The position numbers and the translations under genes were made by a program. Below the pieces are notes generated by a model. That model made no database searches, was not told where the DNA came from, and saw only the letters and a list, made by a program, of their open reading frames with translations. A stretch of 32,000 nt of DNA, from NCBI RefSeq assembly GCF_025273655.1, contig NZ_CP045921.1, positions 1,049,309 through 1,081,308 on the forward strand, in the 5' to 3' direction. Below, one piece after another: positions 1 through 32,000 of this stretch. How positions within the stretch are numbered: the first letter of the stretch is position 1; each line of letters begins with the position of its first letter. Source of the stretch: Candidatus Saccharimonadota bacterium (GTDB lineage: Bacteria > Patescibacteriota > Saccharimonadia > Saccharimonadales > Saccharimonadaceae).

Positions 1-2
1 CA

Positions 3-2120
3 GTGGCCGATCGCAATGTCATATCCGGCAACGCTGCTAATGGTATCGGCATCACCAACCAGGCTGCCACCGGTAACAAAATCATCGGTAACTACGCTGG
101 TACTAACGCTGCCGGCACAGCTGCCATCCCCAACTACGGAGATGCTATCCTACTGAACAACAGCCAACACAACGACATAGGCGGCACGACCGGCACCACA
201 CCCGGTGGCGCATGCACCGGCTCATGTAACCTGTTCTCCGGCAATACCCACAACGGCATAGGATTCTACCTAGCAGACAACAACTCCGTGAAAGGCAATT
301 TCGTCGGGCTCAACGCAAGCGGCACCAGTGCGGTACCAAACGACGACATCGGCATCGAGTCCCAAGAAGCTGCCGGTATCACCATCGGCAATGCAACCGC
401 CGCTGGACGCAATGTGATCTCGGGCAACAAGGGCGCCGGTATCCTGCTCACTGGTAGTGCCACCACTGGTAACGTCGTAGCAGGCAATTTCGTCGGCACC
501 AACTCCGCTGGTACTGGTGCTGTCGGTAACTACAGTATCGGCATTAGCGTCGGTAACTCACCGGGCCTGGGCAACGGCTACGCACGAAACAACACTATTG
601 GCGGCACGGTTGACGCAGCCATACCATGTAGCGCAGCATCAACGCCATGTAATGTCATCTCAGGTAACGGCCAAAACGGTATGATTCTATCTGGTGGATC
701 AGGGACTGGCAATCTCGTGCTCAGTAACCATATCGGTCTCGACATCAACGGCGCGTCAAACGCCAATGTGCGCAACGGTATGGACGGTATTGGGATCCTC
801 AATTCGCCCAACAACACTATCGGCAATGACCTGGGCACTGGTCGCAACTACATCGGTGCCAATGGTGGAGCTGGTATCGTAACAGCAGGCGACGCTACCG
901 ATACCAACACAATCGCTGGCAATTATATCGGCCGTACCCGCGACGGCTACTCGGGCAATGCACAGGGTGGTGTGGTGCTATGGGGCGGCTACAATATCGC
1001 CATCGTCGGCAACTCGATCGGTGAAAACGGTGGCTATGGTATAGATATCGACGGTAACAAGGTCAGCCAGAATGATGCGGGTGACGGAGATGCCGGCGTG
1101 AATCACCATCAGAACTTCCCCGATGTATACTCGGTACGCAACAACGTCGGTTCGTCGACCACTACCACTGTGAGCGGTATGATGAGTAGTGCGCCAAACA
1201 AACAATACCGCATAGACTTCTTCAACAGCGCAGGCTGCAACGCAGGTAAGCCAGACAACTACGGCGAGGGTAATTCATATGTCGGCTCACAGATTGTCGG
1301 CACCGACCAGTTTGGCAATATCTCATTCTCATACCAAACCCCCACAACACTGCCGGGCAACACATATCTCACCACTACTGCTACGCTCATGGACGGTTCG
1401 TCGCCACGAGAAACCTCCGAGTTTTCCAAATGTCGCGTTGTTAACGCCTCCAAGCCTGCCGTGTCAAATGGTGCCAACTGGCTACTCAAAGACGATCTCA
1501 CCGAGGGTGTACAGGATCAGCAGTTTGGCTATGGATTCCCGCCCAACATGCTACTGTGCGCGTGGGATCCCGCCAAACCAGGCACTAAGCTACCAGTGGT
1601 AGTATCTGGCAACACGTGGTTTTTCCGTGCTAGCTACACTACGGGTGTCGCCGACAAGGTTGTGTCGTACGGCCCCGCCAACGGCAAACCAGTCTGTGGT
1701 GACTGGAATGGCGACGGGATCGACACCATCGGCATGGTCGACCCCGCCATGCGCTGGACACTCCGTAACAGCAACGACGGTGGCCCAGCCAATGCCGATT
1801 TCCAGTATGGCGGTGCGGGTATCCCTGTCGTCGGTGACTGGAATGGCGACGGCCGTGACACCATCGGCGTGTTCGAAACCGACACTAGCTCTTGGCGACT
1901 GCGCAACGAAAACAACTCCGGCGTACCAGACTATTCGTTCCAGTACGGCGGCCTCGGCACCTACCCGGTCGTCGGCAACTGGAACGGCGGTAGTTCCGAC
2001 GGGATCGGCACCTACAACCCGGGCAACGGCGAGTGGTCGCTCCGCAACACGCTCAGTGGCGGCCCCGTCAATACACACTACTACTTCGGCCAGTCAAACC
2101 CCCGACCGATGATCTGGTAG
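3..2120 (+). CDS. Large secreted/surface repeat protein, 5'-truncated by the window edge: parallel beta-helix repeats followed by FG-GAP/VCBS-like repeats
   Basis: The ORF is open to the window start, so it is 5' partial. The first ~370 aa are imperfect turns with NVISGN / GNxIG / NTIGG signatures typical of right-handed parallel beta-helix (PbH1/CASH-like) repeats. The last ~190 aa carry 3-4 repeats of GDWNGDGxDTIG followed by W(T/R/S)LRN (FG-GAP/VCBS-like). Stop TAG at 2118-2120. Confidence 0.8.
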   Translation: MADRNVISGNAANGIGITNQAATGNKIIGNYAGTNAAGTAAIPNYGDAILLNNSQHNDIGGTTGTTPGGACTGSCNLFSGNTHNGIGFYLADNNSVKGNFVGLNASGTSAVPNDDIGIESQEAAGITIGNATAAGRNVISGNKGAGILLTGSATTGNVVAGNFVGTNSAGTGAVGNYSIGISVGNSPGLGNGYARNNTIGGTVDAAIPCSAASTPCNVISGNGQNGMILSGGSGTGNLVLSNHIGLDINGASNANVRNGMDGIGILNSPNNTIGNDLGTGRNYIGANGGAGIVTAGDATDTNTIAGNYIGRTRDGYSGNAQGGVVLWGGYNIAIVGNSIGENGGYGIDIDGNKVSQNDAGDGDAGVNHHQNFPDVYSVRNNVGSSTTTTVSGMMSSAPNKQYRIDFFNSAGCNAGKPDNYGEGNSYVGSQIVGTDQFGNISFSYQTPTTLPGNTYLTTTATLMDGSSPRETSEFSKCRVVNASKPAVSNGANWLLKDDLTEGVQDQQFGYGFPPNMLLCAWDPAKPGTKLPVVVSGNTWFFRASYTTGVADKVVSYGPANGKPVCGDWNGDGIDTIGMVDPAMRWTLRNSNDGGPANADFQYGGAGIPVVGDWNGDGRDTIGVFETDTSSWRLRNENNSGVPDYSFQYGGLGTYPVVGNWNGGSSDGIGTYNPGNGEWSLRNTLSGGPVNTHYYFGQSNPRPMIW
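1680..2090 (+). repeat. Intragenic tandem coding repeats (~135-nt period) encoding the GDWNGDG units
   Basis: An exact 20-nt duplicate GGTGACTGGAATGGCGACGG occurs at 1698-1717 and 1833-1852, 135 nt (45 codons) apart. A diverged third copy GGCAACTGGAACGGCGG lies at 1974-1990. Confidence 0.75.
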
Positions 2121-2133
2121 TTACGCACAGAGA

Positions 2134-2670
2134 TTAGTTTGCCGCCAAAAACATATCTACGATACGAGGAATCATGATCCTATGATGAGTGATAGTGCGC
2201 TCCGGAAGCGCGTCAACTGGCCAAAATTTTCCTTCTTGTATCTCGTCGTCGCTGACATCAGTTACGAAATAAAACATGTGATTTAGTTCTTTTGCACGCC
2301 TGGAATCACCAAAACGAAGCCCCGCATACTCAATCTCGTCTATAGGCTTGACGACTCCATGCATTTCATCACGTAGCACTCTTTCCCTACAACTTGGGAA
2401 GTCCTGTCCTTCGGCATCCGATGCCCGAATTATCGTGCCAGTCATGTGCCATTCGCCCGGCCAGAAAGGATCATCTTTTGGACGCTGAGTCAGGAGTACT
2501 TCAGTGATACCCTGATTTACACGTATAGCCAAGAGCTCGTATGACGGCTGTGTTATCTTGGCGCTCACGGCGATAAACAAGTCGAAAGGAAGGTATCCTC
2601 GCGGCAATCTATTGAGCGTGTCTACCGCTTGACTAATCTCTTCATTGCTAGGTCGGTTTGTAGTGTCCAT
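2134..2670 (-). CDS. Nudix-fold-like hydrolase with a degenerate Nudix box
   Basis: The track ORF (to 2685) begins at a TTG; the first ATG (MDTTNRPS...) is at 2670. The segment WPGEWHMTGTIIRASDAEGQDFPSCRERVLRDEMHGV resembles the Nudix signature GX5EX7REUXEEXGU but carries insertions. There is no SD. A TATTAT box ends 6 nt before the ATG. Confidence 0.5.
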   Translation of the reverse strand: MDTTNRPSNEEISQAVDTLNRLPRGYLPFDLFIAVSAKITQPSYELLAIRVNQGITEVLLTQRPKDDPFWPGEWHMTGTIIRASDAEGQDFPSCRERVLRDEMHGVVKPIDEIEYAGLRFGDSRRAKELNHMFYFVTDVSDDEIQEGKFWPVDALPERTITHHRIMIPRIVDMFLAAN

Positions 2671-2672
2671 AA

Positions 2673-2681
2673 TGATATAAT
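2673..2681 (+). promoter_or_regulatory. Extended -10 promoter element (TGATATAAT) for the rmlCD-rmlA operon
   Basis: TGATATAAT at 2673-2681 is a perfect TGnTATAAT. It is followed by SD AAGGAGG (2695-2701) and ATG 2716. No convincing -35 was seen. Confidence 0.4.
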
Positions 2682-2715
2682 ACAAGGAGCATTAAAGGAG
2701 GTGCAAGTACGGGAA

Positions 2716-4131
2716 ATGGCAGATATATCTTCAGAAATTGAATTCAATAAACAACTCAAATCATACGAAACATCTATCGATGGACTCGTTGTATATGATC
2801 TGCCTGTCTTCGGTGATAATCGCGGCTGGTTCAAGGAGAACTGGCAACGCGAGAAGATGACTGCCGTCGGCCTGCCTGATTTTGGGCCAGTCCAAAACAA
2901 CTTTAGCTTCAACGATAAGCGCGGTGTGGCACGCGGTATCCACGCCGAACCATGGGATAAGTATGTTTCACTTGGTAGTGGCCGTATCTTCGGTTTCTGG
3001 GTCGACATCCGCGAAGGCAGCGCTACCTATGGCGAGCATTTCACTGTCGAACTTGATCCGTCCAAAGCCATTTTCGTCCCCCGCGGCGTGGCCAACGGCT
3101 ACCAAACGCTCGAAGACAACACCGTCTATAGCTACCTGGTCAACGACCATTGGTCGCCGGACGCTCAGTACTCGTTCGTGAGTATGTTCGACGAGTCGAT
3201 TGGCATCGACTGGCCGATTCCGCTCAGCGAGTGCGAAATCTCCGACAAAGACAAAAATCATCCGAACCTCGCTGATGCTGTGGCGATCAAACCCAAGAAA
3301 ACCCTCATAGTCGGAGCCAATGGGCAACTAGGTCGTGCGCTTCAGGTTCTATACCCAGAGGCAGAGTGTGTTGACCGTGATTCTCTCGACATCTCTTCGC
3401 CAGATGTCTTCACCGCTCGTCGCTGGCGTGATTATGGTACAATCCTGAACGCAGCAGCCTATACGGCTGTCGACCTAGCCGAGACGGAGCAGGGTCGCCG
3501 CGACGCCTGGACTGCCAATGCCACCGCTGTTGCTAACCTTGCTCGCATCGCTACCGAATACGGCATCACGCTCGTCCACGTCTCGAGCGATTACGTATTT
3601 GATGGCACAGCCGAGCAGCACACGGAGGATGAGGACTTCGCACCGCTGGGCGTCTACGGACAGAGCAAAGCCGCCGGAGATATCGTTGTCAGCACCACTC
3701 CGTGCCACTACATCGCTCGCACTAGTTGGGTTATCGGCGACGGTAACAATTTCGTACGCACCATGAATTCGTTGGCTGAAAAGGGTATCAAACCAAGCGT
3801 CGTCAGCGATCAAATTGGACGTCTCACATTTACCGAGGACTTAGCCGCTGGTATTAAGCATCTCCTCGACAATAAGGCACCGTTTGGCACCTACAACATA
3901 AGTAATGATGGTGAGCCAGCCAGCTGGGCTGATATCGCAGCTGAAGTCTACGAGCTGAGCGGTAAGTCCCGTGACGATGTCACACAAGTCACCACCGAGC
4001 AATATTACGAGGGTAAGACAGGTATTGCCCCTCGCCCGTTGCAAAGTACGCTCAATCTTGAGAAAATAAAAGCTACAGGCTTCGCTCCGCGTGAGTGGAA
4101 GACCGCACTAACAGAGTATTTGGAGAAATAA
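2716..4131 (+). CDS. rmlCD: Bifunctional dTDP-4-dehydrorhamnose 3,5-epimerase / dTDP-4-dehydrorhamnose reductase (RmlC-RmlD fusion)
   Basis: The N-terminal half has the RmlC cupin signature ([18 protein letters not shown] ... HAEPWDKYV ... [14 protein letters not shown]). From about nt 3298 the RmlD Rossmann signature begins ([15 protein letters not shown] ... [12 protein letters not shown] ... YGQSKAAGD). The track start 2629 is a TTG that overlaps the divergent gene. ATG 2716 lies downstream of AAGGAGG. Confidence 0.9.
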
Positions 4132-4141
4132 AGGAGTTTTT

Positions 4142-4984
4142 ATGAAGGGTATTATTCTCGCAGGTGGATCCGGCACACGTTTGTGGCCTATTACAAAAGG
4201 TATTAGTAAGCAGCTGATGCCGATTTATGACAAGCCGATGATTTATTATCCGCTGACAACACTGATGTCGGCCGGTATTCGCGACATTCTCATTATCACA
4301 ACCCCCCACGACCAGGCTGCATTTCAGAATCTGCTTGGTGACGGTTCACAGTGGGGTATTTCACTTCAATACGCCGCACAACCAAGCCCAGACGGCCTAG
4401 CCCAAGCTTTCACTATTGGCGAGGAGTTCATTGGCGGCGACAAGGTAGCCATGATTCTAGGTGATAACATCTTCTATGGTATCGGCCTCGACAAACAGCT
4501 TCAAAAGCTCACGGATGTCGATGGTGCTGTCGGTTTCGCTGCCGAGGTAGAAGACCCTCACCGTTACGGCGTCTACGAGTTCGACGAGAACATGAAGGCA
4601 ATCTCGATCGAGGAAAAACCAGCCAATCCAAAATCCAACTACGCCAATGCAGGCCTATACTTCTGCGACAATGACGTGGTAGAGATTGCCAAAAATGTCC
4701 AACCAAGCGAGCGCGGCGAAGTAGAGATTACATCTGTACTCGATGCCTATCTGCAGCGTGGTAAATTAAGTGTTTCCCTGTTCGACGACGTCTGGCTCGA
4801 TACCGGCACGATTGACAGCATGACCGACGCAGCCGATTTCGTGAAAGTCATTCAGAAGCGCACCGGCCGCATCATCGCAAGCCCAGAACAAACCGCCTAC
4901 GAACAAGGTTTCATCACCCGCGAACAGCTCGACGAACTCGCCGTCCCGCTGAAGAAATCAGGCTACGGCAACTACCTCGCCTAG
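4142..4984 (+). CDS. rmlA: Glucose-1-phosphate thymidylyltransferase
   Basis: The N-terminus [38 protein letters not shown] is the classic RmlA/RfbA signature. SD AGGAG at 4132-4136 sits 5 nt before the ATG, and the gene starts 10 nt after the rmlCD stop. Confidence 0.95.
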
Positions 4985-5000
4985 CAACAAGACCCTTTAA

Positions 5001-5029
5001 AACCTCTCGGTCAACCTGAGAGGTTTTTT
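5001..5029. terminator. Bidirectional rho-independent terminator between convergent rmlA and the GT-C-like gene
   Basis: Stem AACCTCTC (5001-5008) pairs with GAGAGGTT (5018-5025) around a 9-nt loop. A T-run follows on the + strand (5024-5029), and TTTT(AAA) follows on the - strand. Confidence 0.7.
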
Positions 5030-6410
5030 AGTGTGAAGTTTTACGCAAGATTGAGCGCGGTGCATTTCGAACCACAAACCACACAAATAGGACACTAATA
5101 CTAGTAGCTAACATACTCCAGTAGAGAAATCTCGCATCTGTGACGATACTACCCGGTGCATACGACAGAATATTGAGCATCGACGACGCTAGCATCACTA
5201 TGATTGGTGAATATAGTGTACTCCTACGGTGTCTGCGTGTGATATAGACGGCACACAACAGGCTCACTGCGACCCAAAACCACGCTGCGTATATAAACCT
5301 GAAATTGGCGTAACCAAAGTTGACAGTGTAGGAATACAGGATTGACTGTGTCGCCCTACTCGTGAGTTTGGTTTCGTCTTGCCGCGGGAAGACCATCTGC
5401 GACTCGTCCGGGAACAAGAACTGCATATATGTCTCGACTTTTTGCGCCATATACCTTGCAGGATGCTGTGATACCACCTGTGTCCAGTACCGTACCAGCT
5501 CTCGGCGTACGTGTGCATCATGAAAACCAGTTTCGTTCTTGAAACCACCTGAGCACTCTTCCCATGTAGCAAGTTTGGTCTGCGGTTGTGCGTACAGCGA
5601 ACAGCCCGATATGCGCACGAGCTTGTCTCTGACATTCGCAGGTGCGGTGCGCTGTATCTCATCGCTCGGGACAATATTCACGATATCCAGCGCATACATT
5701 GTCACAGTCGAAGAGCTTTTGTATGCATGTGTCATATACCCAAGCAGACTTACAAAGATAAGTGAACCGATCGCTATACCTACCGTGACACCGCTCACCA
5801 TCAAGCTGCGGCGCTTACTACCTTGCGGCAACAATGTATCTGCATAAAGCCACATGAGTGGTAGTACCGCGGCCACCGCGTTGACGCGCAGTGCAATTGC
5901 ATAGATAAGTAGCAGCGGGGTTATGGTGGCAATAGATATGCGCAACCATCGAGCTGTAATATACTCCGTACGAAGCAACCACGTCAGCGACGCCGCGAGC
6001 AGCAATGCAGTTCCCATCTGAGTATCTTTCCAGAGTACCCCACTCACTGCCAATACACTCGGCACAAAGGCCAAAGCAAATACGGCCAGCGCCTTGGCGA
6101 CACTCCTAGTGCGACCAAACATCAACGCAGCGAACACATAGAGTCCTGACCACAAAAACACTTGCTGTAATAGCAACAATCCGCTGTCGTTGCCGCCCAT
6201 GACATATATCAGCCCTGACCACACCAGGGCCATTGCGATAGGATGCCATGTGTCAAGCTGGCAATCGCCTGTCGCCTGGCAGAGTTGCCATACCGTATCA
6301 GTGGTGCGCATGCCGGGGTAGAACAGCAGTATCGAGACGAAGAGACCCACCATAGCGGCAACCAATAACCACCACTGCCGCCAAATCGCAGTATTGCCCC
6401 TCTGAATCAT
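5028..6410 (-). CDS. Polytopic membrane protein, GT-C-type glycosyltransferase candidate (family unassigned)
   Basis: 460 aa with about 10 or more hydrophobic helices. The first external loop carries acidic and aromatic residues ([15 protein letters not shown]...[10 protein letters not shown]), as in ArnT/PMT-like GT-C enzymes. Its ATG 6410 overlaps the GtrA stop (ATGA at 6407-6410). Confidence 0.6.
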
Positions 6411-6862
6411 TGCGTCATTGCACCGCCAGCTAGTTTAGCGAAGAGCAGCCTACGCAGACTAAAGCTCCAGAACACAACAATCGCGACAGATATCAGTTTG
6501 CCGATGAGGTAGAAAATATGGAACTGCTCAACCGTTACCCATAGTATCAAGCCGTTAAGCAATAGTCCCCCAAAACCAATGAGTGAAAAAAGTAGGAACT
6601 CTGTCTTCTTCTTGTCCGAGCTTTCAAACACCCATAGAATACTCAGAAAATAGTTCACAATCGTACCCAATATAAACGCCAAAAATGCCGATACAAGGTA
6701 GTGAATATGAAGATGCGAAGTAAATATATAGAGACTACCTATATCTACTAATGCAGAAAAGCCGCCCACAAATATATAGCGAAACAGCTGTATCAGCCCA
6801 TGTTGTGAACGATCCACAAACAGTAGATTGTAATACTCACCAATCGTGCGTCGCTTGGTCAT
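6407..6862 (-). CDS. GtrA-family membrane protein (polyprenyl-phosphate-sugar translocation associated)
   Basis: [22 protein letters not shown] plus four TM helices is the GtrA-like signature. The track start 6871 is a GTG. ATG 6862 forms an ATGA overlap with the upstream SDR stop (6859-6861). Confidence 0.85.
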
Positions 6863-7902
6863 GACATCCACTTGAGAAGGCGAATCACACCCATTTTGGC
6901 CGCTTGGTTGTGTGCGGACACATCTTTACGATTCTCGATCTCTTTGCGGTTCTTGTGGTAGTAGGCGTAGGCTCTCTGGAGCATTTCACTATTAGTGAGT
7001 GTTGGCTTCCAGCCCAGCTCTTTCTTGATCCTTGAGGTGTCAAATACGAAACTTTCGGCGATCATCTTGTACTGATATGGACCGAGTGGTGACAGTCTAA
7101 GGAAGTACGCCACTTGCATGGCAGGGATGGCGATCCAACGGGGAAAATTGGCGACGCGCGCTTTCGAGTCTGTCTGCTTAATGACATATTCGTATGCTTC
7201 GCCAAACGTCGGCACGTCGTCCGAACCGATGTTGAAAATATTCGATTTGCTGTACGACAACGACTTCACGAACGCATCTACAAGATCCTGGGCATAGATA
7301 AACTGGTAGCGGTTTTTGCCGCCACCGACAACCCATACTTTCCTGTCTTCGTCGATAAATTCGAACAGGATAGCGAGCAGCCCCAGGCGTCCCGCATCGA
7401 TGATAGTCGGGCAGCGGAACATGATCGCATGAAAATCGTCTGTGTATTCATTCAAAATGTTTTCGCCTTCGAGTTTTGAGCGTCCGTATATCTCTACTGG
7501 GTTTGGCTCATCTGTCTCGAGCACTGGCCGATCGAAGCTTTCGCCCCACAAACAGTTCGACGATGTAAATACTACACGCTCGATACCAAATTTCTTCGCC
7601 AACTCCGCGACGTTGCGCGTGCCGTCAACATTACTCTCCCATAAGAACTGCTTGTCCTTGACGGCATGCGCTAGCATGGCAGCCACGTGGAATATCGCGT
7701 CGAATTTGTACTGCGTTGCGATCTTCTCAAGTAACTCCATGTCGCGTATATCACCCTGGTACGCAGTAAAATGAGGATGCGTAAATGTGTCCTTTTCGAT
7801 ATCAACGGATACGACTGTATAGTCTTTGTCGAGCAGTTCTTTTTTGAGTAGAGAGCCAAAAAAGCCAGCCCCTCCCGTGATCAAAATTGTCTTTTTCTTC
7901 AT
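6859..7902 (-). CDS. NAD-dependent epimerase/dehydratase (extended SDR)
   Basis: [17 protein letters not shown] is the Rossmann motif, and the YxxxK catalytic motif is YGRSK. The track start 7998 is a TTG. ATG 7902 is preceded by GGAG with a 7-nt spacer; ATG 7914 is an alternative. Confidence 0.85.
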
Positions 7903-8034
7903 ACTAGTCTCCATTCTACCATAAGTACGGTGTGCTATATCGGCCAAATAACTACCCGAACGAGTAGAAAATATGGTATGGTAGAAGTAATAAATCAAAC
8001 AACCTTAAGGTTTAGCGAGAGATTAGGATAGGAC

Positions 8035-9612
8035 ATGACGAAACAAAAGACTGCCATCATTATTGGTGCCGGCCCTGCAGGCCTCACAGCCGCACTAGAG
8101 CTGATCAAAAACACCGATATCAAACCAATCGTATTTGAGGCCTCAAACGATATCGGTGGTATCTCAAAAACAGTAAACTACAAAGGCAACCGTATCGATA
8201 TCGGCGGTCACCGCTTCTTCTCCAAGTCTGACACTGTGATGAAATGGTGGAACGACATCCTGCCAATCGAAAACACACCTGCGTCCAAAACGTTCATCAT
8301 GAAATACCGTGGCCAACAAGGCACGCTCAAAGGCGGCAAGGGCCCGAATCCAGACAAGACAGACGATGTAATGCTTGTACGCAGCCGCCTGAGCCGCATC
8401 TACTATGGCCGCAAGTTCTACGACTATCCAGTCTCGCTCAGCAAAAGCACCGTCAAAAACCTCGGCCCAAAGAAAATTGCCAAAATCGGCTATGGCTATG
8501 CTGCCACCAAGTTCCGCAAAGAAGACGAATCCAATCTAGAGGGCTTCTACATCAATCGTTTCGGCAAGGAACTCTACAACACCTTCTTTGCCAGCTACAC
8601 AGAGAAACTCTGGGGTGTTCCACCAAAAGAGATCGACTCTAGCTGGGGCGCACAGCGCGTCAAGGGTTTGTCGGTATCAAAAGTCATGCTCAACGCCGTC
8701 AAACCAAAGAAAAAAGCTGATATTAGCCAGAAAAACGTCGAGACAAGCCTGATCGAATCATTCCTCTATCCTAAACTTGGCCCTGGCCACATGTGGGAAA
8801 CGGTCGCCAAGATGGTAAAGAAGGGCGGCGGCGAAGTCCGCATGAACCAAGTCATCACCAAAATCCACGCCAAAGACGGCAAGATCGTAGCTGTTGATGT
8901 ACACGACTACAAAACAAAGAAGACCACCAAAGTCACTGGTGACTACTTCTTCTCGACCATGCCAGTCAACGAGCTGATCGCTGCGTTCGACGGCGTCAAG
9001 GTGCCAGCCGATGTCAAGCGTGTCGCCAAAGGTCTGCCGTTCCGCGACTTCATCACGGTGGGTATCCTAGCTAACAAGCTCAAGATCGCCAACCATACCG
9101 AACGCAAGACGAAGAATAACATCGTGCCCGACAACTGGATCTATATCCAAGAACCAGATGTAAAAGTGTGCCGATTGCAAATCTTCAACAACTGGAGCCC
9201 GTACCTCATCAAAGACCAAGATCAGATCTGGGTAGGCATGGAATACGTGGTAAGCGAAAAAGATGATGTCTGGAAAAAGAGCGACAAAGACATGGCGGAA
9301 TTTGGTATCAAAGAGCTCGAGAAGATCGATATTCTCGATCCAAAAGAGGTGCTCGATACAACTGTAATCAAACTCAAGAAGACCTATCCTGCGTACTTCG
9401 GCACCTACCAAGAGTTCGACAAGGTCAAAGACTTCACTGACGAGTTCGACAACCTCTACCTCATTGGTCGCAACGGTCAGCACCGCTATAACAACCAAGA
9501 CCATTCCATGCTCACTGCCATCGCCGCAGTCGACAACATCAAGACGGGCCGCAAAGACAAAGAAAACGTCTGGAACGTCAACGTCGAAAAAGAGTATCAC
9601 GAGTCAAAATAG
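8035..9612 (+). CDS. FAD-dependent oxidoreductase (amine-oxidase / UDP-galactopyranose-mutase-like Rossmann class)
   Basis: The N-terminus is [18 protein letters not shown]...[10 protein letters not shown]...IDIGGHRFF (GxGxxG dinucleotide fold plus GG motif). The protein is 525 aa with no TM segments and is divergent from the SDR-GtrA-GT-C operon. Confidence 0.8.
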
Positions 9613-9631
9613 AAATCCTATAGACTCCCAT

Positions 9632-9658
9632 AAAGTAGCCTCTCCGCGAGGCTACTTT
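9632..9658. terminator. Bidirectional hairpin terminator between convergent genes
   Basis: A perfect 11-bp stem AAAGTAGCCTC (9632-9642) / GAGGCTACTTT (9648-9658) encloses a 5-nt loop. Short T tracts sit at both 3' ends. Confidence 0.65.
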
Positions 9659-9665
9659 ATGATTC

Positions 9666-11171
9666 CTATGTAAAGAAACCGTAATACCGATCTATCAAGA
9701 GGATACACATACTCAGATGTACAATGGTCATAGGTAGAATGAGATAGCGCAGGCGAAGCGTATGGCGATACACACCTACGACACCCGGAGCCAGTAGTAG
9801 CAAACAAGGAATAAAATACCGCCCCTGTATCCCCGCCACACTTTCGGCCCCCACTGGTGTCCACACCAGCAAGAGGCTCACAAATATGCCTAGGCTGCAC
9901 ACCGCCACTAAGACGCCAGCAATAATCAATGCCAGAGTTCGCTGCTGCACTAAGAGTGACGCGTTAGCCTGCGACACATATCCTACAAAGAGTAGAAGCA
10001 CTACAACGTACATGCCTATAGCCCACATGGGAAGATTGACATTGAGCCGACCAAACGACCCGAACATCGACTGGAATGTCTCATCTGAGGCTTGCCCAAC
10101 TGCCGTACTTGCGACCGTCGACACGGCATAGAGTGGATCGCTCGTCACTTTACGAAGCTGCTCCTCGGGATTTACGGCAAACCCATTCGCACGCTGTATC
10201 AGACTTGTATCGGCATCTGTGGATTGATTGACGTATGTCCAGCCTATATACGCAACTACGACAGAGAGAAATACTAGTAACACAGGTAGTATTCGGCTCG
10301 CATACAGCTGGCTAGTGCGCCACCTGAACTGTTTGGTCCGCCGAACAAGCAACAGTGCAACAAAAGGCACAAACACAATATATGCCTGTTTGGAGAGTGC
10401 GAGTACACACGCGACGATGCCCAATATGACCCACCATCTGGTCTGGATTTGTGGGGGTGTGCGTGTCCAGAGATACATGGTGATTGCTATCAGGAGAGTT
10501 GTGTAGACAAACACCGAGACGTCAGCAGAAAGCGACCCAGCAAGAAACACTACCATAGGAGAAACGAGCACAGCCGCTATCAGCCACTTGCCTACAGGTA
10601 TGAGTCGTATTGCCGCGTAGCATAGCCCCACAAAAAAGAGTAAGTTACAAATACGCGCCGCGTAGAACATCACTCCTATGCGCGACGTAAACAGACGCGC
10701 CACCGCTATACCCGTAGCCTGCGGCACATATGCGACAGGTGAGTACGCTGCCAGATTCACAAACATGCGATCCGTACGCTCAGGTGTCACGCGTATCGCC
10801 ATAGCGCGCCGCGCAGTGTCAGGGGTATACTTCGCCGTATATAGATTAGGGAGGTTGTCGCGACTCACCATCTCTTCGAACTGACCGATTGCAGTCGGCA
10901 AGTGTGCACCCGATCCGGTGGATAGATTGTCTTGCCGGAAATTTAGTTCGCTTAGTGCATACGCGCGCGAAAAGTGCCCTATCTCGTCTGGCACCTGAAG
11001 CGGCGGTACGAGTGCAAGCACTACAAAACCAAGTATTGCCGCAATCAACACAAAGAAATAATCTGGACGTCTCAGTACACCTACCACTTTCCGAAAAATC
11101 ACCTGAGCCGTCGCCACAACAGCGTCCCTATCAGTATGCCACACGCACACGCACACAATATCCAACTCCAT
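9666..11171 (-). CDS. Polytopic membrane protein, DUF2142-like GT-C candidate
   Basis: About 12 hydrophobic helices. The first loop VPDEIGHFSRAYALS matches my recollection of the DUF2142 PDExxH motif. ATG 11171 overlaps the upstream gene by 73 nt. The alternative GTG 11102 forms a GTGA overlap with that gene's stop. Confidence 0.6.
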   Translation of the reverse strand: MELDIVCVCVWHTDRDAVVATAQVIFRKVVGVLRRPDYFFVLIAAILGFVVLALVPPLQVPDEIGHFSRAYALSELNFRQDNLSTGSGAHLPTAIGQFEEMVSRDNLPNLYTAKYTPDTARRAMAIRVTPERTDRMFVNLAAYSPVAYVPQATGIAVARLFTSRIGVMFYAARICNLLFFVGLCYAAIRLIPVGKWLIAAVLVSPMVVFLAGSLSADVSVFVYTTLLIAITMYLWTRTPPQIQTRWWVILGIVACVLALSKQAYIVFVPFVALLLVRRTKQFRWRTSQLYASRILPVLLVFLSVVVAYIGWTYVNQSTDADTSLIQRANGFAVNPEEQLRKVTSDPLYAVSTVASTAVGQASDETFQSMFGSFGRLNVNLPMWAIGMYVVVLLLFVGYVSQANASLLVQQRTLALIIAGVLVAVCSLGIFVSLLLVWTPVGAESVAGIQGRYFIPCLLLLAPGVVGVYRHTLRLRYLILPMTIVHLSMCILLIDRYYGFFT

Positions 11172-13345
11172 ACTATATTAGGAGGGGCATAGTAGAAGGT
11201 AATCTTCGACTCACCCTTCGGCAGAGATATCTTCTGGAATATATCCGACTCTTGCTGAATATCAACCTGGTGCCCGTCGACAGTAGCCTGCCACCCCGGA
11301 TAAAACAGCTCTCGACGCACCAATGTACCCGCTTCGTGGCAGTATGCCGTCATCTGATCTCGCGTCTGCGCCTGGATCGTGCAGAGGTCAGACTCGGCAT
11401 ATGGCGCCGGGTGCGGCAATTCATAAACCCAGACCGTGTTGCGATCATATACACGCACCAAGCCAGCCGAGGCCGCCTGCGCCTCCGTGATACCATTTTC
11501 TCCGAATACAGCGTACTTTACCCCGATCTTGCGATATTCGTCGATATTGGCCAAAAACTCCTGAATAGGTGGATGTTTCGCGAGATCCGTGGAGTATACG
11601 CCGGTGAAATTGACCGGATCACCCGCCTCCGGCGCAAGCTTGTTGGTGATATGATCTGCCCACAGTGTCGGCACAGGTAGATCGTTATTATTGACCTGAG
11701 CGATACCAAAATAAGAACCGTAGTTTGCCTGGATCGGCCCAAACGAGATGAAACGCTGCTGATCCAAGTTGGTACGCAAGAATTGTACCGCTCCATCTTC
11801 AACTTGCGCTGGTCGCTTAGTCGCGGCAAGCTGTGGGATTGCGAATAGCACTACAGCCTCCGCGATCACTACTACAGTAACAAGCGCCAGCGCTATACGT
11901 CTATGTCGACGTGGCGCATACACGAGATACGAAATTGCGCCTACTACGACACCCGCAATCCCAACAGATAATATCAGCCAACGCTTATAATTTGTCGTGT
12001 CGGTATTGCCCGGGATCTGGCTCCACACGATCAGCGCGATGACAATCACAAACGTAGCCGTACCCGCACCAAACGTATAGCGCATCTTGCGCGATACCCC
12101 CCTATGAGCCACATGATCAAGCGCCATCGCCGCAAGAATCACTACCGCACACACCACTGTAGGTGTGAGGTACCGATATACAGCCGTCTCCTTCATAGCG
12201 GGCAATACACTCAGGATGTCCGTAATAAGTGGTGCGGCAAAAATTCTAGCCGTCACTACCACTGCCCATACTACCAAGAACACTCGCACTGCGCGTGGGT
12301 ACTTCGTGGCGAACATCCCAAGTAGTGCCAGTAGCAATGCAGCAAACGTGACGTAGCCGCCAATGCTAAACCAAGTGCCTAGCAGTTCGATTGACCCCGC
12401 GTCCGACATCGCCCCGTATACATACGGCACAAACATCATCGGAAGCCCCGCCCAGCTCAGGCCTGCGTGCTTCAGCGCCTCACCGTCGTGCACTCCGAGA
12501 TGCGAAACTGAGAGAGTCTGCACAAACGGCACAATAGCTGGAGCCGCTAGCAGCAGCCCCACACATCCAGACAACCCAAGGTTCATGTAATATCGCCATC
12601 TCGAACCCTCTAACCCTACAGTACGCACAAGTGCCCAGCCGAGTACAAAAAGACCGTTGAGATAGGCTGTCTCTGGAAAGCCCGCGTAGAGCGATAGTGC
12701 GAGACTAAGCGAAAAAATGACACCTATACATAGCGGATGTCGTGTCCGTGCTGTACCATTTCGTAGATACTCAATACCCAGCAACATCCACGGCAAAAAC
12801 GCCACGGGATTACAGACGGCATTGGCGAGCCATGCAAATGTGCCGCACAAGCCAAAGAGTACGCCGCCCACCGTAGAAGCGCGACGATCCAGTTCCAATT
12901 TGCGCAAGAAAAGATACATTCCGACGCCAGCTATAAGCTCCAGTGCCAGCTGAAACAGCAAAAAACCACCCTGCACCGTAAGTAGTAGCGTCAACGGGAA
13001 CAGTGCCGCCGACTGTGCGTTTGCAAGTAATGGAAATCCAATCCCCTCGTCATGATTCCAGTAAGGCATATCGCCCGCTTGCACCTGACGAGCTGCTGCT
13101 GTTCCGAGCGCCTGTTTGGTGTAACCGTCGTTCGGGTCTATCGTGTTGTCACCGTCAATATAGCGTGTGTAGTCGGTCTGACCCATAAGCGGCAAACCAG
13201 AGCGCTTCAAGACCGGATTTGGGTTCGTCAGAAAAATCGAAATGCTGTTTGCCAGCACAATACAGATCACAATCACAAGCAACGCGTAGATATCACGCTT
13301 ATATCGCTTCCACATCGAACCGCATCGTTTTTTCAGATTTGTCAC
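11099..13345 (-). CDS. YfhO-like large polytopic membrane glycosyltransferase (GT-C)
   Basis: 748 aa with many TM helices plus a C-terminal soluble domain and a final TM. The N-terminal loop MPYWNHDEGIGFPLLANAQSAALFPLTLLL resembles the YfhO family signature. The start is GTG 13345; ATG 13315 is an alternative. Confidence 0.65.
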   Translation of the reverse strand: MTNLKKRCGSMWKRYKRDIYALLVIVICIVLANSISIFLTNPNPVLKRSGLPLMGQTDYTRYIDGDNTIDPNDGYTKQALGTAAARQVQAGDMPYWNHDEGIGFPLLANAQSAALFPLTLLLTVQGGFLLFQLALELIAGVGMYLFLRKLELDRRASTVGGVLFGLCGTFAWLANAVCNPVAFLPWMLLGIEYLRNGTARTRHPLCIGVIFSLSLALSLYAGFPETAYLNGLFVLGWALVRTVGLEGSRWRYYMNLGLSGCVGLLLAAPAIVPFVQTLSVSHLGVHDGEALKHAGLSWAGLPMMFVPYVYGAMSDAGSIELLGTWFSIGGYVTFAALLLALLGMFATKYPRAVRVFLVVWAVVVTARIFAAPLITDILSVLPAMKETAVYRYLTPTVVCAVVILAAMALDHVAHRGVSRKMRYTFGAGTATFVIVIALIVWSQIPGNTDTTNYKRWLILSVGIAGVVVGAISYLVYAPRRHRRIALALVTVVVIAEAVVLFAIPQLAATKRPAQVEDGAVQFLRTNLDQQRFISFGPIQANYGSYFGIAQVNNNDLPVPTLWADHITNKLAPEAGDPVNFTGVYSTDLAKHPPIQEFLANIDEYRKIGVKYAVFGENGITEAQAASAGLVRVYDRNTVWVYELPHPAPYAESDLCTIQAQTRDQMTAYCHEAGTLVRRELFYPGWQATVDGHQVDIQQESDIFQKISLPKGESKITFYYAPPNIVWSWILCACACGILIGTLLWRRLR

Positions 13346-13424
13346 TTACTCACAATTATACACGAGCAGATTGACTTAAAAATCATATAAAATACAACTT
13401 CGTTGTACTTTTGCAAACTATCTG

Positions 13425-13453
13425 TTGTAAAACATAAGCCTTTCAGATACAAT
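13425..13453 (+). promoter_or_regulatory. Sigma70-like promoter for the 13474/14061 gene pair
   Basis: TTGTAA (13425-13430), a 17-nt spacer, then TACAAT (13448-13453). These are followed by SD AGGAG (13464-13468) and ATG 13474. Confidence 0.4.
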
Positions 13454-13473
13454 AGAAGGCAAAAGGAGCATAT

Positions 13474-14052
13474 ATGCAGCTACAAAAACAAAAAAGTCGC
13501 AAAAAACCGCTCATCATCACATCGCTTATCATACTTTGCGTCGCCGTAGCAGTGGGCGCATGGTATGTAATACATACGCGTAGTCAGCAGTCCGAATCTT
13601 ACACCACCAAACCAGCCACACAAGAGGAAAAGGACGCGGGAACTCAGACAAAACAGGATTCGATCAACAACTCGAGCCAACAGGGTGCGTCTGACTCTGA
13701 TACTAGCACCAACAGCGACAAGCAATCTGGTGCCTCGACCGACACCGGTACATCTACCACTACTCCTGCTGCTGCCGTCACTATCTCTGCAAGCGCCCAA
13801 AACGGCAACACCTACCAACTTCGCTTCCTCATCAACTCTGTCGTCACTGGCGGCACCTGCCAACTGACGCTCACAAAAGGTAGTGCAACCGTCACCAAAC
13901 AAGCGGCTATTCAGTCGCTCGCTCAGTCCTCAACTTGCCAGGGCTTCGACATCCCTACGAGCGAGCTCAGCACGGGTACCTGGAACGTCTCAATGCAGCT
14001 CAGTGGCAGTAGCCATACTGGTGGCGTAACTGGCACCATAGAGGTAAGGTAG
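13474..14052 (+). CDS. Membrane-anchored extracytoplasmic protein with a Ser/Thr-rich linker; function unknown
   Basis: A basic N-terminus precedes one TM helix (LIITSLIILCVAVAVGAWYVI). An ~80-aa S/T/Q/D-rich low-complexity linker follows, then a ~90-aa beta-rich domain with two Cys. Good SD. The gene ends 8 nt before the next gene. Confidence 0.6.
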   Translation: MQLQKQKSRKKPLIITSLIILCVAVAVGAWYVIHTRSQQSESYTTKPATQEEKDAGTQTKQDSINNSSQQGASDSDTSTNSDKQSGASTDTGTSTTTPAAAVTISASAQNGNTYQLRFLINSVVTGGTCQLTLTKGSATVTKQAAIQSLAQSSTCQGFDIPTSELSTGTWNVSMQLSGSSHTGGVTGTIEVR

Positions 14053-14060
14053 TAATAGGT

Positions 14061-15989
14061 ATGTATTCACTACTCCATGGCATTGGCCTCACATGCGCAG
14101 GATTGGCGATCACCCTCACCATATCACTTGTCGGCAATACTACACATGCTGCCGGATTCGACGCTGGCCGTATCATCGACGACAGTGTATTCACCGACAA
14201 AAACACCATGAGCCCCGCCTATATTCAGGCGTTTCTGAATAGCAAAGTACCGAGCTGTGACACCTGGGGCACCCAGACATCGGAGTACGGTGGTGGCACT
14301 CGTCGCCAGTGGGCCGAAGCTCGTGGCTACATGGCACCTTACACCTGCTTGCGCGACTATACCGAAAACGGCCGCTCTGCCGCGCAGATTATCTACGACA
14401 CTGCTCAGGCCTACTCTATCAACCCGCAAGTTTTGATCGTCCTCCTCCAAAAAGAGCAGGGGCTTGTCACCGACACCTGGCCTGTTTCGGTCCAGTACCG
14501 CTCAGCCACCGGCTACGGCTGCCCCGACACCGCTCCATGCGACTCACAGTATTATGGCCTCACTAATCAACTAAGCTGGGCTGCCAAAATGTTCCGGGCC
14601 ATCATGGATGCATCACCTAGCTGGTATACACCCTATATAGTCGGTACCAACTACATCCGCTACAATCCAGACGCCAGCTGTGGCGGCTCCAATGTTGCGA
14701 TCCAAAACCGCGCCACTCAGGCACTCTACAACTACACCCCCTACCAACCGAACGCTGCAGCACTCGCGGCCGCCATGGGCACAACTGTTCCATGTGGTGC
14801 CTACGGCAATATCAACTTCTACCGCTACTTCACCTCATGGTTTGGTAACACATCCGGTGCACCCTATAGCTGGCGTGTCGAATCGACCACACTCTACTAT
14901 GACGCCGCACGCACACAGATTGTCTCCAACACCAACGGCATCTACAATATCAAACCCGGCCAAAAAGTCTATGCGCGCGTCGTTACCACTAACACAGGCT
15001 GGCTCACCTGGCCCAAAGCTACAACACGACTCGGTACACAACGGGGTCAGGATCGAAGCTCAGCGTTCGCCGACAGCAGCTGGCAGCAACCAAATCGTAC
15101 AGGCGGCTACACTGAGAGTGGCGATGTCGCTCCCGGCAATCAAGCCACCTTCAACTACAGCCTCACAGCTCCACAATCGCCAGATATCTACGAAGAATGG
15201 TTTGGTGTCGTAGTGGAAGGTGCCGGCTGGGTGTCGAACCCGACATTCCTACACAATATCTCTGTGGCAGCGGCACTCGACACTAAGTATAAATCCACCA
15301 ACGACAAACTCAGTAGCGGCGCTACCCTTACCCCGGGCCAAAACATCATCTCGAGCGACGGCCACTCGGTACTTCACCTGTCGTTTGGCGGAAGCTTAGA
15401 AATCTGGACCAACTATACTAAGCGTTGGACTAGTAACACCGACAATAGCGGCGCCAATCGCCTTGTCAATCAAACCGATGGCAATCTAGTACTGTACCGC
15501 GACAACACGCCGCTCTGGGCATCTAATACATTCTCGCCTGGCACAAGCGGCCAGCTCACCCTGCAAAGCGACGGCAACTTGGTGATGTATAAAAACGGCA
15601 GTGCAGCCTGGGCATCCAACTCTGTAACATTTGATCAAACCGACCTCGCGAACAGTCTTGTGCTTGGTGACCAAACTATTTTCCCAGGTCAGTCACTTTT
15701 CACGCCAGATCGTTATTACCGCCTCACCTTACAGACAGACGGCAATATCGTCCTCTATACGCCGACGCGTGCTATCTGGGCTAGCAACACCTATGGCAGA
15801 AAGTTTGACCGTATGATCATCCAAAACGACGGCAATATCGTTACCTACGATGGCAATAATTATGCTACCTGGTCGACACGAACCAATTCTACCGGTGGCA
15901 CCATCTTCCGTATACAGGGTGATGGCAACTCGGTACTTTACGCAGGCAATAGGCCGCTCTGGGCAAGCAATACGTTCCTAGTGCGCTAA
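14061..15989 (+). CDS. Secreted protein: unassigned Cys-rich N-terminal domain, Ig-like middle region and two tandem bulb-type (B_lectin/MMBL) lectin domains
   Basis: The signal peptide is MYSLLHGIGLTCAGLAITLTISLVGNTTHA/AG. The C-terminal residues ~414-642 carry five intact QxDxNxVxY motifs: QTDGNLVLY, QSDGNLVMY, QTDGNIVLY, QNDGNIVTY and QGDGNSVLY. Confidence 0.85.
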   Translation: MYSLLHGIGLTCAGLAITLTISLVGNTTHAAGFDAGRIIDDSVFTDKNTMSPAYIQAFLNSKVPSCDTWGTQTSEYGGGTRRQWAEARGYMAPYTCLRDYTENGRSAAQIIYDTAQAYSINPQVLIVLLQKEQGLVTDTWPVSVQYRSATGYGCPDTAPCDSQYYGLTNQLSWAAKMFRAIMDASPSWYTPYIVGTNYIRYNPDASCGGSNVAIQNRATQALYNYTPYQPNAAALAAAMGTTVPCGAYGNINFYRYFTSWFGNTSGAPYSWRVESTTLYYDAARTQIVSNTNGIYNIKPGQKVYARVVTTNTGWLTWPKATTRLGTQRGQDRSSAFADSSWQQPNRTGGYTESGDVAPGNQATFNYSLTAPQSPDIYEEWFGVVVEGAGWVSNPTFLHNISVAAALDTKYKSTNDKLSSGATLTPGQNIISSDGHSVLHLSFGGSLEIWTNYTKRWTSNTDNSGANRLVNQTDGNLVLYRDNTPLWASNTFSPGTSGQLTLQSDGNLVMYKNGSAAWASNSVTFDQTDLANSLVLGDQTIFPGQSLFTPDRYYRLTLQTDGNIVLYTPTRAIWASNTYGRKFDRMIIQNDGNIVTYDGNNYATWSTRTNSTGGTIFRIQGDGNSVLYAGNRPLWASNTFLVR

Positions 15990-16005
15990 ACCTCGAAGAA
16001 ACTTT

Positions 16006-16944
16006 CTACTTCGTTTCGCGATGTGGTTTCTTCACAAGGGCGAGTGGGCGAGCGATAGTTTCACCGATTCGATATTTCTTTGAGCGATAAATTTTGTGAA
16101 TATCCTTGTCTAAGCGAGAGATTTCATGCCTCATTTGCCGCGCGTCTTGATCCTGTTTCTTTACCATAGCTTCGCTAGTGGCAAGTTTCTGTTTGAGTTC
16201 ATCTATCTGGCCATCGCGCTGCATACCGCAGCCGATAGGGAGATCTAGATGATTCACGACGTCTGGGTATTTCTGTTGCCATTTCTCTAGGATGGCGCAG
16301 AAATCGTACATATTCTCCCAGAGTGTCTTAGTGGTTGCTCGCGTACCAGTACGGACCCGGTAGTTGATATATGAATCCGCCGCCAACACAAACTTCTTGC
16401 CAGCTAGCGCAAGCCCTAGGAAATAATCCCAATCTTCGGCAATAGCAACACTTTCAAACTCATGATCCACCGTGGCGCTGCGTCGGATCAATGACTCAGC
16501 CGTACAGTGCAGCTCCTGTTTGATGAGCTTTTGCACGTCAAACTCGGCAAACTCAGTGCGATATTCTTGGTCGCCAAACACATGCCAGTTTGGATACACT
16601 ACATCAGCATGAGTCTTTTCGGCAATAGCAACCATCTGCTCGATATATCCCTTATCGAAGAAGTCGTCTGCATCGAGAAATACTGCATACTCACCTTTTG
16701 CTATTCGTAATCCTTCGTTGCGAGTATAGACAATCCCGTGATTTGCGCGACTAATAACCCGTAGATTACTCTGGTACTTATTGATAACCTGCAACGAGTT
16801 ATCTGTCGATCCGTCATCTATAGCGATGATCTCGATATTGCTATATGTTTGTGCTAGTAGACTCTCTATTGCCTCGCCTACAAACTCCCCATAGTTATAG
16901 CAGGTGATAATTGCAGATACGAGCGGTGTCTTCATGTCTTTCAT
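16006..16944 (-). CDS. Glycosyltransferase family 2 with a C-terminal coiled-coil tail
   Basis: VSAIITCYNYGEFVGEAIESLLAQTY...IIAIDDGSTDNS and FLDADD form the GT-A/DxD signature. The last ~60 aa (DELKQKLATSEAMVKKQDQDARQMRHEISRLDKDIHK) are heptad-like and charged, with no TM. Confidence 0.85.
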   Translation of the reverse strand: MKDMKTPLVSAIITCYNYGEFVGEAIESLLAQTYSNIEIIAIDDGSTDNSLQVINKYQSNLRVISRANHGIVYTRNEGLRIAKGEYAVFLDADDFFDKGYIEQMVAIAEKTHADVVYPNWHVFGDQEYRTEFAEFDVQKLIKQELHCTAESLIRRSATVDHEFESVAIAEDWDYFLGLALAGKKFVLAADSYINYRVRTGTRATTKTLWENMYDFCAILEKWQQKYPDVVNHLDLPIGCGMQRDGQIDELKQKLATSEAMVKKQDQDARQMRHEISRLDKDIHKIYRSKKYRIGETIARPLALVKKPHRETK

Positions 16945-16967
16945 TATACCAGCAGCAGGGCTGTATT

Positions 16968-18164
16968 TTAGTTGAGACTCTGAAGTAGCCAGTCGCCACT
17001 CTGCGTGCGACGCTTATCCAGCTGCGAATTAATGTGTGTCCAGTCGATAGTATCTAGCGAACTTGGGTCAAACGCATCAAGTGCAGTTTCGTCGACAAAC
17101 CGGCTTTCGAGTCCATATTCAGACAGAAAGCTATGCAGACGCGATAAGCCACCGTGAGTGCGACCTACTACGATAAAGTTTGTGTTGTTAATGACAGAGA
17201 ACAGCAGGCCATGGTAGGAATTGGTGACGACGAGATCGCTGTCGCGAAACCCTTTGAGCCATAACTCCATAGGAGGCAGTGTATCATTTTCTGCGCCACC
17301 ATGTGTTCGAATCTCGGTCGCCTTTGCCACACCGTAATATCGCTTCATCCGCGAGATGAACGCTTTTTCTTTTGTGGTCTGGTCGATAATATAAGTAAAG
17401 ACTGGCTGCACTTGTTCGTCCGACGCCGCGCTTTTGTCTATGAGAGTAGAGTAGTCATTTCGTGAAAGCAAAAGTGTCGGATCGACAGTATTCACGACGT
17501 CGTCGCGCCCCCATGTATCGAACACTATATCGACGCCCGTCTCCTCGCGCACCGAAAGGCTATCAAATAGCTGTATGTGGGGTCGTACGTATTCGATGTC
17601 GTCTGGCGTCATAGCATCGCCGATCTGCTCCATACCGAAGCTCGCTGCATATGCTACACGGTTTACCTCGCGACCCTCTAAGAAATCGAGAAAGTAGTAG
17701 CCAAGTGTCTCACTATTATTCCACCAGTTGCGCCATACCTGATCAGAACCAACTACATAGTGTCCAAACGTATCTTTGGGGTCAAACGGCTTGATCCATA
17801 TATTATCGTTTACGAATTCGATGATATGTCCGATACGATGCGATTCTGGGTGTATATCATAGAGTGATGGCACGTACCAGTATGGCCGCTGCGACCTAAG
17901 GAAGCGTTTAATTGCTCGGGCAGGAGTTTTGAGGCGACTCCGCCGAGTGATCCTGTAATGATCGTGTGGCGCCGAATGCGTATCGACATACGATACAAAT
18001 TTATGGCCATGCTGAACGAGGAATTGTTGTAGCGCATAGCGCTGAATAACATTACCGTAATTGAAATACCCCGTGAGAGTCAATATTGCACCGTCAGCAT
18101 GACTATAGTGGCGACGATCGAGGCGCCTGCCTACTCGAGTCAGTAGCTCGCTAATATACCTCAA
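16968..18164 (-). CDS. Polysaccharide pyruvyl transferase family protein
   Basis: LTLTGYFNYGNVIQRYAL (N-terminal glycine/N.G motif) and DLVVTNSYHGLLFSVI resemble the PS_pyruv_trans (CsaB/WcaK-like) signatures. The start is TTG 18164, preceded by GAGAGGGGA. There is no in-frame ATG near the N-terminus. Confidence 0.6.
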   Translation of the reverse strand: MRYISELLTRVGRRLDRRHYSHADGAILTLTGYFNYGNVIQRYALQQFLVQHGHKFVSYVDTHSAPHDHYRITRRSRLKTPARAIKRFLRSQRPYWYVPSLYDIHPESHRIGHIIEFVNDNIWIKPFDPKDTFGHYVVGSDQVWRNWWNNSETLGYYFLDFLEGREVNRVAYAASFGMEQIGDAMTPDDIEYVRPHIQLFDSLSVREETGVDIVFDTWGRDDVVNTVDPTLLLSRNDYSTLIDKSAASDEQVQPVFTYIIDQTTKEKAFISRMKRYYGVAKATEIRTHGGAENDTLPPMELWLKGFRDSDLVVTNSYHGLLFSVINNTNFIVVGRTHGGLSRLHSFLSEYGLESRFVDETALDAFDPSSLDTIDWTHINSQLDKRRTQSGDWLLQSLN

Positions 18165-18212
18165 ACATCCCCTCTCTTTAGTCTTGTGATATCTATCGTA
18201 ACAGAATTACCT

Positions 18213-19415
18213 TTACAGTCGCTTAACCTGCAACTCTTCCCCGTTTAATAGCGCGTAATCCGATTTCTCGCCTTTGTTGCGTATAGAGAAAAATGCAGAA
18301 TTCACATCACTTGTAAAACCAAGTACGCCGGCTTTTTTGGGGTTGGCACCATCTCGCAGCGACGAAATAATTTTGAAATCACCACTGTTGAACCATTTGA
18401 GTGGTATGTCAAACGTCAGAGTCTGCTTGCCTCCAAGTGCTTCTATGGAACCGCTGTCATATACCACACCGCCTCGCCGTACATCGAGCAGGGAAAACGC
18501 CGCATAGACTTTCTTATGCGAATGATTCGTGTATTCAATCGAGAAACGAAATACGTCGTCACTTGTCACGACCTTTTTTGACACAGCAACATTACGCAGT
18601 ACTGGCGTATCTTTGCTCAGTCCGGTCTCATATTTACCGTCATCCTTGCTTTTGCTCACGTCGGCCGGTAAATTGTCGGCAACGTACTGGTTTGCAACAT
18701 CTTCAGGGTTGCCTTCGATCTTGATTTTACCCTTCTCAATCAGCAAAGCCTTTGTACAATACTTAGTCACCGCCCCCATATCATGTGTTACCAGGATGAC
18801 GGTCTTTTTACGTTTTTTGAGGCTGAGGAAATATTCGTTGCATTTACGCTGAAACGCTTCGTCACCTACGGCCAGTACTTCGTCGAGCAGTAGAATATCG
18901 CCATCGGCACGGATCGCAATAGAGAATGCTAGGCGCACCTGCATGCCACTAGAATAGTTCTTGAGGCGCTCTTCCATAAAATCACCCAACTCGGCAAATT
19001 CTACGATATCATCATACATTTTCGCCATGTCAGTGTGGCTAAAACCGAGCAGCGCACCATTGAGAAATACATTTTCGCGACCTGTCAGCTCGGGGTTGAA
19101 GCCGACGCCCAGCTCAATGAACGGTACGAGTGTGCCTTTTGTTTGGATGCTACCACCATTTGGCTCGTAGATACCCGCTAGAAGCTTAAGTAGTGTACTC
19201 TTACCACTGCCGTTGCGTCCCACTATACCAAAGAAGTCACCTTCGTTAATTGTAAAGCTGACATTTTGCAGTGGACTGAATTCACGATAGCCTTTGACGC
19301 CCCGAAAACGATTAATGATTGCTTGCTTGATGCCAGAACTTTGCTCCGTAGGAATACGAAAGGTCTTCGATAAATCTTCAACCACAATCGCCGGTGTTTT
19401 CTGTATATTGGCCAC
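18213..19415 (-). CDS. Polysaccharide/teichoic-acid ABC exporter ATP-binding protein (Wzt/TagH-like) with a C-terminal extension
   Basis: Walker A is GRNGSGKST, the signature is YSSGMQVRL and Walker B is ILLLDE. A ~150-aa C-terminal beta-rich domain follows the NBD. The track start (19466) is a GTG inside the permease gene. GTG 19415 is preceded by GGAGGA with an 8-nt spacer and lies 1 nt after the permease stop. Confidence 0.9.
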   Translation of the reverse strand: MANIQKTPAIVVEDLSKTFRIPTEQSSGIKQAIINRFRGVKGYREFSPLQNVSFTINEGDFFGIVGRNGSGKSTLLKLLAGIYEPNGGSIQTKGTLVPFIELGVGFNPELTGRENVFLNGALLGFSHTDMAKMYDDIVEFAELGDFMEERLKNYSSGMQVRLAFSIAIRADGDILLLDEVLAVGDEAFQRKCNEYFLSLKKRKKTVILVTHDMGAVTKYCTKALLIEKGKIKIEGNPEDVANQYVADNLPADVSKSKDDGKYETGLSKDTPVLRNVAVSKKVVTSDDVFRFSIEYTNHSHKKVYAAFSLLDVRRGGVVYDSGSIEALGGKQTLTFDIPLKWFNSGDFKIISSLRDGANPKKAGVLGFTSDVNSAFFSIRNKGEKSDYALLNGEELQVKRL

Positions 19416-19416
19416 T

Positions 19417-20223
19417 TTATATATCCTCCGCAAACGTCTTGGCTCGTTTCTTGAAATACCAGACACCGAATATCGATGTTACTATGACGATGACAAATGG
19501 AATCAATACTTTCCAACCACTGACGAGCTGATAAAGAGTAATGCTGTCTTGTGTCACAAGTACATAGCGGATGTCCTGTACCGTCTGTGCGATAGGGTTA
19601 AGCATAATAAGCTTGGCAGCGAGCGGACTCTCGGCAACTACCATTGCTACCGGATAGATGATCGGTGTAGCATAGAACGCCGCTTGTAGAAATATATCCC
19701 AGAGGTAGCCGATATCCCGTAGCTTGACATTAAGCGCAGAGAGGAAAAACGCCAACCCAAGAGCAAACACATACAGCTCAATAATAAGTGGTACAACAAG
19801 CAGCGCCATGGGGCTAATATGGACACCGTTGAGTAGGATAAATACAAACACCACAACCAGGTTGAAAGCGAGGTTGATGAGTGCCGACACGGTACCCGAG
19901 ATCACGATTATATAGCGTGGGAAATTAATCTTACGAATCAGATCTCCGCGAGCAATAATCGCGTTGAGCCCGTTGGTAGTGGCTTCAGTAAAGAAGCCCC
20001 ATAGCACAATACCGAGCAGTAAGTAGACCGGGAAGTGCTCAATGTCGCGACCGAGTTTCAGGAACTGGTTGAAAACGACATAGAGAATAGCAAACAGGAA
20101 GAGTGGTTTGAGCATACTCCATGCATATCCAAGTGCCGATCCCTGATAGCGAAGCTTGAAATCGGTAATAATTAGCTCACGCAGCAAGATGCGGTTTTTA
20201 GCAGCGAATAAGTTATTTACCAT
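19417..20223 (-). CDS. ABC-2 type polysaccharide exporter permease (Wzm/TagG-like)
   Basis: LLRELIITDFKLRYQGSALGYAWSMLKPLFLF is the hallmark ABC-2 N-terminus. Six TM helices. ATG at 20223. Confidence 0.9.
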   Translation of the reverse strand: MVNNLFAAKNRILLRELIITDFKLRYQGSALGYAWSMLKPLFLFAILYVVFNQFLKLGRDIEHFPVYLLLGIVLWGFFTEATTNGLNAIIARGDLIRKINFPRYIIVISGTVSALINLAFNLVVVFVFILLNGVHISPMALLVVPLIIELYVFALGLAFFLSALNVKLRDIGYLWDIFLQAAFYATPIIYPVAMVVAESPLAAKLIMLNPIAQTVQDIRYVLVTQDSITLYQLVSGWKVLIPFVIVIVTSIFGVWYFKKRAKTFAEDI

Positions 20224-20272
20224 AGTAGTTATAGTCCATTATACGACAGATGGTGTCTTGATACTACTGTAT

Positions 20273-22111
20273 CTACAACAACGATTCTGCGATAAGCTGC
20301 AGCGCCGCTTCCGTATCGCGAGACGAACGGCCTGCATATAGTGTAATCGTTTGCTGCGCATTAGCAGTAAGTTCTGTGCGATTTATCTCATCGTCATGCA
20401 AGTCGTTGATCGTCTTCGCAAGCTGCGCTCGATCTTTGAATGATAGTGAGTTATACCCATCCATCACTTCGTAACGCGCCTTGTCCTCCATGGGCGAGAG
20501 CAACACACCGCCGAGTGACATCAGCGCTAAGCTCACGAAACTATTAGTAAATACTTTGCCCTGCACAACAAACATAGGAACTTGCCCCCGAAGCTCCGCA
20601 AGCTTCTCGACCGACATATCAGTTGTAGTGTGATGAGCGACCTTAAGGCCGTTGACGCTAGCTTGTGTCTCCACTGTCGCCCGGCTTTTATCGTCGAGAT
20701 CAAAAGTCATAATAAGTTTCTTGCGTGCCATCTGTTTATGAGCAAGGTCAAGTGCCGGCACGACGCGAGCCGATGACTCCCATGCCGTTTCAGCTTGCAG
20801 CTGATTGGCCGCCCAACGATTCGGCGTAATGTAGTTAAACTCAGGCTGGTAGCCAGCAACAATCGTCACTTGTTGGTTGCGATCATGAGGGAATTGAGTT
20901 GATTCTATATCTGGCAACAAGTAGACGGCACGACCATGTTCGAGCGCGCTCAACCATACAGTATCTGCAGCACCATAGTCGCAGGTGATTTTGAGCGACT
21001 CACGCGTGCCGATTGAGTCAATCAACAGTTCATCCGGCTGTCCCGCCTCGATAACATGTAGCACCGCGTCGTGACCAAATTTATCCATCTCATGCACCTG
21101 CTGCTCAACATAGCTGCGCCATAGCGCAGGTGCGGCATCACTAATTACGTAGTCAAGCTTAAGTGTGCCTTTTGTTGATACTAGTGATGGGCGATTAATG
21201 AAAAGCTTCTCCCAGCGTCGCCAGAAATAGCGCATTGACGCCAATTCTCGCTTGCCCTGACTATAACCACGTGTGGCCGATTCATAGTGGATCAGGATAG
21301 ATGCCGGGTTATAGTAGCAGCGATACTGCTTGGCCCAGGCTTGCAAACCGTAGTCGACATCTTCAAACCCTAGCCAGAAATTTTCATCGAGCCCGCCGAG
21401 CTCTTCGTACACCTCGCGGCGGATGTATGCGCAGGCACCAGAGATAGTACGGTTATAACCCGGCACACATGTTTGAATATCACTTGCTGCTCGGCCAACA
21501 TATTTATGCCCAAACCACTGCGGCGCAATAACTCGTGCGTGATAAGTGCCGCCGTACTGAATACGACCATCTGGATACACGAGTTTAGGACTTACCATAC
21601 CGATCTTCTCATCTATTGCGTAGGCGCTGTATTGCAATACATCGAGCCAATCCGGCAAGGCAATGATATCGCTATTGAGTAGCAGGATGTCGTGTTTCGC
21701 ATGTTTCATGCCGGTATTGACGTTTTTGGCGAAGCCACCGCGCTCTTCGCGGAAGACCACTTTCACCCTGTCGGATTCGAGTGTCTTAAGCAATTCACGG
21801 TTTTCCGGCTGACAGTAATCGTCGGATACAATTATCTCGTATTCTAGGTGCGCGCAGGTGTCATAGATGCTCTCGATACAAGCTTTTAGTAGTGGATAGT
21901 CATTATAGCTCGGGATGACGATACTTACAGGCCGTTTATGAGCTGCGATCCAGTCACGTATAGACTCCTTCGACGGACCCACTACAGGGATGTTTGTAGT
22001 GTGGTGGGAATAGAGCGCCTTCTGGCTGGCCTTATGAAACCGTTTCTTTGCACCCTCGGGCATCCGTTTATAGACTTTTTTGCCGTATTGATAGACTGTT
22101 TGCTTGATCAC
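20273..22111 (-). CDS. Two-domain glycosyltransferase: GT2 (GT-A) domain plus a C-terminal GT-B-like, apparently degenerate domain
   Basis: VSIVIPSYNDYPLLKACIESI...IIVSDD...LLNSD is GT2. The C-terminal ~300 aa align by eye to a GT4-like fold, but the EX7E region reads NSFVSLALMSLGG. The start is GTG 22111; ATG 22063 is an alternative. Confidence 0.8.
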   Translation of the reverse strand: MIKQTVYQYGKKVYKRMPEGAKKRFHKASQKALYSHHTTNIPVVGPSKESIRDWIAAHKRPVSIVIPSYNDYPLLKACIESIYDTCAHLEYEIIVSDDYCQPENRELLKTLESDRVKVVFREERGGFAKNVNTGMKHAKHDILLLNSDIIALPDWLDVLQYSAYAIDEKIGMVSPKLVYPDGRIQYGGTYHARVIAPQWFGHKYVGRAASDIQTCVPGYNRTISGACAYIRREVYEELGGLDENFWLGFEDVDYGLQAWAKQYRCYYNPASILIHYESATRGYSQGKRELASMRYFWRRWEKLFINRPSLVSTKGTLKLDYVISDAAPALWRSYVEQQVHEMDKFGHDAVLHVIEAGQPDELLIDSIGTRESLKITCDYGAADTVWLSALEHGRAVYLLPDIESTQFPHDRNQQVTIVAGYQPEFNYITPNRWAANQLQAETAWESSARVVPALDLAHKQMARKKLIMTFDLDDKSRATVETQASVNGLKVAHHTTTDMSVEKLAELRGQVPMFVVQGKVFTNSFVSLALMSLGGVLLSPMEDKARYEVMDGYNSLSFKDRAQLAKTINDLHDDEINRTELTANAQQTITLYAGRSSRDTEAALQLIAESLL

Positions 22112-22152
22112 GCTACTCTCTCTTGTTTATAAGACTTACTCGCTCTCACCTA

Positions 22153-22161
22153 TGATACAAT
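22153..22161 (+). promoter_or_regulatory. Extended -10 element (TGATACAAT) only 9 nt upstream of ATG 22171
   Basis: TGATACAAT lies at 22153-22161. The distance to the start codon implies a leaderless or near-leaderless transcript. Confidence 0.35.
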
Positions 22162-22170
22162 ATTTGGAGT

Positions 22171-23547
22171 ATGAGTAAAACCAACACGACACGAGTGCTC
22201 GTCATCTCACCGGATGTTGTCGGCAAAAAAATGGCCGGACCTGGCATGCGGTATGTCGAGGTAGCTCGCGTGCTTGGCGGAGAATTCGATACAACTCTCG
22301 CTATCGGCATAGAAGGCAGTACGGCGCTTGATCCAATCGAAGGAGTTAAGCTCGCATCATATAATCACATCGATCAGCTTAAAACGCTTATTGATAGTAG
22401 TGATGTACTTTTTTGCCAAATGTTCGATCGCAATGCAGCAACCTACGCCATTGAGCAGGGCAAGCGTATTGTGTATGACTTCTACAACGCCCTCCCTGTT
22501 GAAACTGTCGGTGCCGAGAAGATTAGTGGATTTACTAATCCGGCCGATAAAGATAGAGAGTACATCGAGCTGCTTCGCTATTTTCGCTTCTGCTGCCAAA
22601 CCGGTAGTTATTTCGTATGCTCCAACGAGCGCCAGCGCGACTGGTGGCTCGGCTTCATGATGGCTAATCAAGGTCTCCTACCAAGCAATCTTGACACCCG
22701 TGAAGTCCAAGACATCATCGGTTATGCAACGTTTGGCATGGAGGCGGGTGAGCCACAACAAACTCACCATCCGATAAAAGGTAAACTGACCGGCAAAAAC
22801 GACTTCGTCCTACTATGGGCGGGTGGTATCTGGGACTGGTTCGACGCCATCACTCCCATTACTGCCGTTGCAAATCTTGCGAAACAGCACCCCGACATCA
22901 AACTCGTCTTCTACGGTGTCGTTCACCCCAACAAGCATGTCGGCCGACCAAAAAACGTCGACCGCTCAATCGAGCACGCCAAAAAACTCGGTGTATATCA
23001 AAAAAACGTCATCTTCCTCGAGGACTGGGTACCTGCAGGCGAGCGGTCTAACTATCTACTTGATGCCGACGTAGCAATTTCTTCGCATATCGAATCACTC
23101 GAGACTCGGTACGCATTTCGTACTCGTATTCTGGATCATTTCTGGGCCAAACTCCCAAGTATCGTCACGAGTGGCGACTGGTTTGCGGATTATATCAGCT
23201 CTCACAACCTTGGTATTACGACCCCTTGTAAAGACGTTAACGCCACCGAAGCAGCTATTTTATCGCTCTATGAGAATAAGCAGCAGTACAAAGATATTGT
23301 TGCGAATATCGAAACGGCTCGCGAAGATTGGCGCTGGGGAAATACACTAAAAGACCTCTCTAACTATATTCGCCATTATGACGCGCGCGCGCCGCGCAAA
23401 CTCGATGAAATTACTCGTGCAGAGTCGATTACTCCTCCGATTACTACGACAAGTTATCTTAAGCAAACCCGTCCAGTGAAAGCCCTCAAAAAGACACCCG
23501 TGTGGGGCGTGGCAAAGCGTGCATATCATACGGTAAAAAAGCGCTAG
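22171..23547 (+). CDS. GT-B fold glycosyltransferase (GT4/GT1-like)
   Basis: The N-terminus RVLVISPDVVGKKMAGPGMRYVEVARVL and the C-terminal LLWAGGIW...ETRYAFRTRILDHFWAKLPSIVTSGD have a GT-B-like layout. Family assignment is by eye only. Confidence 0.65.
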   Translation: MSKTNTTRVLVISPDVVGKKMAGPGMRYVEVARVLGGEFDTTLAIGIEGSTALDPIEGVKLASYNHIDQLKTLIDSSDVLFCQMFDRNAATYAIEQGKRIVYDFYNALPVETVGAEKISGFTNPADKDREYIELLRYFRFCCQTGSYFVCSNERQRDWWLGFMMANQGLLPSNLDTREVQDIIGYATFGMEAGEPQQTHHPIKGKLTGKNDFVLLWAGGIWDWFDAITPITAVANLAKQHPDIKLVFYGVVHPNKHVGRPKNVDRSIEHAKKLGVYQKNVIFLEDWVPAGERSNYLLDADVAISSHIESLETRYAFRTRILDHFWAKLPSIVTSGDWFADYISSHNLGITTPCKDVNATEAAILSLYENKQQYKDIVANIETAREDWRWGNTLKDLSNYIRHYDARAPRKLDEITRAESITPPITTTSYLKQTRPVKALKKTPVWGVAKRAYHTVKKR

Positions 23548-25484
23548 CTAAGACTTTTGTAAAATTCACCAACGCGGTCTATAATCGCAGACCACTCATA
23601 TTCTTTTGCCATCGCGAGGCCATTTTTGCGAAGCTTCGCCTGTAGCTCTGTATCTTCTTTTAGGCGCTCGATTACACCGGCTAACTGTGCAATGTTATCA
23701 TGCTCAACCATCAAGCATGTCTCACCGTCTATGCAAAAATCACGATTACCATGCATATCTGTACAAATCAAAGGGCATCCGGCCGCCATCGCTTCTATAG
23801 CAGGGAGACAGAAACCTTCGTGCCGAGACGTCTGAACCATGAGCGTGGCGGTATTATATAGTGTATTCACCTCTTCGTTTGTTGGTTTGACATGGTACTG
23901 AACACGCTCATCGTGCAAAATATCTGGCTCAGAACCAAACAATGTAAGTGCTGGGCGCTTGTCGCCGAGTGACAGCCAAGCTTGTTTGGTGAATTCGAAA
24001 TTTTTCTGGAAAAACGAGCGACCGACAGCCAACATCGTGTCAGTTGCACGCGGTACTTTCTTGTCCTCGTGATACACCGAGCCGTCGTAGCCCACTGGGA
24101 TGATCATCATATCACGCAGGCCTACTGCCTCGAGCTCATCCTGATTGTACGACGTGGTAGTGGTACTCACGAGCTCCCTGCGATAGGTCGACACCACGGC
24201 CGCGCGAGCGTCGGCATCGTCCGGATAAAACCATGGTTCGAACTCTTGGATGAAATTCACCCCCACTCCACGGTTCACGCTAGCAAGCCATACGGGTGGG
24301 CCAGTTTCCCACCAGGTCGCGATTTTGATAGCATCTTCGTCACGCAGTGCAAGTTCAATATCCTGATAATTGTAGAACTTCTTCACAGTGACATTAACAT
24401 CCATCCAGTCTGGCTGCCCCTGAACCGACCAGATCTCTACCTCAAAACCACGTTTCAGTAGACCATTGACATGTTCGAACACTACTTTAATGCCGCCACT
24501 TACAGTCGTTGCATTGAGCACATAGATAACTCGTGTCTGTCCTTTCGCATTGGTAGTACGACGCGGCTCAAGTAACCATGTCGTGTGGAACGGTAATAAT
24601 TTCATATTGGGTAACGTTACGACCTGTAACTGAAGGGGTGAGTATGTAAGGGTACGAATGTTTTGTTGCCATGCTCGTCCAATCACATATGACATCACTT
24701 CATCTATACTGCCGTTAATATCTGTCGAGGAAAGCGCCAAACGCGACAGCGTATCAAACCGCACATACAATCCATGCCAGTAATTTGTGAGGGTGTAGCG
24801 AGGTATCGCAAGTTGTCCAATATCACTTTCGACCGAACCCATCCATCTAAATTCGGCAGCCGTACGATCAAATTCAACACCGCTATATTGCTGACTGTCA
24901 TAGAGGTATGACGGAGCAACTATTCCAACTTCTTCGTGGTAGTTATAAGCAACGTGTTGTATGGTCTCAAAATATGCGTGATCTGGTAACATATCAGCTA
25001 GATTGACCAATATGATGTCGTTGTCCATATGCGTCTGCATGATCGTGGCGCGTAGTCCTGTGAACGTAAATGTCCCTACACCCGTAAGCTGTGCTGTCGC
25101 TGTCGCGATATGCATATCGTCCGACAACGCTTGCAGTTTTTCTGCGACAGATGGTGCAGCAAAAAAATGACAACGCACAACCGCTTGCAGCGCAACAAGC
25201 TCTCGCGCCCGCTCGTCATTCACCGTTTCACCCACAAGCAACAGAACCAAAGGATACGAGTGCGCCAGCCGCCAGGTATTGATCTCATACTGACTATAGG
25301 CAGTCTTAATGCCACAACCGAACTGGTGCGAGCGTTTTTGGCGGCGGAGATCCATGTACTTGCCAGGGCCAGCCTGCACTGCAAGTCGTGCATGACCTGC
25401 TGCCGTCTCCACTACCTGACCGGGATGTTTTGCCACCCACGAAGCTTTGTGTTTGATTGCGCGTAGTTTCTGCTTTCCACTCAT
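23544..25484 (-). CDS. Two-domain glycosyltransferase: unassigned N-terminal ~320 aa plus a C-terminal GT4 domain
   Basis: The C-terminal TSRHEGFCLPAIEAMAAGCPLICTDMHGNRDF is the canonical GT4 EX7E region. The track start 25514 is a TTG; the first ATG (MSGKQKLRAIKHK) is at 25484. The stop overlaps the convergent gene by 4 nt. Confidence 0.8.
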   Translation of the reverse strand: MSGKQKLRAIKHKASWVAKHPGQVVETAAGHARLAVQAGPGKYMDLRRQKRSHQFGCGIKTAYSQYEINTWRLAHSYPLVLLLVGETVNDERARELVALQAVVRCHFFAAPSVAEKLQALSDDMHIATATAQLTGVGTFTFTGLRATIMQTHMDNDIILVNLADMLPDHAYFETIQHVAYNYHEEVGIVAPSYLYDSQQYSGVEFDRTAAEFRWMGSVESDIGQLAIPRYTLTNYWHGLYVRFDTLSRLALSSTDINGSIDEVMSYVIGRAWQQNIRTLTYSPLQLQVVTLPNMKLLPFHTTWLLEPRRTTNAKGQTRVIYVLNATTVSGGIKVVFEHVNGLLKRGFEVEIWSVQGQPDWMDVNVTVKKFYNYQDIELALRDEDAIKIATWWETGPPVWLASVNRGVGVNFIQEFEPWFYPDDADARAAVVSTYRRELVSTTTTSYNQDELEAVGLRDMMIIPVGYDGSVYHEDKKVPRATDTMLAVGRSFFQKNFEFTKQAWLSLGDKRPALTLFGSEPDILHDERVQYHVKPTNEEVNTLYNTATLMVQTSRHEGFCLPAIEAMAAGCPLICTDMHGNRDFCIDGETCLMVEHDNIAQLAGVIERLKEDTELQAKLRKNGLAMAKEYEWSAIIDRVGEFYKSLS

Positions 25485-25499
25485 ATACTCTCTGTAGTA

Positions 25500-25505
25500 T
25501 ATAAT
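25500..25505 (+). promoter_or_regulatory. TATAAT -10 box shared back-to-back with TATTAT on the minus strand (25501-25506)
   Basis: The divergent intergenic region is only 33 bp. TATAAT lies 12 nt before ATG 25518. The complementary TATTAT lies 16 nt, and TATACT 11 nt, before ATG 25484. Confidence 0.3.
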
Positions 25506-25517
25506 AGAGCTCAATAT

Positions 25518-26519
25518 ATGAGTAGCGTTGCAGTCGTCGTACTAAATTTCAATGCCGAAGAGAAGACTATCGAGTGTCTTGATTCGCTAGCTCGTCAGAC
25601 CTACCAAGATATAACACCAATCATCGTCGACAACGCCTCGACACATACGACACAGCTGCGGGATTACACGGCGGCACATCAGATTGCGTTTTTGCAAAAT
25701 CCTGTCAATACTGGCTTCGCGGGTGGCGTCAACACTGGTATTCGCCATGCGCTGGAGCATAAGTATGATTTCGTGACACTCCTCAACAACGACGCCCTAC
25801 CCGCCCCCGACTGGATCGAGCAACTTGTCTCCTGCGCACACGACACCAAGAGCGATATCGTAACCGGCCTCATGCTCCATAGTAGCGGCAAAACAATCGA
25901 TAGCACAGGTGAACAATACTCTGTATGGGGACTGCCTTTTCCACGCGATCGCAACCGCCCGGCGGCACATGCGGCAGTTTCGGGGCCAACATTTGGTGCA
26001 ACAGGTGGCGGCACCCTCTATAATGCAAAAGTATTCCGAGAGATAGGACTATTCGATGAAACGTTTTTCGCCTACCTTGAAGATGTCGATATTAGTTTTC
26101 GCGCCCAGCTCGCTGGACTTAAGATGTATTACTGCGCTGAGGCTGTACTCTACCACGAGCAAGGGGGTACGTTCAATAAATATCCAGCTGTTCGTACGAT
26201 GCATTATTTCAAAAACCTACCACTCGTTTATATCAAAAACATCCCTGCGCCTCTATTATTACCAGTGGGCGCCCGTCTCATCATTGCCTATACCCTCATA
26301 TTTTTCAAAGCAATCATACACGGAGGTGTTATACCGGCACTCAAAGGTTGGTTGTGGCAGATCCCTCTTTTCTGGTTCCACGCCCTCCCCGCCAGGCACA
26401 AAATCCAGAGAGATAAAAAGGTAGGTGACGACTATATTAAATCAATCCTCTGGCCCGACCTTCCGCCGGATCAAACGGGTCTGCGCAAATTCCGCTCGCT
26501 TTTCACTGGCAAGAAATAG
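25518..26519 (+). CDS. Glycosyltransferase family 2 (rhamnosyltransferase-like, COG1216 type)
   Basis: VAVVVLNFNAEEKTIECLDSLARQTY...IIVDNAST, LLNNDA and GGGTLYNAKVFREIGLFDETFFAYLEDVDISFRA are typical of WbbL-like GT2 enzymes. Confidence 0.85.
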   Translation: MSSVAVVVLNFNAEEKTIECLDSLARQTYQDITPIIVDNASTHTTQLRDYTAAHQIAFLQNPVNTGFAGGVNTGIRHALEHKYDFVTLLNNDALPAPDWIEQLVSCAHDTKSDIVTGLMLHSSGKTIDSTGEQYSVWGLPFPRDRNRPAAHAAVSGPTFGATGGGTLYNAKVFREIGLFDETFFAYLEDVDISFRAQLAGLKMYYCAEAVLYHEQGGTFNKYPAVRTMHYFKNLPLVYIKNIPAPLLLPVGARLIIAYTLIFFKAIIHGGVIPALKGWLWQIPLFWFHALPARHKIQRDKKVGDDYIKSILWPDLPPDQTGLRKFRSLFTGKK

Positions 26520-26533
26520 TACACTAGTAGATA

Positions 26534-27598
26534 ATGCGTTTACTCGAATACGAAGCCAAGCGACTCCTCGCAACTAGCGGTATTGCAGTACCAAACTCTC
26601 AGCTGCTGCACACCCCAGACGAGTTACCCGAAGTGTTCCCCGCTGTCATCAAGGCACAAGTACTCACTGGTCGCCGCAATAAATTTGGCGGTATACAGCT
26701 CGTACGTGAGCAGGGGAAACTCGCCGAAGCGGTGCGTTCGGTCTTCGTAGCGGATATCGATGGCTATACAGCCACCAGCGTACTTGCCGAGGAGTTGCTC
26801 GACATCGACCGCGAGTTCTACCTGAATGTATCTGTCGATCGCGACGAGCAGGCAATCGTACTCATGGCGCACAAAGATGGTGGTGTGGATATTGAGTCAC
26901 AGCCACTTGATGCGTTTTTCCGCGAAGTAGCCGATGACACTACAGAGACACAGGCGCTTCGCTTGGCAGAATATCTTGGTCTAGAGTCACAAGAATTTGC
27001 ACTAGGCGAACTCATCGGAAAGATTGTCGGTTGCATGCGTACGCAGGACGCGCTGCTGTGTGAGATTAACCCTCTCGTCCTGACGCGCAGTGGCATACTC
27101 GTGGCAGCCGACTGCAAAATGGAGCTCGACAATGCCGCGAGCTTTCGTCACCCCGACTGGGATTTCTACGACAAACCCACAAGCGCCAATTTTGTCGAGC
27201 TCGACAAACAGGGCGTAGTCGCTACTATTGCCAATGGAGCCGGCCTCGCCATGGCGACAGTCGATGCCGTGTCTGCTGCAGGTTATTCACCCACAAACTT
27301 CCTAGATATTGGTGGCGGAGCAAGTAAGGACACTGTACTCGCAGCGTTTCACGAGCTCATGACCTACCCACTACTGGATGCAATCGTCATCAATATCTTC
27401 GCCGGTATCACCCGCTGCGACGAGGTGGCGCGTGCCATCCTCGCGGCTCGCGAGGAAATTGCCAATCTCCCCCAGCTCTATATTCGCCTTGACGGCACCA
27501 ACGTAGACCAAGCAAAAGAGATATTAGCCGAATCGCAACTTCCGCTCTATCCGTCACTCGGTGAAGCCGTAGCTGCAATAGGAGCTCATAATGTCTAG
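26534..27598 (+). CDS. sucC: Succinyl-CoA synthetase beta-subunit-like ATP-grasp protein (ADP-forming acyl-CoA ligase beta)
   Basis: MRLLEYEAKRLL..., ...CEINPLV..., NGAGLAMATVD and FLDIGGGAS...INIFAGITRCD are collinear with SucC. The protein is 354 aa, shorter than E. coli SucC as I recall it (388 aa). The glycine-rich loop reads TGRRNKFGG. Confidence 0.8.
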   Translation: MRLLEYEAKRLLATSGIAVPNSQLLHTPDELPEVFPAVIKAQVLTGRRNKFGGIQLVREQGKLAEAVRSVFVADIDGYTATSVLAEELLDIDREFYLNVSVDRDEQAIVLMAHKDGGVDIESQPLDAFFREVADDTTETQALRLAEYLGLESQEFALGELIGKIVGCMRTQDALLCEINPLVLTRSGILVAADCKMELDNAASFRHPDWDFYDKPTSANFVELDKQGVVATIANGAGLAMATVDAVSAAGYSPTNFLDIGGGASKDTVLAAFHELMTYPLLDAIVINIFAGITRCDEVARAILAAREEIANLPQLYIRLDGTNVDQAKEILAESQLPLYPSLGEAVAAIGAHNV

Positions 27599-28466
27599 CG
27601 TCTTTGCGCCTAAATCCGTCATCGTCCAAGGTATCACCGGTTCCCATGGGTCGTTTCATGCGCGCGCTATGCGTGACTATGGTACAAATGTTGTAGCTGG
27701 CACATCACCAAACAAAGCGGGGGAGTCGGTCGACAGCATCCCCGTGTACCGCACGGTTCGCGATATCCAAGCTGAGCATGAGGTAGACGCCACTGTTATT
27801 TTCGTCCCCGCCAGCGCTGCTCGCGGCGCCATCTTCGAGGCTATTGACGCACATATCCCGCTCATTGTCTGTATCACCGAAGGTATCCCCGTGCACGACA
27901 TGCTAGCCGTCCGCCAGAAGCTCAGTACGAGCAACTGCGTACTTGTCGGCCCAAATAGCCCCGGTATCGCTATGCCTGGCCAATCCAAACTCGGCATCAT
28001 CCCTAGCCACATCCTCTCACCTGGTCGTATCGGCGTCGTGAGTCGCAGCGGTACGCTTACCTACGAAGCAGTGAGTGATCTGACGCGTGCCGGACTTGGC
28101 CAAGCAAGTGTCCTCGGTATTGGTGGTGACTCAATAAAAGGCTTGGATTTCGTCGACTGCCTGGCGCAGTTCGAAGCCGACGAGCGCGTCGATGCAGTCG
28201 TATTGATTGGTGAGATCGGCGGGCAGAGCGAAAATAAAGCCGCCGAATATATCAAAACATCCGCCAGCAAGCCTGTCGTCGCCTACATCGCCGGCCATGC
28301 CGCTCCAGCCGGTGTGCAGCTTGGCCACGCTGGCGCCATACTCGGTACCCAGTCTGAGTCTGCCGTCTACAAATCACAGCAGCTGCGAGACGCTGGGGTA
28401 ACCGTAGTAGACAGTGTGACCGACATCGCTCCGGCAATACAAACAAGGCTAGGAGTCACCACATGA
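27591..28466 (+). CDS. sucD: Succinyl-CoA synthetase alpha-subunit-like protein (CoA-binding, phosphohistidine)
   Basis: VIVQGITGSHGSFHARAMRDYGTNVVAGTSPNKAG, VSRSGTLTYE and the phosphohistidine loop GHAGAIL are all present. SD GGAG lies 6 nt upstream. The start overlaps the sucC-like stop by 8 nt. Confidence 0.9.
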   Translation: MSSVFAPKSVIVQGITGSHGSFHARAMRDYGTNVVAGTSPNKAGESVDSIPVYRTVRDIQAEHEVDATVIFVPASAARGAIFEAIDAHIPLIVCITEGIPVHDMLAVRQKLSTSNCVLVGPNSPGIAMPGQSKLGIIPSHILSPGRIGVVSRSGTLTYEAVSDLTRAGLGQASVLGIGGDSIKGLDFVDCLAQFEADERVDAVVLIGEIGGQSENKAAEYIKTSASKPVVAYIAGHAAPAGVQLGHAGAILGTQSESAVYKSQQLRDAGVTVVDSVTDIAPAIQTRLGVTT

Positions 28467-29554
28467 GTCATATTGCGATCGACGCTCGTATTATCAATAG
28501 TTCTACTGGTAGGTACGTAGAGCGGTTGATAAATTATCTGGAGCAAATTGACCACGAGAATACATATACAGTTCTGGTACCAACAAAAGACAAGGATTTT
28601 TATACTCCAACCAACCCCAATTTTACGATCCAAACTATTGATTTTGCTAATTACTCGTTCGGGGAGCAACTAGGGTTCAAGAAATACCTCGACGAACTCG
28701 GTGCCGATCTTGTGCACTTCTGTATGCCCCAACAGCCTATCCTCTACCAGGGCCGCCACGTGACGACGTTTCATGATCTGACACTCCTCAATACATATAA
28801 TTCCGATAAAAACTGGTTTGTCTTTCATGCCAAGCAGCTTGTTGGTCGTTTCGTATTTCATAGAGTCTGCGCATCGAGCGACCGGATTCTCACACCGACA
28901 TGGACAGTCAAGCATGAACTGGAGGCATTTCACCCGAAGATTGAGCACAAAACTGTTGTCACCTACGAAGCTGCCGACAAACTCCAGGCCGGAAAAGTAA
29001 CTCCATACGACACGCCGTTCAAACGATACCTACTCTATGTAGGGCAGCAAAGCGACTACAAAAACATCAAGCGCCTCGGTGACGCACACCAGAAACTACT
29101 CGAGACCCACCCCGACCTTGGTCTCATTCTTGTCGGTCGCATGAACAAAAGTGCCGAGATGACTAAAGCGTACTTTGATAAAAACGAGTATAAAAATATC
29201 CATTTCACAGGCTTTGTCGAAGATGATCAGCGCGACTGGCTATTCGAGAACTGCGCAGCTTATGTCTTCCCCTCGCTCATGGAGGGATTTGGCTTACCTC
29301 CTCTTGAAGCCATGCAGTACGACGCGCCCGTCGTGAGTAGTAATGCGTCGTGCATGCCAGAAGTGCTCGGCGACGCAGCTCACTATTTCACCCCGACAGA
29401 CACCGATGATATCGCGCGCGCAGTAAATGACGTATTGACCAACGATGCTTTGCGAGAAGAATTGATCTCGAAGGGAAAAGTGCAGCGCGAGAAGTATTCA
29501 TGGCGCAAGATGGCCGAAGAGACGTTGGCGCAGTATCGGATCGCCTTAGAGTGA
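28463..29554 (+). CDS. Glycosyltransferase family 4 (GT-B)
   Basis: FPSLMEGFGLPPLEAMQYDAPVVSSNASCMPEVLGDAA is the EX7E motif. An ATGA overlap joins it to the sucD-like stop (28463-28466). SD AGGAG at 28451-28455. Confidence 0.85.
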   Translation: MSHIAIDARIINSSTGRYVERLINYLEQIDHENTYTVLVPTKDKDFYTPTNPNFTIQTIDFANYSFGEQLGFKKYLDELGADLVHFCMPQQPILYQGRHVTTFHDLTLLNTYNSDKNWFVFHAKQLVGRFVFHRVCASSDRILTPTWTVKHELEAFHPKIEHKTVVTYEAADKLQAGKVTPYDTPFKRYLLYVGQQSDYKNIKRLGDAHQKLLETHPDLGLILVGRMNKSAEMTKAYFDKNEYKNIHFTGFVEDDQRDWLFENCAAYVFPSLMEGFGLPPLEAMQYDAPVVSSNASCMPEVLGDAAHYFTPTDTDDIARAVNDVLTNDALREELISKGKVQREKYSWRKMAEETLAQYRIALE

Positions 29555-29608
29555 AGTTGATCTTAATTGATGAGATTCCAGGACCAGGGCCCGGAATGAC
29601 AGCTGGCG

Positions 29609-30070
29609 CTACGAACTTGCCTGAGCGATAATCAGGCGACGATCACGGCCTTCGCCTTCAGAAAAAGTGCGGATATCGCTATACTCGGTCGCAACCTGGT
29701 GTACCACACGGCGATCGGCAGCATTGAGATCGGCCACGTAGCTATCGCCTGTTTTGCGCACTTCTTCGATCCAGCCACGTGCTTTCTCGGCAAGCTTATC
29801 GGCGCGTTGGCGCTTGTAGTCTGCCACATCGACGTTGACACGCTGCAGCTCGGCGTTCTGATTGCGCAGTACGCTCGCGACGATAGATTGCAGGCTACGC
29901 AGCGTCTCGGCATTGCGGCCAATCAAGAGGCTATTGAGCTCACTTGAACCCACCGAAATGTTGATTACACCATCTTCAACACTTGCTACTACTTCAACAT
30001 TGATTTCAAAAAACGAAATGATATCTTGGACTGTTTTCTGCGCCAAGGCAGCTGATTGTTCCTGATTCAT
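29609..30070 (-). CDS. jag: Jag/KhpB-type RNA-binding protein (KH + R3H domains)
   Basis: The KH GXXG loop is LIGRNAETLRSLQ and the R3H region is AADRRVVHQVATEY...SEGEGRDRRLII. An ATGA overlap joins it to the yidC stop (30067-30070). This is the conserved position after yidC. Confidence 0.85.
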   Translation of the reverse strand: MNQEQSAALAQKTVQDIISFFEINVEVVASVEDGVINISVGSSELNSLLIGRNAETLRSLQSIVASVLRNQNAELQRVNVDVADYKRQRADKLAEKARGWIEEVRKTGDSYVADLNAADRRVVHQVATEYSDIRTFSEGEGRDRRLIIAQASS

Positions 30071-31092
30071 GATTTGCCTCCTTTGCCTGATGTCTTTGCG
30101 ACGACACGGACAGTAGCTTTTTGGCTTGGCTTCTTTTTCTTGGACTTTTGGGACTTGGATTTTACAACTGGAGCTGTCGTGACAACCTCTGCCTTGTGAG
30201 CCTTGGCTTCACGGGCTTTAGCCTTTTTCTCGGCCGCTTCGGTGGCGTCGGTGGCGATATCGGCAATCTCCTCCATCTCCTCTTCGTCGCGCTGGAGCAA
30301 GATATGTTGCTGCAGCACCGCTACAGCCGTGGAGACTGCATAGTAGAGCGCGATAGCACCAGGCAAGGTAAGCATAATTGCCGTCATGAAGACAGGTAGG
30401 AACTTGGTCATTTTCTGCATTACTACAGCATTGATTTCAGACTGGTCAGCTTGTTTGCCATCGGCTGCTTCCGCCATGAGCTGGCGTAGACCTTTTTTAT
30501 CACTACTGGCCTGCTGCGGCATGGTTTGCTTGGACGAAATATACTGCAATGCGCCCGACGCTACCGCCAGGAAGACGAGGAACCAGCTCACGCCGCTCGA
30601 ACTAATCGCGTGCTGAGTTAGGTCGATAACACCGAACAGGTTCTGATTAAACGAATCCGGATACTGGATGAGGTGGGCGACAGGTGGCCACTGCTCAAGG
30701 AACCCGTAGGTAAACTTGGCAAGCTCGTCACGGTGTAGGGTAAAGATCTGGATAACATGATACAAACCGATAAAGATCGGTAGCTGCACTAGTAGAATCA
30801 ACACCGTGCGAAACGGATTGACATTGTGCTTCTTGTAGAGCTCCATCATCATCATGCCTTCAAGCTGCTTGTTGCCTTTGGCCTTTTTCTTGATACGCAC
30901 CAGTTCCGGCTGGAGTTTGCGCATCGCTTTTACTTGGTGAAGTTGCTTCTTCACGAGTGGCCACATGAGCATGCGGATAATGATAGTGAAGATGATAACC
31001 GCGATACCAAAATCGCCCCCAGGAATCAACCCATAAATCACCATCAGGGCATTAAAAATCGGTTGCACCACTATCAGATCAAACGGACTCAC
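30067..31092 (-). CDS. yidC: Membrane protein insertase YidC (short, monoderm type) with a Lys-rich C-terminal tail
   Basis: FGIAVIIFTIIIRMLMWPLVKKQLHQVKAMRKLQPE...MMELYKKHNVNP is the YidC/Oxa1 signature. The start is GTG 31092, preceded by GAGGAAGGTGA. Confidence 0.93.
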   Translation of the reverse strand: MSPFDLIVVQPIFNALMVIYGLIPGGDFGIAVIIFTIIIRMLMWPLVKKQLHQVKAMRKLQPELVRIKKKAKGNKQLEGMMMMELYKKHNVNPFRTVLILLVQLPIFIGLYHVIQIFTLHRDELAKFTYGFLEQWPPVAHLIQYPDSFNQNLFGVIDLTQHAISSSGVSWFLVFLAVASGALQYISSKQTMPQQASSDKKGLRQLMAEAADGKQADQSEINAVVMQKMTKFLPVFMTAIMLTLPGAIALYYAVSTAVAVLQQHILLQRDEEEMEEIADIATDATEAAEKKAKAREAKAHKAEVVTTAPVVKSKSQKSKKKKPSQKATVRVVAKTSGKGGKS

Positions 31093-31142
31093 TTACTTCA
31101 CCTTCCTCATCGGATTATTTACTATTAGTCAGTATACCATTT

Positions 31143-31499
31143 TTACTCTTGTGGCGCGAATACGCCAACATCGGTCAGCTGAGTATAGAGCTGCGCCATA
31201 AGCTCCTCGTACGGCACGAGTGCCACCTCGGCAGTACAGACCATTACCACTACGTCCTGCGCACCAACAAACTCAGCCAAGCGAGCGTGTAGTAAGTGGT
31301 AGACGCGACGGCGAATACGATTGCGACCCACGGCAGATTTGAGGACTTTTTTGCTCACCACGACACTGCAGCGCGGATCCATGCGACGGGAATTGGGAAC
31401 TGCACGCACCATAAATAGACGTGAGCGACTCACTGCGCCGTTGCGATAGACATATTTGAGACTGGCATGACCATGGAATCGGTGTTTTTGGGCTAACAT
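31143..31499 (-). CDS. rnpA: Ribonuclease P protein component
   Basis: 118 aa and basic. VVVSKKVLKSAVGRNRIRRRVYHLL is the RNR motif region. It sits in the conserved position between rpmH and yidC. Confidence 0.9.
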   Translation of the reverse strand: MLAQKHRFHGHASLKYVYRNGAVSRSRLFMVRAVPNSRRMDPRCSVVVSKKVLKSAVGRNRIRRRVYHLLHARLAEFVGAQDVVVMVCTAEVALVPYEELMAQLYTQLTDVGVFAPQE

Positions 31500-31527
31500 G
31501 AGTAGTTTACAGTATACAACACTAGTA

Positions 31528-31555
31528 AAACACCTCGCAACGAGGCAAGGTGTTT
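31528..31555 (-). terminator. Possible intrinsic terminator/attenuator between rpmH and rnpA
   Basis: On the minus strand, CCTCG-TTG-CGAGG (31545-31533) is extendable by G-U pairs and is followed by TGTTTT. An alternative 7-bp stem AAACACC/GGTGTTT exists. The stem is short, so the call is weak. Confidence 0.3.
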
Positions 31556-31579
31556 ATGGTAGGTGTTGTCCCGCGGATC

Positions 31580-31717
31580 TTAGACCGTCAGGCGAGCGCG
31601 GCCTTTAATACGGCGGCGCTTGATCACGGCACGGCCAGCTTTGGTCGAGACGCGAGCACGAAAACCGTGCGTGCGGGCACGGTGACGTGTATGTGGTTGG
31701 TGTGTTCGCTTTGGCAT
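31580..31717 (-). CDS. rpmH: 50S ribosomal protein L34
   Basis: This gene is absent from the ORF track because it is under 60 aa. Manual translation of the minus strand from ATG 31717 gives [45 protein letters not shown], with the typical L34 HGFR and KGR motifs. Confidence 0.9.
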
Positions 31718-31801
31718 ATCTGTACTATTCTATCGTATCTCTGTTAAATATTCAAGGTATCAATCTTGCAAATGTGTCATATCTGTACCCTACTATATGA
31801 C

Positions 31802-31924
31802 TTATCCCCTTTTTGCCTATAGTTTTCCACAATATTACAGATGACATGGCGATCTGTGGAAAAGTTGGCTGCTTCTTTGGTATTTTTTTACATCACCCTA
31901 CTGCTTGTGGAAAACTCTCGCCTT
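31802..31924. other. oriC-like DnaA-box cluster between rpmH and the expected dnaA
   Basis: Against the consensus TTATCCACA: TTTTCCACA at 31823-31831, and its complement TGTGGAAAA at 31855-31863 and 31916-31924. A weaker TTATCCCCT lies at 31802-31810. AT-rich tracts sit at 31879-31890 and 31935-31955. No ORF explains this region. Confidence 0.7.
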
Positions 31925-32000
31925 CTATATAGTTTATATACAGACACCCGGAAGGTATTTCTGGGAAAATAAACTAGCAAGCGAGGGAGATGGAATCACT

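Follow-up and report, generated by a model that had tools for sequence, protein, structure and literature searches.

A UGM-like flavoenzyme and a GtrA-family protein in a putative furanosylation cassette of a Candidatus Saccharimonadota polysaccharide locus

Within the 32-kb stretch of Candidatus Saccharimonadota DNA analyzed here (32,000 nucleotides, referred to as the window), genes for an extended SDR, a GtrA-family protein and a polytopic membrane protein lie divergently from a gene for a flavoprotein. What could these four proteins do together? An earlier note on this DNA read them as a module for lipid-linked sugar handling and transfer. Its main model was a DprE1/DprE2-like epimerization on the lipid carrier, with a pyranose-furanose mutase-like flavoprotein as the alternative.

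Two transcription units in a rhamnose polysaccharide locus

Three of the genes are on the minus strand: those of the polytopic membrane protein (5028-6410; 460 aa), the GtrA protein (6407-6862; 151 aa) and the extended SDR (6859-7902; 347 aa, with an ATG/MKKK start at 7902). The flavoprotein gene (8035-9612; 525 aa) is on the plus strand. For GtrA we used an ATG start instead of the GTG start at 6871 given in the mechanical list of open reading frames. The minus strand reads 'tcATGAcc' at 6862..6859 and 'caATGAtt' at 6410..6407, which are two real ATGA stop/start overlaps. Such overlaps are frequent in operons and are a sign of translational coupling, so they are not unusual per se. From the MKKK start of the SDR, the divergent spacer (7903-8034) is 132 bp. 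ORF coordinates and strand reads thus confirmed the four genes, both overlaps and the spacer as previously described, and genes called independently on three metagenome contigs with identical proteins had the same boundaries (347, 151, 460 and 525 aa). Reading the 132-bp spacer revealed no promoter consensus above chance and no inverted repeat. The two transcription units are flanked by a hairpin with 17-nt arms (4992-5034; 82% complementary), a likely terminator where rmlA and the 460-aa protein gene converge, and by a perfect 14-bp inverted repeat (9629-9661), a likely bidirectional terminator where the flavoenzyme and DUF2142 genes converge.

An rmlC-rmlD fusion and rmlA (2629-4984, plus strand; matches to TIGR01214, TIGR01221 and TIGR01207), for dTDP-L-rhamnose synthesis, mark this as a rhamnose-polysaccharide locus. 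Around the cassette we also identified genes for a Wzm/Wzt-like ABC transporter that resembles a galactan exporter, a pyruvyl transferase, and GT2 and GT4 proteins. One of the several cytoplasmic glycosyltransferases is weakly GlfT1-like (45 bits). On the minus strand beyond the flavoenzyme gene are genes for a GT-C-related polytopic DUF2142 protein (9666-11171; PF09913 8.8e-58, weak PMT_2, 9 TM segments) and a YfhO-like polytopic GT-C protein (11099-13345; PF09586 4.4e-13, 12 TM segments). These are second and third candidate extracytoplasmic transferases, and the DUF2142 protein could share the same GtrA. DUF2142 genes also adjoin the flavoenzyme gene in other genomes (loci L006, L007, L011, L027 and L034), and in L017 the gene of a YfhO-type protein directly follows it. 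Neither a GtrB-like or DPMS-like polyprenyl-P-sugar synthase nor a UbiA-type phosphoribosyltransferase was found in the 32-kb window, and its 312-aa GT2 has no TM segment and scores only 27 bits to PgfS.

Family and fold of the four proteins

The flavoprotein matches the Pfam models Amino_oxidase/NAD_binding_8 and belongs, end to end, to an unnamed NCBIfam family (NF005546 / PRK07208.1-2, 821 bits; 'hypothetical protein'). Its best phmmer matches in the PDB were the UDP-galactopyranose mutases (UGMs) of T. cruzi (2.5e-14) and A. fumigatus (~1e-11). A profile search against the PDB gave a UGM match at 5e-20, and the PDB sequence matches that extend past the N-terminal FAD-binding (Rossmann) region were UGMs. 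Each of the top 35 Foldseek matches of its AF2 model (pTM 0.81) was a UGM of the eukaryote type (TM 0.71-0.81), and a second tier of matches contained amine oxidases and protoporphyrinogen oxidases.

Alignment with the A. fumigatus UGM (AfUGM) revealed that the flavoprotein keeps the catalytic loop His of the mutases and every Arg/Tyr residue that binds phosphate. The corresponding positions (flavoprotein=AfUGM) are H59=H63 (GGH loop), R118/S120=R91/S93, Y131=Y104, F184=F158, Y188=Y162, W193=W167, R208=R182, W368=W315, Y370=Y317, R380=R327, Y451=Y419, R479=R447, Y485=Y453 and N487-Q-D-H=N457-Q-D-H. All of these are invariant among 17 flavoenzyme sequences (alignment A1; 63-85% identity). The AfUGM uracil-contacting positions Q107 and N163 are changed in the flavoenzyme, to T/S and T, respectively. 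Pfam GLF did not match the flavoprotein, and its TIGR00031 score is far under the cut-off. Together with the two altered uracil contacts, this raises the possibility of a substrate other than UDP-Gal.

The protein thus resembles eukaryote-type UGMs (A. fumigatus 3ute/3uka; T. cruzi 4dsg) in its length of ~500 aa, three-domain fold, FAD Rossmann motif, GGH histidine loop, diphosphate-holding Arg pair and Tyr residues, NAD(P)H-site residues (R91/S93) and C-terminal R..Y..NQDH motif. However, it is only ~20% identical to them, and UGMs are missing two features of its family, a Lys-rich insertion at ~213-240 and a C-terminal tail that is conserved. With classical Glf (E. coli 1i8t, K. pneumoniae, M. 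tuberculosis) it shares the flavin mutase superfamily and the F..Y..K.W substrate-loop motif, but Glf has ~370-400 aa and matches it only locally (E 1e-6 to 1e-3), and the neighbors of Glf genes encode cytoplasmic Galf transferases, not GtrA or GT-C proteins. No UGM is known whose gene shares the flavoenzyme gene's linkage to those of GtrA and polytopic membrane proteins. From its sequence and predicted structure, the flavoprotein is probably a UGM-like enzyme, an NDP-sugar pyranose-to-furanose mutase. The alternative in the earlier note is therefore the better reading: in fold and active site, the FAD protein clusters with the soluble UDP-sugar mutases.

The SDR matches PF01370 (Epimerase, 6.5e-40) and scores under all NCBIfam equivalog cut-offs. 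Its motifs are GalE-type, as are its nearest PDB structures (8rdg, 4zrm and 3ehe). It is an extended GalE-like epimerase from a highly conserved family of ~345-aa proteins, with 3959 homologues whose identity is 63-77% across Patescibacteria, Bacteroidota and Altiarchaeia. Genes of this family are associated with those for GtrA and GT-C proteins, and adjoin them in 6 of 8 sampled contexts. Locus L084 has a GtrA-SDR pair without the flavoenzyme, and L088 encodes a true GalE besides its member of the SDR family. The mutase may thus receive its substrate from another enzyme.

An HMM built from FAD-adjacent GtrAs other than this one gave the GtrA protein (PF04138 8e-23, 81 bits; 4 TM segments) 156 bits, compared with 27-62 for unrelated GtrAs. 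By these scores the protein is an orthologous member of a flavoenzyme-linked GtrA subfamily that is found beside the flavoenzyme in many phyla, and a putative flippase for a polyprenyl-P-sugar.

The 460-aa protein had been labeled GT-C-like as a guess. No Pfam or NCBIfam model matches it, and its family, for which Pfam has no model, has 4265 representatives at E<=1e-3 in an exhaustive HMM search. The AF2 model (pLDDT 92, pTM 0.93) has ~11 TM helices and a helical loop domain (228-350), and 15 of its top 20 Foldseek matches are GT-C enzymes, although at TM values of only 0.33-0.43. D38 (after TM1), D129 and D242 are invariant in the family, and two relatives (P0213 and P0215) are natural fusions to GtrA. 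The fold is predicted to be remotely GT-C-like, with weak structural scores, and we consider the protein a putative extracytoplasmic glycosyltransferase.

Linkage of the flavoenzyme gene across genomes

We sampled 80 genome loci with the flavoenzyme gene. One GtrA subfamily is adjacent to it in 31 of them, typically overlapping it or no more than ~10 bp upstream. A co-directional polytopic gene abuts it in 28 of 75 loci (37%), compared with 13 of 268 control genes (4.9%), and GtrA and polytopic neighbors are ~8-fold enriched over control genes. Of ten sampled polytopic neighbors, three match PMT_2 (one under the Pfam cut-off) and one matches YfhO. All four gene types are on one strand in L065 and L088 (both GtrA-SDR-FAD-polytopic). 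L085, with co-directional GtrA-FAD-SDR, is also among the loci reported to have all four, overlapping. Neither neighbor is present at about half of the flavoenzyme genes, suggesting that the enzyme is able to work outside such a module. GT2 genes are within 6 kb in only 10 of 38 related cassettes, with GtrB-like architecture in three, and some cassettes are directly flanked by housekeeping genes (L016, L020, L045 and L063).

These contexts, the GtrA subfamily and the GtrA fusions agree with the earlier idea of a functional module for lipid-linked sugars. The expected four-gene synteny in relatives held only in part: GtrA-FAD and GtrA-SDR are conserved pairs, but the window's particular GT-C partner recurs in one of the 80 loci (L005).

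A proposed furanosylation pathway and its alternatives

We consider it reasonably likely that the region is a cassette for extracytoplasmic furanosylation, by which the rhamnose-containing, ABC-transporter-exported cell-wall polysaccharide of the surrounding locus is decorated. In the cytoplasm, the SDR would epimerize a nucleotide sugar, most likely UDP-Glc to UDP-Gal, or alternatively UDP-Xyl to UDP-L-Ara. The flavoenzyme would then contract the pyranose ring to a furanose, using reduced FAD as the nucleophile as in UGM. The furanose would be put on polyprenyl phosphate, moved to the outer membrane face by GtrA, and transferred onto the polymer by the 460-aa protein; the adjacent DUF2142 and YfhO-type proteins would probably do the same with other acceptors. 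The loading step is the most conjectural, because the window and most related cassettes lack a GtrB-type synthase.

This gap could be filled by the flavoenzyme itself replacing GtrB at the membrane, with a dedicated GtrA and no need for a GT2, which we regard as possible but unlikely. It would either isomerize housekeeping polyprenyl-P-pyranose to polyprenyl-P-furanose or resolve the flavin-sugar adduct with polyprenyl phosphate, not UDP (NDP-pyranose + polyprenyl-P -> polyprenyl-P-furanose + NDP). The flavoenzyme does hold the GtrB position in GtrA-X-GT-C cassettes, some bordered by housekeeping genes and 28 of 38 without a GT2 inside 6 kb. The tight gene spacing with a distinct, co-varying GtrA subfamily, the conservation of the phosphate-binding residues but not of the two base-specific contacts, and the tail and insertion absent from UGMs point the same way. 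However, no flavin mutase is known to use a lipid phosphate as substrate or acceptor, and most of the nucleotide pocket is kept (Y131, F184, Y188 and W193), which favors an NDP-sugar substrate. Short or GtrB-like GT2s are present in L026, L029, L037 and L088, distant paralogues of the flavoenzyme are coupled to GT2 genes, and half of the family has no nearby GtrA. Parts of three-component systems are also often encoded apart, as for L. lactis CflA, which is unlinked to CsdAB (PMC9574508).

It is also doubtful that the flavoenzyme merely supplies UDP-Galf, or another NDP-furanose, to the GT2/GT4 enzymes that assemble the exported polymer in the cytoplasm, with the SDR-GtrA-membrane-protein operon as a separate side-chain system for a different sugar. 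The monocistronic, divergent flavoenzyme gene with its own terminator, the cytoplasmic glycosyltransferases, the galactan-exporter-like Wzm/Wzt, the family members lacking GtrA or GT-C neighbors and the flavoenzyme-free pair in L084 would suit this division, but it is specifically to the flavoenzyme-linked subfamily that the window's GtrA belongs, the neighbor enrichment is strong, and L065, L085 and L088 have the four gene types overlapping and in one direction. We find very improbable the DprE1/DprE2-like two-step model, in which the flavoprotein oxidizes a polyprenyl-P-sugar hydroxyl to a keto intermediate that the SDR then reduces, before GtrA flips the product and a GT-C protein transfers it. 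Its appeal lies in a gene content that parallels Rv3789-DprE1-DprE2-AftA, in the independent linkage of both enzyme families to GtrA and GT-C genes, and in a fold common to amine and protoporphyrinogen oxidases; ORF13 is a genetic precedent for an SDR acting on an undP-furanose (PMC11127046). However, the UGM-specific set (GGH loop, R182/R327 pair, Y317/Y419/Y453 and N457-QDH) is invariant, which, with UGMs as the nearest solved relatives, speaks against a role of the flavoprotein as an oxidase in place of DprE1. UGM chemistry is redox-neutral. The SDR is extended GalE-like and not of the classical DprE2 type, the flavoenzyme is far more often without it (a strong match in only 1 of 80 loci), and a UbiA/PPPRS gene is absent from the window.

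The proposed furanosylation cassette would combine features of known systems. In the mycobacterial decaprenyl-P-arabinose pathway, a furanose also comes from a lipid carrier and GtrA-family, flavoenzyme, SDR and GT-C genes are neighbors, but DprE1 is a VAO-type oxidase, whereas the enzyme here is UGM-type with two dinucleotide-binding domains. In three-component pentofuranose side-chain systems, a GT-C adds a furanose extracytoplasmically from a polyprenyl-P donor (Kelly et al. 2024, PMC11127046). These start from PRPP, their UbiA-like synthase carries a phosphatase domain and their transporter is MATE/SMR, and in one of them an auxiliary GalE-like SDR epimerase, ORF13, alters sugar identity (PMC11127046). 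The extracytoplasmic furanose, the auxiliary SDR (likened to ORF13 by description) and the ABC-transporter-dependent polysaccharide locus are similar here, but the transporter is a GtrA, there is no UbiA-like protein, and the furanose would come from flavin-dependent ring contraction. As in GtrA-GtrB-GtrC systems (Shigella/Salmonella Gtr, CsbB-GtcA-YfhO and L. lactis CsdAB-CflA), a 4-TM GtrA and a polytopic GT-C that varies by lineage form a compact cassette whose flanking genes can be unrelated. The middle gene here encodes a mutase-like flavoenzyme, not a GT2 polyprenyl-P-sugar synthase; a nearby GT2 is usually missing, and an SDR is sometimes inserted. This core of a mutase-like flavoenzyme and the small putative lipid-sugar flippase GtrA recurs in most bacterial phyla and in some archaea.

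Family, fold and active site of the flavoenzyme

The 525-aa flavoprotein (8035-9612, plus strand) had been proposed to act like DprE1 in the oxidation and reduction of a lipid-linked sugar, with a pyranose-furanose mutase-like enzyme as the alternative. It matches NCBIfam model NF005546 (PRK07208.1-2) end to end at 821 bits. This model is named only 'hypothetical protein', and public annotations of the relatives read 'NAD(P)/FAD-dependent oxidoreductase' or 'protoporphyrinogen oxidase'. The only PDB matches reaching past the N-terminal Rossmann motif were UDP-galactopyranose mutases (UGMs), and the eukaryote-type enzymes scored highest (Trypanosoma cruzi UGM 4dsg, 2.5e-14; Aspergillus fumigatus UGM, 5e-20 with a family profile). 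The AlphaFold model of the flavoenzyme is of moderate quality (pLDDT 77, pTM 0.81). When it was run through Foldseek, a check that the earlier note had suggested, all of the top 35 matches were eukaryote-type UGMs (TM 0.71-0.81, probability 1.00), with protoporphyrinogen oxidases lower.

We compared the flavoenzyme with A. fumigatus UGM (AfUGM) residue by residue and judged invariance in a 17-member family alignment (63-85% identity). The GxGxxG Rossmann motif (GAGPAG, residues 11-16; NAD_binding_8, 9e-12) is invariant, as is G57-G58-H59, which corresponds to the histidine loop beside the flavin in AfUGM (G61-G62-H63). The diphosphate-binding residues R182, R327, Y317, Y419, R447 and Y453 of AfUGM correspond to R208, R380, Y370, Y451, R479 and Y485, all invariant, so that both arginines essential in AfUGM (R182 and R327) have counterparts. 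The same holds for the N457-Q-D-H stretch of AfUGM (N487-Q-D-H here), for R91 and S93 of its NAD(P)H site, for the stacking residues Y104 and F158 (Y131 and F184 here), and for Y162..W167 and W315. The uracil contacts are altered in the family, with Q107 replaced by T or S and N163 by T (T189).

The family also differs from UGM in an extra Lys-rich insertion and a conserved C-terminal tail. Pfam GLF (PF03275) did not match at E<0.01, and TIGR00031 reached 36.6 bits against a cut-off of 303.75. Sequence and model lead us to conclude that the protein belongs to an uncharacterised family of flavin-dependent enzymes resembling pyranose/furanose mutases. Its substrate is probably a sugar diphosphonucleotide, although neither nucleotide nor sugar is certain. 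It has a fold of GR2/amine-oxidase/UGM type, and the VAO-type FAD_binding_4 domain of DprE1 (PF01565) gave no match. The flavoenzyme is thus not a DprE1 analogue: the UGM fold and conserved mutase active site bear out the alternative reading, and the DprE1-like chemistry has to be given up.

The cassette and its surroundings in the window

The gene arrangement described earlier is present in full. ATGA stop/start overlaps at 6862..6859 and 6410..6407 link three minus-strand ORFs: those of a 347-aa extended SDR (6859-7902, MKKK start), a GtrA-family protein of 151 aa (6407-6862) and a polytopic protein of 460 aa (5028-6410). The flavoenzyme gene diverges from this operon over a 132-bp spacer, in which a promoter scan revealed no consensus above chance. 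A hairpin (4992-5034) closes the transcription unit of the 460-aa protein and a perfect 14-bp inverted repeat (9629-9661) that of the flavoenzyme. Three metagenome contigs that carry identical proteins have the same gene boundaries in independent calls.

The SDR contains TGGAGFFGS (TGxxGxxG), the Ser of TSSN and Y-G-R-S-K (YxxxK) in its translation, aligned to 8rdg. The dehydratase motif TDE is missing, and the structures closest to the protein are those of GalE-type epimerases (8rdg, 4zrm and 3ehe). It falls below every NCBIfam equivalog cut-off; TIGR01179 (GalE) scored 104.7 bits against 262.3, with the N-terminal half alone aligned. DprE2 is a classical adh_short SDR of ~250 aa, and the proposal of a DprE2-like reductase does not fit this extended (PF01370), GalE-like protein.

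The GtrA protein is small, with four TM segments, and matches PF04138 at 81.3 bits (cut-off 26.1). Against an HMM of the flavoenzyme-linked GtrA subfamily, built without it, it scored 156 bits. We therefore regard it as the orthologous partner of the flavoenzyme, despite the rearranged local gene order.

A word-seeded search found three relatives of the 460-aa protein; with an exhaustive profile search the number rose to 4265 representatives at E<=1e-3 (737 at E<=1e-30). None of 61 members (the protein and 60 relatives) matched a Pfam family at a meaningful score, placing the protein outside the GT-C families described in Pfam (PMT, PMT_2, YfhO, DUF2142, Dpy19 and others). Its AlphaFold model is excellent (pLDDT 92, pTM 0.93) and has ~11 membrane helices, where a crude hydropathy scan gives 7 (GT-C enzymes are polytopic, with 8-13). 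Conserved cysteines lie in its helical loop domain, at ~228-350. Foldseek returned GT-C enzymes (ArnT, AglB/STT3, Pmt1, ALG3, DPY19, AftD) for 15 of the top 20 matches, at a probability of ~1.0 but with weak similarity (E>=1.2e-3, TM 0.33-0.43). D38, directly after TM1, is invariant in the 61 sequences, as are D129 and D242. From the topology, we infer that D38 lies in the first extracytoplasmic loop, like the conserved acidic residue of GT-C enzymes. Two family members (P0213 and P0215) carry an N-terminal GtrA domain, and this Rosetta-stone evidence argues that the family works with a GtrA-flipped donor. We regard the 460-aa protein as probably a glycosyltransferase acting outside the cytoplasm, remotely GT-C-like in fold and outside any described GT-C family. 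Five other relatives (P0125, P0126, P0130, P0156 and P0264) are 820-1386 aa long, with two to four tandem domain copies and no Pfam match; these may be multi-transferase fusions.

An rmlCD fusion and rmlA lie upstream of the cassette, and genes for DUF2142 and YfhO-type polytopic proteins directly beyond the flavoenzyme gene. Farther out come the gene of a lectin-domain protein, GT2 and GT4 genes, one for a pyruvyl transferase and those of a Wzm/Wzt-like ABC transporter, with jag and yidC last. On the basis of these genes we interpret the window as a rhamnose-type cell-wall polysaccharide locus. As called mechanically, the DUF2142 ORF shares 73 bp of the minus strand with the YfhO-type ORF (11099-11171; 58 bp as called on related contigs), suggesting that these two extra GT-C genes are co-transcribed.

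Some other genes of the locus are worth recording. The 642-aa lectin-domain protein (14061-15989, plus strand) combines three lectin-like bacteriocin (putidacin L1 family) stretches with a B_lectin domain; it scored 117 bits against NF033557, below the cut-off, and could either bind glycans at the cell surface or act as a lectin-like bacteriocin. The 192-aa protein upstream of it (13474-14052, plus strand) has no family match above cut-off. Between glycosyltransferase genes, a SucC/SucD-like pair (26534-28466, plus strand; ATP-grasp_2 and Ligase_CoA, CoA_binding and Succ_CoA_lig) would be odd in a reduced genome of roughly 1 Mb, and may serve polysaccharide acylation (e.g. succinylation) rather than the TCA cycle. 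No Pfam or NCBIfam model matches the ORFs at 3-2120 (plus strand; 705 aa, cut by the window start) and 2134-2685 (minus strand; 183 aa), and the former is called as an 888-aa gene on related contigs.

Gene linkage across genomes

The flavoenzyme family is very large, and all 8000 of the candidates scored passed E<=1e-10. The 80 best genome loci (53-81% identity) come from Saccharibacteria, other Patescibacteria, Actinomycetota, Bacteroidota, Planctomycetota, Acidobacteriota, Desulfobacterota, Pseudomonadota and Methanobacteriaceae. Between Saccharibacteria at one end and Planctomycetes and methanogens at the other, the cassette keeps 53-58% identity. Carriers that can be cultivated include Microbacterium ginsengisoli DSM 18659 (L012), Methanobacterium sp. 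ACI-7 (L027), Taibaiella lutea (L051), Kolteria novifilia (L028), Pontimicrobium aquaticum (L076) and Desulforhopalus vacuolatus (L053). Unbiased clustering of the neighbours revealed one strongly recurrent partner, the GtrA protein. With a dedicated HMM, it was adjacent in 31 of the 80 loci, mostly upstream on the same strand and overlapping or within ~10 bp. These GtrAs scored 150-213 bits, versus 27-62 bits for other GtrAs of the same loci.

In a census of 75 loci, 11 have the order GtrA, flavoenzyme, polytopic protein; 10 have GtrA followed by the flavoenzyme; in 12 the flavoenzyme precedes and in 5 it follows a polytopic gene; and 37 have neither partner. A co-directional polytopic neighbour was found in 37% of flavoenzyme loci versus 4.9% (13/268) of control genes from the same loci, and many of the downstream polytopic genes overlap the flavoenzyme stop codon. 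When ten polytopic neighbours were compared with Pfam, three matched PMT_2 (one below the Pfam cut-off), one matched YfhO and the rest had no family. The acceptor-specific GT-C component of Gtr-type systems is typically variable in the same way (PMC9574508). A homologue of the 460-aa protein adjoins the flavoenzyme gene in one of the 80 loci (L005), so we consider this partner lineage-specific. Housekeeping genes directly flank several cassettes. Of 38 cassettes, 10 have some GT2 within 6 kb and 28 have none; a GtrB-like architecture is seen in 3.

Apparent flavoenzyme fusions (oversized ORFs in loci L030, L042, L058, L059 and L064) proved to be ORF-calling artefacts of high GC. The single 'phage' match (MT835743.1, locus L091, 'Bacteriophage sp.', UNVERIFIED) is of bacterial origin and gives no evidence that phages carry the cassette. 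Beside a flavoenzyme homologue and a DUF6044 protein, it has genes for V-ATPase subunits, a LysR regulator and a Spo0A C-terminal domain, and it looks like a mislabelled, Clostridia-like contig.

Distant paralogues (36-38% identity, ~490 aa) occur on plasmids of Methylomagnum (L092) and Gloeothece (L093). Here the gene is preceded by a GT2 of roughly 350 aa, not by GtrA; the two genes overlap in Methylomagnum, where a GT39 (GT-C) gene also adjoins. The coupling to GT2 genes in these paralogues shows that GT2 enzymes can be partners of the wider superfamily, and PRK07208 subfamilies appear to differ in their fixed partners.

The SDR family is tightly conserved (~345 aa; 63-77% identical across Patescibacteria, Bacteroidota and Altiarchaeia), and many of its matches fall on contigs equal in length to ones with flavoenzyme matches. 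We sampled eight of its contexts. The gene types of the cassette recur together in one of the flavoenzyme loci and in one of these contexts: L065 (Patescibacteria), a flavoenzyme locus, has GtrA, SDR, flavoenzyme and polytopic genes in this order, all overlapping, and the sampled context L088 (Parcubacteria) has a short GT2, GtrA, SDR, a flavoenzyme (PRK07208.1-4), a 611-aa protein, a GtrB-like GT2 and a 566-aa protein. The four-gene synteny that the earlier note proposed to test in relatives is found at the level of gene types; the 460-aa partner itself recurs at one locus in 80. In Bacteroidota (L085) the order is GtrA, flavoenzyme, SDR. Two contexts have no flavoenzyme: in L084 (Altiarchaeia) a Dpy19-like GT-C gene is followed by overlapping GtrA and SDR genes, and in L086 the nearby GtrA is 3.4 kb from the SDR, in a locus that also has a short GT2 and a protein of 466 aa without a Pfam match. 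The SDR lies next to PMT-type GT-C genes in L087 and L090. In L089 (4750-8038) and a related contig (P0381), UGDH, a 315-aa SDR and the SDR form an overlapping operon, with PMT_2 and the flavoenzyme nearby and GtrA on the related contig. Judged by these contexts, it is GtrA and GT-C genes, rather than the mutase itself, that the SDR accompanies.

The simplest reading is that the SDR supplies the epimer for the mutase. By analogy, it may act after lipid attachment, as the GalE-like ORF13 of C. youngae O2 (locus MH325884.1) converts undP-Ribf to undP-Xylf (PMC11127046). A true GalE coexists with the SDR family member in the L088 cluster. The UGDH operon suggests that a uronic-acid or pentose (UDP-Xyl/UDP-L-Ara) branch feeds the mutase in some lineages. 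The 315-aa SDR of L089 is ambiguous (TviC/GalE/LegB-like, not clearly a decarboxylase), which makes the UDP-Xyl to UDP-L-Ara route a lead only.

A putative furanosylation pathway and its lipid-loading step

The observed family and fold assignments, active-site conservation and gene linkage are best accounted for by a cassette for extracytoplasmic furanosylation, all of whose activities are predicted. The SDR epimerase and the flavin mutase would make an NDP-furanose; our default guess is UDP-Galf from UDP-Glc, with UDP-L-Araf as an alternative hinted at by L089. The furanose would be loaded on polyprenyl phosphate, flipped by GtrA and transferred by the 460-aa protein, and probably also by the DUF2142 and YfhO-type proteins, to the rhamnose polymer or other acceptors. 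The earlier note was right to see a sugar-transfer module here and mistaken about the DprE1-like chemistry.

Lipid loading is the weak point of the model, because neither the window nor most related cassettes encode a GtrB-type synthase. We found no GtrB/CsbB-like GT-A/GT2 polyprenyl-P-sugar synthase in the 32 kb. A 312-aa GT2 (16006-16944) was rejected as a GtrB equivalent: it has no TM segment and no meaningful similarity to GtrB or PgfS (PgfS, 27 bits). One possibility is that the synthase is encoded elsewhere, as could be expected by analogy with L. lactis CflA, which is unlinked to the rest of its system (PMC9574508). Another, which we consider rather unlikely, is that a PRK07208-type flavoenzyme and its dedicated GtrA make polyprenyl-P-furanose independently of a GT2. 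The flavoenzyme would then contract the ring of a lipid-linked pyranose, or hand a covalent flavin-bound furanose to polyprenyl phosphate, replacing GtrB. If so, GtrA, flavoenzyme and GT-C would form a self-sufficient furanosylation cassette, pan-prokaryotic in spanning bacteria and Methanobacteriaceae, with chemistry not previously described.

The furanosylation model has the flippase/GT-C logic in common with Gtr-type three-component systems, the PRPP-based pentofuranose systems (PMC11127046) and the mycobacterial DPA pathway, and differs from each in how the furanose would be made. The pairing of a putative GtrA-family flippase with a GT-C transferase, as in three-component systems, is predicted here from sequence and models. 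Pentofuranose three-component systems use a UbiA-like polyprenyl-phosphoribose synthase with a phosphatase domain (Kelly 2024); no window ORF of at least 150 aa encodes a UbiA-like protein, an HAD match or a VAO-type flavoprotein.

In the literature that could be searched, we found neither the flavoenzyme family nor a GtrA-mutase-GT-C cassette described, and likewise no lipid-linked hexofuranose donor. Mammals lack furanose sugars (Galf, Araf), whose biosynthetic enzymes are drug and vaccine targets. To our knowledge, the known hexofuranoses are all installed in the cytoplasm from a nucleotide donor, and the known lipid-linked furanose donors all derive from PRPP. Coupling of a UGM-like flavoenzyme to a GtrA flippase and a GT-C enzyme would imply a third route, in which ring-contracted, lipid-linked furanoses are used outside the membrane, and the usual lack of a GtrB-type synthase makes a concrete, testable puzzle of it. 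Our analyses point to a pan-prokaryotic, unannotated glycosylation cassette. Assigning its function would re-annotate thousands of genes, and would also cover two conserved undescribed families, the ~345-aa SDR and the 460-aa membrane protein (~4000 representatives).

Follow-up and report, generated by a model that had tools for sequence, protein, structure and literature searches.

Lectin-like bacteriocins of the LlpA type are stand-alone proteins of ~28 kDa that carry a C-terminal extension, lack a signal peptide, and act via BamA of Gram-negative outer membranes. The known hosts and neighbors of Saccharibacteria, by contrast, are Gram-positive Actinobacteria. It is still an open question by what means these and other ultrasmall CPR/Patescibacteria epibionts recognize their hosts, hold on to them, and feed. 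In the cultivated Southlakia epibionticum ML1, two adjacent genes of interest, SEML1_0890 and SEML1_0891, were classified as class II essential by Tn-seq in co-culture (Wang et al., 2023, Cell; PMC10633639); in an obligate epibiont such a screen does not separate functions in self-growth from functions in host interaction. The text of that paper mentions only VCBS and FN3 domains, speculates on the binding of host glycans, with adhesion as one option, and describes no family, cassette, or swapping of tails (PMC10633639). A TM7x study found that rhamnose, mannose, and glucose inhibit host binding, and states that the lectins responsible were unidentified. Our literature search recovered no description of the family discussed below beyond the Southlakia Tn-seq paper and a TM7x pilus preprint.

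The window analyzed here, a stretch of 32,000 nucleotides from a Candidatus Saccharimonadota bacterium (contig NZ_CP045921.1), contains on its plus strand a gene (positions 14061–15989; ORF call with ATG start) whose 642-residue product combines a predicted export signal, a conserved N-terminal domain, an Ig-like domain, and two lectin domains. An earlier sequence-only reading had described a signal-peptide protein of this length, and the N-terminus is indeed shaped like one: residues 1–30 (14061–14150, plus strand) are read as a signal peptide, with a hydrophobic core preceding a predicted cleavage site between THA and AG, and in homologs a Lys-rich n-region is followed by a hydrophobic core. 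Inspection of the 642-residue sequence revealed neither a lipobox nor a sortase motif. The six cysteines that the same reading had placed in the mature N-terminal part are found at residues 66, 96, 154, 160, 207, and 245; five are invariant in the family, and one is nearly so.

The C-terminal third of the protein was proposed to consist of two tandem domains of the monocot mannose-binding lectin (MMBL) type, and this assignment is borne out by motifs, Pfam, and matches to PDB sequences alike. Domain 1 (residues ~414–530; 15300–15650, plus strand) contains two intact sites (Q471 and Q502) and the predicted degenerate sixth subsite, SFGGSLEIW, at residues 441–449; domain 2 (residues ~531–642 with the stop codon; 15651–15989, plus strand) has all three sites intact (Q558, Q588, and Q619). 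The Q.D.N.V.Y motif occurs exactly five times, as had been stated, at residues 471 (QTDGNLVLY), 502 (QSDGNLVMY), 558 (QTDGNIVLY), 588 (QNDGNIVTY), and 619 (QGDGNSVLY); composition alone predicts 0.0004 copies, the maximum among 20,000 shuffles was one, and a search of all frames of the whole window found no further copy. A Trp does follow each motif, reading WASN in four of the five cases, but at a spacing of 7–8 residues (+7, +7, +7, +8, and +7) rather than the 5–7 originally given. The Pfam B_lectin model (PF01453) scores 39.8 bits against a gathering cut-off of 32.4 (E = 6.8e-10) and is matched by 31 of 36 homologs (best E = 5.7e-22). Residues ~450–640 match solved MMBL lectins (GAFP-1, 4e-21; SCAfet, 2e-19) as well as the lectin-like bacteriocins pyocin L1 (1.5e-18) and putidacin L1 (1e-17), and a family-profile search of PDB sequences gives 7e-30 for pyocin L1. 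Homology to solved structures at this level (1e-21 to 7e-30) points to a beta-prism II fold; the motif alone is not a readout of sugar specificity. The pattern of two plus three intact sites is kept in most homologs that share the Ig and two-lectin architecture. A tblastn search of phage genomes with the lectin region returned only three weak matches in Pseudomonas phages, which are uninformative as to host.

Ahead of the lectins, a stretch previously left unassigned (residues ~277–409; 14889–15287, plus strand) corresponds to an Ig-like domain of the NBR1/N_BRCA1_IG type. In the 642-residue protein itself the Pfam model PF16158 stays under its cut-off (E = 0.0067), and it is matched in 32 of 36 homologs, with a best E of 7.7e-15; relatives carry between one and four copies. 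The survey of relatives that the earlier reading had suggested covered 81 loci from as many genomes or species, across which the N-terminal domain is conserved and is joined to B_lectin, Ricin-B, Tectonin, FG-GAP, DUF5648, ChW, LGFP, or CARDB/Ig-like repeat tails. The tails fall into at least 16 different clusters, and only 29 of the 81 loci share their tail type with the nearest relative by N-terminal domain; tail turnover between close relatives by this domain is very rapid. Nothing new emerged when long or multi-copy relatives, P0167 among them, were scanned with Pfam. A constant head joined to interchangeable glycan- or wall-binding modules constitutes an endolysin-like modularity. The LGFP and ChW tails, moreover, are modules characteristic of the host phylum, Actinobacteria: outside Saccharibacteria, the nearest relatives of one member's LGFP tail occur only in Actinobacteria, where LGFP modules are partnered with GH25 lysozymes of ~650 residues, L,D-transpeptidases, deacetylases, and NlpC/P60 proteins, and the GH25-LGFP lysozymes (P0321, P0334, and P0337) match the LGFP-tailed family member in size.

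This turnover bears directly on the LlpA analogy drawn in the sequence-only reading, under which the tandem MMBL module would dock on a surface glycan that contains rhamnose and would itself be lethal to competitors. The tandem arrangement speaks for such an activity, as does the resemblance to pyocin L1/L2 and to putidacin L1. Against it, the NCBIfam model LLB_putidacin (NF033557) yields 117.6 bits, far under its cut-off of 275, with the best stretch covering 101 of 274 profile positions; the protein has a signal peptide and additional domains and ends three residues past the last WASNTF, leaving no C-terminal extension; and in relatives unrelated modules replace the lectins, which are one among the many exchangeable tail types. 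On score, architecture, and replaceability we reject membership in the LlpA family. The dependence of LlpA on a Gram-negative receptor likewise counts against it in a lineage whose known hosts are Gram-positive, and a killing role of this kind is scarcely credible.

The N-terminal domain (residues 31–275; 14151–14885, plus strand), which could not be assigned from the letters alone, is the most conserved part of the protein and the defining core of a large, Saccharibacteria-centered family. Identity across the family is 57–93% in this domain while the tails diverge, and some 1,000 further, weaker matches lie between E values of 1e-10 and 1e-3. Invariant motifs include L-Q-K-E-Q, ATGY-CPD, YTPYQP, GN-NF, and WFG, and the invariant polar residues include E132, D138, D156, Q130, Q133, Y146, and several other Tyr and Asn positions. 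No match to this domain was found in Pfam (E ≤ 10, 36 members), NCBIfam, PHROG, or a PDB profile search, nor by tblastn against 50,697 phage genomes. Its AF2 model is confident (pLDDT 91, pTM 0.86), and when the fold of the region was searched with Foldseek, nearly all of the top 50 matches in PDB and BFVD were GH73/GH23 peptidoglycan glycosidases, all of them weak: E values range from 0.02 to 1 (best 0.3 in PDB and 0.02 in BFVD) with TM scores of 0.2–0.37, so that glycosidases dominate the list and none of its entries is individually significant. LytB, AtlE, Tse3, MltE, SltB, and g-type lysozyme are among the matches, as are SLT/GH73 proteins of phages, whose probabilities reach 0.93; the best in PDB is the pneumococcal separation autolysin LytB. 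E132, within the invariant L-Q-K-E-Q motif and at the C-terminal end of model helix 92–103, is a candidate catalytic Glu; the sole hhalign alignment of the family profile with goose lysozyme, made with an approximate sequence of that enzyme and not significant (E = 0.25), places it on the catalytic E73. The domain is therefore best described as a putative lysozyme-like peptidoglycan glycosidase, the individual fold matches being non-significant and no sequence profile linking it to glycosidases.

It is conceivable that the domain is catalytically inert and merely binds peptidoglycan, the whole protein serving as a multivalent glycan adhesin held by its partner. The weakness of the fold matches would suit such a role, high avidity would be expected of five lectin pockets, and adhesion is among the options named by Wang et al. 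(PMC10633639). Yet the strong constraint on the domain, with E132, D138, D156, Q130, Q133, and the Tyr and Asn positions held invariant, resembles that on an active site more than that on a binding surface, and in Actinobacteria true GH25 muramidases precede the LGFP module at the equivalent position; we regard a pure adhesin as improbable. The best reading of the 642-residue protein is that of a lectin-targeted wall glycosidase of endolysin-like build, and not an LlpA-type bacteriocin.

The gene belongs to a cassette of two, whose other, strictly co-conserved member the sequence-only reading had overlooked. Directly upstream lies a gene for a 192-residue partner (13474–14052, plus strand), recognized by synteny and AF2 modeling as a membrane-anchored Ig-like protein, and the spacing of the two genes is operon-like. 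The 128-nt gap upstream of the cassette contains a promoter-like site (TTGTAA-17-TACAAT; 13425–13453, plus strand), which is a consensus match only, and a ribosome-binding site (AAAGGAG; 13463–13469, plus strand) precedes the partner gene. The partner comprises a basic N-terminus, one TM helix (residues 11–35), a short helix (50–61), a disordered Ser/Thr/Gln-rich linker (62–93), and an Ig-like beta-sandwich (100–192; pLDDT 96–98) whose two cysteines, C129 and C155, are invariant in homologs. Whatever the tail, 80 of the 81 family loci have a partner homolog directly upstream in the same orientation, and the two genes abut or overlap. Foldseek recovered generic Ig- or CBM-like folds for the partner model and no lysozyme-inhibitor, Tsi3, or immunity fold. 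Since the fold is generic, a role as tether, regulator, or self-protection factor is a guess.

Judging by synteny and architecture, SEML1_0890 and SEML1_0891 are probably the Southlakia counterparts of this pair. The shared gene order runs from a YfhO-like gene through a ~190-residue TM/Ig gene, an abutting lysozyme-like gene, GT2, ABC ATPase, ABC permease, and GT2 genes to SucC. SEML1_0890 has 195 residues with Ig/FN3 at 96–195, matching the window partner in size and in the position of the Ig domain. SEML1_0891 differs from the window protein in its tail, a seven-bladed FG-GAP/VCBS propeller in place of an Ig domain and two MMBL lectins. Its residues 21–265, in turn, are classified by DPAM as 'Lysozyme-like' with a probability of 0.929, an assignment that appears only in the supplementary tables (PMC10633639, Tables S1/S2) and that agrees with the model-based picture of the N-terminal domain obtained here.

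The surroundings of the cassette had been taken for a rhamnose-glycan locus interrupted by the lectin gene. RmlA (above the NCBIfam cut-off), an RmlC-RmlD fusion, and many glycosyltransferases are indeed present in the neighborhood. The product of the Rml pathway, however, is dTDP-L-rhamnose, whereas LlpA binds D-rhamnose, so that the locus offers no direct argument for an LlpA-like specificity. Nor does the gene interrupt the glycan locus: the cassette adjoins genes for a Wzm/Wzt-type ABC exporter and GT2 enzymes, and further Saccharibacteria, the cultivated Southlakia among them, show the same placement. We reject a horizontal insertion into the glycan locus on account of this recurrence.

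The same recurrence raises the possibility that the pair serves the epibiont's own envelope. In one such scenario the protein would be a housekeeping autolysin that remodels the cell's own peptidoglycan during growth, during budding or daughter separation, or for the passage of pili or secretion machines; by analogy with choline-binding and SLH modules, the lectin tail might anchor it on the cell's own variable glycopolymer, with the partner as a membrane-bound regulator. In many genomes, and in Southlakia, the neighbors of the cassette are genes for a Wzm/Wzt-type exporter, for GT2 enzymes, and for the Rml pathway; in Southlakia the exporter and GT2 genes show the same GD/ES/ES essentiality pattern as SEML1_0890 and SEML1_0891 (PMC10633639). 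The family is very widespread, with one copy in each locus examined and a strongly constrained N-terminal domain; the neighboring glycosyltransferases are as variable as the tail, most of those in the window having orthologs in just 1–12 of the 81 loci; and LytB, the best fold match in PDB, is itself a separation autolysin. Given near-universal presence, very high conservation of the N-terminal domain, a fixed location beside the cell's own wall-glycan export genes, and a shared essentiality class, an autolysin fits these data equally well. It is less readily reconciled with the LGFP and ChW tails and their ties to the host phylum, with a tail turnover this fast among close relatives, or with the nearby Rml genes, the presence of which does not track the type of lectin tail, and we consider it a real but doubtful possibility. 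Alternatively, the protein could be a polymer-processing hydrolase, analogous to BcsZ, PslG, or AlgL, that trims or releases the cell's own ABC-exported glycopolymer while the lectins bind it. Conserved linkage to exporter and glycosyltransferase genes and common essentiality would be expected of such an enzyme, but a nearly invariant, catalytic-like domain amid a glycosyltransferase set that changes from genome to genome favors a substrate that does not vary, the backbone of peptidoglycan for example, and makes this role very improbable.

Returning to the lectin-targeted wall glycosidase, a tentative proposal, to which we give somewhat less than even confidence, is that the cassette docks on and cuts the actinobacterial host wall at the site of attachment. 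The 642-residue product would be exported by Sec; its five intact MMBL pockets and Ig-like domain would dock it on a Gram-positive wall, on a glycopolymer of the mannose or rhamnose type; and the N-terminal domain, with E132 as candidate catalytic residue, would cut the peptidoglycan glycan backbone locally. The membrane-anchored partner, through a linker that could be long enough to cross the wall and through its Ig head, might hold or restrain the enzyme at the epibiont surface. The main target would be the host wall, and exchange of the tail could adapt a constant cutter to different host surfaces. The earlier suggestion of a secreted protein that targets glycan rather than synthesizing it is supported.

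A broader version, in which the cassette is a general Saccharibacteria device for recognizing and breaching hosts whose constant cutter opens host peptidoglycan where the cells touch, whose rapidly exchanged tail sets which Actinobacteria are parasitized, and whose partner retains the cutter on the epibiont and away from its own wall, seems rather unlikely as a whole. If it were true, tail type could predict the hosts of uncultivated Saccharibacteria. Should the protein be the cell's own autolysin instead, it would be a cell-wall enzyme that is both essential and specific to the lineage, and its regulator would be an unusual one. With its near-constant upstream partner and its essential counterpart in a cultivated relative, the protein is a strong candidate for how Saccharibacteria grip and open a cell wall.

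Several known systems resemble parts of this cassette. The LlpA-type bacteriocins (putidacin L1, pyocin L1/L2; PDB 3m7h, 4le7, 9pxj) share the tandem MMBL arrangement, the QxDxNxVxY motif, and significant sequence similarity, but the window lectins form the accessory tail of a secreted, enzyme-like protein. The Mycobacterium smegmatis LysM-MMBL lectin (PDB 4oit), which at 2.7e-29 ranks with the top single-domain matches of the family-profile search, likewise joins a bacterial MMBL to a peptidoglycan-directed module; it consists of a peptidoglycan-binding LysM and one lectin, with neither a lysozyme-like head nor a partner gene. The muramidase effector-immunity pair Tse3-Tsi3 (PDB 4luq, 3wa5) also sets a lysozyme-like wall degrader, itself a fold match of the N-terminal domain, beside a small, beta-rich envelope protein, and an immunity role for the window partner may be entertained, as speculation, by analogy; the window partner is encoded upstream and anchored by a TM helix via a long linker, and no link of the cassette to a secretion system was found. 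Similar in build, too, are the modular Gram-positive hydrolases and endolysins: LytB (GH73 with choline-binding repeats; PDB 7pj3/7pj4) similarly combines one catalytic glycosidase head with repeated wall-binding modules, and the actinobacterial GH25-LGFP lysozymes share both module and size with the LGFP-tailed family member. Compared with these enzymes, the head forms a sequence family of its own, with no match in Pfam, NCBIfam, or PDB profiles; genuine lectin folds (MMBL, Ricin-B, and Tectonin) occur among the tails; and the family has an obligatory membrane-protein partner gene. What is new here, relative to all of these systems, is a lysozyme-like sequence family joined to interchangeable lectin modules within a widely conserved secreted pair.

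The tandem bulb-type lectin (MMBL) domains of the 642-aa ORF at 14061-15989 on the forward strand are real, and chance is excluded by a wide margin. The translation contains five Q.D.N.V.Y motifs, starting at residues 471, 502, 558, 588, and 619, where composition predicts 0.0004 and 20,000 shuffles yielded a maximum of one; none was found in any other frame of the window. The Pfam B_lectin score exceeds the family cut-off, residues ~450-640 match solved MMBL lectins and lectin-like bacteriocins in a PDB sequence search (E 4e-21 to 1e-17), and the family profile reaches E 7e-30 at best against solved MMBL proteins. The sequence-only reading, which had proposed this identity from the same five sites and suggested the Pfam scan, is borne out on both counts; the Trp that it placed 5-7 residues after the motifs is present at all five, four times as WASN, but at +7 or +8. 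Its analogy with the LlpA-type bacteriocins is not supported as a family assignment. The protein scores 117.6 bits against an NCBIfam cut-off of 275 and differs in architecture, which removes it from the LlpA family; moreover, the nearby Rml genes make L-rhamnose, and therefore the argument from D-rhamnose is not transferable. We consider an LlpA-like bacteriocin very improbable. A further bacterial enzyme bearing an MMBL targeting module is the recently solved PDB 9oee ('Secreted esterase', 696 aa), with a B_lectin-like domain at residues 188-319 (family-profile match 1e-9).

The conserved part of the family alignment is not the lectins, however, but residues 31-275 (the N-domain). A homologue search of 5.8 billion proteins gave over 7,000 matches; relatives that span the whole protein share 40-86% identity, the few named ones are all from Candidatus Saccharibacteria and annotated "Curculin protein" or "hypothetical," and a 56.9-kb Logan contig carries an identical protein. 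These relatives place the window in a genome of the Saccharibacteria (TM7, Patescibacteria/CPR). Over the N-domain, most relatives are 63-78% identical to the window protein (extremes 57% and 93%); over the Ig and lectin parts, identity descends to 30-45%. Invariant positions include L-Q-K-E-Q (E132), D138, Y146, ATGY-CPD, YTPYQP, GN-NF, and WFG, alongside six conserved Cys. No sequence profile from Pfam, NCBIfam, PHROG, or the PDB matched the N-domain, even when 36 members were scanned at E<=10. Its AlphaFold2 model (121 sequences) is confident and mostly helical (pLDDT 91, pTM 0.86), and Foldseek found nothing significant in the PDB (best E 0.3). The top 50 of these non-significant matches are almost all lysozyme-superfamily peptidoglycan glycosidases, including LytB and AtlE (both GH73), Tse3, MltE, SltB, MltF, and g-type lysozyme; among the viral models of BFVD the matches were likewise phage enzymes of the SLT and GH73 types, with E-values no better than 0.02 and probabilities reaching 0.93. 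A single hhalign alignment of the family profile with goose lysozyme is not significant (E 0.25); it sets ...INPQVLIVLLQKEQ over ...VEPAVIAGIISRES, with E132 on the catalytic E73. DPAM assigns residues 21-65 and 91-265 of SEML1_0891, the Southlakia epibionticum counterpart, to ECOD "Lysozyme-like" with probability 0.929 (Wang et al. 2023, PMC10633639). We conclude that the N-domain probably represents a divergent, so far unnamed family of the lysozyme-like superfamily, with putative catalytic activity. The N-terminus previously described as Cys-rich and unassigned thus keeps its six Cys, but is now read as lysozyme-like from weak fold matches. In three longer relatives (P0167, P0168, and P0169; 824-1116 aa), 4-6 distinct segments match the N-domain (~43% identity), such that each may hold more than one copy; no tail domains were recognised in them.

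Scanning one genome per GTDB species recovered at least 566 N-domain-coding stretches, almost wholly confined, among the matches listed, to Saccharibacteria/Saccharimonadales, including oral Nanosynbacter. The parts C-terminal to the N-domain are far less constant. Among 81 related loci, the tail consists of Ig plus two MMBL domains in nine (eight without the window's own contig), of two Ig plus one MMBL in two, and elsewhere of 2-4 Ig repeats, repeats of the ChW or LGFP kind, Ricin-B trefoils, FG-GAP propellers, Tectonin, DUF5648, CARDB-like Ig, or one of several unrecognised types. All-against-all clustering distinguished at least 16 tail types. Individual loci L012, L024, L019, and L037 encode members with LGFP x7, ChW x8, Ricin-B x3, and Tectonin tails. 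In only 29 of the 81 does the closest relative by N-domain carry a tail of the same type; for the window protein, this relative (76% identical in the N-domain) bears a CARDB-type one. Outside Saccharibacteria, the nearest relatives of one LGFP tail occur only in Actinobacteria, and at least some tails are therefore of host-phylum type. There, LGFP modules follow GH25 lysozymes of equal overall size, so the N-domain holds the muramidase slot; they are also joined to L,D-transpeptidases, deacetylases, and NlpC/P60. An LGFP module of the family is ~40% identical to those of actinobacterial GH25 lysozymes, a likeness that suggests possible module exchange with the host phylum.

The lectin gene is preceded by a partner gene (13474-14052, forward strand, 192 aa) that ends 8 nt before it and has a consensus-matching AAAGGAG ribosome-binding site and promoter-like site on its 5' side. 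Independent of tail, 80 of 81 loci have a partner homologue as the next gene upstream, in the same orientation and either abutting the family gene or overlapping it. The protein comprises one TM helix, a long, disordered linker rich in Ser/Thr/Gln, and an Ig-like beta-sandwich with two Cys, which is modelled with confidence and has only generic Ig/CBM domains as structural matches; a role in tethering, regulation, or self-protection is conjecture.

Annotation identifies the window as a wall-glycopolymer locus, with RmlA, an RmlC-RmlD fusion, GtrA, a pyruvyl transferase (16968-18164), GT2 and GT4 enzymes, DUF2142 and YfhO-type membrane glycosyltransferases, and a TagH/Wzt- and Wzm-like ABC exporter. 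The 500-aa epimerase-reductase fusion, followed by RmlA, lies at 2629-4131 (forward strand); no clear RmlB candidate was found within the window, where an SDR at 6859-7998 weakly matches only GalE and dehydratase models. Southlakia has the same gene order: YfhO-like SEML1_0889, 0890 (195 aa, Ig at 96-195), 0891 (565 aa, lysozyme-like plus 7-bladed propeller), GT2, ABC ATPase, ABC permease, GT2, and SucC (Wang et al. 2023, PMC10633639). From this synteny we infer that the window protein is orthologous to SEML1_0891. Both SEML1_0891 and the partner counterpart SEML1_0890 are class II essential by Tn-seq, as are the exporter and GT2 genes; the authors name only VCBS and FN3 domains and speculate on host-glycan targeting (Wang et al. 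2023, PMC10633639).

A 705-aa ORF running off the window start (3-2120, forward strand), without Pfam or PHROG matches or TM segments, is rich in 'N-x-I-x-G-N...G-I' repeats with a right-handed beta-helix look; it could be an adhesin at the cell surface or a protein that acts on polysaccharides, and has a homologue in only one of the 81 loci. Between RmlA and GtrA, a 460-aa protein without family match (5028-6410, reverse strand), with ~7 hydrophobic segments, may serve the glycan pathway as a membrane protein of the polymerase, ligase, or flippase type. The FAD-dependent amine-oxidase-like protein at 8035-9612 (forward strand) belongs to a well-conserved, unnamed family (NCBIfam NF005546, PRK07208, 'hypothetical protein'; 821 bits), here within a glycan locus. 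SucC/SucD, succinyl-CoA ligase subunits (26534-28466, forward strand), sit amid the glycosyltransferase cluster and, given the organism's minimal metabolism, could supply succinyl groups for glycan decoration; GT2-SucC adjacency recurs in Southlakia (SEML1_0895/0896).

The lectin protein is best read as a putative lectin-targeted, lysozyme-like wall glycosidase cooperating with its membrane-anchored partner: the tail would target the wall, the N-domain would cut it, and the partner would act alongside. As the wall that would be cut, we favour that of the host, at somewhat under an even chance, because of the actinobacterial-type tails, rapid tail turnover, epibiotic lifestyle, and sugar-inhibitable host binding; a TM7x preprint reports that host binding is inhibited by rhamnose, mannose, and glucose, with the lectins still to be identified. 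A serious rival, possible if less probable, is an autolysin that acts on the bacterium's own wall and is anchored there by the glycopolymer that the cell itself makes. In 25 loci the exporter ATPase is no more than 6 kb from the cassette, and other loci have GT2 or Rml genes at such a distance; this conserved linkage, the essentiality class shared with the exporter, the very wide distribution of the family, and a strongly constrained head all speak for it. A catalytically inert adhesin is unlikely, and a hydrolase processing the glycopolymer itself slightly more so.

The lectin domains themselves are already known. A literature search found no paper on this family, its two-gene cassette, or the exchange of tails, and the combination of a new, probably lysozyme-like head, exchangeable lectin tails, and an obligatory partner gene, with conservation across a CPR lineage and essentiality in one species, appears to be undescribed. 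Its design, a constant head joined to an exchangeable binding module, is that of endolysins and Gram-positive autolysins.

What the first reader, a model, noticed from the sequence alone, without database searches (positions are those of the whole stretch)
26534..28466. SucC/SucD-like acyl-CoA synthetase pair translationally coupled inside a glycosyltransferase operon
The gene order is GT2 (25518-26519), a 14-nt gap, sucC-like, an 8-nt overlap, sucD-like, an ATGA overlap, then GT4 (28463-29554). The two subunits are therefore embedded in, and coupled to, glycan genes rather than TCA genes. No sdh, mdh or odh genes are nearby.

The alpha subunit keeps the phosphohistidine loop GHAGA. The beta subunit is ~30 aa shorter than the E. 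coli length I recall, and its glycine-rich loop is altered (TGRRNKFGG).

Possible roles include supplying an activated dicarboxylate (succinyl-, malyl- or similar CoA) for glycan acylation, or substrate-level ATP formation in a reduced genome. No acyltransferase is visible in this window, so the link to the glycan is unproven.
Basis: partly seen in the sequence, partly recalled or inferred. Interest (0 to 1): 0.7.

Follow-up and report, generated by a model that had tools for sequence, protein, structure and literature searches.

The report
TCA-less succinyl-CoA synthetase in glycan operon
A compact but intact succinyl-CoA synthetase sits inside the cell-wall polysaccharide operon of every Saccharibacteria (TM7) genome examined, in bacteria that appear to lack a citric-acid cycle, so it most likely makes succinyl-CoA to decorate the cell surface rather than to yield energy, though this is not yet proven.

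Summary
GT2, SucC-like, SucD-like and GT4 lie on one strand with a 14-nt gap, an 8-nt overlap and an ATGA overlap. The window is from a Saccharibacteria genome, next to jag-yidC-rnpA.

The alpha subunit passes NCBI's SucD cut-off. The beta subunit is a short (354 aa), long-branched Saccharibacteria-specific SucC clade. All catalytic and succinate-contact residues are kept. The odd GRRNKFGG loop marks only a subclade.

The embedding is conserved in 16 of 16 genomes, including four loci chosen through the neighbouring GT4.

Published Tn-seq tables for cultivated Southlakia epibionticum show the same arrangement. There sucC and sucD are non-essential, while the flanking Wzm/Wzt and GT genes are essential.

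By annotation that genome has no TCA enzymes, no other acyl-CoA-forming enzyme, no CoA-transferase and no DapD. Its listed acyl-CoA users are one OpgC-family acyltransferase (a family that succinylates glucans) and two GNATs.

Best reading (about 0.4): an anabolic ligase making succinyl-CoA from scavenged succinate for dispensable O-succinylation of an envelope glycan.

Still unproven: no acyltransferase lies in any locus, the window's own genome was not inventoried, and the substrate is untested. Searches found no paper discussing this.

The parts
25518..26519 (+). GT2 glycosyltransferase (333 aa, WbbL/rhamnosyltransferase-like). It is the first gene of the four-gene unit and lies directly upstream of sucC in most relatives.
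   Evidence: Pfam Glycos_transf_2 2.6e-21. Best NCBIfam hit is rhamnosyltransferase TIGR01556 at 1.9e-17, below its cut-off. Orthologs at 43-52% identity sit upstream of SucC in L003, L005, L010 and L011. The S. epibionticum counterpart SEML1_0895 is called GD/ES/ES.
26534..27598 (+). SucC-like beta subunit (354 aa): ATP-grasp plus CoA-ligase domains, from a short Saccharibacteria-specific subfamily.
   Evidence: Pfam. NCBIfam SucC 275.5 bits against a cut-off of 370. PDB 3ufx_B 2.8e-58 and E. coli 1e-48. Catalytic residues are invariant in 121 homologs. Monophyletic, long-branched clade.
26666..26692 (+). Beta-subunit phosphate loop TGRRNKFGG (canonical form AGGRGKAGG).
   Evidence: Conserved in the window's subclade (30 of 121). 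The other 90 homologs keep GGRGKAGG.
27392..27412 (+). Beta-subunit NIFAGIT motif. It is the counterpart of canonical NIFGGIV, whose GIV backbone binds the succinate C4-carboxylate.
   Evidence: Ala replaces the first Gly in 106 of 121 homologs. The role of GIV is taken from PMC11489063. T. thermophilus SCS also has GIT.
27591..28466 (+). SucD alpha subunit (291 aa): CoA-binding domain and phosphohistidine domain.
   Evidence: NCBIfam SucD equivalog 376.2 bits against a cut-off of 336. PDB hits around 1e-82. GPNSPG, SRSGTLTYE (succinate-contact Tyr), GEIGG and GHAGA are all present.
28463..29554 (+). GT4 glycosyltransferase (363 aa), translationally coupled to sucD. It is the most conserved gene of the block.
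   Evidence: Pfam Glycos_transf_1 2.2e-29. It is 55-80% identical in relatives, and the top 120 homologs are all at least 64% identical. The S. epibionticum counterpart SEML1_0900 is called GD/ES/ES.
18213..20223 (-). Wzt (ABC ATPase) and Wzm (ABC-2 permease) glycan exporter. It forms the conserved left flank of the block in relatives.
   Evidence: Pfam ABC_tran and ABC2_membrane. Found next to the sucCD unit in 9 of 11 loci mapped or listed. SEML1_0893 and 0894 are essential.
29609..31499 (-). jag (R3H/KH), yidC and rnpA. This is the conserved right boundary, adjacent to rpmH-dnaA in relatives. It is context and not part of the system.
   Evidence: Pfam. Same order in all loci.

Best explanation
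The pair is a working, streamlined ADP/GDP-forming succinate--CoA ligase. Saccharibacteria keep it even though they appear to lack a TCA cycle.

It runs in the ATP-consuming direction: succinate + CoA + NTP gives succinyl-CoA. The succinate is presumably scavenged, possibly from the host, and the CoA salvaged. These steps are inferred.

It is co-transcribed with the conserved core of the Wzm/Wzt cell-envelope polysaccharide operon. This is shown by gene overlaps here and by conserved order in 16 genomes.

The succinyl-CoA is then used by an acyltransferase encoded elsewhere to O-succinylate an envelope glycan. In the cultivated relative the candidate is an OpgC-family acyltransferase-3 membrane protein. 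The result would be a non-essential anionic decoration of an essential polymer. This last step is inferred and no product has been observed.
For: Enzyme integrity.
- The alpha subunit scores above the SucD equivalog cut-off.
- Both subunits align full-length to solved SCS structures.
- In the beta subunit, Lys40, Glu177, Asn179, Asp193 and the NGAGLAM and NFLDxGGG motifs are invariant in 121 homologs.
- In the alpha subunit, the phospho-His, Glu and succinate-contact Tyr are kept in all 8 alphas compared.
- The beta GI(T/V) motif is kept. Enzymes repurposed to other acids change these positions to His and GIN.

Conserved operon. The block GT2-SucC-SucD-(GtrB-GtrA)-GT4 lies next to Wzm/Wzt and jag in 16 of 16 genomes. 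Four of those loci were chosen through the GT4. sucD is always 30 nt or less from, or overlapping, a downstream GT gene.

Direction and consumers. These rest on text searches of the published genome tables of S. epibionticum (PMC10633639).
- 'CoA' appears only in the SucC and SucD rows of the annotation table.
- No TCA enzymes are listed.
- No CoA-transferase, Pta or AckA is listed.
- No acetyl-CoA enzymes are listed.
- No DAP pathway, homoserine pathway or GlmU is listed.
- No thioesterase or ACP is listed.
- The only acyltransferase-3 protein is SEML1_0704, an OpgC-domain protein (PF10129 2.5e-40).

What OpgC-type proteins do. OpgC/MdoC, Cgm and ExoH are glycan O-succinyltransferases, and IcaC is proposed to be one. 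SucT succinylates mycobacterial AG and LAM. The presumed donor is succinyl-CoA.

Phenotype. sucC, sucD and SEML1_0704 are all non-essential, whereas the flanking glycan genes are essential. That fits a decoration rather than backbone synthesis.
Against: - No acyltransferase is encoded in the window, in about 6 kb further upstream, or within 10 kb of sucCD in any relative.
- The OpgC-like gene is about 177 kb from sucCD in S. epibionticum.
- Whether an OpgC-like gene exists in the window's own genome or across the phylum could not be tested.
- In Tn-seq, sucC and sucD mutants decline less (T2/T0 reads 0.66 and 0.56) than OpgC mutants (0.29). That is not what strict donor dependence predicts.
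- Gene order near oriC is generally stable in these genomes, so adjacency alone is weak evidence.
- The inventory rests on annotation text, and many genes in those tables are listed only as hypothetical proteins.
- The substrate is inferred from a few residues. The Gly-to-Ala change beside the succinate site and the GRRNK loop are unexplained.
- No succinylated glycan has been reported in Saccharibacteria in the papers searched.
Confidence: 0.4

Rival explanations
1. It is a general supplier of acyl-CoA with no specific link to the glycan. As the only acyl-CoA-forming enzyme in the genome, it would feed the few GNAT acyltransferases, for example for protein or small-molecule succinylation or acylation. 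Its place in the glycan operon would then reflect long-standing gene-order stability or convenient co-expression near oriC.
For: Two GNAT proteins (SEML1_0091 and 0292) exist in the relative, and no acetyl-CoA source is annotated. No acyltransferase lies in any glycan locus. The neighbouring jag-yidC-rnpA-dnaA order is equally conserved.
Against: sucCD stays coupled to GT genes even though the flanking GTs are reshuffled and 0-5 kb of glycan genes come and go between sucD and the GT4. In L008, L012 and L091 sucC heads the transcription unit that continues into GT genes.
Confidence: 0.2
2. The enzyme is the same, but the physiological acid is not succinate. It could be malate, another dicarboxylate, or a short monocarboxylate such as acetate. 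The enzyme would then provide a different acyl-CoA for glycan or other acylation.
For: The beta subunit is far below the SucC cut-off. Gly-to-Ala next to the carboxylate-binding GI(T/V) occurs in 106 of 121 homologs. SucCD-family enzymes have been recruited to sulfoacetate and 3-sulfopropionate. GNATs in the relative would normally need acetyl-CoA, and no other source is annotated.
Against: The alpha Tyr and the beta GI(T/V), which are the positions changed in repurposed enzymes, are retained. The MtkA model scores lower than the SucC model (211.5 against 275.5 bits). The ACD model is far below its cut-off.
Confidence: 0.15
3. Energy conservation. The enzyme would run in reverse, converting succinyl-CoA, ADP and phosphate to ATP. 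This could be part of an acetate:succinate CoA-transferase/SCS cycle as in hydrogenosomes, or it could use acyl-CoA taken from the host.
For: Organisms without a TCA cycle are known to use SCS this way (my own background knowledge, not checked here). Saccharibacteria are short of energy and depend on their hosts.
Against: The relative has no annotated CoA-transferase, PFOR, PDH, PFL or any other source of acetyl-CoA or succinyl-CoA. A paper on ATP-generating pathways of TM7x mentions neither succinate nor an acyl-CoA route. sucCD is non-essential. This reading does not explain the glycan-operon context.
Confidence: 0.08
4. NTP supply for nucleotide-sugar synthesis. The phosphohistidine enzyme would act like, or together with, nucleoside-diphosphate kinase to supply GTP, dTTP or UTP. 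This was proposed for SCS-Ndk and alginate in Pseudomonas (recalled from memory).
For: The locus is rich in nucleotide-sugar enzymes. The phosphate loop is altered in the window's clade.
Against: A normal Ndk is present in the relative (SEML1_0118). The CoA-binding and succinate-contact residues are fully conserved, which this role would not require.
Confidence: 0.05

Closest known systems
Canonical succinyl-CoA synthetase SucCD of the TCA cycle (E. coli 1cqi/2scu; Thermus thermophilus 3ufx)
   Same: Two-subunit architecture. All catalytic residues are present: the phospho-His loop, alpha Glu, beta Glu177, the Mg ligands, the CoA-binding fold and the succinate-contact Tyr and GI(V/T). The alpha subunit passes the SucD equivalog cut-off.
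   Different: The beta subunit is about 34 aa shorter through loop deletions, sits on a long branch and scores below the SucC cut-off. Most homologs have NIFAGIT instead of NIFGGIV, and the window's subclade has GRRNK instead of GGRGK. There is no TCA context. Instead the pair lies inside a Wzm/Wzt glycan operon next to oriC.
SucCD-family ligases recruited to non-TCA operons: SauCD (sulfoacetate-CoA ligase, Bilophila) and HpfYZ (3-sulfopropionate, Enterococcus gilvus)
   Same: A SucCD-type pair embedded in an operon for another pathway, making or using an acyl-CoA outside the TCA cycle.
   Different: Those enzymes changed the acid-binding signature (alpha Tyr to His, beta GIV to GIN). They sit with aldehyde dehydrogenases and transporters of a catabolic route. 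Here the succinate signature is kept and the partners are glycosyltransferases.
Glycan O-succinylation systems: OpgC/MdoC and Cgm (periplasmic glucans), ExoH (succinoglycan), SucT (mycobacterial arabinogalactan and LAM), IcaC (PNAG, proposed)
   Same: A dispensable anionic succinyl decoration of envelope glycans made by an acyltransferase-3 membrane protein, presumed to draw on cytoplasmic succinyl-CoA. The cultivated relative encodes one OpgC-family protein.
   Different: In those organisms succinyl-CoA comes from the TCA cycle, and no dedicated SCS is part of the glycan locus. Here the SCS is in the glycan operon while the acyltransferase is elsewhere. No succinylated product has been shown.
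ASCT/SCS cycle of hydrogenosomes and anaerobic parasites (my own background knowledge)
   Same: SCS retained in an organism without a TCA cycle.
   Different: That cycle needs an acetate:succinate CoA-transferase and a source of acetyl-CoA. Neither is annotated in the relative.

Membership tests
Succinyl-CoA synthetase (SucCD, EC 6.2.1.4/5) | Alpha subunit with CoA-binding plus CoA-ligase domains, and beta subunit with ATP-grasp_2 plus CoA-ligase domains, encoded as adjacent genes | tested here: met
   Pfam hits. Full-length alignments to solved SCS chains. A natural beta-alpha fusion exists in the subfamily.
Succinyl-CoA synthetase (SucCD, EC 6.2.1.4/5) | Catalytic phosphohistidine loop (GHAGA) with its two partner glutamates (alpha GEIGG, beta E-I-N-P-L), plus the ATP-grasp Lys and Mg ligands | tested here: met
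   Alpha residues 245-249 and 207-211. Beta Glu177, Asn179, Asp193 and Lys40. Invariant in 121 beta and 8 alpha sequences.
Succinyl-CoA synthetase (SucCD, EC 6.2.1.4/5) | Succinate C4-carboxylate contacts: alpha Tyr (SRSGTLTYE) and the beta G-I-V/T backbone | tested here: met
   Both are present. Their roles are taken from PMC11489063. The adjacent Gly-to-Ala change is unexplained.
Succinyl-CoA synthetase (SucCD, EC 6.2.1.4/5) | Score above the curated NCBIfam equivalog cut-offs | tested here: inconclusive
   The alpha subunit is met (376.2 against 336). The beta subunit is not met (275.5 against 370; TIGR01016 265 against 375.55).
Succinyl-CoA synthetase (SucCD, EC 6.2.1.4/5) | Forms succinyl-CoA from succinate, CoA and NTP | not testable with these tools
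   Needs an enzyme assay.
TCA-cycle SucCD (physiological role) | Operates with 2-oxoglutarate dehydrogenase and succinate dehydrogenase in a TCA cycle | tested here: not met
   No such genes occur in the 32-kb window. None is annotated in the whole genome of the relative S. epibionticum. The window's own genome was not inventoried.
Malate--CoA ligase (MtkAB) | Best match and above-cut-off score to the MtkA and MtkB models | tested here: not met
   MtkA scores 211.5 bits against a cut-off of 604 and is lower than the SucC model. There is no MtkB hit for the alpha subunit.
ADP-forming acetyl-CoA synthetase (ACD) / ATP-citrate lyase / citryl-CoA synthetase | Best match to those families | tested here: not met
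   ACD alpha model 83 bits against 567. ACL and citryl-CoA synthetase chains match at only 1e-13 to 1e-37, against 1e-58 to 1e-82 for SCS.
Glycan O-succinylation system (acyltransferase-3 such as OpgC, ExoH or SucT, plus succinyl-CoA) | An acyltransferase-3 or OpgC-family membrane acyltransferase in the same genome | tested here: inconclusive
   Present in S. epibionticum (SEML1_0704, PF10129 2.5e-40). Absent from the window, the extra upstream DNA and all loci within 10 kb of sucCD. The rest of the window's genome is not available.
Glycan O-succinylation system (acyltransferase-3 such as OpgC, ExoH or SucT, plus succinyl-CoA) | Succinyl esters on an envelope glycan, dependent on the genes | not testable with these tools
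   Needs NMR or MS of cell-wall glycans from wild type and mutants.

The most novel reading that the evidence does not exclude
Saccharibacteria keep a dedicated, TCA-independent succinyl-CoA synthetase as part of their essential cell-wall polysaccharide operon. They use it to turn succinate into a surface succinyl decoration through an OpgC-like acyltransferase. The succinate may come from the host; succinate as a major fermentation product of Actinomyces-type hosts is my own background knowledge and was not checked. The epibiont's surface charge would then be set by a host metabolite, and SCS would be the sole entry point to acyl-CoA chemistry in these minimal cells.
Probability: 0.3. Interest if true: 0.65.

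Novelty: new variant of a known kind. Interest (0 to 1): 0.5.

Why it matters
Saccharibacteria and other Patescibacteria have very small metabolic networks, so every conserved enzyme that seems out of place is a clue to how they live on their hosts.

This enzyme is a textbook TCA enzyme, yet it is retained phylum-wide without the cycle. It is wired into the operon of a surface polymer that is essential in the one relative tested. By annotation it is the only maker of an acyl-CoA in a cultivated member.

If it supplies a succinyl decoration, it links a scavenged metabolite to the epibiont's surface chemistry. That could bear on adhesion, host range and immune recognition.

The idea can be tested directly. 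S. epibionticum is genetically tractable, and mutants in both sucCD and the OpgC-like gene are viable.

The case also cautions against counting 'SucCD present' as evidence of a partial TCA cycle in reconstructions from metagenome-assembled genomes.

Tried and rejected
- Literature searches for Saccharibacteria, TM7 or Patescibacteria together with succinyl-CoA (synthetase), OpgC or succinylated glycans found nothing relevant. The Lipocone paper only cites an SCS reference. A TM7x ATP-pathway paper does not mention succinate or CoA enzymes.
- Search for an acyltransferase in the window. Permissive Pfam scans (E up to 1) of all unannotated ORFs and of the extra domains of the long GTs gave none. 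The 460-aa membrane protein at 5028-6410 is placed after GtrA and has the topology expected of a GT-C glycosyltransferase, not an acyltransferase-3.
- The variable inserts and all other ORFs in seven related loci hold only GTs, pyruvyl transferases, rhamnan enzymes and nucleotide-sugar enzymes.
- About 6 kb beyond the window's left edge also holds no acyltransferase.
- I could not retrieve an OpgC-like sequence from Saccharibacteria, so its distribution across the phylum is untested.
- The 'core family' flag in the Tn-seq table turned out to refer to 921 pan-bacterial families. It says nothing about conservation within Saccharibacteria.
- A regulatory RNA near the operon: no Rfam match.
- Rejected: the DapD/lysine-pathway role (no DAP pathway genes), the NTP-supply role (Ndk present) and pseudogene decay (intact ORFs and invariant catalytic residues in 121 homologs).
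Full report
OBSERVATION. The junctions read from the sequence are a 14-nt gap, an 8-nt ATGTCTAG overlap and an ATGA overlap. GGAG and AGGAG ribosome-binding sites lie ahead of sucD and the GT4. No terminator-like or promoter-like sites above chance occur inside the unit, and there is no Rfam match. Pfam confirms ATP-grasp_2 plus Ligase_CoA in the beta subunit, CoA_binding plus Ligase_CoA in the alpha subunit, and GT2 and GT4 domains in the flanking genes.

CONTEXT. The rest of the window is one large cell-envelope polysaccharide locus. It holds:
- an rmlC-rmlD fusion and rmlA;
- epimerases;
- GtrA, a GtrB-like GT2, and YfhO and DUF2142 GT-C proteins;
- a polysaccharide pyruvyl transferase;
- a Wzm/Wzt ABC exporter;
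- five further GTs.
The locus ends at jag-yidC-rnpA, next to the replication origin. Names attached to homologs identify the source as Saccharibacteria (TM7). No TCA gene and no acyltransferase is present in the window, even at a permissive threshold. The same holds for about 6 kb further upstream on the Logan contig that carries the window.

THE ENZYME. The alpha subunit is an ordinary SucD. It scores 376 bits against NCBI's SucD equivalog cut-off of 336 and about 1e-82 against solved SucD chains.

The beta subunit is diverged. It scores 275.5 bits against a cut-off of 370, although SucC is still its best model, ahead of MtkA at 211.5 bits. Its best solved-structure match is Thermus SCS at 2.8e-58. 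It is 34 aa shorter than E. coli SucC because of five or six loop deletions.

Across 121 homologs the following are invariant: the ATP-grasp Lys, the catalytic Glu (EINPL), the Mg ligands, and the NGAGLAM and NFLDxGGG motifs. In eight alpha subunits the phospho-His (GHAGA), the partner Glu (GEIGG) and the Tyr of SRSGTLTYE are invariant.

According to PMC11489063, that Tyr and the backbone of the beta 'GIV' motif hold the C4-carboxylate of succinate. Relatives recruited to sulfonated acids change them to His and GIN. Here they are Tyr and GIT, and Thermus SCS also has GIT. The pair therefore looks like an active ligase that still takes succinate or a very similar dicarboxylate.

Two differences remain unexplained:
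- Ala replaces the first Gly of NIFGGI in 106 of 121 homologs.
- The phosphate loop reads GRRNK(F/Y)GG in the window's subclade (30 of 121), while the rest keep GGRGKAGG. The 'altered glycine-rich loop' is thus a conserved feature of one subclade. It is neither a family hallmark nor a sign of decay.

A DISTINCT SUBFAMILY. In the species-representative genome scan, the Saccharibacteria hits are 45-50% identical and everything else, canonical SucC from many phyla, is 40% or less. A neighbour-joining tree puts all Saccharibacteria sequences (349-357 aa) in one clade on a long stem. That clade is separate from bacterial and archaeal SucC of 376-400 aa, and it has two subclades matching the two loop types. 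This tree is simple and has no bootstrap support. An exhaustive search of 1.84 billion representatives gives about ten 50%-identity clusters of this type (341-362 aa, 233-329 bits). Scores then fall to about 200 bits and lengths move to the canonical range. One of those representatives is a natural SucC-SucD fusion.

SYNTENY. I mapped the window's proteins onto relatives whose SucC is 94% to 45% identical. Every locus has the same core: Wzt-Wzm on one strand; then usually the GT2, then SucC-SucD; then 0-5 kb of variable glycan genes; then the conserved GT4; then jag-yidC-rnpA-(rpmH)-dnaA. The variable inserts hold a GtrB-like GT2 with GtrA, a mannose-1-phosphate guanylyltransferase and a UDP-GlcNAc 2-epimerase.

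To avoid ascertainment through SucC, I also chose four loci through the GT4, whose top 120 homologs are all at least 64% identical. All four carry SucC-SucD upstream. With the cultivated species described next, that makes 16 of 16 genomes. sucD is always followed within 30 nt, or overlapped, by a glycosyltransferase gene on the same strand. In three loci sucC is the first gene after a divergent promoter region. The persistent feature is therefore co-transcription of sucCD with downstream glycan genes.

EXPERIMENTAL AND WHOLE-GENOME DATA FROM A RELATIVE. The supplementary tables of Wang et al. 2023 (PMC10633639) cover the cultivated Saccharibacterium Southlakia epibionticum. They list the same block:
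- SEML1_0893 and 0894: Wzt and Wzm;
- 0895: GT2;
- 0896: SCS beta;
- 0897: SCS alpha;
- 0898: GtrB-type GT2;
- 0899: GtrA;
- 0900: GT4;
- then, after SEML1_0901 (hypothetical protein), LemA, the KH/Jag protein, YidC and RnpA at the end of the genome.

Their Tn-seq calls are NE/NE/NE for both SCS genes. Each has about 50 insertion sites, and normalised reads fall from 3502 to 2308 and from 4655 to 2623. Calls for 0892-0895, 0898 and 0900 are GD/ES/ES, and 0899 is GD/GD/ES. The paper's text does not discuss these SCS genes.

- A word beginning 'CoA' occurs only in the two SCS rows of the annotation table, and 'acetyltransferase' never occurs there.
- No citrate synthase, aconitase, fumarase, 2-oxoglutarate enzyme or succinate dehydrogenase is listed.
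- No CoA-transferase, acetate kinase, phosphotransacetylase or pantothenate enzyme is listed.
- No acetyl-CoA enzyme, AMP-binding ligase, PDH, PFOR or thiolase is listed.
- No DAP or homoserine pathway and no GlmU is listed.
- No thioesterase or ACP is listed.
- Ndk and a malic enzyme are present.
- Possible CoA salvage enzymes appear only as structural matches: a dephospho-CoA-kinase-like protein and a PPAT-like protein.

The only proteins that could consume an acyl-CoA are two GNATs and one acyltransferase-3 protein, SEML1_0704. It is annotated 'OpgC domain-containing' (PF10129 2.5e-40, PF01757 8.4e-13) and lies next to a GT39/PMT_2 GT-C gene. It too is non-essential, with reads falling from 2654 to 773.

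INTERPRETATION. By annotation, nothing else in that genome can make or regenerate succinyl-CoA. The enzyme can therefore only be useful in the succinyl-CoA-forming direction. That removes the TCA, ASCT/SCS-type ATP-yielding and DapD readings for that organism.

OpgC/MdoC proteins are the succinyltransferases of periplasmic glucans in E. coli, Rhodobacter, Brucella and Dickeya. ExoH and SucT do the same for succinoglycan and for mycobacterial arabinogalactan and LAM, and IcaC is proposed to do so for PNAG. The donor is presumed to be succinyl-CoA. Loss of such decorations is tolerated in those organisms. That matches non-essential sucCD and OpgC genes sitting among essential backbone genes.

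My best explanation (confidence about 0.4) is that this SCS supplies succinyl-CoA, from scavenged succinate and salvaged CoA, for O-succinylation of the envelope polysaccharide whose operon it sits in. What is shown: enzyme integrity, a distinct subfamily, conserved operon membership, dispensability, and absence of a TCA cycle and of other acyl-CoA enzymes in a relative. What is inferred: the substrate, the direction, the acceptor and the acyltransferase.

WEAKNESSES.
- No acyltransferase lies in any of the glycan loci.
- The OpgC-like gene is distant from sucCD in S. epibionticum.
- Whether an OpgC-like gene exists in the window's genome or across the phylum could not be tested.
- sucCD mutants lose less fitness than OpgC mutants (read ratios 0.66 and 0.56 against 0.29), which argues against strict dependence.
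- The inventory depends on annotation of a genome in which many genes are listed only as hypothetical proteins.
- Gene order near the origin is generally stable in these genomes.

RIVALS.
- A general acyl-CoA supplier for GNATs, with the synteny being historical (0.2).
- A different acid substrate (0.15).
- ATP generation (0.08).
- NTP supply (0.05).

NOVELTY. Five literature searches found no paper discussing an SCS in Saccharibacteria or succinylated glycans in this group. The genes are merely listed in a supplementary table. The enzyme belongs to a known family, and glycan succinylation is a known process. The new element is a TCA-orphan, streamlined SCS subfamily fixed inside an essential glycan operon across a phylum-level lineage. 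I therefore rate it a new variant of a known kind, of moderate interest (0.5). It is directly testable because the relevant mutants are viable in a tractable strain.

Noticed in passing
P0247 (686 aa; representative library): A natural fusion of the short SucC-type beta subunit (residues 1-339) and SucD (400-686, 48% identical to the window's alpha), joined by a linker of about 60 aa. It belongs to the same subfamily.
   Followed up: partly
window 26666-26692: The beta-subunit phosphate loop reads G-R-R-N-K-F-G-G instead of G-G-R-G-K-A-G-G. The change is conserved throughout the window's subclade (30 of 121 homologs). It may alter nucleotide or phosphate handling, and no explanation was found.
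   Followed up: partly
window 13474-14052 and 14061-15989: A gene pair: a 192-aa membrane-anchored Ser/Thr-rich protein and a 642-aa protein with a B_lectin domain. The pair recurs beside the glycan locus in L003, L007 and L010. By position and size it looks like the counterpart of SEML1_0890 and 0891, which are essential in S. epibionticum and are described there as glycan-binding envelope proteins.
   Followed up: partly
window 28463-29554: The GT4 next to jag is more conserved than SucCD. It is 55-80% identical in relatives, and its top 120 homologs are all at least 64% identical. Its counterpart SEML1_0900 is essential. It may make a conserved primer or anchor of the polymer.
   Followed up: partly
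window 2629-4131: A fusion of dTDP-4-dehydrorhamnose 3,5-epimerase (RmlC) and reductase (RmlD) in one 476-500 aa protein, followed by rmlA.
   Followed up: no
L011 8688-9946: A histidine-kinase-like ATPase gene plus a STAS-like DUF4325 gene, inserted between the GT2 and sucC in one relative. It looks like an inserted two-gene module.
   Followed up: no
L012 5375-7930; L003 3090-6903: Unusual pyruvyl-transferase fusions in related glycan loci. One is an FrhB (F420-hydrogenase beta-like)-pyruvyl transferase protein of 851 aa. The other is an epimerase-pyruvyl transferase fusion next to a TPP enzyme.
   Followed up: no
L094 1-4037 (same contig, upstream of the window): Three tandem NUDIX genes, two epimerase/dehydratase genes and a small cytidylyltransferase-like gene lie just beyond the window's left edge. 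A similar small cytidylyltransferase-like protein in S. epibionticum has PPAT among its structural matches.
   Followed up: no
window 5028-6410 (- strand): A 460-aa polytopic membrane protein with no Pfam match, overlapping the end of GtrA by 4 nt. By its position after GtrA it is probably a type-specific GT-C glycosyltransferase.
   Followed up: partly
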